A DNA stretch of 64,000 nucleotides from Octopus bimaculoides (GCF_001194135.2 NC_068985.1:25295254-25359253), one strand, 5' to 3'. Shown: positions 1 through 64,000, counted from the stretch's first letter. Notes: generated by a model not told the origin, from the sequence alone. Numbers and translations: made by a program.

Positions 1-430
1 GAGACCTTTGGAAATGTGCAGTGCGTGAGAAGACCCGACAAGCCAAGTTAGACCATAATCCATGGCCTCTGCCAGGGGTGTAGCCAGCCCACTTATGCGT
101 ACCTTTCCTTCATTGGACACTAAACTTTGCTTGCGAAGACCTGTTGGGGCAAGTGAAATCGAAATCGTAATTGAACCAAATTCGATGACTGGCACCTGTG
201 CCAGTGGAGCGCTAACAGCACCATCAGAGAGTGATCATTGCCAGAGGAGCTGTCTGGCTTTCATGTAAATAGCACCATTTGAGTGTGATCGTTACCAGTG
301 TCGCCTTACTGGCACTTGTGCCGGTAGCACGTGAAATAACATTCGAGCGAGGTTGTTGCTAGTGCTGCTGGACTGGCTCCTGTACAGGTGGCACATAAAA
401 AACACCATTTTGAGCATGGCCGTTGCCAGT
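1..430 (+). mobile_element. RTE-type LINE 3' end (ORF2 C-terminus and repeated 3' UTR)
   Basis: Begins DLWKCAVREKTRQAK, the same C-terminus as the copy at 33729-33965 ([15 protein letters not shown]), followed by the repeated UTR subunits seen elsewhere in the window. Confidence 0.7.
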
Positions 431-465
431 ACCACCTGACTTGCCCTTGTGCTGGTGTCATGAGG

Positions 466-712
466 GCCATGTGTGTGTGTGTGTGTGTGTGTGTGTCTCT
501 GTGTGTGTTTGTACCCCCACCATCACTTGACAACCAATGTTGCTGTGTCTACATCCCTGTAACTTAGCTGTTTGACAAAAGAAACCGATAGAATAAGTAC
601 TAGGCTTACAAAGAATAAATCCTGGGCTCGATTTGTTCGACTAAATGTGGTGCTCCAGCATGGCCGTAGTCACATGATTGAAACAAGTAAAACAATAAAG
701 AAAACTATGCCA
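466..712 (+). mobile_element. tRNA-derived SINE, 3' half (octopus OK/OR-like family)
   Basis: (GT)n followed by ...gatagaataagtactaggcttacaaagaataa...ctccagcatggcc...gaaacaagtaaaa; reverse-complement copies occur at about 2036-2325 and 7050-7450. Confidence 0.7.
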
Positions 713-995
713 TTTTAATCCCGAGCAAGTCTGGGTATCTCTGCTAGTTGATATATAAAAATACACAGTTGAGTTGAACGAGATAAATAAACCATTTCAC
801 TTGGAAATAAACTTATGATATTTTCATTGAAATATCACAAGAATATCATCAAACCACAGAAATGAAGTTATCTGATTTCTGATCAGATGACAATTGATGA
901 ATGATGGCATACACATTGATTACTGATAGGAAACCAGATTAATTCATAGTCTATGCTTATCAGGAAACTCCAAGAATTGAATATGAGTGTTCTAT

Positions 996-1072
996 CATAA
1001 TCATCATCATCATCACCACCACCACCACCACCACCACCACCACCACTACCATCATCATCATCATCATCATCA
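996..1072. repeat. (CAT/CAC)n trinucleotide microsatellite, expanded LINE tail
   Basis: Seen directly; it explains the poly-His ORF at 987-1364. Confidence 0.95.
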
Positions 1073-1385
1073 TTTAACGTCCGTTTTCCATGCTAGCATG
1101 GGTTGGACAGTTCGACCGGGGTCTGGGAAGCCAGGAGGCTGCACCAGGCTCCAGTCTGATCTGGCAGTGTTTCTACAGCTGGATGCCCTTCCTAACGCCA
1201 ATCGCTCCATGAGTACTTTTTACATGCCACTGGCACAGGGGCCAGAGGAGGCTAGCAACAGCCACGATTGGTTGGTGCTTTGTGGCCGTTGCCAGCCTCC
1301 TCTGGCCCCTGTGCCGGTGGCACATAAAATGCACCCACTACACTCACAGAGTGGTTGGTGTTAGGAAGGGCATCCAGCTGTAAAA
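1073..1385. mobile_element. RTE LINE 3'-tail fragment with a fold-back (inverted) duplication
   Basis: Arms 1174-1265 and 1282-1382 are reverse complements of the same tail sequence (tacagctggatgcccttcctaac...gccac). Confidence 0.85.
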
Positions 1386-1951
1386 ACAGGCACAAAGCCA
1401 GCAAGTTCATCGACCTCAATTCTCACCTGCTATTTATTTTATCAACTCAGAAAAAATAAAATGTACAGTCAACCTTGGCGAAATTTGAACTCAGAACATT
1501 TATATAATATATTAACTATATTTCTTAACTTCAGTTATATACTTTGTATGTCGTTAGGCAAATGGTTAGCCATTATATGATACTTCTGTCCCTAACATAA
1601 TGTTTAGCAAAAGGCCTACCTATGTCTTGTGTTACACAGATGCAAACAGTGTTAAGTACTTCCTTTCACAAAAGAACATTGTCATAGATAAATGCTAGAT
1701 TTGATTACTGTATGGAAAACATAGTCACACCAATTAGAGGACAATGTTCCTGAAGCCTTTTGGAGATAATCGCTTCACAAAACTGAAGAACAGCAGCACA
1801 TTCATTGCTTATTGTTTGGAAATTTATAACTGGCTTGCCAGAAAACTTTGAGTACTGTATCTTAGTATTCCATGTTTTTATATATTAAATATATTCCCTA
1901 CTTCAATGATACTGAGGTCTAATTCTTTTGCTACACATAGGGTTTAATCAT

Positions 1952-1988
<37 letters not shown>

Positions 1989-2035
1989 TTATGCATGTGA
2001 ATATATAACCCCAGGTCTTATACATTTTTTAAAAC

Positions 2036-2325
2036 CTAGTACTTATTTTATCAGTCTCTTTTGCTGAACCACTAACCTATGGGAACATAAATGCACTACA
2101 ATGGTTGTTAAGCAGTGGTGGAGGACAAACACACCCACAAAGACACATGTACATAGATTTATACATATATACGACAGGCTCCTTTCAGTTTATGTCTACC
2201 AAGTCCACTCTCAAGGCTTTGTTTGGCCTGAACCTATAGTAGAAAACACTTGCCCTAGGTGCCACACAGGGGACTGAATCCAGAACCATGTAGTCGGAAG
2301 CAAGCTTCTTACCACATGGCTTGCC
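2036..2325 (-). mobile_element. tRNA-derived SINE (OK/OR-like), degenerate
   Basis: Homologous to 466-712 and 7050-7450; tRNA-like head with B-box-like ggttctggattcagtccc on the minus strand. Confidence 0.7.
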
Positions 2326-2670
2326 ATTATATATAATTTCCTATTAGATGCTCCTCTGCTTAAGAAGAATGTTCTTTATCTGAAGAATTTCTAATAGGAA
2401 ATTCTTTACACATCTACCTAACATGTAAGTCTATGTGATTCCTATTACCAAATGAAACATATAATGGAGAACAAATGATGCCTAAAGATTTCTATTTTCC
2501 TATTTTATTATAAATTAACTCTGCAGATAGTTTTTTTTCCATAATTCTTAATTCTAATATGTATTTTGACTAACATACATCATCAACTATGGATACATAC
2601 CAATTGTAATATTGAAATAAGCAGACATGCTTCAAGAGGAAGCAGCTGGGATTTACCCCAACTAACTAAC

Positions 2671-2671
2671 T

Positions 2672-2706
<35 letters not shown>

Positions 2707-2714
2707 ATACATAT

Positions 2715-2793
<79 letters not shown>

Positions 2794-2945
2794 TAGATAG
2801 ACAGACAGACAGGCAGACAGACAGATAGATAGATAGATATACACATAGATAGTTAGACAGATAGAAATATAGAAATAAATAGATGTATACATATATATAT
2901 GTGTGTATGTTTGTATGTGTATATAAACGCACACATTATATATAT
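2671..2945. repeat. Compound microsatellite (TA)n(TG)n(CA)n(TA)n(GATA/GACA)n
   Basis: Seen directly; source of several spurious ORFs. Confidence 0.95.
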
Positions 2946-4146
2946 ATCCCACATGCATTATATGTATATTCTTTCTTTCTTTAGTTTGTTTTAGCCATTA
3001 CAGCTAAGGTCATGCTAGATATTGTATGTGTGTGTGTGTTTGTGTATACATATACTCACACCACACACACACACATATGTATGTATATATGCACACACCT
3101 GTTTGTGTGTCTACATCTGTGTGCATACATCTGTAAATATAATAATTAGGTTTTTATGTAAATGATATTGATTACTTCTCTAATTATTATGCCTCAGGCA
3201 TCAGGCTAAAGAAATCAGCCTCACTGACAGCCTGCTAATCATTTTGATTGGTATTACATTATTACTTCATGTTCTCATTTAATGATATCACACAAATTGA
3301 CTATGTTCTATGATAGATGTAACCCTTCAGTGCATAAATGGTGACAGAGAATTCTGCATTGATATAACTTGTAGTTTTCTCCTACGAATATAGTTATTAT
3401 TATTATTACTATTATTTTTATTTAGCTCCACTCATTATTTATTTATTTGTTGTGATAGAGTAGAGCTTTGATAAAATACATTCCAGCTTCAACTATTCTG
3501 TATTCTTATGATATCTAGGACTACATTAAATAATATGTACTTTGATTTTTCTAAAGAGAGCAGGGTGTGATTCGAGGGAGATTTAGCTGCTATTTGTAGC
3601 AAGCTGAGCAAACTCATAGCAGCTCTATTAGGTACTTGTGAAAAAAAATATGGTGTCATTTTTGTGAAAGAGTATGTTGTGTGTGAATTAGGACACCAAT
3701 CAATAATAAATGATGTCACTCTAATTGAACATTTATGATTAAAATAAAACACTTAGATGTCTTCTAGAATAACCAGTGCACTATTGTAACATTGCTCTTC
3801 TTGCCTTTGAATAAATTGTGAATGAATATTCATTCCACCAATAGTTTGACTTTTGAGTTTTCTCACACTGCCTCACCATGCAAGATTTCACAACTCACTT
3901 GTTATTTAGCCCCGAGTCAGCCCTAACTGAGCAGCAGTGGCAGCTTGTGTATAGGAATCACAGAACTGCAACACCCCCTATTTCCACTTGATATTATTGA
4001 TAACATTCCAAAGCGGTGAGCCGGTAGAAACGTTAGCATGCCGGGCGGAATGCATAGCAATATTTCATCTATCTTTACATTCGAGTATGTTCTGTGTTTA
4101 GCCCTTGTGACCAATAATGAAAGGATTATTATTATTATTATTATTA

Positions 4147-4420
4147 AGGCGGCAATCTGGTAAAATCATTAGCATGCTGGGCAAAATGCTTAGCAGTATT
4201 TTGCCCATCTTGACGTTCTGAGTTCAAATTCCGCTGAGGTCAACTTTGCCTTTCATCCTTTCAGGGTCAGCTTTGCCTTTCATCCTTTTGGGGTCGACTT
4301 TGTCTTTCATCTTTTCGGGGTCAGTAAATTAAGTACCAGTGAAACACTGGGGTTGATATAATCAACTCATCCTCTCTCCCGTAATGGCTGCCCTTGTGGC
4401 AAAATTTGAAACCATTATTA
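4147..4420 (+). mobile_element. tRNA-derived SINE with a Meta-like central domain and a 3x27-bp internal tandem duplication
   Basis: Head ggcggcaatctggtaaaatcattagca...gagttcaaattcc; central gcctttcatcctttcaggggtc unit repeated at 4238, 4265 and 4292; (ATT)n tail. Related pieces at about 4010-4080, 1430-1500(-), 9640-9820(-) and 29220-29435(-). Confidence 0.75.
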
Positions 4421-4654
4421 GTTTTATTATTGTTGTTGTTGTTGTTATTATTATTATCTTCATTATTCAACATTGTGTACAACATTGTGTGTTCTTTTTT
4501 GCTGTTAGGAGAGTGCAAACTCTTCCTGGTGTTGTATTGCATCAGTTTCCTTTTTTTCATAGGGTGTGGTGCAGTCTTTTGTTGTATTAAGTTTTGCATT
4601 GTGTGTTGTGTGTGTAATGCATTGGGTATTTGGCCTGCTACTGGTAATTTATTT

Positions 4655-5023
4655 ATTACTTCCACCTTAGCAAAGGTGGAGGTATTGTATTCAGTCATGT
4701 TTGTCAGTTTGTTTGTCCATGGACAAGATGTCTCAAGAACCATTGAATGGATTCAGATGAAACTGTCAGGGATGTTTGACCTCGTGACTGGCACGAACTG
4801 ATTAGATTTGGGAATTGATCCAGTACTAGATAAGGATTCTGGATTATTTTTCCTGTTTTTCTACTTAATTTTTGAGAGCGATCGAGTTCACTTTTAGTAT
4901 TCTCATTTGTGAGAGCAGTCGAGTTTATTTCAGATATTCTCATTTAAAAAATCATCTATGACTAATCATTGAGAGGATATTGGTGTTACCTTGGCAGAGG
5001 TTTGCGCTTTCTGAGTGCTCTTG
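4655..5023. mobile_element. Non-autonomous Helentron/HINE-like element
   Basis: Left hairpin acttccacctt-agca-aaggtggaggt (4658-4683); right subterminal ccttggcagaggt followed by ttgcgctttctgagtgctct; sits in T/TTA-rich flanks. The family assignment is from recalled architecture. Confidence 0.55.
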
Positions 5024-5399
5024 TTATTATTATTATTATTATTATTTTACTTCTCAGAGCTCTTGATCTTACTTACTCTGGTTGATTCTGTGAGAGCTGA
5101 CAACAGCCTGTTATCAAAGGTCTCATAGTGTCTCATTCTGCACATTATAAGCTTTGATAATTGGCTGTCAGTTATTGTGGAAGATGTTCAGCACCCAAGT
5201 GCCAGTCTCAAAATACTAGCTGTACCCAGCAGCATAGTCTTTTGAGCTTGCTCCACTCTCCTTCGATAAAATAAAGTATTAGTCAAGTACTGAAGTCAGT
5301 TTAATTGATTTACTCCTTTCCCTTCTCCTCTCAAATTTCTAATCCCACACCCATGTTAGAAATGACTACCTTAGCATTTTGTCTTCATGAATGTTGTGT

Positions 5400-5860
5400 A
5401 ATGACCAAAAGAATATGATTGCAAATACAAGCAGTTGAAATGGGGTTCCTCCAAAGGGTCTCTGAAGTAATGTTACTTGACAGGGTGCATGACTCGAGGA
5501 TCAGGGAGTTTGTCCAGGTTAAACTGCATCTTCTCTGCATTGAGAGGACATGGCTCCAGTACTATGGACATATAATAAGAATGTTACAAGTAAGAATTGC
5601 AAAATAAATTCTTCAAGCCAATCCAACCAGCAAGAATCCTAGGGGTTGACCAAGAACAAGATGGTTGGATATAATCCATAGTGTCAGTTGATCTTGCTTG
5701 GAAATCCAGCTGGAAAATATGACAGTTGCTTCTGAGAGGATCCTATGGAGGAGTTACCTGAGAATTCTACCAAAACAATCTTCCCAGGAAGAAGGATGGA
5801 TGGATGGACAGACGAATGGATGGATGGACAGACGAATGGATGGATAGATGGATGGATAGT
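5400..5860 (+). mobile_element. RTE-like LINE ORF2 3' fragment (second family) with a (GGAT)n tail
   Basis: AVEMGFLQRV...DRV...IRE...YYGHIIRM...RG*PRTRWLD; a second copy with a (GGAT)n tail lies at about 8690-9085. Confidence 0.7.
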
Positions 5861-6457
5861 TGACTGCTTTCCATTCACCTAATTCAGATTATCATGATTA
5901 GAAATTAATAAATTAAATGTTACGTTAAAATTTATAATGCTGACCTAATTTTATTTATTTTTTATGTATTTTATTTTATTTTTTATCATCTATAACAATT
6001 CAAAGAATGATAGTATAAAATTTAAAATTAGAATCTATGCAATCATAAAATTATTTTTAATTGTATAGTTAATGACTTTAACATAAGTAATGAGTGCAAG
6101 AAATTTGCTATTAATCTGTAAGGCTTTCTCTTTTCTTCACTTGTCAATGCTTAATCTTTGTAAAATTTGTTACTAGACAAATTATGTATTCAGACTTGAT
6201 CTGCAATGGTCTTCATTATTCTGGTGATCTTAACATATGCATGTATGTATGTAGGTGTGAAGGTGTAAAAATGTGGGGAAGGGAATTGGTCAGTGCTAGT
6301 GTGTGCATGGTGGTGTAGCGTGGTGTAGTGTGAGGATATTGGGAGGGGGGGAAAGCATGGGTGGAGTGTGGGTGGGGGTAGAGGTAGGGGTATGTGGGTA
6401 GGCAGAAGTTGGGGGTGGGTGTAAGGGATGGAATGGGAAGGTAGGGGTAGGAGTGGG

Positions 6458-6491
<34 letters not shown>

Positions 6492-7049
6492 TGTGACTGA
6501 CTTCTTTCAGCTTCCATCCACCAAATCCACTGACAAGGCTTTGGTTAACTCGAGGCTATAGTAGGAGACACTTGCCCAAAGTGCTTAAGACTGAAGCTGA
6601 GATCACATATTTGAGAAGCAAGCTTCTTAACCATACAGCCATGTTTATGCAAAAGCATGTATTTTATAAATGAATAAATACCTGTATAAATATATCTATA
6701 GATTTTGCCTTATAGGATGTGAAAAAAATTATTTGGAGAAAAAATAATTCTGATAAAAATAATGACTATTTCAATGTTTAGTAGATGAATAGTAAGGATA
6801 TGGGTTAGTTTCTGATACAAACAATATCAATAAGAGAAGAAAATAATACAGAACAAACTAAAGAAGACAGAAGGAAAGAGGTGTGTATATTTTTTTTTTT
6901 AATATATTTGACCTTTCTTTAAAGGTAATGAAAAACCTGTCTTATATGGCGGGTAATTTTACCGGTTGTAAAAGAAAACAAATAAATACTGAAGCAAACC
7001 AGTTTTCTCAGTGGCAATGTCAAAATACTTACATACATACGTTCTTTTT

Positions 7050-7450
7050 ATTTATTTGTTTCAGTCATTTGACTGGGGCCATGCTGGAGCACCACCTGTA
7101 GTCAAACAAATCGACCCCAGGACTTATTCTTTGTAAGCCTAATACTTATTCTATCGGCCTCTTTTGCTGAACCACTAATGTTGCAGGGATGAAAACACAC
7201 TAACATCAGTTGTGAAGCGATGGTGGGGTGGGGGGTGGGGAATAAACAAACACACACACACGCATATACATACATACATACATACATATGATGAGCTTCT
7301 TTCAGTTTCCGTCTACCAAATTCACTCACAAGGCTTTGGTCAGCCTGAGGCTATAGTAGAAGACATTTGCCCAAGGTACCACACAGTGGGATTGAACCCG
7401 GAGCCATGTGGTTGGTAAGCAAACTACTTACCACACAGCCATTCCTGCAC
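7050..7450 (-). mobile_element. Near full-length tRNA-derived SINE (OK/OR-like)
   Basis: Minus strand reads ...gctgtgtggtaagtagtttgcttaccaaccacatggctccgggttcaatcccactg...ccttgggcaaatgtc..., with an internal (TG/TA)n tract. Shorter copies at about 6490-6645, 8130-8290, 20780-21015, 26990-27160 and 39950-40115 (all -) and 15960-16100 (+). Confidence 0.8.
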
Positions 7451-8689
7451 CTACATGTCAATTTTATGTTAGTTGAAATATGTTTGTGACATATTTTAAC
7501 TTTTAAAGGTAAATTCACCGCAGTTACCATAAACAAAAAAATTACCTCTTATGGTAAAAGGTGTAAAAACACCATATCTAACCAGTGCTTCCCTCTAGCA
7601 GATTCCCAGGAATGTGTTTCCTGTCCTTTAGCCTTCCTCAATGGGAAATACCAAAAAGACATAAACCTGGGTAGATACCTGAAGTACATTTATTCCTAAT
7701 CAAAATTTAGTGTTGATGCTGCTATTTTTTTATTCCAACCAGGTGGTCCACTAGCACAACTCAGTCACTGATGTTGACTGTCTTTTAGTTAGTGCCATGG
7801 TTTGAATCTGCTTGAGGTTATCTCTCTTTAGTGTTTTGCACTGAGGAAGGCTAAAGAGCTAAAAATGCATGTCTAAGGAAGCACTGAGAAGAGATGGTTT
7901 TTTTTAACATGTTTTACCATAAAATATATTTTTTTTTGTCCATGGAAACTGCAGTGAATTTTCCTTTAAAAGTTAAAATATATCACAAACATATTTTAAC
8001 TAACCTAAAATATGTTTCTTCCTAATCACTGCATGGTGGTGCTGCTGCTTCTCTTTCTGTCTATATATATGTGTGTGTGTGCATGTCTACATGCACACAT
8101 ACATACACACATACATACATGCATACATACATACATGTGCACAAGAGGCTTCCACACAGTTTCCATCTACAAAATTCACTCACAAGATATTGGTTGGGGC
8201 TCTTGTAGAAGACAGTTGCTCAAGATGCTGCACAGTAGGACTGAACATGAAACCATGTGGTTATAAAGCAAGATTCTTAACTGCACAGCCTGTATATATA
8301 ATTTTGTATCTCTTTGCACCATTCACATGCCATTTCCCCTTTCCAACAGCCTTCTATTTAGAACAGAAGAATACTTCATGTTTGTCCTTTGTTTTTTTAT
8401 ATATTTTTTGAATTGTGATGGAAAAGATGTAATTAGTTACAGTTGGATATAAGTTTGAATCCAGTCAAGTTTGCAGTTCTGTATTGTCTCTCTGAGCAGG
8501 ATTTTCTTTCTCCTGTGATCTCTATAAATGTATTAATTATCAATGTGAAGCATTGTAGTTTCTATTTTCCATTTGGTGCATGTTTTTATATTCATACATC
8601 TTGTTGGTACAGCTCATAGGCAATATATTATATTTTTAAGAATTCAATTTGGTTTTCATGCCGATGATATGATAATAAGCGTTGGGTAT

Positions 8690-9085
8690 GGCCAAAAGAG
8701 TACAACTGTGGATACAAGTGACTGAAGTGGGGTTCTTTCAAAGGTCTCTGGAATAATCTTGTTCAATAGAGCATGTATTTCGGAGATCAGGGAATCTTGC
8801 CAGGTCAAGCCACTACTTCTCTGCTTTGAGAGGTCACAGCTCTAGTGCTATGGACATGTGATTTGGATACCACAGGAAAGCATCACTAAATGGATTCTTC
8901 AAGCCAAGCTCACTGGGGCAGACAAAAATGAAATAGCAGGACAATAGTCATAATCTTAGTTGGACATGCTGGGAATGCAGCGAGAAAATGTAATGGCCCT
9001 ATGGAAGAGGTGCCTCAGGACTCAACCCTCAGAACCCACCTAGGAATAATGGGCAGAGACGATGGATGGATGTATGGATGGATGC
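8690..9085 (+). mobile_element. RTE-like LINE 3' fragment (second family)
   Basis: Aligns by eye with 5400-5860; (GGAT)n tail. Confidence 0.6.
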
Positions 9086-11019
9086 AGTACCAGGCATTGG
9101 TTCTCATGGCTTCCGATCTTAATTAATTGGAAGTGTTATCATGTACATGTTTTGTCTTGGAGTAAAAGATGGGCTATAGCAAATATTCTGTTCAACACCA
9201 CAGATTTGCTTGTCAATTGTTTGACCATAACCGGTTGAGCATGTCCTTTAGTGGCTACAAGTATGTGCATCTCTGATCACGAGCAGAAGTAGTGGAGGAG
9301 CATCATAGTTATGTGTTGAGAGGAATTCTTTGGAGCTTGAATAATTTACCTCTGGAAACATGTGTGTTTCATTCAACATCCTTAAACAATCCTTACTCGG
9401 GAGCCTTTTGAGTGGGATGGGTTACTCAACTTGAAGAATATTCTAACTGGGCCCCACCTGCAAGGTCATACATTGTTTATCTTCATATGAGATCACCATG
9501 TTGCGCACTGATGGTGGTTGTGATGCATGTGCCTAGTGTACCCTTATCAGATGGATAGTCACGATTGGTACACTGGACTTGGTATATTTTACCCCAGTGT
9601 CACTTTGGTTGCATGCACTGCTCTCTTACTCAATAATAATTATAGTAATCCTTTCTACCATAGGCACAAGGCCTCAAATTTGGGGGTATTTTATCGACCC
9701 TGAAAGGATGGAAAGCATAGTTGACCCTAGTGGAATTTGAAGTGCGAATGTAAGGATGGACAAAATGCCACTAAACATTTTGCCCTGTGCCCTAACAATT
9801 CTGTCAGCTCACCACCTTAATGATGATAATAACAATAAAAATAATAGTAATGATAATAATATTTTCACAAGCCCACTAACTTATTGTTAAGGGCTATAAC
9901 TGATTGATATTAAGTGACAGAGCTAAATACTGTATAACATTTAGTCCACAAGTCTACCATTGTATCAATTATTCACTCGTAAATGAATATCTGGTTCATG
10001 TTTTTAGCATGTAGGATAAGTTGATAGTCCTGCCTCATTCCATCAATGTTCACCACATTGGCCTAGTTTAACCTGTCATATCATCATTACCACTCCGTGG
10101 ATTTGATATGAAAACACGACACTTTTGCTTTAACAGAAGTAGTTTATTTCATATGATGGTGATGAGGATGATGATGGTGGTGGTTGTGGTGATGATGATG
10201 ATGTTGATTTCTTTATTATCCATATGGGTCCAAAATATACAATAAAACACACACCATGGAACAACAAACAGTGTCAGGTGGGGTGGAACAAACAAGTTAT
10301 ATTGATAAGATCTACAAATGAATATAAATGAAAGCTTTGAAAAGAAACATTGTTAAACCCAATCAAATGAAACCACAGAACAATTATGCTTAAAGTTGGG
10401 AAGTAGATTAAAGGCTATTAATTGCAATAACATATCAACTATAATATCTCAAGTATTTTTCATGCCTTCCTTTGTAACAACAGTGGAGTGAGGGGGTATA
10501 ATTAATTTGCACACTAAAAAATGAAACTAAATACTGAAAAACAATTAGGGCTGGTTCTTTATTGTTTTCCCCATTCTACCATAGACAATTATGGTGATGA
10601 TGGTGATGATGATGATATAATAATAATAATAATTCATTCATCATCATAATTTTTAATGCATATTTTCCCTTTCTTGGACAGGTTTCACTGTATAGTATAT
10701 TGCCATGCAACATTTTCCTGTGTCATCTCATCTGCAAGGTTCAAGCTCCTAAGAACTAGCGTCACCACTTCTTTCAATATTGCCACTGGTATTCCTGTGT
10801 GCATTTTAGAACTACCAGGCCTGTCATACTCAACCACTTTATCAGTTTATCTACACTCCACATTTGAGGTTGAGTATGATAAAAATATTGAATGTGCTTA
10901 AGGTAGATAGAAGTTTAATTAAAATCAAAGATCTAAAAAAGAAAGAAAGAAAAACAGGACAGGTTACTTTGATTAACAAATGATTCAACTTCTATACTCT
11001 CTATATAGAAATAGAGTGA

Positions 11020-11410
11020 GTAAAAATAGCAGAGCGAGATCGTTGCCAGTGCTCCTGGACTGGCTCTTGTGCGGGTGGCACATAAAATGCACCATTTTGA
11101 GCGTGGCCGTTGCCAGTACCGCCTGACTGGCCTTTGTGCAGGTGACACGTAAAAGCACCCACTACACTCTTGGAGTGGTTGGCGTTAGGAAGGGCATCCA
11201 GCTGTNNNNNNNNNNGGTGACACGTAAAAGCACCCACTACACTCTTGGAGTGGTTGGCGTTAGGAAGGGCATCCAGCTGTAGAAACTCTGCCAAGTCAGA
11301 TTGGAGCCTGGTGTAGCCATCTGGTTTCACCAGTCCTCAGTCAAATCGTCCAACCCATTCTAGCATGGAAAGCGGACATTAAACAATGATGATGATAATG
11401 ATGATGATGA
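11020..11410 (+). mobile_element. RTE LINE 3' tail (5'-truncated), spanning a 10-N gap
   Basis: ...gttggcgttaggaagggcatccagctgtagaaactctgcc...ccaacccattctagcatggaaagcggacattaaacaatgatgatgat. The same tail recurs at 16723-16990(-), 19010-19402(+), 26450-26630(+), 29935-30272(+), 33175-33700(-), 56305-56659(-), 57405-57600(-) and 61270-61505(+). Confidence 0.8.
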
Positions 11411-12590
11411 ATAATGATTTCAAAGTTAAGAGAGTTTTAGCCAATGTTCTTAATGTTGAATGAAAGACATTCAAAGAACTTTACTTGAGAGAAAAGTTAG
11501 GGGAGGCCAAAAACAACATAGAATTTTTGATGGTTAAAAGATTTTTTGAATTACAACTACTGCTCAGATGAATTCACCATTGATTATGATGAATATTTTG
11601 CTTTCCACTCTTGCTTACCTGGGTTATATTAACCTCACATGCACTCCACCGACATAATATATAACATTTTTTTTCTCTACCTGACATTTCCTTTATCATA
11701 TAATGTAGCTTGGTGGGTTTAGATAGTGGAATGGGGATAGCAAATTTTAATCTCATTTGCCAACAATGGTTCTTTCTCTGGCATCTAGTATTGAATCTAA
11801 ATGCCATAACACTATCTCATACAATTATTGCTCTGACCTTTAGCTTCTCATTTCAAGATGTGTAAAGTTTACTTTATTAGAAATATGCATTTTAATGTAA
11901 CCATTCGCAACCTATGGGTCAATAAAACATTTTGAAATATGAATATATTTGTATGTGTGTGTATGTGTGGTTTTATTTAGTTTCTAATACCTCATAGTTT
12001 AGTATCAATCAAATTTATTAAACTGGGTCACAAACATAATATGAAAAAGTGCATAAATAGATAAATAAAGAGCAAAGAACTTCTCAGTTAATATGTTGCT
12101 ATAATGTTATGCAAAACAATGCTCTTTAAATTCATTCTTCGGGGAAGGGCATTAATATTGTAACTTCACATTTCTCTGCTATTGTTGAGAAAATCTTGAA
12201 AGAGTATGTCTTCTGTAAAGATTCACAAAGTGAAAACAAGGTAGTGACGGAAAAGTTGATGATGACGATAATGACAATATTTATATTTAATAAATCTAAT
12301 TTTGCCTTGTAGATTTTTAAAAAAAGTTTAAAGAATGGGGAAAAAAAAATCTTAGACCAAATAGTTATTCACAGGTGGTATGTTATTTATGTATCTGCAT
12401 TTATTCGAAGAACATTCTTCAGAATCTAAATGTTGAAAACTCCATTTTAGTCTTAATGTAAATAAAATTAAAAATCGTAAAAATATTTCTGTAAGAAAGA
12501 AGAGACTTAGCAAACATTTTGAAAAGTTTAACCAACAATATGATGTAAAGAAACTTGACTTAACTGCATGTATAACTACCACCACTGAGT

Positions 12591-12629
12591 TGACCAATCA
12601 GAGCGTCCGTTAGAGAGCTATGACGTCAT
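12591..12629 (+). promoter_or_regulatory. Putative OGDH promoter: CCAAT box plus palindromic CRE
   Basis: TGACCAATCAG at 12591-12601 (NF-Y-like) and ATGACGTCAT at 12620-12629 (perfect CRE), at the start of a CpG-retaining segment about 700 bp upstream of the ATG. Confidence 0.6.
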
Positions 12630-12686
12630 CAGGCAGAGTGTAGCTGACGACGGTAGTGTATATGACCGCGCTTGAGGAGATCCGAG
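12630..12686 (+). other. OGDH: Probable first (5' UTR) exon of OGDH; start approximate
   Basis: GC/CpG-rich stretch ending in a consensus donor GAG|GTAAGT at 12686/12687. A candidate acceptor ttatttgtttcag| follows at 12837. Confidence 0.55.
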
Positions 12687-13334
12687 GTAAGTTTGATTCA
12701 ATTTATAATATATATACACTTATTTATATATACTTCAAATGAATTTTAACTACCTTTTGTTTGTAATAATTAAATAGTTTGAAATTTCCTGTAATTATTT
12801 CCATAACTACTTGATTTTTAAATCTTATTTGTTTCAGAATATTTTGGCTTTCGACGTCGCCATATTTCACTTTTTTAAACCAAAAAAAGCATTGGAGGAT
12901 CCGAAAATTTCTCTCGTGATTGATTGTTTATAAAATATTTAATGTTCTTATGTCATATTTCAAAGTTTTAAACAACTTTGAGTAATTGACTAAAAAGTCA
13001 GTTATTAAAGTAAACGATTTAGCCTATAAACCTTTCCATGTTGACAATGCCTCTAACAAATAGCTGTCAAGGTTAAAGAAAAAGATAAAGTTCCTCCAAA
13101 ATAAAAAAAAAAAATAAAGTTGTTGGTAATCGAAATCAACACGACGAAGAAATTAGTAAATTTGTTACCTGTAAATATTGTTGATATTTTACTACCCAAC
13201 ACCTATCCTATCAAATTCCGACGAAGTAACCCAACAACGATAGTGGCTACGGAAAAGGCCACACTGGATCGTCGTATAAATCCTCGGCTCTTTCACAATA
13301 TAAGACATTTTCATATCAAACGAACGTTTTAACC

Positions 13335-13568
13335 ATGTACCGCATTAGCAGGACGTTTTTCAAATTTCCTGTGCGTATCACGCACCAGCGGCAGGCATGG
13401 ACTACTCTCCACAACCATCAATCCAAGACTTCAAATTCCATCCCAAAGTCAAATCGGATTAACTATGGTACCCAAGCAGCTGCAGAACCATTCCTTAATG
13501 GGAGCTCGTCTTCCTACTTGGAAGAAATGTATTCTGCTTGGCAGAAAGATCCGAACAGTGTACATAAG
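13335..13568 (+). CDS. OGDH: OGDH first coding exon (78 codons), including a mitochondrial targeting peptide-like N-terminus
   Basis: ACC-ATG at 13335. An R/K/S/T-rich, acid-free N-terminus is followed by [31 protein letters not shown]. Donor AAG|GTAAGT at 13568/13569, phase 0. Confidence 0.96.
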
Positions 13569-16500
13569 GTAAGTATTTTCTAGGTTGTATATATATATAT
13601 GTTCTGTTTTATAACCAATCCTCCTTGAGCTAGATATGCTAGTTTTTTCACAATAGTGGAAGTAATATGATATGCTGAAAAAAAAAATAACAACAAAGTT
13701 GATGTAAACAGGAATTTATTACGCCTATCTTACTTGACATTTAATATACATATATCTATATCACAACAGAAACGTGTCAATAGTCTTGTATGTTAGGAAA
13801 TAATCTTCCTTGTAAACATTACCGTTTGGTATAAGATTTATTACATATGCATGGTTGTTACATAATTCTATCAATTGATTTCTTAATGTTAACCGATAAG
13901 TTCAGGTGTGACTATATTACTCAATATCGGAAATTTTGAAAAGGAAGAATGTAATTTAAGAATGAAATTAGCACTTAAAATTATTTATAGTTAATTCAAA
14001 ATAAACGTTTAAAAGCTAGATTCATAAAGTGAATGACGCTACCTATTCTTCGTCAGATATGTTTAAAATAGGTTAAGAGAATCTGTTTTAAGCTAAGTAT
14101 TAGCAGCATGTTTTAAAATTGCTTCTATTTCGAATATTACCAATTTCTTATAACATTACAAAGGCGTCTAAATTTATTGCTGGACAAGATTAATCTTTGA
14201 GTCAAGAGTTGTCGTTCTTGGTTACCTCAGCCCTCATCAATAACGGGTTAATGAAATAAATAACCATACCTTGGTGGTGGTGGGCAATTACTGCTCACAT
14301 TGTGTATAGTATGCTTCAATAAGTAAATTGAATGTATCAACAATAATAAAATCCTCCATATATTATTTAGGTTGATCCCAACAATGAAGTTTATATTAAT
14401 CCCGCCCATTCCTGTTAGTAGTTTGAAAATATTTTCATTTTACACAACACGTGGGAAGCTGGTATTTAATTTACATCTGAAACTTTGGATTAAAATATGC
14501 TCGTGTTCGGAAAGCGTCTGGAAATAACATTTTATTAGCTAACTTATAAGCTACTTTATATCCTTCCCCAAAGTAACTATCTCTTAAACATTTCTGCAAT
14601 AGTTTATCATCTAATGTATATCTAAATTAGTTAATTTAACGTAAACTATTTTATTTGTTGTTCGAATTTTTACCATTTTGAAAATAGAAATAGCATAAAT
14701 AAATGTCTTAACTAGTTTTAGTTAATGCTACATTTGTTTTATCATGCATACTATCACCAGAATTCTAATAGAGAGGTAAACTGTTCATTGGCATTGTTTC
14801 CTTGCTTAGTGTTAACCGTATAATAGTCTACGCTCATTTTGACGTAATGGCACGTTGTTACGTACATAGAAGATACATCCTTACTGTGTTTGACGTCGGT
14901 TATTGCTTTGACCTTGAGACTACTGCTACCTACTTTATGGAAAGATTTGCGTCTCTTTCGTCTTTATCACCTTGAGAACGATTGAAGCTGATTTGAATCG
15001 GAGCCAATTCCTGCACCGGCTCTTTTTGGTTTCAGTAGATGAAGAGCTAGATATCTCTGTACATATATGATTATAGTCAGTGGAAGTATGATCTCCAATT
15101 TCAAGTCGACACGAAAATACATAATACAAGGCAATTTACAGATACATACAGCGTACATAAATAAATATCTATATAGGCGGGTAGGTGAATTAAACACCAG
15201 AGATGCTTTGTCCCACGCAAAAAAATGCAACTACAGGATATATATTTTACTGTTTTATGTGAGTGTTTCAACCGTGACACACATACACACACACTTATAT
15301 ATATTGTATTGTGGTGTATGTCATTTTATGTTTTCTTAGCTTGCATTTGTTGGAAGTTAGTTTTCGCCAAAATCAGTTCTTATTTGGAATTACTGCTCTC
15401 CTGGCTGCACGTCGTCTTACCGGCTACTCTATAGTGTGTACTGGCTTCATTTTATCGTGGCACCAACACTAGAGATGTCTTGATTCCGGACTTTACGTTG
15501 TCTCCTCATTCGCCAACTAATTTACAGGGTATATTTAGTGCATTTTGTTGTGGCTCCAACTCTTCTAAATTTGCCTTGTATTCAACAAGACTAAAGACTC
15601 ATAACTATTCTGGGTTGTGTCTATTCACTTGGGGCAACATGATCTTGTGGGTGAGAAGAAAGGGCAATAACAGACAATCCAGAATTAGATAATGAAAGAA
15701 ACAAATGTACGACGGTAGAAATACAATGGTTGGGTGGATATGTTAGCGGCGGGGGAAATAGAAAACGTAGTACTGGGAGTATTGAGAAGATGGTAATGGT
15801 TGTTGCATATTAGCTGGTAATAGAGCATGGGAGATATCAATACTGAATGACCCGATGGAGAGGAAGTGATGATCAAGGAGGTTGATGGCGGTGTATATCA
15901 GATGTCAACAGGTGTGATTGCAATCCCACGTTAAACAAGCATCATGATATGAGATTATAAAACAGTATGTCGGTATGATTGGGTGGTTAAAATGCTCATT
16001 TTACAGCTGCGATGGTTTTGAGTTCAGTCTCACTATGTGTTATGTTGGCCAAGTGCATTCATGTATAGTTCCATGCTGACCCAAACCTCATGGGTATGTT
16101 GATATTTTTGGCAGCACACAAAGGTCATATACCACAAATAAAAGTTACCTATGCTTCAAACTATGCACATCATGCTGTTGGATTGAATATTCATCTGAGA
16201 GGTCATGGACGGAAAGTCAGAAATGCCATTGACAGGGAGGAAGCACAAAGGAATGCCAATCATCTGTAAAGATAGAGCAAGCCCCATATACATATATGTA
16301 TATACATACATATATAAAATATATGTAAATGCCAAATTCTTCCCAAAAGAAGAAAGTATCTTCTAATATAGACTAGTGGTTTGTGACTTTAAGATAGACA
16401 TAATAGAGAACAAAACTAGCAGTTTTTACTGGAAAATGTGTTAGGGATGTCAGACATGTGGCTAGTGCATGATTCCAGCTAAATGCAGGCTAGTGCATTG

Positions 16501-19500
16501 CAACAGTACTATAGAAAGTACCTTAAATGCAAAGAGACAACCCTGAAAGGACTGGAAGAAAGGGAGCAGCAGAGAATACCTAGTTGTTAAAAAGAAGCTG
16601 AATGTCAGGTATGCGTAGCTAGAGGAGAGGCAGAAAAGAAGTTTGCACGCATTTTATGACATGAAGTGTTCTGCATTGCTAAACAGTATACTAGACAATA
16701 TTGAAATTTTGGTTAGACATCATCATCATTTAATGTCTGCTTTCCATGCTGGTGTGGGTTGGATGGTTTGACTGAGGACTGGCAAGCCAGGAGGTTGCAC
16801 CAGGCCCCAATCTGATCTGGTAAGGTTTCTACAGTTGGATGCCCTTCCTAACACCAACCACTCCGAGAGTGTAATGGGTGCTTTTTACATGCCACTGGCA
16901 TGGGGGCCAGTCAGGCGGCACTGGCACCAACCACACTCAAATGGTGCTTTTTACATACTGCCGGTACGGGAGCCAGTTAAGCAGCACTGGCTCCCATTCT
17001 GGTATGTGAAATGATAATGGTACACTTATTCTCACTGACATTGGTAGGAAAGGTATGGAAGTGTTAATCTGAGAAGCTATTGAATGTGGACAGTGTTAAC
17101 AATGGGACTAGCCATCCAAGTTGACAGTAGTAAGGTAGATAAAACAATAAAGGACATGAAAGTAGGGAAAGAAAATAAGCTGGCAGGGGTAGTTGCTGAG
17201 ATGTTTAAAATACACTGCAAAGTAGGGCACAGGCTGGTCACTTGAGTAATTCAAGTGATAGTCATACCCAATGCAGTATCATCATAAATTAAAGAGGCAA
17301 GGGAGATGCACTAAAGAGATGTAACTACTGAGAGATCAGTGTTAAACCGGATTGTGATGTGACAAATGATTACTGCAAAATTGATTAGGGACAGGATTAT
17401 GGGGTTTGGCTTTGTCTTGGAAAGAAGCACCACTGAGACCATATTCCTTGTGAGACAGCTACAAGTAAAATGCATGGATAGGAATATTTCCCTATACCTT
17501 GCATTTGTTGGTCTCAAGGCCTTTGACAGGGTCCCATGCACTCTGAGTTGGTGGTCATTAAGAATAAATGAATGGTTTGTGAGAGCCATACTTGCTATAT
17601 ATGAAAGATCAGTTAGCAAAGAGAGAATCAGCAATGAGTTAAATAATGAATTTAGTGTGCAAGTGGGAAGTACGTCAGGGCTCAGTTCTCAGCGCCTTCC
17701 TATTTATTTTATTACAGAGGAATTTAAGACACTGCTTGTGGGAACTCCTACATACTGACAATATATCTTTTTTTTAGCAGAATCAGTAGAAGAATTGAAG
17801 CTAGAATTCAAGTTATGGAAAGAAAATCAGAAATTGAGATCCATTAAAGCAAAAGCAAATGTTTTTCTAAGAAGGAGGACTAGACTGTTGCTATAAAACC
17901 AAAGAAATAGTTGTGTTCTGTATACAAAAAGGAAGAGTGTCAATAGAAATTCTATATAGTTTAAACAGTGGACACAAAAGTTGTGGCAACAAAGAGCTTA
18001 TCTCTCAAGATGACAGGCAGACTATAATGATGGCAGTGTGATGTGGGTCTTGAGGGCAGAAGACATATGAAGGAGCTTTCTTCACTGGTTGTTTGTGTGT
18101 TTGAATAAAAGAGTATAAATGAACTGAGACACAAACTGGGAAAAGAGGTATCAACTGTACTGTGTGCAAGAGGGTGGACTAAGCTAATTTGGGAAAGTAA
18201 TGCAAATGGACACTGACAGCTGTATAAACAATTGCTGAGGCTCATAATGAATGATACCTGTAGGAAAGGGCTACCATGAATGAGGTGGTAAAAAATGATC
18301 TCAGGATGAAAGCCTGTTTGGTTATTATTTTTCATGTTCAGAGGACAAGGGAGGAATATTACATTGCTTGGAGACAGGTGAGGGTCGATGTCAGGTAGAT
18401 CATCTAGCCATAGAAAAATCAATTTAAATGAATTTCATTTGATCCATGTGAAATTGGAAAAGTAGACATGAAAAAGAATGATAATGATATATAGATATTT
18501 GTATGCATTTAAAAATCTTCTATTGAGATACTTTAAGTTTATCATTGCTTTGGACTGTAAAATGAATGTTTCTTTGTTTATGTATAAAAAGGTTTTCTAT
18601 ATATGCATGTATGTGATAATTTATGCTCACACATACATACAGCATCTGCAGGAGAAATATAGACCCAAAGATAAACCTTTGAACTTGGCTTTTGTTGACT
18701 TGGAGAAAGCCTTTGATAGGGTCCCCCGATCCCTTATCTGGTGGTCAGTGCAGAAACTGGGAATAGACGAGTGACTTGTAAGAGCTGTACAAGCTCTGTT
18801 CAGGGACGCTGTCAGTAAGGTGAGGGTTGGCAATGAGTATAGTGAAGAATTCTGAGTAAAAGTAGGGGTTCACCAAGGATCAGTCCTCAGTCCCCTCTTA
18901 TTCCTTATAGTCCTCCAGGCAATTATAGGGGGGAAAACTACAAGTAGTTGATAGCTTCCTGATGTGTTGGGCAATATATATGCTTGAGAAAACCTGTTCA
19001 GTCAAGTAAAACCAATATTGTAGCTCTGGCCGGTGCCCTCTGGCTGGCACATCAAAGGCACCATCCGAACGTGGTCGAAGCCAGGTCTGCCTGACAGGCT
19101 ACTGTGCTGGTGGCCCATAAAAAAACACCAACCAATCGTGATTAATGCCAATACTCCTCTGACTGGCTTCTGTGCTGGTAGCACTTAGAAAGCACCATCT
19201 GAACGTGTTTGTTGCTAGGCCTGCCTTACTGGCTCCTGTGCTGGTAGCATGTAAAAAGCACCCACTACACTCTTGGAGTGGTTGGTGTTAGGAAGGGCAT
19301 CCAGCTGTAGAAACTCTTCCAGAACAGATTGGAGCCTGATGCAGCCGCCGGCTCTCCAGATCTCAGTCAAACCGTCCCGCCCATGCCAGCATGGAAAACG
19401 GATGTTAATCGATGATGATGATATATAGGTATAAGCATGGCTGTATGAATATGCTTGGTAATTTTGTGCTCTCAAGTTCTGTGGGATTGGTAGAAGGAAA

Positions 19501-19906
19501 TTATTAAAACTAAAATAACCAAGTGTGATACATAGATGACTATTTTATTTAATACTGTTTCAAATGCATATGCCAGAATTTCATTCAACCAGGCAGTTAT
19601 TCATAATATGAAACATTTTATTCAATGTTTCCTATATCAGTGAGAAATTCTCACCCATGTGAGAATCTCTCGCTAACTGCATGTATGTCATTAAAAAGGC
19701 TGAAATGCACCTAGTAATTAAGTGAGCTGCTACTGGGATGATTTTTCTTTTGTCTCCTGTCAATACTTTTCTTTTTAACACAGCAAGGCCATCAGAAATG
19801 TTGCCTCAAGACGAATACTGCTGTTACTGGCACATTGACAGTGTATATACATCAAGTATGATACCTAGATGACTTTTTAAATTTAATACTGTCTCAATTG
19901 CATACA

Positions 19907-19991
<85 letters not shown>

Positions 19992-20508
19992 TATGTAGCA
20001 GGGTGAGGGTTGGCAACAAGTACAGTGAAGAATTCTGGGTAGGAGTCCACCAAGGATCAGTCCTCAGCCTCCTCTTATTCGTCATAGTCCTCTAGGCAAT
20101 AACAGAGGAATCCAAGACAGGATGCCCCTGGGAGCTTCTATATGCTGATGACCTTGCTCTAGTAGCTGAGTCACTATCAGAACTAGAGAAGTTTCAGGTA
20201 TGGAAGCAAGGTCTAGAATTGAAGGGCCTTAGAGTCAACCAAGCAAAATCCACAGTCTTAATAAGTAGGAAGGCAGACAGACCACAAATCCCTTCAGGTA
20301 GATGGCCCTGCTTGATCTGTAGAAAAGGCATAGGTTGAAACTCCATAAGATGTACCCAGTGTAAGCTATGGACACATAAGAAGTGCACATGAGCTCAAAT
20401 GTTCACATTCCACTACTTTGCTTGTCTGGTTAAAATAGTGATATGATGTTTACATTGCTTGTTTCTTGTTAAATATTACAATTAATCACTAAGCTCTTGA
20501 AGACTAGT

Positions 20509-20557
<49 letters not shown>

Positions 20558-23500
20558 CCCCTACTTGAAACAACAAGTAAGAGTTTACTACAGGAATGGC
20601 ATCCAGCTGTAATATGCTGGCCAGAAATAAGTCCCTGTTCAATTCTGCTCAAATAGCAAACACAGATGTTAAATGAACAATGGTTTTGATGAATATTCAG
20701 ATGTTCAGTCAGTCTTAGTTACCCATTCATTGAATTAGCATATTAGTGGGTGAGTATTCGACAGGAATATGTGCACTTGGCAAAATCAGCATGGCAATGT
20801 GTGGCAAGAAGGGACCTTTTGAATTACAGGTTTAATTCCTCCAATGGACTTCTGTACAGTTTCCATCTATCCAGTTTCATTCAAGGTTTGGGCTAACCCA
20901 CCTTGTGAACGACTCACTATGGTAAAGACACTTGCCCAATATACCATGCACTGGTATCGATCTGGAACCTCATGACTGGGAAGGATCTCTGTAGCCATTT
21001 GGCCTTGCTGCACCTGTTTTATCCTGTATTGTGTGTACAAAAAAAACTTGGTAATTGTTTGTGCTTGGGGTCAGAAGTGTTTTATCTACAACACTGCATG
21101 TTTTTTAAATCTTTCCAGTTAGTGAAATGATATTTGAACATAAGATAGAAATAAATAATAGTAAAATAATTGTTAAAAAATAGTGAAATAATTGTTAAAA
21201 AAAATAGTGAAATAATTGTTAAAAAAAATAGTGAAATAATTGTTAAAAGATTATCAGTTCAAAGATATAGGAATAATTTTAACAAGTGTGTTTCCTCTTT
21301 GATGTTAGTTCACAAAAGTTAAAATTTGAGTGATCACTCAATTGGCTAGAATTAGCAGCCAAATCTCCCTGAACAAATAGTGAAGATCAAGCCATTCCTT
21401 TCTTCTTTTTTCTTAAACACAAGAAAGGCAGAAACTAATAGATTAATGACAGTGTGGTAATATTGAAGTTTAACTCTTTCTTCTCAGTTTTATAAATGGA
21501 TACTCTCAATAGTAATATAATTCTAACAATAAGACTTTGAAACAATTTAAGACAGTTGTTAAAAGCAGTTATAATTTTAAAGAAATGAAGGAAGTATTGT
21601 TTATGTATAGCTAAAAAGTGAAAATGGCACGTTATAAGGTGGTGAAATAATTCTAACAAAACATATCTTCCATGTCTGCTATTTTAAAAATTTGACTAGA
21701 TGAGTAAAATTTAACAAAAAGAAAAATTGTGAAATTAGGATTTAAAGTAAAATTGTTTTGTATAGTATTCATTTGATATGCACCAAAAAAGATTACTTTG
21801 TATAAAAATAATAAATAAAGCACCAAACACCAGAGTTCGATAACCTTTTTATACACAGTTCTTCTAGCCACAAGATGTACTTGCTAAAAGGTTTTAGTTG
21901 TAGCAGTTTCTTTGATTTTGTACTGCACTGTGATGTCTTGTTTGACGAGGTCACACCACTCCATTTTCTCTGACACTGATGGCATCATCATTGCATAATC
22001 AAGATTTACATTTTTGCTTTATGCAATGTTTTTCATTAACTTCTGTTCATCACTTTCAACATAGGATTTCAGTGTCCTATTTCTGAAGGTCAAATATAAC
22101 GATCATTTCAATGGCAAACCTCTCAATCAGACACTTCACAATTACACTGGGTTTTTCCAACAACTTGACTCTGTAATATTTGATAAACAGAAATGCTTTC
22201 TCTTTTTCTTTTCATGATTATTCATAAGAGTATATGCAGTTCTTTTCAACATTTTCATCATTGTAGAGTATAAAGGATGTGGTAATGCATACAAGACTTG
22301 TTGCTATGACATTTCATGGTGATAAACTGAGGCCTAATTAATGGGGCTGGACAAGCAAAACCTTAGGTGTGTGACATCACTTTCAACAATTGACTTGTAA
22401 CAGTTGTGCATTTCCAAGGAACCTGGGCACTCTCTGGAATTTTCCATTTATGGCACGTCTTTCTGTAGATAAATTTTTGGAATTTGGCAGACTTTTAGAT
22501 GTGTTTTGTGTGTGAAAAGTAAAATGGAGACAAGCTTTAAACAATCTCTTCACTATCAAGGAACAAAGATAATAAATACTTCTGGGTTAGCAGCAGCAGT
22601 GACATTGTGTATGGAGTAGGCATCCTATTGGCAGAGAAGTGTGTAGAAAAGTAATTGAAGTAGTAAAAGTATGTAGTAGGATAATTGAGCTTAGACTAAC
22701 CTTAGTTAATATAACAGTGATATTGATCTCTGCATATGCTCCGCAATCTGAGCTGGAAGATGGTGAGGGCCAATTTGCAGACTATGTTAATGATGAATAG
22801 TAGTGACTTTATTGTCATGGTTGGTGATTTCAAGAGACATGTTGGACAGTATTCTGATGAATTTCACGATGTGCTTTGATTTGAGGAACAAAGAGGTAAT
22901 AAGGCTACAAGAACTCTCTGACACTAAAGACTTGATCATTTGTAACACTAAATTCACCTGATCACCTATTAATCTCATGAACACACAAGCTAAATAGATC
23001 TAATTCTGACCAGGTAATGGAATGGACAGATAGTTATAGACACTTAAGTTTTTCCTCTTGGGCAGAATGTACAAGCCAACACAGGCTAATGGTTAGCAAT
23101 TTAGGACTTAGAGCTTGGCAGGCTTAGAAAACAATCAGTTTGGAAAAGGAAGATATGGAAGCTTTAAGGTCCATCAAACAGAACTTTAGAAATGTACAAG
23201 TTGAAGTATCTGATGGAAGCAACGAGATAGAGATTTAACTTCTTAGCATTCAAACTGGCCATATTTGGCCTAAATATTCTACCTGTTTTATGCTCAAACC
23301 AGCCAGATGCAACCTCTCATACCTACCTTACAATGCCCATCTAAAAAATTAGCCATCACTTCATGAGAATCTCAAAGCTGTAAGATGATGTATGACTAAT
23401 TCAAAACAATGTGAATAAATAAGCATTGCATTTGGCAGAATAATCTGAATGCTAAAGGGTTAAAGCATAGAAGACAGCTGGAAGTTCCTATAGGACAACC

Positions 23501-26500
23501 TAGTGAGGGTTGTAGACCAAACCTGTAATTGGTGCAAGGTTTCAACTAGATTGAAGATGACAGTGGTTTACAGAGCCATAAAAATGGAGAGGCTTGTAAA
23601 CACTGGAAAAAAAAGTGAGTGGAATGTTAAGAGTGACCAACCTGTAATCTGTTATGCTGGTCCATTTGTGAACAACCTGTAACCTGATATACCCAGCTTA
23701 ATGTGGAAGCCTGTGATGCAGATGACCCAATTTTACTTAGCAGGCATGACTTATTTCTTGCAACTACATGTATACACACATGCATACAGGTTTACACTTA
23801 CTTACCCTCACTATTAAGTCTGATTACACCAACAGATAGTAATACAGTCACTTTTTTGGGAGTTTTACATGAGACATGGTCATCAGTAGGGGGTACTGCT
23901 GAAAGCAGTTGCTTTGTTTGATTGGAACAATTGAAGTTTTTGATTTTGGTGGATGTATGTAAGAGAAGTGGAAAAAGTGTTGTTGAAATGTTTTGTGGTT
24001 TGTACTATGTTAGACACAATGGTTTCAAATGAAAATAGCTTCATTTCAAATCTATTTTTCAAGTCTGAGTGCTTACTGTAAATTATAGTACTTGCAGTTT
24101 CCATTGTCCTACATACACTTTTGTATTTTATTCTCCTACATGATTGGTGATTTTCTACTCTTGAGAAAACCAGTGGCCATTACATAAGTTCTGGATGTGA
24201 CATGTGGAGGGTGAAATCCCTAATTTCCCCATAAAGAACAAAACCTGTGTGTTGGAAATGCACATGTGAATAGAAGAAAGGGAGGGTTACAATTCCCAAC
24301 AAAATTTTAGTTAAAGTGTATCTTGTGTTGACAAACAAATTATGTTCTGGGCATAACCTGCAAAAATTTGCCTTTTTTGTACTGAGCATGTTTCAAAGCA
24401 AAGTTGTCTGAAAAATTGTTCTTCAGACACTAGTTTAAATCGAAAACGATTGCTGCATTTGTAAAAATGAAATTGTGAAAGTATACAAACTCAAATTGTA
24501 ATTTGAGCTGACACTGTGTTCCAGAAGTGACAGTGTACAAAAAGTATGAAAGGTGCTCTGATAGTTTCAAAAGTATTCTGTAACTTGTCCAATTCACATG
24601 AAAATATTGCTAAGGCTGTTAATCACAACAAATTTGATTTAACTTAAACACCAAAATAAAACAAAAGCAAAATAAAGTTCTCAAATTTAATTCATAGCAT
24701 TATGAAAGTCTAAAGTTCCTTGTCAAACTTAGTTTTCATGACTTGTCATATCAGGACAAAGCAAGGTTCAACTATTTGATCTTCATGTATCTATGATTTG
24801 TCCATGTTGTTACTCATGTACATATTTCCATCCGATATTTGTTTTACAAGTACAAATAGTTATTCTATCAGATTTTTTTCACACACTGCTGGTAGCACTT
24901 TGGTTTTTGTACCACCTTTTTCATATTTAAATGTGTACTTTCCTTAATAGAATTTCCCACATTCTCATTTGATTCCCCTGTTTTGAACTGTTTGCAGATG
25001 ATATGTTCAGGGAGGTGACAATATATTCCCAACAGTAGTTTCATTAACTATTTCAATGTAGTGAAAGTATTTTGTTCCTCATAATGATCTTGAATGGGTT
25101 GCCATTCTTTCCTTCAAAAAATTTGTGTTGGCTGTGATGGACAAGCAGCAATAACACGATGGAAACTTCTTTCTTGCCACAGCAATAAATTTGTCCAGAT
25201 GCCAGATAGCATTTTTCACATCACCACTCCTTCCATCATTCTCCTCGTTTCCATGCGATGTAGCAAAAGGATTCTAGTCAGCTGAAACACCATGATCTCA
25301 GAAGAAATTACAAATTCTTGAATACATATTGGTTTTTGAATTGGCTGAAGGTCCCTGTAGTGCACAGATCGTTGTTTTAAACTTACTGTAGAAAAAGATG
25401 TTATCCTTGTCGTATCTTAAATCATTCTGAGCGATCTGAGAAAATAAGATAAGAGAATGAAATATTTTTCCTTTAAAAGTTGTAAGAAGTTGAAAACCAT
25501 AAAAGTTATTCCAAGTCACATCTGGCGTCGTACAAGTTTTCTTCCCTGTAGCTGCAGGGGCATTGTGTTGCATTAAACAAGGATAAAAGTTGTATGATGA
25601 TATGGTGCATTTGCAGTGTGCTAAAGGTTAAGCTTCATGAAGGACCACTCATGGAATGACACTTAAGCAAAAATGAGAACCTAAAAGCATATACGCCTTC
25701 CCTTGCAACCAATCTGACACTTTTGAACCCCTCCCCCTCCCATAAAAAAGTCACCTTTCTAACATCTTCCCCTCTGTCACTCTTCTGATTACAGTACTAT
25801 TTACCCAGCTGGTGTAACTATAAGAACAGAACAGTGCACATTCAATACTCTTACCACTCATCCTTTGTGGAACCACCTTTTTCCATGCATTCTTTGTATT
25901 TTCCATTGATTGCCCCTTTTACCTCCCCTTTTCCCTGTACACCTAATTTTTCCAACAGAAGCCACTACCTTGTATCATCTTTCTCTATTTCTACCTGTAT
26001 GTACCTCTGATTTTGCCCCTAGTACTGTTCATCCCTCCTGCACCCCACTGTCACTACTTCACATCTTTGCTACCACCTTCTATCTCTCTGATCCATACCT
26101 ACTTCTTCCACTTTTCCCTCCAACTAATATTCACAATCAATCATGCTCCCATCATGTTTACCACTCACTACATTTCCCTCATCCCCATTCATATCCATCT
26201 GTCACTCTCCTTCACACTCCCATTTACTTACCCACCCATACCACTTATATTCACCTTCCTATAATTTAAGGGTGCACATTGATACATCCTAACCACCATC
26301 TTCCTTTTTCAACTGGGGTAACCATATCTCTCTCTGCTGCAAATACCTGTTCCTATCCCTTTATCATACTTGAGCCTTTCATCACCTAGCATCAAGCCAC
26401 CTCCCTCAATTCTACTTCCCACTCAGTTGATTAGTCTTGTCATGTAAGTTACTTGATGGCTTTACTAGTGCCTGTGTCATGTGAAAAGCACCCAGTACAC

Positions 26501-29500
26501 TCTGTAAAGCAGTTGGTGTTAGGAAGGGAGTCTTGGTTGTAGAAACTGCAGATCTTTGGCTCACCCACTCCAGTTGGGCCATCCAACCCATGCTATGGAA
26601 AACCTGTTAAATGATGCTGATAATGATGATTAAATACATATACTTCATGAGTGAAAGCATTTTTATTGGTCTGTGGTCCACTTTGTTTTAGCTATTTTTT
26701 CCAATTTTCAAATATTAACCTAATATTCTACAAGAATCACTTTATCATTGTTTTAACATCCACTGTTCTATGTTTGTATTTGTTGAAGCAGATTTTCTAT
26801 GGTTGGATGCCAATGTCATCAACTCTTACCTGTTTCCAAGTAGGCTAATATTTCCCCTAATCCTTTCAAACATGACCAGTGCAATAGTCAGACATATTTT
26901 CACAGAAGATTGCAAGTGAAGGACACCGTTTGTATGACAGTGTTTACTATTAGCAAGATGTCAGGAAAATGAGGCTTGAACTGTGCTTGCGCACTCACAC
27001 ATGCACCCAAGAAGCTTCATTCGGTTTCCATCTATTAAAACCACTCAAAGGGCTTGGGACTATAATAGAAAATTGTCGAAAATGCTGCACAGCAGACTGA
27101 CTCTGAAACCATGTGGTTGTGAAGTTAATTCTTAGCCACATAACCATACCTGCACTTATGTATATATGTTATTGGCACACACTCTACTGGTTGCAAATTT
27201 TATTTATGGGGCCTTGGAAACTTTTATAATTGTATAATCAAGTGAGCCTCTCGGGATTAATTTGAGAATATCAATCTACACAAAATACAAGTTTGGTTTG
27301 TGTGTAAAGCAAGTTGAATTGCGGAATTCTAAAGCTTAGATAAGACTGAAGAATTGTTGTGCTATTTAAACATTTACAACCAGTTATATTGGATAAATGG
27401 ATACCAGGACTTGTTTAGGTTGAAATTCAGTATATTCTAGACGAGCTAGGTACCTTAAATGAGCTGTTGAAACTTCAAGTTGCATAGGGCCAAATCAAAC
27501 TGTTTTAAATAATAGTTAGTTCTAGATAACAATTTTACAAAATTGAAAAAATTCATGCCGACAACAAAGAAGTAGAAATTACTTAGAATGTTGGTCCTGT
27601 GCATGGTATAGGGAAAAAAAAAACTTTGTTCCTTTAGTTTTATTTGTAAAGAAAAATGTCAATAACAACTTTATGGAATGAAGTTAAAGTAAACATGGTA
27701 TGATTATTTTTTACCCAAATTTTTGGTTGCAGATTTATTTCCTTTATTTGATGTTAGTCTTGTCTCTTCTGCACCTGATTTATATTACTATTAGTTATTT
27801 ATTCTCAGAATTTGTGAATTTTGTCACTTAGCTGAATAAATTTTCATTATTAGTTTAAAGAACTGGTATATACTCTGCCACTTACTCTATGATAAGTTAT
27901 AATACTTTTCTTTGGATAATTTTAAGAACATTTGTGATATATGCATACTTAATTTATGAAAACTTTTTCTTTCCATATCTAGTCTTGGGATGTGTATTTT
28001 CGAAATACAGCAAGGGGAGTTAGTTCTGCCTACATACGTCCACCTACATTAGGTGGAGCTCCAGTACCCACCAGTACAGAGATGGTGCCTGCTGCAGCTA
28101 TGCCCAGTGAGAAGATTATTGAACATCATCTCTCCGTGCAGTCGATTATCCGGTCTTATCAGGTGAGATTAATTTGTGGTTGATTTGTGCTTGTTTCTGC
28201 TTTTAAATGATGTAGAGTAGATAATTTGTTATCATCATCATCATCGTCAGAATAAAGCATTAATTGGTAACTTTTAAAATATGTTGGTTACTTTAATGTT
28301 TCTTTGTAAGAGTAGAGAGAGATGTTAATTTTTCCTTTGTTCATTGAGAACTTTTTCTTTTATTTAATTGAGAAATATATAACTTCAATCATTATGATAG
28401 TTAATTTAATAATATTTTATATACTTCACTCATTTCTAAAGCTTTAATTTGTAAAATTTAATTGTAAAGTTTTAAGTTAGCAGCTACATGCATATTTTGG
28501 TTTAAATCAGTCTTATAAAATTATAAAATCAATATTTCAAATGTTTCTCTTTTATTGTGTTGCATTTTTATTGCATTGTGATTAGCCAGTGCCATATCTG
28601 AGTTTGAAGAAAATTGCATTCATATCTGTTTTCTTTTTGATAACAGGTGATGATTGCTATTTTCTTGGAGTGGATAATTTTTATTTGATTTTAAAATAAT
28701 TGTTTTCGCATAAACACCTAGGAACATAACAAAAACCAACCATTTATTTTTCAGTTATTTCTACTAGAAACTTCTCTTAATTCAGCAAAACAAATATTTT
28801 CAGTTTTACTCATGCTTTTTAACTTTGTGATTTGTGATTATTAATGATCCTGATCAAATGTTTAGGTCCAATGTTTTATTGCAACAATTGTATATTTATA
28901 TCATTAACCAAAGTCTCTATTGACTGTTTTCTCCTCTGTTTTAAAAAAAATTGCTAGTCATAATTGAAATTCTTTGTTTTTGTCCCTAAAGAAATTTTCT
29001 TAATCTAGTTGTTGGAACTGTAAAATGGATAGTTAGCTTCCATTGTAAGAGTGAAAAATAGTCAGGAAATTGAAATATAATGAAGTTTCTTTATTTGTAT
29101 GGTTGTTAATGAAAGGCCTTGCTGTAGTAGAGACAAATTTCAAACAGGAATGTAGCTAAATGTTTTGATTGGACACGTGGGGAAAGAGAAGAGATACTGA
29201 GATTTGCTAAGATATATAATGTTAAGCTCAAGGCCTGAAATTTTGTGGGGAGGGTGTTAGTCGATTCTATCATCCCCAGTGCTCAACTGGTATTTATTTT
29301 ATTTTGTTGACTCTGAAAGGATGAAAGGTAATGTCAACTTCAGCAGAATTTGAACTCAGGATGTAAAGCCAGAAGAAATGCTGCAAAGTATTTTTTCCAG
29401 TGTGCTAACAATTCTGCCAGCCTGCTGCCTTGATAAGCTATATAATACTGAGAAATGTTTTCAAACACGCTGAAAAGAGCTAATCAGCTCAGATTTAGAA

Positions 29501-32500
29501 ATGTATTGCTTTATGCAAAAGCTGTTCAGCACTAAATCTCTCAAGAAAATTAAATATATATGTGTATAATGCTAAATTATACATTCTGGTGTTGAAAATA
29601 ATAGCTTCATGGCATAATTTATGATCTTTTACTTATTTCCAACCAAAGGGATGTATCTACGTTGAAGCATTGCATATATGTCCAATCAAACTTTATTTTA
29701 AAGCCAACTAAAAAATTTTTCCAGTCATTCTTTGAAATATATTATTTTCTGAAATGAATACACACCTCCTTTTAATGACTCTGAGGAAGCTTAAGGATGT
29801 TGCACAAGCATTGCTTCTTATAGCTGAAACAGCTGTAAGCTAATGAATTTGATTACATGATTTCTGTTCCCTTGTCATTCATTAATTAACTTAATATATA
29901 TTAATGTTTCATTTATTAAATGAGATTGTACCTCACAGAGGGAATGTGGCTGATGCCGGTGTCACGTAAAAAGCATCTTTTGAGCGTAAGGCCTCATGGA
30001 GGCAGTGACATGCTGTGCTTGAGTAGAAGACCCATTAAGCCAAGTGAAATCATAGTCACAGCAGATACTGGTGTCCTGCAACTGGCACCTGTATCGGTGG
30101 CACATGAAAGCACCCATTACATTCTCAGAGTGGTTGGCATTAGGAAGGGCATCCAGCCATAGAAAACCATGCCAAATCAGACTGGAGTCTGGTGCAGCCC
30201 CTCAGTTTACTAGTCCTGATCAAACCATCCAACCCATGCCAGCATGGACAACGAATGTTAAATGATGATGATAAGATTGCTATCCTGCATCATATCTGCT
30301 GTTATTTATTAAGAGCTTTGGTTATGCTCTGAGTTATATGCTTACTATAGTGTTTAAGCTGGTTTGGTTATGATTTTAGAGGCATGTGTGTATTCATTGA
30401 ATTATAACTCATAGATCAATTTGATACTTAATCCTGCATTTATTGTGATTTTGTAACATTTGGAATTGGCTGCAAATATATATGAATTTGAATTTTTTTG
30501 TGGAATATATTTTTTTATCTATTAATATCTTTTCTGTTTCTGAAACTCAAAATTGTTGAATTTTATAAGAATTAAAAATAAGGAACAAATACTGTAGTCA
30601 ACTATGAAATACTTGTACTCAACTTTAAATTGTCATTTGAAAATGAATATTGGCAATATTTCTCAGCTGTTACATTTATTCAATTCATTATTTAATTTTT
30701 TTTAGCAGTAATTTTCGTATTTCTTTCTATGTGTATTCCTCTATCATTTTTAAATGGACTCTTCAATCAGTGATAGTTAAAATTTTAACTAATGCTTAAT
30801 TTTTTTTTGCATGATTCAACTGTTATTTAAATTTATTTTATAACTAGCTTGTTGCGACTGAAGTAGCTCTTTCACTTTAAATTCCTGGTTTGGTGTCATT
30901 CTGTGTCTTGATTCTGATCTTCAATACTTACTGGCTGCACTTCATCTCAATGTGTATTTACATATTGTACCTGACTGTTTTTCCTTAACTATATTGTTTC
31001 GATGTCTAAATTCTAAAGCATTACATGTCTAATTTCAAGGAGAGTGGTCATGAAGAATTTCTTTCTGATTGTTCCTTGAATAAATGTACAGAAAACTTTT
31101 CAACTTCATATTCAGTGTATCAGTTGCAATCACCTCAGACCTGTAAAGTGCCTTTTCTTTACTTAGATTAGCAATAAAAAAATGTTTATCATGATTGAAA
31201 GAAAAGACAATGGCAAAGTGAAAAACCAGTTCCTTAAATAGAAAAGAAATCAATCAAAAATAGTACTCCAGTCTAGTTCATTTTAATATTGTATTAACAT
31301 TTTTATACAATATTTTAAAAAGATAATTAAGCTTTGACTCGTGTGTTACACACCGAGATGGTAATTTGTCAGCAATTTAGCTTAGGCTATTTTATTTGTT
31401 TTCAATTTTGAATTAATAAATACTGACTTAAATAATCTTTTAGCATTCTTGTTTAACCTTTCTTATTTTATTGCATAATTGTTCACAAGAACATTATAAA
31501 TTTGATTACAGTAAAACTGTTGTTCTGAACTCAAGTAGTTAATCACCATTTTATTTAATCTGATATTATAGTTTGTGTTAGGAAGAATATTTAACTTGAA
31601 GTGTATGCTTCATATGCACTTGTAGATTTGCAGACTCATCTAACATACACCAACTTGGAAAAAAAATACAAACATTGACAATTAAAGCTCAATTTTTATT
31701 TGTTTATTAGCTCATTACGTTTTTGTCGTTATTACTTTGGGTGTATATTTGATATAAATTATGCATTCACAATATATTACAAATGCTTGCAAAATGTGTA
31801 CCAAAACAAAGGTAAGTGGTTGGAAAGTCATATAACTTTGTGTTAGCATAGAATATATTTTAATATATAATCTGGGTTTATTCAGTTTGTACCTAGTAAA
31901 ATAAGTATTGAGAAAGAGATATCACTTGAAGTCCATGAATAAGACAACACTTAAACGTCTTAGAATGTATTGCTTGTTTATTTTCGTGTAAGAGAATTTT
32001 CAAACCAGTAACCATTATTACAAATAACAGTATACCCAATATTCACTGCATACTACTGATAACCACCTATTTCACAAAGATATGGAAGCCTGATAAAAGC
32101 TTTTTCTAGCTCTGTCAGTGAGTGGAATTAGTACACTGTAAGTAACAAGTTAGGTTTTTTTTTTCACTGAGGTATTTTGAATATATTTTAAATATATTTA
32201 TTTATGTGCCCTTTTAAAGCCTAGCCAGGCTCATGGGCCTGGTTTCTATGGTGTATGTGTTGCCCCCAGCTGGAGGGAACGCCAGTCCATCGCAGCTTTA
32301 CTCAAGAAACCGGAAGAAAGAGTGAGAGAAAGTTGTGGTGAAAGAATACAACAGGGGTCGTCACCACTCCCTGCCAGAGCCTTGTGGAGCTTTAGGTGTT
32401 TTCGCTCGATAAACACACACAACGCCCAGTCTGGGAATCGAAACCGCAATCTTCCGACCATGAGTCTGCTGCCCTAACCACTGAGCCATTGCGCCTCATT

Positions 32501-35500
32501 TTAAATATAACTTAAATTTAGAATCAACCAAGAATAGTATCTAGAAAGAAACTTTCTCTTATAGAATGATTATTTTTTAACCTTTATGATAATGATGATT
32601 AAAATTGCTATTTGATCTCAACTGCTATTCACTCATTTCTCATTATAGTTTTTCATATTAAGCAATAAGTTCTAATTTCACTTACAAATCATCCCAACTC
32701 ATTAATTTCGTTTAATAATGTCCATATGGAAATTGAATAAAATAACGGGAAGGGATTATCTGTAACCACTTATAGTATCTTTAATAAAAACTTTTACTTC
32801 ACTTGAGTTTTTTGTTCAAGTCTTCTGATATTTTTACTTGGAATAGCTGTTGATTACAATCATTTAAAATACACTTTAAAGTTGTAGTGTTTTTAAATTT
32901 GGTTATTAGCATTCTGGACCATATGTGAAAGAAAGTTGTCTTATTAAGAAGCCTTCTTATTTAAAAAGGGATATTCTAAATGTTAGTATGGCATATTGAT
33001 ATTAAAGGTCATATTTAGAATGCCAGTCAAACAGTGAAGTTGGACTAAGAATGACACACCAAGCATATCTGCATACCTAATGTACTGGAAAATTTAGTTT
33101 TGGCTTACAGCTTCTCAAAGAAAAAATATCTCACCAACACCCTTTGGAACTGTTCACAATAAAACCCTTCCTTTATCATCATCATTGTCATTGCTTAACA
33201 TCCGCTTTCCATGCTGACATGGGTTGGACGGCTTGACTGAGGGCTGGCAAGCTGGGAGGCAGCACCAGGCTCAATCTGATTTGCCCTTCCAAATGACAAC
33301 CACTCTGCAAGTGTAGTGGGTGCTTTTTATGTGCCACCCGAATGGGAGCCAAGTCAGGTGGCACTGGCATCAGCCACACTTGAATGGTGCTTTTTATGTG
33401 CATTCCAGGTGGCACTAGCATCAGTCATGCCTGAATGCTGCTTTTCATGTGCCAGTCAGGCAACACTGGCATCGGTCACACTTGAACGTTGCTCTTTACA
33501 TGTCACCGGCATGGATGCCAGTCAGGTGGCACTGGCATCGGCTACACTTGAATGGTGCTTTTTATGTGTCACTGGCACAGGTGCTAGTCAGATGGCACTG
33601 ACATCATCCTTGGCAACGATTTCTCTTGGTTCAACACATCTTCACAAGTGCAGCATATTACCTAATGATTGAAGGGTACTTTTAAATGGACCAGTTATGC
33701 TACACTAGCATCATCCACAGCTACCATCTCACTTGATTTGCCAGGTCTTCTCAAGCACAGCATATCTCCAAAGATCTCGGTTGCTTGTCATTACCTCTGT
33801 TTGGCCCAACATTTGAAGGTTGTGCTCCACCACCTCATCCCAAGTCTTCCTGGGTCTACCTCTTCCACAGGTTCCCTCCACTGTTAGGGTGTGATACTTC
33901 TTCACACAGCTGTCCTCATCTGTACATAACATATGACCACACCAGTGCAGTCGTCTCTCTTGCACACCACATCTGATGCTTCTTATGCTTAACTTTTCTC
34001 TTAGGGCACTTACACTCTGTCATGTGTGTGCACACTGACATTACACATCCAGCAGAGCATACTTGCTTCATTTCTTTGAAGCATACACATATCCTCAGCA
34101 GTCATAGCCCATATTTCACTACCGTGTAGCATGGCTGTTTACACACGGGCATTATACAGTTTACCTTTCACTCTGAGCGAGAGGTCCTTTGTTACCAGCA
34201 GAAGTAGGAGCTCTCTGAACTTTGCCCAAGCTATTCTTATTCTGGCAGCTACGCTCTCAGAGCATTCACCCCTACTACTCACTTGGTCACCTAGGTAATG
34301 TATAGAAAAACTCAGTTTGTATGATTTCTTTTTGTATGGGCAATTAGGATATTTATTTTGGAGGTTTCAGTAGGGAGTCTATCACATTGTATCTATCTAG
34401 TCTGCTTTGGTACCTTTCCTCTTTCAACTTTATATCCTTATTGAGCCTCTCCCCATGTTTCACAATCAAATTCTCAAAATTGTGTGGGTATCTAAGCAAC
34501 TATGGAGAAAGTGTACCTTGAGGCTCATATTAGCACACACACTTCTGAAGTATTGAGCATCTTTTGGTTTTATGAACATAAATTTTTTAAAAAAATCTTT
34601 TGTAGAGCAGTGCAACCATGTATCATTATAACTTATATTTTAGGACACCAGGACTATATTTCAGGACAAGTGGTCAAAAGTTTATTCTCAAACTAATATT
34701 TTATGGTAATATATAAAGCTGTTACTTATAATTTTCTATTAGTTCTTTTGAGATGACAATTATTTTGATTCTAGTACTTGAGTGTTGTTTATTTTATTGG
34801 CCATGGAAGGATAAAAGGCAAAGTCAACCCAGAAGGATTTGAAGTATATACTGCATGGCAGTTTGTCTGTTGCTCTATTGATTTTGCTCTAATTATAATA
34901 AATACATGAATTTAAAAGTAAAACAATGTTTATCAGCAGAATGATGTCTGAACTTTGAAAATCCATCATGTACGTAAATGAAACTGTACATAACTAAAAC
35001 AAGTTTTATAGGTTGTAAAGATGTTGATATGAGAGACATCCCACATATAACACTTTTTGCTGAAGTACTTTTAGATATCTCAAGAACAATCTGAGTCAAG
35101 TCCTCTATAAGATTATTACCTTATTTTTTTACTATTAACCTGTTTATTTGAAATATGAAAAATTGTGACTTGTTAACCTATAATTTATATAAGAGGAATC
35201 TAGATTTGACTATATTTCAATTGTGTACATCTAGTTTTTGATTATTTCATTTTTATTGAGTAGGATCGACGACTTTGCTTTATTCTCAACATATACAAAT
35301 GGAATGTTCTTTTGAATTGCTATGTTCATCTTTTTTCTTTCAAAGCATTGCATTTCAAACAGTTTGGTTACCGTTCTGTGTCAAGTGCTATATATAAATC
35401 TGTGGGATGTACTCAGTGTATATCTTGGTTACAATATATGAAGGAGATTAATGTGAAGCAATGAAATTTTAGAAAACAAACTATCAGCAGTGTTAAGTTT

Positions 35501-38500
35501 TTTTTTTTCATATTTTATTGGTGTCTAAATTTTAAATGTTTATAATTTTCTTTACACTTGTCACTTAGACCATATGAAATTCATTTATGAAAAAAAAGAA
35601 AAGAGATAGATTCCAAAGTAAATCTTTTATGATTGAAGATTGCTTCTGATTTTCTTGCATAATTTGATGCAGTCTAAAACAACTGGAAGTTGAAATTTAG
35701 GTTTATAGTTGAATATCTCTGGGCCACAGATCTGCTGTTTCCCCACCCTGCCTTTTCTTTAGCTACTATGACTTCTACCCCTTGGAGCTAGTTGCATTCA
35801 GGCCTATCCAACTCACATGTCTCCCTATTCTTTTTGCCTCCCTTTTCCCCTTCCTCTCAAGCCTTGCATTAACCACTACTTCTCCCAGTCCTATGTCCCC
35901 AGCACATTAGTCCTTTGAATTTTCCCAGTAGCCATCAACTTTTAGCTGCTCAAGATGAGCAGCTACTATGTTAATTTCGCTGGTCCCAGAGAGTCTGTGA
36001 GGGCTTCTTTAAGACCAACTCATTAAAAAAATTCACTAGATATTTAGTTTTGATAGTATACTACAGAAATATTCCCAATATTCGTTTGTTTTTGTTTCAG
36101 AATTTATGAAGAACCAGAAAAATTTAATCAGTGGCTGGATTGATATATTTTGTTTGTTTGTTGTCGATAGCATTTCTTAACTCTTAACAGTATGTCGGAC
36201 TTTTTCCTGTGAAAGTCAAACTTGCATGTTATTTTTGAATTTTCCATGAAAGTTTTATTTTCCCAGTTTTTCAGCTACAATGTTTGTCAAGCATATTTGA
36301 TTGTCCTTGTGTGAGGGAACTTTTCAAATACATGCACAATATCATCAGGATATACAGTGTTTAATGTAGGACCTCATCTTTGTAAAGAGGCAGATACCAT
36401 GCCAATGGTTGTAGACTGTGTATTAGTATACTGATGTGTTTCACTTTTGAGAAGTTGTTTAGCATGATGAAACCATATATTTGTTGTGTGTGTAGTGTTA
36501 TTATTTGGATGAGTTTCTATTAGCTATTTAGTGAACGTCTTAGTTTTAGCTGCTAGTAACAAAATTGCTCATTGTGATCAAGCAACAATATTTTTCAGTT
36601 TTGCAATAAATTGAAACTTGTTTGTGGAACAGTTGTCATTGCTGATCTGATATGTTTATTTCATTAAACTTAAGTGATGTTAAGGTGAAACTTTCACTCA
36701 GTGTTAAAGTTTCAAATTATTGTAGACACTGATGAAATGCTGAATAAATGAGGACTGATTCCTTTATTGCATTTAAGTGTTATTTACTGAAATTTGATAT
36801 TCGTTGAATTTCATACATGCAATATAGTGGACAAACTCTTCATAGAAGAACTCATTCAATTTGAGTAAGATAGTCTTACTCAGTCTTTAGATTTAGTGCT
36901 TATGTCTTTTAAAATGCACATTTTCAAGTGCTAAAACATTGTTTTAAGCATTAACAATATTGATGTCTTTATCTTCTGTTGCATTTAGTGTAAAAGGTGG
37001 CAAAGATTCATTAATGCACTTTTTGAATAGAAAATTTTAAATGCAATCTAGTAGTTGATGAAACTATAAGGCTAAATCTGCCTTAATGTTTTTAAGAAAT
37101 ACTGTGACCAACATTGGTGTGCTAAATAATTTAAGAGAGGTACTATTTTTTTTTTGTAGTGCAATTTTTACTGTGTAATTTTTACTGTGTAATTTTTACA
37201 TTGACCTATATCATACTTGAGGTCTCTGAAACCAATACAACACTGAAATGACATCCTGTTTTTCACAACATAAGTGTTTATCTATTATCTGTACTTTTGC
37301 AAGATTTCTACCTCATAAAAAAACAGAAACTCTTAGCTTGGATTGGTTGAGATTTTCCCAATGTTTTTATATTCTATTTAGTGATATTCTTACAATAATT
37401 CAGATTATTTATTTTTGTCATCAAATGTATCTCCCTCCTTATTAACTTGCATAACTCTTAAAAACTGTAAATATTGGGTCATCCCACAAATTATGTGTTT
37501 TTTTTAATACTTTTATTTTTCAAAATTAAGATAAACAAAGTTCTTATACCCCCCCTTCATTTTCTACAACGCTCTTCTATCTATCTGGTAGACTTGTAGG
37601 GTCACACATTCTCTCTTGCAAAGTTTGTGAGGAACCTATTGATCCAGTTTGCTGACTTTTTTCATGGTATGCAGGTGAATGGTTGAATAACCAAATCCAA
37701 GCTTCTCTGCTGGTTCCTCAACAGTTACAGTGGGATTTTGTTCCACCAGGGTTTGTAGGACGGCTTCATCAAGCTCAACAGATTTTCCAGGACGAGCCTC
37801 ATCATCTAGGCTGTAGTTTCCGGCTCAGAGTTTCCTTGCACTTTCCGTTGCGTTGTTGCCTTCATTGAGCTTATAAAGCAAAACATGCCGAATATACTCC
37901 TTTGTCACTTCCATTATAGCTTTAAAAAAAATAACTGTTAAAATCGAACTGCACTGTTCAAAACTTGCACTAAGAATAAGTACAAGGTAAAATTACCACC
38001 TGTTTTTATAGCAAGTTGATGCAGGTAGTTTATCCTGTCCCCCTCCAACTTTCAGTTCATGCAGTTGGAAACAACGCATTATTTATGGGATGACCCAATA
38101 TATTATATGGAATATTTTGTCAAACTTACTCTTGACATGTATAATATGTATGTTCTTACAAATATGCATATATGCACACACATACACACACACACTGTTT
38201 ATTTAAAATAAACAAAAAACCATAGTTTATACTTTTGTTATCTATTAAAAGGAGGAGAGCTAAATACTTGGTTCCTTACACCATATTCTGTAGATAAAAC
38301 TGTATGTCTGTTCGTTTTATCTTTCCTTTTCAAACAGATTCGTGGCCATAATGTAGCTAAATTGGATCCTTTAGGAATTGCTTCTGCAGATTTAGATTCT
38401 GAGACTCCACCAGAGCTAATTCTGACAAACTATGGATTGGGTATGTATTGAGAGCCACTGTAGGATATGTAACAATTTTTTTGGTTACAATTTTCAAATG

Positions 38501-41500
38501 TTTCTTTCTTACATTACCTCCACATTGAATTCCTCAACTGATACTGCTGTAAAAAAAAAAAAAAATAGTTGCAATATATTCTAAATGAAAATATTGCTAA
38601 TGATAATTTCAAATATTGTTTTATGCATTTAAATAATAATAATAGTAATCATCATTATTCAATGTTGATGATAATAAAATAATCATGCTGGCATGGGCTG
38701 GACTGTTTGACAGGATCCAACGTAGTGTGTTAGTAGAGTGAGAGCTGTATGGTGGTGGAGAAATAGAGATAATTTGGTGGCTCAGAGGGATAATTGGTGT
38801 AAAATATGGGTAGAGATAATAGTTTAAGGATGAAGAATGGATATCAAGTGAAATGTTTAGAGAGATGATGGGCAGTGGGAGTATCTTGAAGAGGATGTTG
38901 GGCAAAGGGCCTAGTTGTGCATAAACTGGCACTCTGCTATGGTGATGAGAGTTCCAGTTGGTCCAATCAATGGAACAGCCTGAAATTAATGTGCAAGTAG
39001 CTATCTCTCCTTGGACATGCAAACCCTTAACACACTTCTCACAGAGATTCAGTGTAACAAGGCTGACCATTTGAATTACAGGTACAGTTGATTTTTGCCA
39101 GGTGGGTGGACTGGAGCAATGTGAAATAATGTGTCTTGCTGAAGGACACAATGCACTGCTAGTAACCAAATTCACTACCTTATGATCATGAGACAAATAG
39201 TCTAATCACTAAGCCATAAGCTTTCAGAACTTAGTTTTGCAGATTTGGGTGGGTCTTCTTGAGACCTGCATATCAGCACTCGTCCCAGTCCTTTATCACC
39301 ACTTCATTCTCTGTCTTCCTGGATTCTTCTGTGAACTCTGATCCTCATACTGCACGACATTTGCAATTCTCTTCCTTTCTACCTCACCTTTAACCAAATA
39401 TACTTGTCACCTAGCTGTCCTTTTAGTCATTTGGTAATGCTGCCTGCTACCACCTTTCTTCTAGGTTTTCCAAGCCTGTTTCTTACCCCTTATGAATCAC
39501 ATAACAAAAATAGGATATACTCTATATTGCTGGAAATATGAGTTTTGTATCCCACCATTCCTTTATTAGAGGACAGTCTTTTTCCTAGTTGGTAGTAGAA
39601 TTTAAATGTCTTTTGTGCAGTGCCCAAGCGGGGTCTTGTTTTATATAAGGAGTCATATTGTTCTCCCTCATGTACTGTTACGCTGATATCTTGTATAGGT
39701 AAATATTGACAAAACTTTAAAAATTACATTCTGGTTTTGATACTGGAGATACAAAGGCTCACTAATGGTTTCTGTTTCGGTTAATCCGGGGTAGCTTCTT
39801 AATTCTCATTGTTATATTTACTGCAAAAATGCTGAATTTGGTTCAGATATTAAAGATATTTAAAAGTCTGTTTACATTTTACCTATAGGTTTCTTCCAAG
39901 AAGTTTCAAAGAGAAACTCCATCCTAACTGTTATAGGAGGCACAAGCACTTTCACACACATGTATACATGCGATGGACACTTCTGCTTTCCAAATTCACT
40001 CAACAAGGCTTCAGTTGGCCTGAGGCTATAGCAGAAGACACTTGCCCAAGGTACCACTTAGTGGGACTGAATCCCAAACCATGTGATTGAGAAGCAAGCT
40101 TCCTAACCACACAGCCTATTTAAACATTTTTAACTCCATTGTGTTTCCAGAATAAATTCAGTTTTGCTGCCATAATTGCTATCACTATTGGAAATAGATA
40201 TATTTCATTCCTTTATTCCAACACATGTTTTTAATTTGAATAGCCTTTAAATTTGTTATTACTTCTGAATGTAAAGCTGGTATCTAATTGTTTCAAATAT
40301 GGAAAAAAGTTTTCGAATAGATAACAATGTCAGAAGAAATATCAAAAAAATATTTAGAATTTTTATGTTTCTACCTGTGACAGGCCTTCCATCCTTACCA
40401 CTGCCTCTTTAGAAATAAACTTGATTCATTCCCTTTGCAGTTACTGTTTAAGGAAATCCTAATCTGAGTCTGCTGTCACTATATATGTATATGTTTCACG
40501 AGTACATATATCTGAATGTATGTATGTGTGTGTATTTGTACAGACATACACACACACATACATTGCCAATGCTCTCTATGGTTATTGCTGTGTATCCCCT
40601 TTTGTCCACCTATTAGTGCTAGCTAGGCAGTTCCCATCACCTGTGCTTGACCCTGATCGTGACAATCCATCCAAATCATGACAGCATAGAAAGTGAACAT
40701 ACAATAATGGTGTTGTACAGCAAGTGTCTGTCTAGTTAAATTAGTATAGTAACAATTTTTATGTTGATATGAATAAGTATTTATGTGCAGTATCAAACAG
40801 GCTGGTAATTTAGGATGGTGAAAAATTTTGGATACTGTCAAATGCGAAAGTGTTAAGTAGTAATGTATAAAATTGTGGTATGGTTATTGCCAATTTTAGT
40901 TTTACATTCGTATTGATCTATTCATAAGATTACACAGTTAATGGCAGTCCTTTGAAATTTTTGGTTGATATTAATTACTGTGCATATCGAGTTTGTATCT
41001 TTATTGTATCTATATAAACTTTATATATTTTCATTTGGAAGTTTTTGTTTTTACTGCAGTAAACAGTGCAAGGATTCATACAATGTAATGTAAATTATTT
41101 AACAAATGGTTTTATTCCAGGGAATAATAAAGGCTGAATAAAAGATCCTACCACCTATTTACAGAATTTTTGATTTGTAAAGATATTCTTTGTAATTTCA
41201 CATTCAAAACTTGAAATAATGGTTAAGTAAAACTTGCGGATGAAATTGTTAAATAGTAATTGACTCCAAATACATATTACTTTTATGCTAAAGTTACTTC
41301 TATTTAAATTTTTCTTTTTTGCTTCTGCGCAGCTTACTTCTTTTTTAAAAACTTGGTTTCATTGAAAAGAATATACTTTTATAAAAATAAGCATTAATTT
41401 TTTACTAAAGGAATTTGTATAAGAAATTATTGAAATATTATAATCAAAAATTTAATAATAGGTAGTAATATCTTTTATACACACATATATTTGTGCATGT

Positions 41501-44500
41501 GTGTTTCAGGCCTACAATTATAAAAATACTAATTATTTGTTTTTCTTTCAGTGCTTTGAAGAAATTCAATTTGCATCTGACAGTTGAGATGAGTTTTCAG
41601 GGATCTGGATCGGTACTTTCATTCACTACTAGTTCCTAATTTGTGTCTTTTTTTTGGTTTCTCTCACACTAGATCCGCGGTCATGAGCTAGCTGCAGTTG
41701 ATCCACTTGGCTTAGATCAGCGCTCAGATGGTTCATCTATGTCCGAGATTTTAATCAACCATTACGACCTTGGTAAGGCTAGGTGTCTGATGCTGCTAAT
41801 GGTATAATTCTACTTGTCAATGTTGTCACCAGTTTTCTAAGTCTTAATATTTCATTATTCTATTCTTTTGCTAATGAAAAGATATTCTGTTTTCTCATTT
41901 TCTTTCTCTCTGTTTTAATTTCCTCTGTTCTTTCATTCTTTAAATTTGGTTGGTTTTGTGCTTATCTTCTTACATGTAACTTCTATAATTTTTTAACTAA
42001 TTCATTTGATCACATCACCCCTCTCCAGTAGTCTGAATTTTTTTGTCAAAGTCTATTGTTCACATTACTAGATTTACTAGACTTCAGAGTATCACTGGAA
42101 ACAATATTCCATTTTATTAATTATTGAGCATTTTGTTAATTTGGGAAATGTTAGTGACATTGAAATAGATAATTGTTAGCGGTTGCACTACGTCTTTTGG
42201 TGTTCCCCTTCCCATTTCCTTCTTAATGAAGCTTATTATTGTTTCCTAAACATTCGTATTCTTATCACAGTCTATTTCAGTCCTTCCAACACTTTTTTAG
42301 GTCCAGATGTTGCAAACTAGCTTAAATCTTGCAACAGTACTTTAAATTAATTACTTTGGTTTCTCATTTAAGTCCTGTAGGAAAATTCTGTATTGTGTGT
42401 GCTTGTGTATTTGTGTGCATAGATGTTTTAATTTTGGCAGTAGTTTAATGCTTACTAAACATTTTGATTTGTTTTTCTAAACTTTAAGTGGATATTTATT
42501 TATTTTTTATATTTGTTCAACGCAGGAGTTTTTCACATCAGTATCTGCTTTTGTTAAATGAGTAAAATTGCCATTATTTCACACTTTAATATGTGCACAC
42601 ACAATCAAGTGTGTGCATGCGTAGTCTTTTCAGAAGTTGTTTTGTCTTGGTTTTCCTTGAAAATGAGAATCGGAGTATATTTTTAGAGCATGTTACTGCA
42701 ATTATTTTAGCATGTTGCTTCATTTACATGTTTTCTTTTATTGATATGAGTAAGTCAATTTGCTCATAACCACTTTGTTTAGATGTTTATATCATGTATT
42801 TATTTTCTAGCTAAATTTATCTTTTTTTTTCTTTAATGTGTTTTATGTGTATTGCCAGTAACACTGCTAGTGTAGCAATGCCTTCAATAATTGTATGTTG
42901 TTGATAAAATAAAGTTTAACTAGTTATTGCACATTTTTCATAGCTTCCCAATCAAGGCTACTCTGAGGTTCAGCAACAATTTGAATTTTAATCTACAGCT
43001 TGTTGGTTATTAAATCTATTAAAAGTAAAGTTGTTGCTTAACCCCAGGTTAATGTTGATTGAATAGCAACAAAAGTTGTGCTTATAAGATCTTGCAAAAA
43101 CCCATGGCTTCAGTTTGCAAATCATTTTATGCTTAAGAAGCACTGACAGTTTTGATAGATTTTTCATGTGTGACAAATATTACATGTAAACTACTTGAAA
43201 TCTTGTGTATGTTTTCTGTTATAAAGCTATTAGTCTGTATTATGAATGCAAGTTAAAATTTATGTTGCTGATCCAACTGAAAAGGAATAAAAATAAATAA
43301 AATTCAGCAGTGACCTAATTTTAGTTTTTGATTTTTGTGATCTAGGTTCTTTTTTCTTCTTTTTTTTCTTACACCAATGACCTACCGACATGCTTGAAAA
43401 TTTTAAATTTATGCATTACTTTGAATAATTGGCTTTTCTGATAAGGCAGTAGTTACTGACAGTCTTTTATCTTTTGAATGTGTGATAAAGACAGAAATGA
43501 AAGAAAAAAAAAAAAACAGAAAATGATTTTATCACGTTGAAACTAAATAGCAAATAAATTACTAGTTTTATACAGCTTGGTCAAGTTATTTGAAAGTTTT
43601 TGGCTCTCGGTCAACAGATTTCTGGCTTTTTGGTTTGTGTGTGTGTGTTACTGGTTTGGTAGAGAAAGTGCTTGTACTCATAGACTTTCCACAGTCCCTT
43701 AGGACCTGTGATACTGAGACAGTAAAGATTCCTCCTGTTGAACTGCAAGTTGATGGCTGCTAGAAAAACATGGGCTGGAAAGAATGTCCTAGAGGGAAGA
43801 GATTGGGTGAAGTAGTTAGTAGGGAGCCTGGTGTGCTGGGCACAATATAGGAGATGGGAGATGAGTAAATTGGAAGTGTTTTAGTAGAGTTCGCAGGGGA
43901 TCAACCAGCTTTCAGGAGTATATACCACTATAAGTGGTAGAAAAACAGAAAAAAGAAAGAGCTCATTCATGAGTCAGAAATTTCTGTTATGATTTTTCTT
44001 TGATACACCTTTTTCCATTTATTTCACCAAGCAGAACCCCAAATGTAGTGTAAGTACTCTAATGCTTCACTCTTTCATTGCTATATTTCTAACTGAAGTG
44101 TGGTTTAATTACATTCTAGTAAGTAGGAATTTAGACAGCTTTGATGGCATAGCTATACTTTTTAAAAAAAAAATATTAACCTACCAGAGTTGTTTGAAAC
44201 ACAATTTAAAAGGTTCATTAATCTATTATTGAAATTTTGCTTCAAAAATGCAGGCAAGTACAGGTTAAAATCTGTGAAATGTAAAGTTAGATTTTGTTAA
44301 AGTATCACCAGAATCATTACACCATGTGACAAAATGGTTGGCGGCATTTTGTTCGACTGCTTACATTCTGAGTCAAAAATTTGCCTCAGTAGAGTTTCAT
44401 CTCAAGGCAGTGCTCCAGCATGGCCACAGTCAAATGACTGAAGCAAGTAAAAGAATATAGTTATCAATAAACATATATATTGCTAAAATATTATGTATAC

Positions 44501-45433
44501 ACTTTATATGTATAGCTTAAATATTTTATATATGCCCTGATTTTGTCCAGTTTTTCCCCCCTGTTCAGATTCTTCATAGCTATCTATTTTATTATATGGA
44601 GCACTTATAGGAGCTAACAAGAGTAAATAGGTTTTAAGTTAACAGGTTTTGACTGGTTAGATCTGGTTTCTTCTGGAATTTTAGAACAGAAATATTGTAA
44701 AAGTTTCCCCTCCATTCTCTTTTTGAAAATTATTTCACTACTATCAGAAATTGAAATGTCAGTACCCTCTACATTTATATTTAATGCATTGAAAAATCGT
44801 TCATATTCAGAGGCACTGTTATTTAAATCTGAAAGTTATGTAATTTTTAAAATGAGTAGAATATTATAAAAAGTAAAATAAAGGATTTGGGAGAAATAGC
44901 TAAAAATTTCAGGGAACAGTATTGGATAATGTACAAGTGTTTATATCTAGTAAAACCACATTATCATTGACTCAGACATGATATATGCCAGTATTCTGAT
45001 TTATTTATGAACATGTAAATCCAGGCTGTTTTGAGTACTTTGATACTGTATGGTCACATGTGGGAGTGCTTTGGCAACATAGGATGACATGTAGTTTTAG
45101 TTAGTTGATAACAAAAAGGTTAATGTCAAGTATGTATTTATACTTGAGAAATTTTAAAATTTTACATATGCTTAAGTAATGGTTTGTACTACAAAAGTTT
45201 TCTGGTATATTTGTAGCATACTTCGAGGTAAACTTTTTTTTATACATACCAAAGCCATTGTTATTTTGACAATTATAAATAAATGCCTTTTTTTTTTCTT
45301 TGGAAAGATTGAAGTGGGGGAAAAAATCTAGCTGGCTGGTTTCAAATCTTTTTTGATTCTCATCAGAGATAGACTACCATTTCATCTGCTCATGGAGTGA
45401 AATATAGCTAATATCTATCTATCTATCTATCTA

Positions 45434-45479
<46 letters not shown>

Positions 45480-48400
45480 GTCACTAAATCTAGTGTTTGC
45501 TTAACTGATTGGTTTTATTTGTATAAATAGTGATATGTTAGAGACTAATTTAAATTAAATAATTATCTACCAAACAGCATTTCAATAATGGAATATTTTT
45601 CTCTATGGTATTCTTTTAACAGTTATTCATATCATTTTGAGTAAATTATTTTTTGTAGCTAAAGAGTGCAGTGAATGTGCCAGGAAAGCTAGCATTAATT
45701 TTTTTGTGCATCTTGTTGCTTGATTTAATGTTTTTTGTAGATAAAACTAAGGACAGGTCATAGAGATAGGAAAACCTGCCTTGGGAGAGAGCCGAAATGA
45801 AATTGTTTCTTCAGTGACTGAACAGACTTGTTCTCCCTCTGACTTCCTTTCAAAAATATACATCAATATTAAAACCATCTGTTTTCTAATAAGACGGAAT
45901 GATGCAAAGTAAAGTGATCTATTGAATTAAACAATCATCCTTATCTTCGTCGTTTTTGCCTATTTTCATGTTGGTATGGGTTCAATGAGTAATCATAGTT
46001 TGGGTCAGTTCTCATTTGATGGGTTATGGAATCACATACATGCATTCTATTTTTGACTTGGTAAGAGTTAGCTATGCAGGTAACGGTTAATGATGGGAAA
46101 GGTATTCAGTTGTAAAGCAATACCTCGATAATGTGGTCATTTGGCCTATGCTAGCATAGAGAACAAATGTAAAATGAATTTCTTAGCACTTTATAGTGTG
46201 TGCTGGGGGGCAATTTGTCATGGTATCAATTCTAGAAGCTATGTTCTCAACAGGATATGACTAGGGTCCTCATGAACCTTCATCTTGTTTCATTTGCCAA
46301 CCACTTTACAGTGTGTACATTTGTGATACCAGCACTAGTGAGGTACCATAATGAAACTAGTGGATTATCTTGCGAGACAAGAGACATTATACATTGTTTC
46401 CATTTGTTTTGGGCAACATGACCTGACCAATGGAGTGGATAGAAGAGAAAATGAATTAGGAGCAATGGGGAGAGAGAGTAATGAGAGAGACACACTATTG
46501 ATTGCTACATATTTGCTGGTGAGAGAGAAAGAGCATCTGTAATGGATTGTCATAAAAATGGTCTATAGAAAGATACTGTGATGGCTGTTAAAAACCAGAC
46601 ACTTGAAGAGGTTGGCAGTATAAGTGACGCTAGCTAACGAGAGTGTGAAAGTGAATAGCAATAAGAAAGTTATGGACATCTGTAAAAGAGTGACTTGAGG
46701 GAGTATTTGTATAATGTTCCTATGCTAGTGCAGTTCTCTTTTATGCACAGTATATCTGATTCCTCTTATATCAAGTTCCCCCTCCCCATCATCTTCGCAC
46801 ACTAACATTACACATCCAACAGAGCATGCCTGCTTCATTTTTTTTCTGGTCTTTGCATATAAAGTGCATTGCTCATGAATCCTCTGCAGTCAAGGAACAT
46901 GCATCATTGCATTTCATATACATGAATTAGACAATCTACTTTGCACTCTGAGGAGAAAATCCTTTGTTGCTAATCGTAGGTAATAGCTCCCTGACTTTTT
47001 TCTGACTTAATCTTGCTCTGGCTATTATGCTTCCAAAGCACCCACTTCAACTTCTAATTAGTTCATCTAATTAACAAAGGATATCCATTACTTCTAGGAA
47101 GCCTTCCAGGCATTTGAATCTTTTTCTGGTCAGCTCTTAGTACTTGTTGCACCTGCACTCCTATCACAATGTCTGTCTTCTGTGTTAGCCTACCTGTGCC
47201 TTATTACATTGTATGGTGTTCCTATTTCTTTTCCGTAGATCAAGCTTGGTTATTTCCCTGACAGTAACAGAGTCCTGTCTTTTTTTTTTTTTTTTANNNN
47301 NNNNNNGTTTCCTTAGTTAACCCTGAGGTCAGTCAATTCTAAGTTTTGCTCCTCTGTGTGGAATTGTTTTCAATCTGCTATAGCTTCTGCTCTGAAAACT
47401 TGGACTGTCTATGCTGATCATAGACAGTCAGTTTTAAACTTTTATACTTTGTGAGACTGTAACAAGCAAAGGTGTTGGGGCTGAAGATGGAGTTGTATCT
47501 AATGTTAAATTTATCACAGAACTCATTACTGATTCTCACCTTCATGACTGCATCTCTGTACATGGTTTGTACAGCCATTTACCCTTAGTGACTCATTCAT
47601 CCACCTCTAGCTTCCTCAGTGACTTCCACATTACAGAGCAGTATGAAACCTGATCAAAAACTTTCTCCAAGTTGTTGAATGTTTAGGCATAACAACTTAC
47701 GTCTTGGCTAAGAACTTCTGCAGGTGTCTCAGTAGGAATATAGTATCATTAAAACAAAGATGATTTAAATCTGAGGCTAATTCTCTTCCCAATCAATTGT
47801 GCAATAACTCTTTCTGTAACTTCCATAACCTAGTCCACCACTTTGATATCTCTTATATCTGCTCTTTCATAATCTGCTACCCTTGTAACTGGCAGTCATT
47901 GAATATAACACTTTCCTTTAGTTAACTGACTAGCATGTGCCAAATTCCAATAGACAGTCTAATCATCTTGGGGTGGGGGTCTAGCTGTTTCCTTCTCTTT
48001 AATTACCTTAGTGTTCTTAATTTGAATCAATTACTCCTCTAATCTATTTGGAGAAGGCCGTCTTCCGTATATTACCTTCATTCAACAACCTTGCAGTATC
48101 GTATTTTTATGACTATTTCTTTTTGCCATCAACAAGAGCAGTTGTACCATTATCATTCTGTACACAGTTCTCAACAACATCTCTGGCATTTTGCATTGCA
48201 ACTTGAAATACGTCATACACATGAACAATGACAAACCCCTTACTTTCAGCTTTTCTCTTTGCTGAAGCATCTAACTTCTTTTCTAGCCACTCAATATTGC
48301 TCTTTTCTACCCTTTTTCTTCCAGCTTTCAGGCTTTAACCTTTGTACTCTTACAAGTCTATTCCTCCACCAGTTCACCTTCTTTTGGGTCTGAGATGTTG

Positions 48401-51400
48401 CATCAGTCACAGATCTGCTCTTTTGCTGTCGGTAGATTCTTCTTTTGAGAGCAATTGTGGTTAGGGTGTCAGTTCATACTTCTACGAACACACTACTTGT
48501 TGGTAACTCTTTCAACTTCCATGTCCTCCTCCAAATCTCTATTGCTTTGGAGTTTGTCTAACTCTTACTCTACAGTCACTGATCACTTGTAAAGTTTAAA
48601 CTTGAGCTTTTATGGTCTATAACAATGTCTTAACCACTGCAACAGCCATAACACAAAGAAATATGTATGCATGGGTAATAAAATAAATTTATTATATAAA
48701 CTGAATGAATCGCAAATGAGGAACTAAGTACTTGGAGAAAAGCTATACTGAAGAGACAATCCTTTAAGTTCATGTTGGTTTCAGTGACTGCTAGTGTGTA
48801 TGTATTATGAGTTCTAGTTGTCTTTAATTAATGTTTGTTGTGAAAATAAAATTGTTCCTGCAGCTTCTCAAGCAGTGTTCTATGAGTAATGAGATAGTAA
48901 AAATGTAGGGTTGAAGTACTAACCACTAAAAAGTGCTATGCATTTAATGCAACTGTGTGAAGATTAACAGAGGCATCTGCTCTACTGATTACTATTTGAT
49001 TGCATTGCAATTGTAATTTTGAAACATTACAAAATCCGCAGAACAATTCTTTGCTATATCTATGTTCTTTATTCCAAATTTGTTCAGAATAATTTAGATG
49101 GGTGATTGAATATCGCAAGTATGTTTTAAAGATGTTAATCTTGTCATTAAAAGTGTATAATTCATTGAAAGAAAGTTGGATTGCAAACAATTTTATACTT
49201 AATTTATTTTCTATGTAGTATAGCATATGCTGACTATTGATGTAGAAATGTCTACTTTCAACTAATTGTTTAAAGTTTAAAAAAATTTTTTTTTATAAGT
49301 TTTGATCACTCCAAGAATTTCTTTTAATTGATCTATTGCATGTTGGCTGGATTTAATGTTTATAGTTTAAATATCAGCTAATTTCAAGAAAAGGTTTCAG
49401 ACTAATGATATATTAAATGTACCTATTTCAAAAGTTTTGTGTGTATTCAGCTGCACTTTTATTTGTTTAACATTTAAAGATATTTATAAATATATTGTAT
49501 CACTATGTATAAAGATATTGGGCACATATTTCATGATCAATGTTCAAGCTTGTCTAATTACAATGTTTATGATAGGCTAATGTCTGATAAAACTATGTAT
49601 TTTAAAATGTAAAGTAGAAAGAGCTTAATTTACTTTTTAGATTTATATAAATGAATATAATGTAGATTTTAAATTGACTTTTGATTTTGTAGATGAAATA
49701 TGTGCCTTTTCCGTTTTTTTTTTTTTTTTTTTTTTGTATGCGATGGTTATATTCCAGTTGGTTCCTATTGTTTTCTGGTAGATCTAGTTTTTTTTATCTT
49801 AATTCCTAGGTAACATGTATTTAGATGTTATCCTCAGTAATGATGGAAAAAATACTTGCAACAAATTTGAAGTTGTGCTTAGCAGCTAGTCTTATCTTGT
49901 TGACTATTTCAACTCTGATTAACAATATAGTTTTATGGAAGAGGTCTGATGTTGAAAAATTATTGTTTTATTTTGCAATTTTCTTTATTTGCATTATATT
50001 AAAGAGTATATTCATATTTTGTTTTCATGATGTTACTTTTATCTAGATAAAGCTGCAATTATTTACAAAATTTGCAGAAATCAGAAAATTAAGTAAATAT
50101 TTTATATTATTTTGTTATTATAGTCTATTCTTGTTGTAATGGAATAATTTTGAATAATTGATTTAACATCCTATAAATAAGAACTGCTGTAAGCTATTCT
50201 ATCATCAAGTAAAGATAGATTTTGCAGGAATTCATGAAGTTAATAACTAAAGTGGTCAGCCATTAACTGGTATGATTTCATGTTAGAAATTCTTTTGTAA
50301 TTTGTTTTGTGTCTTCGATTGTTTCTAGAAAATGAAAAGAATCAAAATTTGGTTGTCTCAGGTAAGGTAATATTGGGAATGCAACTGGATTTAAGTAATG
50401 TTGTTTTAATTGTTAAAAGCTAATTAAGATAGTGAAACAATTCAAATAGTTACCCAAGAAACTTTAAATGGTTATGAATTAAAATATTTAGTTTTGTAGC
50501 TAGATTATTCATTTCTATTTGAATACTCTGAAATCATCTCCAAATCTGTTTTCAAATATTTAAAAGTAGGTATTTTAGCCTATTTCAGTGCTCCACAGCC
50601 TTTTTCCATTTGTCGTACTCTTATATTCTTTTCAAAATTTGATGTTACATCTGAACTAAAAATATAACTAAAAGTATAGGGAAAAAAATTCTGCAGCACT
50701 CCTAGCATCTTCTTGTGGCACACCAGTGTTCTTGCAGCATACTGACTGGTTGCAGAGCATTGGCCTATTTTCTGTTTTGTAAAAATGTTAATCATTTGAA
50801 TTATGATGAATTTTTGTTTAAAAATGTTCTTTTTACCTTAGTAATGTGGCAAAAATTGTTAAATTTCAAATTGAACTTAGAAATCAAGTTATTTTTATCA
50901 GCTATATTTTAATAATTTTTCATCTAACAAAAAAGAAAAGAAAAATCTTGCTTCTTACCATTTATTGGTAGAAATTTAGATGACTTCTCTGTTAGTTTTT
51001 ATTATCTTAATGTATTTCTTGGCTTGTATAAATTATACAAATATTAGGATAACATCTGCTATGCATTTCTTGTCACCTGTTGCTTTGTATATCTTCTATA
51101 TATTCCTCTTCTCTCTTGCTTTCGATATTTGTGTGTTGTAGATTTTATTTTATTTACTATTTAACTATCAAGTTAATCATTGTGATGAAATAAGATTCTA
51201 CTGTTCAAAAGATAATTAACTTTTTGGTGAGAGATTTGAATCACTTCAGTTGTTCCTTAGCATTATCCTTTCGTGTATGCCTTTTTCATAAATATTTGTA
51301 TTTTAGTTGCTGTGCTTTTTATTTATTTATTTTTTTTACTGTATATTATGTCACAAAAAAAAAAAAATTGGATTAACATTTTTCGGTTGCATGCTTCTTG

Positions 51401-54400
51401 TATTGATAATGAATAGTTTGCAACTATCTTTCTGTTAGATGAGCCTGATCTTGATAAAGTCTTTAGACTTCCACACACTACTTATATTGGCGGAGATCAA
51501 ACTGAGCTTCCATTACGTGAAATCATCAAGAGATTAGAGGTATGTAAATCTTCTGATATAACTTCCTCCAGTTACTTACAGAATGTCTATCTATGATATT
51601 GGATGAAATATATTTTGTGTATTCTTTTCTTTTTGTTTTAAGTTTGGTATACAGTTTTCATTAATGTGTTAACAGAAGCAATATTTTAAAACCCACCATT
51701 CAATGCCTAGAATGTTAAACTATTTTTCCTCAGGAAATTTACTGCCGACAGATAGGTATTGAGTTTATGTTTATCAACAATCTTGAGCAGACCGATTGGA
51801 TTCGTCGCAAATTCGAGGTACCTAACATCATGCAGTTTGATGCCGAAGAGAAGAGGCTTATCCTAGCAAGACTTATTCGATCAACTCGGTGAGTGTGATT
51901 AAATTCTGTATCTCTACTGAGTGTGATCATTTGGTTGGCAAAATCAATCTAATTTCAGTTCCATAGATTAAGGAAAATTACCTTTTTAATTTTATACACA
52001 AGTGCCCCAGAAGCTCACATTTGGTCTTCGTTATTTTAGATAATGTATAAATCTGTTAAAAAACAACTTTATTAGAATAATAATCTTCTTGAGAGATGGT
52101 TAACTAACCTCCCTATGCTATACTCACAACATAGAAATCTATTATGTATGCCTTCTCCATTTTCTTACATTCCATTCACTTCTTTATCTTCTGTTGCTTC
52201 ATCCTAAAGATGGTCTTAGGAAGTGGGTGGAAGGGAAAAATAGAACCAAAGCATTGTAGCAACTAGATGATGGGGCCAAACCACACAAACATATATATGT
52301 ATATCACTCATTCTCACCTCACTCTTCTGTCTACAATATTATTCAAGTGCTGTTAGTAATGAGAGCAGAATTTGTTATTACTACCATATCATATCTTAAT
52401 CTCACCAGTTTTAGAGAATCTGTGAGTCTGATGTTCATAGTCATTACCCCTTCTAATAACAGCTATGAGATGAAGAGAAAAACGAAAAGAACCTGGAGAA
52501 GTTGGCAATCCTGGTTTTGGCATTATTAGGAAGTAAAGCTTAAAACTGGGCTTAGGTATACATTTAAGAACTTTTCTGGTGATTAACATACACAACACAC
52601 TTATTTAAAATAAATATAATCATATTGTGAGTGTTAACCTTGTTCCACGCATTCTTTCCTAGTTTAGAACTTCTATTTTAAAAATATTTAAAAATATTGG
52701 TTTTTAAAATTGCTTTGTGATTCTTGCCTTTTAGATTTGAAGATTTTCTTGCACGAAAATGGTCATCTGAGAAACGTTTCGGTATTGAAGGCTGTGAAGT
52801 TCTGATTCCAGCAATGAAGGCTGTCATTGATTCATGCAGTTCACTTGGTGTGGATAGTTTTGTTATTGGCATGCCTCACAGGTTAGTAACTTTCACTCTT
52901 AAGCCCTGTCATATATTTGTTTTTTTAACTCAAACCTTCAAAATAGAATTTGTCTGAAGCAATTTTAGCTTATTTGAAGGATTTATAAAATAAGTAGAGA
53001 AATACTTCTCATGACTTCAATTTCGTTCAGAATTTTATTAAAAAAAAAATATTAAGACACAGTAAATACAGTCTTAGATGATATAACTGTTACCTGGAGC
53101 TAAGATATATGTTTCCTGGTTCTTTAGAACTTAATAAATGTAAGTTAAAATTAAAATACACATTAGATTTGGTGTATGCAGTTTGTCTTTAGATTTCATT
53201 CTCATCCTCACATGAAGATTAGCCTTATGCATCACTTCCATGCATTAAATATTTATCCTAGCTTAACCTTTTTCTGATCAGAATTGGGTTTCATTGCATG
53301 ATTATGTTTCTTGAAACCATAGAATCAGTGCTGAGCACCCCCACCTCACTCCTCCACACAGACACACACAAAGCAAAGTACCTTCAATGACAGTTAACAC
53401 ACAGCCAATGAATCGACCTCTTCTTCACATCTTGTTGTCTTGACGATCTTGTTACAGTTTTATGGTGCCCAGTCTTTTGTCATTGAAAGGGATTAACTGC
53501 AGGTTTTGGTTAAAAGTTGTTACATAACTTCATCAGATTTAGCATTCAGCATGCAGGATATAAATGTCTTGAACTGAATTGTGCATGAAATGCTGCTAAC
53601 AGATTCACAAGATTTACTGCCTGTTGTTATTTAGCCTGCAGGTCAGTCATAAATGAGCAAATTCAAGGTAAAGAGCTTTTCAGTTCTGACCAGCGCCTCT
53701 TATTATCAGGCACTGTGCATCACCCAGAACTACATTTTCTAAAGTTGTAGGGTGTAATTTGAGTTTACTACTGTTAATTTTAAGGGAAATAAGTCTAGGA
53801 AGAAATCTTATAAAAATGCTAGTTAGAGAGAAAAATAGATTGTACAATTTTTATGAAGGCTCATCTGAATTGTGATGGGTTGTTGCATGAACTTAGGTAG
53901 AAGTATAGAATCAATACTTGGCACTAGAAAAGACAAAAGTTAGAATTTAATGGTGAACCAGATGGTTAAAGTTGATATATTTCTTTATATTTTTATATTC
54001 TCTACTATAAAAATATCCTCAACATTTACTGTTAAGTTCTCATTTGTTTCTCTGTCTTAAATGATCAAAAACCAAATTATGACTTTTTTAAATGTTTTTT
54101 AAACATTTGTAAATAATGTTAATATTTTAAATCCCATGTTATTTTCTTAATTACGTTTTTTTTTTCTCTTTTCAGGGGTCGTTTGAATGTACTTGCAAAT
54201 GTTTGCAGGAAGCCTCTGGAACAGATTATTTGCCAGTTTGATTCTAAGCTGGAACCATCTGATGAGGGATCTGGAGATGTAAAATATCACTTAGGCATGT
54301 GCCATGAGCGCCTGAATAGAGTAACCAACAAGAACATAAAATTGTCTGTTGTTGCAAACCCCTCACATTTGGAAGCAGTCAATCCTGTTGTTCAGGGAAA

Positions 54401-55068
54401 AACAAAAGCTGAACAATTTTACCAAGGAGATAAGGATGGCAAAAGAGTATGAACAAATTATTAATTTTAGACATTTACTATAAAAATTTTGTTGCTGTAT
54501 GTTCTATTTTACTAATTCTGGATCATGACTAATGGGGCTGGTTTCTGTAGACCAGCCAATTTAGATTGCTGTGAAAATTTTCAGTACATTTCATGGTTAA
54601 AAAACATGATATTTACAAAAGTCTGTACATGAACCAGAAAAGTTTTTTTAAGAGAATTTGTTGATGNNNNNNNNNNNNNNNNNNNNNNNNNNNNNNNNNN
54701 NNNNNNNNNNNNNNNNNNNNNNNNNNNNNNNNNNNNNNNNNNNNNNNNNNNNNNNNNNNNNNNNNNNNNNNNNNNNNNNNNNNNNNNNNNNNNNNNNNNN
54801 NNNNNNNNNNNNNNNNNNNNNNNNNNNNNNNNNNNNNNNNNNNNNNNNNNNNNNNNNNNNNNNNNNNNNNNNNNNNNNNNNNNNNNNNNNNNNNNNNNNN
54901 NNNNNNNNNNNNNNNNNNNNNNNNNNNNNNNNNNNNNNNNNNNNNNNNNCTACAAATTTTTCTCTAAATTGATAGCGATATCGCTATCAATTTAGAGAAA
55001 AATTTGGCTGCTATTTCTGAATTCTCAGTATGTTGGAGAAGCAGGATACTGCTAATCCCTATATATTT

Positions 55069-55099
<31 letters not shown>

Positions 55100-58000
55100 G
55101 TGCACAACAGGTTTATTATTTAAATCAAATGCTAGTACTTAATATGTTTCCATTACAAATACACATAATGGAAAGGATCCCAGTTTTTCTTCAGTACTTT
55201 TATAGTATTTTCGATTGGGATGTGATTCCAAACATTTTTTGGCATATTTATTTGTTTCTTCAGTCATAATCTCAAATAAATAGATACGTTTAAAGAGGTA
55301 TATTAATTTTGGCTTATGTGAATCCAGACATCCAAACATTGGGCCTGGAAACATATTTTGCCGATATTTGTAGCATGGTATTGTTTATTCCTTTTTTTTC
55401 TTTTTCCTTTTTTTTCTTTTTCCTTTTTTTTCTTTTTCCTTTTTTTTCTTTTTCCTTTTTTTTCTTTTTCCTTTTTTTTCTTTTTACATAAATTTCTTAT
55501 AATTGCTACTGGCCCTAGAAATATTTTTGTGTGCAATAAAATCTAAACATTTTTCTCAATATTTTCTATACCATTTGAGGGAGAAAAATCCCTTCAGTAC
55601 CATGTTCAGAACTTTTTGTATTGTATAGAATTTGTTAATTTTGCAAAATGAGAGGAGTATCATTTGCACTTGCTAATATTATTGTCTGCTAAAATTACAC
55701 ATTAACAGTTATTAATCATGACGAATGAATACATCATTAAGTTTATAAGGAAGAGTACAGTCATGAGATAGTTAGTGATAGTAAATATATTTATGAAATA
55801 AATTCTCTTATCAGAACAAAACACTACTTTGTCATGAGATATCTTGTTATCAGGGTTTAGGCCATAATCATCATTGTGTGTCTGCTGGCACTGATTTGAT
55901 GGGTTGGTGGGTAGGTGATAGTGGATTTCAAAATGGTTTATTACTGTGGTTTATTTTTTATAAGAAATTTTTTTTCTATGTTTTTTATTCTATTAGGTCA
56001 TGAGTGTACTACTTCATGGAGATGCTGCCTTTGCTGGTCAAGGGGTTGTCTATGAAACGTTTCATCTCAGTGATCTGCCCTTGTATACAACCCATGGTAC
56101 TATTCACATAGTTGTTAACAATCAGGTAAATTATCACCATTCTGTTATTGAAATTCCGAAGAAAAAAAATAATGTTTATAGTGTTGTTTCCCTTTTGCAA
56201 ACACAAATTTTTCTTGAAACCTTTTGGCAAATAATTTATTGTCACTGAAATCTTTTTACTTCAAAGATACAAACCTAAATGCGGTATAGTTGTTAGGGAA
56301 CTCATCATCATCGTTTAACGTCCGCTTTCCATGCTAGCATGGGTTGGATGATTTGACTGAGGACTGGTGAAACCGGATGGCAACACCAGGCTCCAATCTA
56401 ATTTGGCAGAGTTTCTACAGCTGGATGCCCTTCCTAACGCCAACCACTCAGAGAGTGTAGTGGGTGCTTTTACGTGTCACCCACACGAAGGCAAGTCAGG
56501 CAGTACTGGCAACGGCCACGCTCGAAATGGTGTCTTTTATGTGCCACCCGCACAAGAGCCAGTCCAGGGGCACTGGCAACGATCTCGCTCGAAAATCCTA
56601 CGAAGGCCAGTCAGGCGGTACTGGCAACGACCACGCTCAAAATGGTGCATCTTATGTGCNNNNNNNNNNNNNNNNNNNNNNNNNNNNNNNNNNNNNNNNN
56701 NNNNNNNNNNNNNNNNNNNNNNNNNNNNNNNNNNNNNNNNNNNNNNNNNNNNNNNNNNNNNNNNNNNNNNNNNNNNNNNNNNNNNNNNNNNNNNNNNNNN
56801 NNNNNNNNNNNNNNNNNNNNNNNNNNNNNNNNNNNNNNNNNNNNNNNNNNNNNNNNNNNNNNNNNNNNNNNNNNNNNNNNNNGCCTTGGTGAGGCCCAAT
56901 GTTCGAAGGTCTTGCCTCACCACCTCAGCCCAGGTCTTCCTGGGCCTACCTCTTCCACGGGTTCCCTCAACTGTTAGGGTGTGGCACTTTTTCACTCAGC
57001 TATCCTCATCCATTCTCGCCACATGTCCATACCAGCGCAATCGTCTCTCTTGCACACCACAACTGATGCTTCTAATGTTCAGCTTTTCTCTCAAGATACT
57101 TACACTCTGATGGGTGTGCAATATTTGTGAAATAGCCCAGACAAGCAAATGACACCATTAGTGAAACTACTCTTCATAAACCTGCAACATTGTGTGTGTG
57201 AGAGAGAGAATAGCTCTTATCTCTTTGTAGCTGTTTCACTAATGCCAATCACCTAACACTCATTCTCGTTCACACAAAGTTTTGGTTTCATTTCTTTCAA
57301 GCAAAGGCAGAAAAAGTTATAATTTCAGTGTACTATCATTGATACCCCATAACATTTAGAGCAATTTACATTCAGAAGCATTTTTTTTTTCTTTATAATG
57401 TCCTCCTTCAATGCCGACATGGGTTGGACGGTTTGACAGGAGCTGGCCAGACAGGAGCCTGTGCATCATGCTTCTGTGTCTGTTTGGGCAGGGTTTTTAT
57501 GGCTGGATGCCCTCCCTAACACCAACCATCCTGTAGAGTGGGCTGAATGCTTTTTATGTGCCACTTTAAAGTGTGGACTTGATGCTTTTTAAGTGGCACC
57601 TGCACTGGCAGGGTCACCAAGTAACCAGAGGGAAGAGCAAGGGAAAGAGAGAGAAAGTAGGAGACAGCAAGAGCAGGAGAAGGATGGTAGTAAGCGCCAG
57701 GGCATAGATGGGATGGTAGAGTAAGGAAGCGAGAGATGAATGGTGGCAGGTGCTGGCAGAGTATTGCCAAGAGGTTGCAAGTAGAGAGCGGGGGTGGGGA
57801 ATGAATTAAAAAATGAAGATGTAAAATAGATTAAGCAAATTTACAGAATCAGAAGAATTTTTGAAATACAGTGTAACCTCAGTTACAAATGTGCTAAGAA
57901 GATTTCCTCTCTTCTTCATTATTTTCTTAAGAGAAGTTAAGATCAATTTAAAATAAACCTCTGAATTATTCATATGGTTGCAGAATAGAATGCTTTTGAC

Positions 58001-61000
58001 TTGTGTATGTTGTTTTTTTATCTGTTTCCTTTAGATTGGTTTTACAACTGATCCTCGTGTATCGCGGTCATCACCTTACCCTACTGATGTTGCTCGAGTA
58101 ATCAATGCTCCAATATTTCATGTGAATGCTGACCATCCCGAAGCTGTGATATATGTTTGCAAAGTAGCCTCTGAATGGCGACATCGATTCAACAAAGACG
58201 TTGTGATTGATCTGGTAAATTCCATGTCTTTTACTGCTTGTTTGGAGTATTTTTAACTTCTGTTGTTTTTTAATTTAATCATTGAAACACATGTAAAAAA
58301 AAAAAGATTTTTTTTTTTTTAGTCTGCAAAGAAGCTTATCAACTAAAACACCTTGTCAGTAATTTCGATGTTTCAGTCACATATTTCTAAATATTTGCAA
58401 AAGTATTATTAAAAATATGAAAATATATTGGCTTAGTTATATTTTAGTTTAGCAGAATAAGCATTAATTTGGAAAATGTGAGGAATATTTTAACATTCTT
58501 TTCCAATAATTTGATTTTGAAAATCTCTACCAAAATATTCAAATATCTTTAATTTTGATTGTTCTTCATTAGATTATGCATTTCCAATGTCTTTTTCTTA
58601 ACTGCTTTATACTGTTGAAGGTGTCGCAGAGAGAGTGAACTCCTGGATATCCTGCCAATTTCAGAATCTCTTAGGGTTGATATTTTGGAGTTGTTTCCTG
58701 CTATTATTCCTGGCTCATAAGGATGGCAAGCTAACAAATATTAACTAACTATACACGACTCCTACTCTTACGTTTGTAAGCTTTATCTACAACATTACCT
58801 ATTTGCAGCTAAATGAACTGAACCAGCAAGTGTTTAGTGTTGTGCCTATCAGACTGTACAGCTTGGTGATGGGATTTGAAATGTCGTCAAACACTCTGCA
58901 ACTAGTCACTGTCATTGTCAACAAATCTGCTCCTCTACAAGATGTTTCTTTTAACTGGAAACTTGTGAAAGTTTTTGCAATTTGCATATGTACATGTATA
59001 TATTCACCCGACCCTTCACCCCTTCACATGTACTCGTACTTTTTTTTTTTTTTTTTTTTGCGTAGTTTTGTATTTATTAACAATATCAGGCTCCGTAATA
59101 TTTAGATAGCTGGAAAAGTATTTTTTCAAACTTTATTTTGGTAATTTAAAAAAAATTCACTGGAATAGTTGTTTTTTTTTTTATTTTTTAAATACAGTAA
59201 CATTTTTAATTGCACATTTTATAGAAATTGGAACAATGCAATGTATCTTTTAATACTAACAATAGGAAGGTGGTTGAAGTGCTTACTCTTGAATTCTTTA
59301 CCATCCTTCGTGTTTATTGATGTACATTTGTCAGCCATCATAACTTTGTGGAATTGATCTTCAATGATAAATTGCAGATATGCAAATTTAAGCTTGTATC
59401 AATATTTTTAAAGTGAAGATAGTGTAGGATAAGGTGTGCTGTGAATTTAGTTGGACAAATTTTCATTTATACATTGTCTAGGTTTGCATAATGATAGAGT
59501 GTATGGTAATCTCTAGATTTAGCTTAATACTATCAGCCACTAATTTACTTTTAATTTTAAATTTTTAACCGTACTTGCTTATTAGTAGTATACCATTGAT
59601 ATGCAATTTATATTTTAAACACTAATATTGCCAGTTTTACATTTAATTGTTGGAGTAAGTTGTTTCCTTGTGTATATGTTTCTGTCTTTTCTGTGTATTT
59701 TAATGTACAAGACAGCTATCTCTGATGTAATCTTGGATAATATATGGATCTTTTACAGGTGTGCTACAGGCGAAGTGGACACAATGAAATTGATGAACCC
59801 ATGTTCACTCAACCTCTTATGTACAAAAAAATTGCCAAACAGCCAACTGTATTAGCCTCATATGCTGAGAAATTAATTCATTCTGGCATTGTGTCTCAAC
59901 AGGAATATGAGGTGTGTATTAATGTTACCTTCATAAATAAGTTTTTGTTTTTTCTACACTTGTAACAGCTTCTATCCATGATAGCATAGAAAATAAACAT
60001 AAAACAATAATGATGATAGATATTTACTACATAATAATAAATATGTTACCTTTCATCTCTCAATTGTGTTTAGCCTCATTATCTATCAATTTCATCATTA
60101 TTACTTTAATGTCTATGAAAGCTAAGGATTACACACACACAGGTCCAACATTGAGCAGATATTATGTGTAAATTGTAAACTTCAGTTTTATATAAAGCTG
60201 ATCTACTATCTTCTTTATTTGCTTAATTACAGGATGAAGTAGCTAAATATGATAAGATCTGTGAAGAAGCCCACTTAGCCTCCAAGAAAGAAACAGCTGT
60301 ACGCAACCGGGATTGGTTGGATTCTCCTTGGAGTGGATTCTTTGAAGGTAAAGATCCAATGAAATCACCTCTGACTGGCATTGATGAAGAGACATTGCAA
60401 CATATTGGAATGAGTTTTAGCCTTCCACCTGAAGATTTTGAGTTACATAGAGGTAAGCTTTATTTTCAATGCATTTCTATTTTAACTGCCTTAAGTTTCA
60501 GTTGGCAGTTTGTAAGGATCTAGCCTTCTGATTAAAGGTCAGTGGTACCTCATCCCAGGTCTTCCTGGGTCTACCTCTCCAACAGGTTCCCTTCACTGTT
60601 AGGGTGTGACACTTTTTCATGCAGCTGTCCTCATCCATACACAACACATGACCATACCAATGCAGTCGTCTCTCTTGCACACCACATCTGATGCTTCTTA
60701 TGTCCAACTTTTCTCTCAATGCGCTTACACTCTGTCGTGTATGCACACTGACATTACTCATCCTGAAGAATGTAATTTTTTTTCCTGTATTGATCTCTAT
60801 TTTTTTCAAAGTCCTCAGTTATTTAACACAACCTTAACCCTTTAGTATTTAAGCCGGCCATATCTGGCCCAGACATTCTGCATGTTTCATGTTCAAACTG
60901 CCCAGATCTGGCCTCTCACATTTACCCTACAATGATATTCTAAATATAAACAATCACATCATTAAAATCTCAAAGCAATGAGATAATGTATGATTAAAAT

Positions 61001-63145
61001 AATATGAATATATAAGAGTTACATTTGACAATGTGAATGCTAAAGGGTTAATTGTAGTAATTGTCATCTGTTAGGCTAAGAAGATTGAATTTTCCATATT
61101 TTAATTTTTTATTTTTATAAAATATGGACAACAGTAGAGGACATTAGCTAATAAGAGAGATAACAGAAAGGAATAGAGGATGTGTGAGATAAAAACTAAG
61201 GGATAAATCTTTGCAATGGACATAACATGAAAGAGAACTCTATTATACTTTAGCCACTCCTCACTCAAATACCTTTCCCCCTACTCAGTCACTTCTTTTC
61301 GTGTCTTGCATGTTACTTAGCAACCTTGCTAGTAGCAGTGGTCTGGAAAAGAACCAAGTAATGTGGTTGGCAGGAAAGTCATCCAGTTGTTGAAACCATG
61401 CTGAAGCTGACATTGGAGTTCAATGCAGCCCTGCAGCTCACCTAGTCCTGTCAAACTATCTAACCTATGTCAGCGTAGAAAATGGATGTTAAAAGATGAT
61501 GATGAAGACCACATTGAGTATTTGCAACACAGGAGAGAAAGAGTTCAAGAAAACAGTAATTTCTATGTTTTAGTTGTCAACAACTGTGGAATTTCATTGG
61601 TGTCCAGCTAGTCATCATTATGACATTGTATACTTGGCAATTACACTCTCTGTTCATCTGACTGCAAACAGGTGAAACAGATAGTATTGCTATCAACAGT
61701 GTAGTCACAATAATTGACAAGCATTTGAAAAACCTCTACATGATCATTAGTCTTGCTAGAAAAAAGAAACAGATCTCACTCAAACATCTTTAAGATGGAA
61801 GGGCACAAGATAATGTAGTCCTAGATATGCTATCCCGGAAAATAAAATAAACCATTGAGATCAGTCAATTTGGGACTAAATAATAATACCAACATCACCT
61901 GCTCTGAAATCATTATTGACATACTCTTTTACTCTTTTACTCTTTTACTTGTTTCAGTCTTTTAACTGCAGCCATGCTGGAGCACAATGAACTATATTTT
62001 TTAAATCTTTAATATTATATCTTAGCATTACGGAAAGGCAGCTTATCAATGATATTGATTAACTTGGTTTCAGTCTGCTACAATTGTTCTATAATGTTAC
62101 TAAATTCACCCTCCTTCCTCCTTTATACATTCCCAAAATTGACACCATTTGGATTAATATAAATAGATTAAAAAAAAAGATTTGAGAACTTTTAATTCAC
62201 TCCGTAATTCTAAACTAATGCAAGCTTGCAAGAGATTTTTTTTTTTTTTTTGTTTCATCTAAAATTTAAAAGGTTAAAGAAAATGCTTTATATTTTGTAT
62301 CAGGTGTGAAACGTATTTTGAAGTCACATGAAGATATGGTCAAAAGCCGTGTTGCAGATTGGGCTCTCGGTGAGGCCTTGGCATTTGGTTCACTTTTAAA
62401 AGAAGGGGTTCATGTACGTTTAAGTGGACAAGATGTAGAACGTGGAACTTTTAGGTGAGTTCATCTTTTCTTGTGGTGTAACTTTTAATATATATATATA
62501 TATATTTTTCATGTTTTCTTTTTACTTTTATTATTAAAGTTCTTTGGTGGTGGGGTGGGCTGTTGAACTAAGATCACAAGTTTAAACCAAGTTAATGCTT
62601 TTTCTCTGAAATTAGGTGTTAACCTTGCTTTAAGTAGTTTGTATATTATGAAAACAGAATTCTTACATAGGAACTCAATCAAAATTATTAAATAAATTTA
62701 CTTATTTGAATTTGTAAAATTGTTTTCTTTGTAAGTTGTGCTTTTAAAAATTAACTTGAATTCGATTTAACATATTGCAGTTTGACTGCACTTGATTAGG
62801 ATTAAATTTTTGTTTTAGCAAAATGGCTTAATAAAGTTCCTGTCTGGTTTTACTTAATTTTATTTTCCATGTATATAGTATTTTATTCTATTATATATAG
62901 CACAATGCTTTACTAATAGTGCTGATTTACAATTTATATGAGTTTTAATACTACACAAAGTATTGTATATAATATTTTTAGAGACTTAACATTATGTATG
63001 TTTTAATTTCATTTCAGTCATCGCCACCATGTTTTACATCATCAAAATATAGACAAGAAAACATTCATTAGTCTAAATCACTTGTACCATGACCAAGCCC
63101 AGTACACTGTGTGCAACAGTTCTCTCTCTGAATTTGGAGTTCTTG
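13335..63145 (+). CDS. OGDH: 2-oxoglutarate dehydrogenase E1, mitochondrial; spliced CDS, 3'-partial: join(13335-13568,27983-28162,[38338-38440 or 41673-41772],51439-51539,51734-51888,52735-52881,54176-54446,55997-56125,58035-58214,59759-59911,60233-60452,62304-62454,63018-63145...)
   Basis: Manual splicing gives one open frame (2152 nt via exon 4a) with hallmark OGDH motifs: [57 protein letters not shown] (ThDP motif), [35 protein letters not shown]. All introns are GT-AG with matching phases. Confidence 0.98.
16430..18420 (+). mobile_element. Decayed RTE-type LINE ORF2 (RT region), interrupted by an opposite-strand tail insertion at about 16723-16990
   Basis: Frameshifted motifs [25 protein letters not shown] and FSVQVG..QGSVLS (ORF 17366-17758). 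Confidence 0.8.
18640..18925 (+). mobile_element. RTE LINE reverse-transcriptase fragment
   Basis: LQEKY...[15 protein letters not shown]...[13 protein letters not shown]. Confidence 0.85.
19909..19995. repeat. (TA)n microsatellite; another at about 20504-20553
   Basis: Seen directly. Confidence 0.95.
19995..20390 (+). mobile_element. RTE LINE reverse-transcriptase fragment with catalytic YADD
   Basis: GVHQGSVLS...[12 protein letters not shown] (YADD at 20141-20152)...[11 protein letters not shown]. Confidence 0.88.
21157..21249. repeat. Minisatellite, 4 copies of a 22-24 bp unit (aatagtgaaataattgttaaaaa)
   Basis: Seen directly; copies differ mainly in A-run length. Confidence 0.9.
22540..23550 (+). 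mobile_element. Decayed RTE LINE endonuclease (APE) region
   Basis: ISAYAPQ (22726-22746) and GDFKRHVG (22823-22846) resemble APE motifs AYAPQ and GDFNGHVG; many stops. Confidence 0.7.
23235..23463. mobile_element. piggyBac-type MITE (TTAA ends) nested in the LINE remnant
   Basis: TTAActtcttagcattc...gaatgctaaagggTTAA; same family as 60834-61051. Confidence 0.75.
24850..25570 (-). mobile_element. Decayed DDE-type DNA transposase remnant (unclassified invertebrate family)
   Basis: Minus strand reads [27 protein letters not shown]...GTKYFH (FATSHG at 25250-25267), resembling the W.FFATSHGK...DG.GG.VK motif of such transposases. Interrupted by stops. Confidence 0.55.
27983..28162 (+). CDS. OGDH: OGDH coding exon 2 (60 codons), SWDVYFRN...[12 protein letters not shown]
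   Basis: Acceptor tctag| at 27982, donor CAG|GTGAGA, phase 0-0; matches the OGDH N-terminal domain. Confidence 0.96.
32197..32497 (-). mobile_element. Full-length tRNA-derived SINE with a 12-bp target-site duplication
   Basis: A box TGGCTCAGTGG (32478-32488) and B box GTTTCGATTCC (32434-32444) on the minus strand; (AAAT)n tail; ATTTTAAATATA at 32185-32196 and 32498-32509. Confidence 0.9.
33175..34300 (-). mobile_element. 5'-truncated RTE LINE: ORF2 C-terminus, repeated 3' UTR and (GAT)n tail
   Basis: ORF 33729-33965: [10 protein letters not shown]...[13 protein letters not shown]...[11 protein letters not shown]; tandem UTR subunits at 33320-33620. Confidence 0.88.
37472..38100 (-). mobile_element. 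Internally deleted mariner (Tc1/mariner) transposon
   Basis: 24-bp TIRs including the TA TSD at 37472-37495 and 38077-38100 (22/24 match). From the ATG at 37914 the minus strand reads [35 protein letters not shown]...[10 protein letters not shown]...KVSKLDQ*VPHKL (HTH region and WVPHxL motif). The DDD domain is absent. Confidence 0.9.
38338..38440 (+). CDS. OGDH: OGDH alternative exon 4a (103 nt), [34 protein letters not shown]
   Basis: Acceptor ttttcaaacag|, donor G|GTATGT, phase 0-1; carries the IRGH..LDPLG motif. Confidence 0.95.
38935..39225 (-). mobile_element. Degenerate tRNA-derived SINE (CORE-like centre)
   Basis: Minus strand reads gtgtccttcagcaagacacattatttcacattgctccagtccacccacctggcaaaaat. 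Confidence 0.6.
41673..41772 (+). CDS. OGDH: OGDH alternative exon 4b (100 nt), [33 protein letters not shown]
   Basis: Acceptor ctctcacactag|, donor G|GTAAGG, phase 0-1; paralogous IRGH..DPLG motif with no stop codon. Confidence 0.92.
45414..45476. repeat. (ATCT)n(AT)n microsatellite
   Basis: Seen directly. Confidence 0.95.
46700..48600 (-). mobile_element. Highly decayed RTE LINE ORF2 remnant
   Basis: ORF 47378-47578 ([23 protein letters not shown]) matches the RT fragments at 18640 and 19995. Confidence 0.6.
50329..50361 (+). CDS. Candidate 33-nt optional microexon encoding (E)[10 protein letters not shown]
   Basis: Pyrimidine-rich acceptor tttgttttgtgtcttcgattgtttctag|, strong donor CAG|GTAAGG, length 33, phase 1-1, no stop in the OGDH frame. 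No transcript evidence is available. Confidence 0.6.
51439..51539 (+). CDS. OGDH: OGDH exon (101 nt), [34 protein letters not shown]
   Basis: tctgttag| acceptor, GAG|GTATGT donor, phase 1-0. Confidence 0.96.
51734..51888 (+). CDS. OGDH: OGDH exon (155 nt), [15 protein letters not shown]...LARLIRSTR
   Basis: ttcctcag| acceptor, CG|GTGAGT donor, phase 0-2. Confidence 0.96.
52735..52881 (+). CDS. OGDH: OGDH exon (147 nt), [21 protein letters not shown]...GMPHR
   Basis: cttttag| acceptor, AG|GTTAGT donor, phase 2-2. Confidence 0.97.
54176..54446 (+). CDS. OGDH: OGDH exon (271 nt), GRLNVLANV...[10 protein letters not shown]...NPSHLE...GDKDGKR
   Basis: cttttcag| acceptor, AGA|GTATGA donor, phase 2-0. 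Confidence 0.97.
54667..54950. other. Assembly gap (N run); others at 11206-11215, 47298-47307 and 56660-56882
   Basis: Runs of N. All flanking OGDH exons join in frame, so no constitutive exon needs to lie in a gap. Confidence 0.99.
55390..55485. repeat. Perfect 6 x 16-bp polypyrimidine tandem repeat (CC T8 C T5)
   Basis: Units start at 55390, 55406, 55422, 55438, 55454 and 55470. Confidence 0.95.
55997..56125 (+). CDS. OGDH: OGDH exon (129 nt), ThDP-binding motif [10 protein letters not shown]...VNNQ
   Basis: tattag| acceptor, CAG|GTAAAT donor, phase 0-0. Confidence 0.97.
56305..57110 (-). mobile_element. 5'-truncated RTE LINE spanning an assembly gap
   Basis: (GAT)n tail at about 56305; ORF2 C-terminus [25 protein letters not shown] at 56884-56995. 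Confidence 0.85.
58035..58214 (+). CDS. OGDH: OGDH exon (180 nt), IGFTTDPR...KDVVIDL
   Basis: cctttag| acceptor, CTG|GTAAAT donor, phase 0-0. It is absent from the ORF track and was found by manual translation. Confidence 0.97.
59759..59911 (+). CDS. OGDH: OGDH exon (153 nt), [19 protein letters not shown]...QQEYE
   Basis: ttttacag| acceptor, GAG|GTGTGT donor, phase 0-0. Confidence 0.96.
60233..60452 (+). CDS. OGDH: OGDH exon (220 nt), [13 protein letters not shown]...[10 protein letters not shown]...FELHR
   Basis: aattacag| acceptor, AG|GTAAGC donor, phase 0-1. Confidence 0.96.
60535..60765 (-). mobile_element. RTE LINE ORF2 C-terminal fragment
   Basis: [27 protein letters not shown]...[10 protein letters not shown] (ORF 60498-60809). 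Confidence 0.85.
60834..61051. mobile_element. piggyBac-type MITE (TTAA TSD, CCC...GGG termini)
   Basis: TTAAccctttagtattt...aatgctaaagggTTAA; the interior is similar to 23235-23463. Confidence 0.8.
62304..62454 (+). CDS. OGDH: OGDH exon (151 nt), [24 protein letters not shown]...[10 protein letters not shown]
   Basis: tgtatcag| acceptor, AG|GTGAGT donor, phase 1-2. Confidence 0.97.
63018..63145 (+). CDS. OGDH: OGDH exon (128 nt), SHRHHVLH...[10 protein letters not shown]; last exon in the window
   Basis: atttcag| acceptor, TG|GTGAGT donor, phase 2-1. Confidence 0.96.
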
Positions 63146-64000
63146 GTGAGTTGGTCATGTGTATTTTTTTATCTGTAAAATATCCTATTGCTATTAACCA
63201 TTGGGAAAAGTGTATACTTTTGGCTGTTTGGCAGAAGAAGAAATTGCTCTCTAATGAAAGTATTTTACTATTGAATGAATTTTCATTATGATTAATGTTT
63301 TTTTTTTTTTTTTTTTTTTAATTACAAGCATGTTTATGCATGTCGATTTTGCTACTGTGTAGTTGCAGGTTGGATCTGACTAGCATTTTCAGCATTTTCT
63401 GCTATAGTTTCAGCTCATCTAAAACTTCAGCGAAAGGTTGTAGGCAAAAACATTGGAAATATATCTGCAGTCAAGCAAAATCATTATGTTGATACCTAAT
63501 CTATTTCCCTTAATGTTTATGTTTACTTCATACTCCTTCCTTTATAGATTCTATAAAATAAATACCTCACAAAACTTCTCAGAGGCAGTGCTAGAATATG
63601 ACAACAGGCCAATAACTGAACCCAATAAAAGAATATATGTGCATTTTGCTCTCTCTCTCTCTCTCTCTCTCTTTGATTTGGGTTGAATTAAAAATAATTT
63701 TACTTCTAAGGTAGTTTTTTTTTTGCTGCTGTGATCCCTTATTCCTCAACCTATATACTATAGAAAAATCATTTAAAATGCAGAATAGAAAGATAAAGAC
63801 CAATAAAAGAAATTTAAATGTTCTAAGCTACTTTTATTTATCAATAAACCCACTGCGAGTAAAGAAATGGACAGTTTTATTTACTGTTTGCTTTATGTTC
63901 CTTAATTTTTACAAAAGAACAGTTTATAATATAGATTTGAAATGGAGTAAGTTTTTGCATGTTTTTATATTTTTCCTTTTATATTTTATTCTAATATAAT

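Follow-up and report, generated by a model that had tools for sequence, protein, structure and literature searches.

Does the octopus gene for 2-oxoglutarate dehydrogenase (OGDH/E1o) contain two versions of one exon from which each mRNA takes exactly one, and if so, what does the choice change in the enzyme and how old is it? OGDH is one of the steps that control the rate of the citric acid cycle. The question is raised by a stretch of 64,000 nucleotides from Octopus bimaculoides (NC_068985.1:25295254-25359253), hereafter the window, in which all features described below lie on the plus strand. Judged by protein similarity, the gene in the window is the O. bimaculoides OGDH gene. The full-length proteins that match it (protein search with a 674-aa query) contain the complete OGDH domain set, 2-oxogl_dehyd_N, E1_dh, Transket_pyr and OxoGdeHyase_C, with PF16078, PF00676, PF02779 and PF16870 all present. 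They also match 7WGR and 8I0K, two structures of human E1 (OGDH), at E = 0, and both structures include the segment that corresponds to the alternative exons.

The first coding exon (13335..13568) carries the start codon and residues 1-78, matches RefSeq isoforms X1 and X2 at 100% identity in tblastn, and ends in the donor AAG/gtaagt. It is followed by a constitutive exon (27983..28162; acceptor tctag/, donor CAG/gtgaga) that ends in phase 0 with the residues SIIRSYQ. Downstream of the alternative pair, the next constitutive exon (51439..51539) encodes 34 residues starting with DEPDLDKVF and uses one carried-over G. Nine later constitutive OGDH exons were located by tblastn at 51734-51888, 52735-52881, 54176-54446, 55997-56125, 58035-58214, 59759-59911, 60233-60452, 62304-62454 and 63018-63147; their boundaries were set from splice-site context, with the frame verified as far as 54446. 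The exon at 63018-63147 is the last one in the window, and the gene extends beyond the window's 3′ end. In a count from the start codon at 13335, the alternative pair occupies the third coding-exon position in octopus OGDH. The label 4a/4b, which the first-pass annotation of this DNA had attached to it, is borrowed from mammals, and we call the two versions exon A and exon B.

Exon A (38338..38440, used in isoform X1) is 103 nt long, and exon B (41673..41772, used in isoform X2) is 100 nt long. Both are entered in phase 0 and left in phase 1, so that exon A translates into 34 residues plus one base and exon B into 33 residues plus one base. Exon A is flanked by caaacag/ and /gtatgt and exon B by cacactag/ and /gtaagg, and an intron of 3232 nt (38441..41672) separates them. 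The coordinates, lengths, phases and homology proposed in the first-pass annotation hold to the base, including the AG and GT sites. The homology is apparent from reciprocal tblastn searches within the 64-kb window, in which the exon A peptide finds exon B at E = 1.5e-4 and the exon B peptide finds exon A at E = 5.9e-5, with no other match below E ~1. A profile built from 46 such exons from many animals was run against all six frames and recovered exon A at 1.4e-20 and exon B at 3.4e-13, the next match lying at 0.59. Because the matches are confined to these two, no third copy is found in the window by either search, in agreement with the earlier scan of the adjacent introns by eye.

The reading frame tolerates exactly one of the two exons. 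When only exon A or only exon B is placed between the neighboring constitutive exons, the frame stays open across every downstream exon tested. A transcript that contains both exons runs into a stop at 41684, and one that contains neither runs into a stop at 51535, bearing out the prediction that either combination breaks the frame. These frameshifted transcripts have their stops many exon junctions 5′ of the 3′ end. They would be expected to be removed by nonsense-mediated decay, in which case the reading frame itself would enforce the either/or outcome. Each mRNA thus joins the exon ending at 28162 to the exon starting at 51439 through one of the two, exon A or exon B. We consider exons A and B a true mutually exclusive pair that arose by tandem exon duplication, with a probability of roughly 0.9.

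Annotated products and assembled transcripts agree with this reading. The two RefSeq isoforms of O. bimaculoides, X1 (1009 aa, XP_014777605.1, P0242) and X2 (1008 aa, P0123), are identical to the window's products (100% identity, and for the exon-B isoform also 100% coverage) and are separated solely by the use of A or B: their 21 aligned differences all fall within this exon, which makes up a divergent segment of ~33 residues toward the N-terminal end of the catalytic core. The O. sinensis isoforms X1 and X2 (XP_029636245.1 and XP_029636246.1) show the same pairing, again with 21 aligned differences, all confined to the equivalent exon. That the exons are used as alternatives, as first proposed from the sequence, is therefore matched by annotated isoforms in two octopus species that differ in this exon alone. 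Logan transcript contigs likewise contain one exon per product. Exon A alone is found in P0124, P0125 and others, and exon B alone in a spliced contig of 4796 nt (P0251) that encodes 1022 aa and is of squid or cuttlefish type.

Could exon B nevertheless be an unused, decaying pseudo-exon, and X2 an artefact of annotation? The octopus X1 and X2 records are computed annotation that comes with neither a description nor a functional test, so that X2 is a model. In the squid- or cuttlefish-type cluster, exon A is present on 44 contigs and exon B on one, and this sole assembled exon-B transcript comes from a cephalopod other than O. bimaculoides. Yet in this distant cephalopod exon B is spliced in by itself, B-type exons are annotated in the same downstream position across molluscs, and in three octopod genera exon B has kept its frame open, its acceptor and donor intact and its phase unchanged. 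Between Octopus and Argonauta, exon B has accumulated four synonymous substitutions and one nonsynonymous one, a conservative change from I to L; its peptide is unchanged in O. sinensis and carries two changes in contig P0251. Decay in related species, which the first-pass annotation had named as the sign to look for, is thus not what we observe. The 146 and 198 nt of conserved intron on its two sides, described below, speak against decay as well, and we regard the pseudo-exon reading as effectively refuted.

The peptide of exon A is unchanged in O. sinensis, in Argonauta and in a genomic contig of squid or cuttlefish type (L001), with nucleotide differences that are all synonymous (four synonymous and no nonsynonymous between Octopus and Argonauta). 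The splice sites of both exons are intact in this comparison, and by these substitution patterns both exons are under purifying selection between the two genera. The genomic contig L001 stops short of the expected position of exon B; conservation of exon B in the squid- or cuttlefish-type lineage is accordingly read from transcript contig P0251 rather than from genomic DNA. Around exon A, a block at 38262-38473 aligns to Argonauta with 87% identity and includes a conserved 5′ flank (38262..38337) with the pyrimidine tract and the acceptor. Around exon B, the aligned block is larger (41527-41970, 84% identity) and spans a 5′ flank of 146 nt (41527..41672) and a 3′ flank of about 198 nt (41773..41970). 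Within the 30 nt that follow the exon B donor, a single base differs between Octopus and Argonauta.

These features offer a first view of how the choice may be organized. Exon A would be the default form, because it has the ancestral-type sequence and dominates among assembled transcripts. The much longer stretches of conserved intron on either side of exon B suggest that it is a minor form under regulation. Two arrangements known to operate in other pairs of this kind (PMC7969005), RNA pairing between docking and selector elements and a vertebrate-style distant branch point, could in principle set the choice, and the long conserved flanks of exon B could house such elements. Upon examination, neither arrangement fits well. 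In vertebrate OGDH the intron between the exons is short and size-restricted, with distant branch points, a very long pyrimidine tract and an AG-exclusion zone of about 280 nt (PMC7969005). By contrast, the octopus intron measures 3232 nt and has an ordinary AG-exclusion zone, with the nearest AG only 40 nt 5′ of the exon B acceptor. Such a close AG places the expected branch point in the usual position, as far as sequence can tell, and we rejected a distant branch point on intron length and AG-exclusion zone. As for RNA pairing, pairwise duplexes among seven conserved blocks folded no better than shuffled controls, the best (z = -2.4) being long, poor duplexes. We therefore consider it improbable that the choice is set in either of these two ways.

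A further conserved intronic element, a pyrimidine tract followed by ACAG/GTGATG, lies at 28630..28664. This 35-nt element is 91% identical to positions 17965-17999 of an Argonauta contig (L007), and the intron around it does not align to Argonauta. When it was scanned against the whole intron for pairing partners, the top partners in Octopus and in Argonauta lay at positions that do not correspond.

What might the two isoforms do differently? In vertebrates, OGDH exons 4a (LS1, Ca2+-insensitive) and 4b (S1, with the motif DADLD, Ca2+-sensitive) are mutually exclusive (Kralovicova et al. 2021, PMC7969005), as the first-pass annotation had stated for mammals; the pair is also described by Denton et al. 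2016, as cited in PMC7969005. The vertebrate choice decides whether OGDH responds to mitochondrial Ca2+, and a D-to-A change at the first position of DADLD abolishes Ca2+ sensitivity (PMC7969005). The octopus pair shares with 4a/4b its position in the protein, its splice phase and the use of homologous tandem exons one at a time. In both pairs, one exon carries an acidic motif of the ADLD type and the other lacks it: octopus exon A encodes SADLD, whereas exon B has no DxDxD motif and instead reads DQRSDGS. The octopus motif differs from DADLD by a serine at the first aspartate position, and the effect of a D-to-S change is given as not known in PMC7969005.

By analogy, the A/B switch would most likely alter how E1 is regulated allosterically, and its sensitivity to Ca2+ is the leading candidate. 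A Ca2+-sensitivity switch proper is plausible because the SADLD of exon A resembles the DADLD site and exon B lacks the motif, but we put forward this more specific role only tentatively, at somewhat less than even odds. Our literature search found no Ca2+-sensitivity measurements for molluscan OGDH.

The pair is not confined to cephalopods, contrary to what the term "cephalopod-type" in the first-pass annotation implied, but is present across molluscs and in a nemertean. At six lophotrochozoan loci besides this octopus (O. sinensis, Argonauta, Gigantopelta, Pomacea, Ruditapes and Lineus), the two exons follow one another in the order A then B, and annotated A/B isoform pairs occur in Haliotis, Littorina, Babylonia, Physella, Dreissena, Mya and scallops. 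The A-then-B pair is thus shown to be common to octopods, gastropods, a bivalve and a nemertean, and therefore goes back at least as far as the molluscs. Nor is the slot itself peculiar to lophotrochozoans. RefSeq and GenBank isoforms place alternative exons there in the echinoderms Patiria, Asterias, Acanthaster, Strongylocentrotus, Lytechinus and Diadema, in Lineus, in the tick Ixodes and in the butterfly Leptidea. The equivalent exon has two annotated versions in the butterfly, which fits the earlier expectation of alternative exons in insects; the tick agrees, with two tandem alternative exons at the equivalent position, neither of which has an ADLD motif. Although homologous exons thus stand in tandem at the octopus position in echinoderms, the nemertean and arthropods, the divergent exons show no cross-phylum resemblance to each other.

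Does this shared slot go back to one duplication? According to the available text of Martinez-Gomez et al. 2021 (PMC8373072), the tandem exon event in OGDH dates to Bilateria, with equivalent exons in the Pacific oyster; a tandem exon duplication-derived substitution of this kind is the same class of event in the same gene as the octopus pair, with a mollusc included. Under a single origin in the bilaterian ancestor, octopus exon B would be orthologous to the Ca2+-insensitive vertebrate exon 4a. Besides the published dating, this reading draws on the common position and phase of the exons in molluscs, the nemertean, echinoderms, the tick, the butterfly and vertebrates, and on the start RGHH.A.LDPL.I, which is common to many non-ADLD exons, including gastropod and bivalve B exons, the sea-star B exon and vertebrate 4a. 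Octopus exon B departs from this start, however, with RGHE in place of RGHH. The order of the exons presents a further difficulty. The ADLD-type exon lies upstream in every mollusc and nemertean locus examined, as it does here (38338, with the motif-less exon at 41673), but downstream in the only echinoderm locus that we inspected, that of the sea star Patiria, and in vertebrates, in which 4b follows 4a (PMC7969005); a fish read-through model (P0037) likewise has the divergent exon upstream.

The tree of this exon pair that the first-pass annotation had called for, built by neighbor joining with bootstrap from 46 exon peptides, bears on the same question only in part: the divergent exons group within classes or phyla and form no cross-phylum clade, and the resolution is too poor to tell one origin from several. 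With these points on either side, a single bilaterian origin is possible, though we judge it somewhat less probable than a coin toss.

Alternatively, the lophotrochozoan pair was duplicated separately from the deuterostome pair, with the acidic motif lost from one copy at least twice. The opposite polarity of the two groups points this way, and the tree gives no backing to a common clade of divergent exons. In addition, the annotated proteins of Capitella and Tubulanus show the ADLD-type exon alone, though a single annotated product is no proof that a second exon is absent. ACOX1, for which the available text of PMC8373072 describes repeated origin in chordates, echinoderms and molluscs, is a case of the same kind. 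Against these points, ~33 residues hold too little signal for a decision, and one ancient duplication after which different copies diverged in each lineage could yield the same pattern. We give a separate lophotrochozoan duplication close to an even chance. That the mollusc and nemertean pair is not orthologous to deuterostome 4a/4b, and that independent duplications of opposite polarity occurred, perhaps once more in arthropods, we rate likewise at just under one in two. If the origin was independent, one metabolic isoform switch would have evolved convergently, against the published single bilaterian dating. As read from these loci, the reversal of exon order in lophotrochozoans relative to deuterostomes is the one modestly new point of our analysis. 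In the available text of PMC8373072, the exons of invertebrates are equated with those of the human pair, and the reversed order is not discussed. The reversal adds a small, checkable element to the choice between a single and an independent origin.

The octopus pair itself is already known and is not new: RefSeq lists both isoforms, and the equivalent in the Pacific oyster is reported in the available text of PMC8373072. Its wider interest lies in its persistence. The retention of this either/or slot across molluscs, including the active, large-brained cephalopods, suggests that tuning of the cycle at the level of isoforms is old and widespread. The molluscan pair also offers a simple invertebrate system for the role of the motif-less isoform. 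Finally, the exon order, reversed relative to deuterostomes, also qualifies a published statement that a mollusc, Lottia, carries the motif without an exon duplication.

Each of the two exons follows a pyrimidine tract: exon A (38338-38440, forward strand, ATTCGT...GGATTG G) sits between cag and gtatgt, and exon B (41673-41772, forward strand, ATCCGC...GACCTT G) between tag and gtaagg. Translation yields 34 residues from exon A and 33 from exon B, with one spare base each. The last base of the exon before the pair, 28162, completes a codon, and the exon after the pair, starting at 51439, requires one carried-over base. In this arrangement, the reading frame stays open through every downstream exon checked with either A or B alone; joining both leads to a stop at 41684, and skipping both to a stop at 51535. 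In tblastn searches of the window, the exon A peptide matched exon B (E = 1.5e-4), the exon B peptide matched exon A (E = 5.9e-5), and neither found a further match beyond the pair. A six-frame search of the window with a profile of 46 such exons, drawn from many animals, matched two places only (exon A at 1.4e-20 and exon B at 3.4e-13; next hit 0.59). Neither tblastn nor the profile revealed a third copy in the window, in agreement with the by-eye scan of the adjacent introns in the first-pass annotation. Together, the cross-matches, the frame tests and the profile search bear out in every detail the coordinates, phases, homology and frame logic that it had described.

A 674-residue query, joined from the window exons in the exon B version, is 100% identical at 100% coverage to the 1008-aa RefSeq protein '2-oxoglutarate dehydrogenase complex component E1 isoform X2 [Octopus bimaculoides]' (P0123). 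Isoform X1 (XP_014777605.1, 1009 aa) carries exon A and differs from X2 at 21 aligned positions, all within the alternative exon. Both map onto the window at 100% identity from a start codon at 13335, which makes the pair the third coding exon. O. sinensis has a counterpart X1/X2 pair (XP_029636245.1 and XP_029636246.1), to which the O. vulgaris deposits are identical. The octopus exon pair is already present in the public annotation of O. bimaculoides itself. A catalogue of human tandem-exon substitutions states that OGDH has equivalent invertebrate exons, naming the Pacific oyster, and on these equivalents dates the OGDH event to Bilateria (PMC8373072). The mutually exclusive pair is genuine and conserved, yet already known, since the octopus pair stands in RefSeq and a molluscan OGDH pair in that catalogue. 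What we add is modest: exon B is kept across cephalopods, the arrangement is common to molluscs and a nemertean, its polarity is opposite to that in deuterostomes, and the vertebrate enforcement architecture is absent in octopus. All four runs of N in the window (54667-54949, 283 nt; 56660-56882, 223 nt; 11206-11215 and 47297-47306, 10 nt each) lie outside the mapped exons, three of them within OGDH introns.

In the relatives O. sinensis and Argonauta hians, exon B shows no sign of the decay that would have counted against the first-pass reading. In O. sinensis (locus L006), exon A at position 29046 and exon B at position 32355 are both nucleotide-identical to the window exons, and in Argonauta exon B is intact with both splice sites, 2.5 kb downstream of exon A (38420-38519 of locus L007). 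Between Octopus and Argonauta, exon A differs by four synonymous and no nonsynonymous changes, and exon B by four synonymous changes and one I-to-L change. Exon B is under purifying selection. Among the annotated Argonauta proteins seen, only X1, with exon A, is present; the exon B isoform seems to be missing from the annotation. Further evidence comes from a 4796-nt Logan transcript contig encoding a 1022-aa OGDH (P0251), in which a 33-residue exon B segment replaces exon A. Its cluster is 86-88% identical to octopus, and the exon before the pair in this cluster resembles that of genomic contig L001, which we take to come from a squid- or cuttlefish-type cephalopod. P0251 represents a spliced transcript that contains exon B without exon A, in a lineage long separated from octopods. 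Exon A occurs on 44 contigs of this cluster and exon B on one, which suggests that exon B is the minor form.

The two exons are alternatives, all other combinations being out of frame, with stops well before the final exon junction; nonsense-mediated decay would be expected to clear mis-spliced forms. Enforcement in the vertebrate pair relies on distant branch points, in an intron that is short and restricted in size (PMC7969005). By contrast, the octopus exons are separated by a 3232-nt intron in which the nearest AG lies only 40 nt upstream of the exon B acceptor, so that a conventional branch point is expected and a vertebrate-like steric mechanism is unlikely. Nor did the conserved intronic blocks contain convincing or conserved Dscam-like competing RNA pairings. 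Between Octopus and Argonauta, intron conservation extends 76 nt upstream and 33 nt downstream of exon A, and 146 nt upstream (41527-41672) and about 198 nt downstream (41773-41970) of exon B. Long conserved intronic flanks are usual for a regulated alternative exon, and those of exon B are the obvious place to look for candidate exon-choice elements. Separately, the 10-kb intron that follows 28162 contains, some 470 nt in, a 35-nt element (28630-28664; L007 17965-17999 in Argonauta) that is 91% conserved in otherwise unalignable intron; consisting of a pyrimidine tract and ACAG|GTGATGATTGCTATTTTC, it looks like a recursive splice site or one end of a very small cryptic exon. A tandem array of 51-66-nt units at 33355-33605, in the intron upstream of exon A, probably belongs to a repeat element.

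In human E1, the segment corresponding to the alternative exon contains the Ca2+ site DADLD and is covered by structures 7WGR and 8I0K. At this site octopus exon A has SADLD, with Ser in place of the first Asp of vertebrate exon 4b, and exon B has DQRSDGS. Replacing the first motif residue (D to A) abolishes Ca2+ sensitivity; the effect of D to S is not known (PMC7969005). By analogy, our best guess is that exon choice alters allosteric regulation, with Ca2+ as the best candidate regulator.

Annotated isoform pairs that differ solely at this exon occur in gastropods (Gigantopelta, Haliotis, Pomacea, Littorina, Babylonia, Physella), bivalves (Ruditapes, Dreissena, Mya, scallops), the nemertean Lineus, sea stars and sea urchins. 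Of the two versions, one invariably resembles octopus exon A closely ([TI]RGHN[VI]..LDPLGI..ADLDS..P.EL...NY.L) and its partner is divergent, reading [IL]RGHH.A.LDPL... and ending ...SHY.[LF] in many molluscs; octopus exon B ends ...NHYDL. On genomic DNA, the A-type exon precedes the B-type exon in the window and in O. sinensis, Argonauta, Gigantopelta (at 18187 and 24573), Pomacea (7804 and 10207), Ruditapes (6481 and 7381) and Lineus (4421 and 4984). The sea star Patiria has the reverse order, with the divergent exon at 12679 upstream of an ADL-type exon at 19711. This motif-lacking-first order is that of vertebrates, in which Ca2+-insensitive 4a precedes DADLD-bearing 4b (PMC7969005), and also of a read-through fish gene model in which both exons are included (P0037). 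A butterfly has two annotated versions of the exon in this slot, and a tick two tandem exons, neither with an ADLD motif.

In a bootstrapped neighbour-joining tree of 46 exon peptides, A-type exons group loosely and divergent exons cluster within classes or phyla only (cephalopod B 100%, vertebrate 4a 100%, caenogastropod B 76%, heterodont bivalve B 73%, echinoderm B 71%); no supported cross-phylum clade of divergent exons emerged from these peptides of about 33 residues, which are too short to decide origin. Firmer than the tree is the observation that lophotrochozoans and deuterostomes have opposite polarity. This is compatible with independent duplications in the two groups and, equally, with one ancient duplication whose different copies diverged in different lineages, and we give the two roughly equal odds. 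Within molluscs, the constant A-then-B order and the common ...[SN]HY ending speak for one origin that predates the divergence of the classes. The limpet Lottia, a mollusc, is reported to have the DADLD motif without exon duplication (PMC7969005), a statement with which a B-like ...SHYHF exon in another limpet, Patella caerulea (P0129; IRGHNLADLDPLGINSADLEKNPPSELSLSHYHF), sits awkwardly.

In several phyla, an optional small exon lies between the pair and the next constitutive exon: GHGHVI/GHCHL in Ruditapes and Mya, AATDEDINMIMKFAR in Lineus, LDKVLPAELNW in Ptychodera and DLAVFKERLRVLTVG in birds (the vertebrate 'Insert'), located at L005 14838-14855 and L008 10893-10934 and in proteins P0295 and P0015/P0016. 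The octopus annotation has no such exon in the corresponding 9.7-kb intron (41773-51438). In Gigantopelta aegis, the intron just downstream of the pre-pair exon contains about 40 matches to the last ~36 nt of that exon (SVQTIIRSYQ and variants), mostly spaced about 41 nt apart (L002 14064-16202), which look like a tandem minisatellite that originated in the end of the exon and its donor region.
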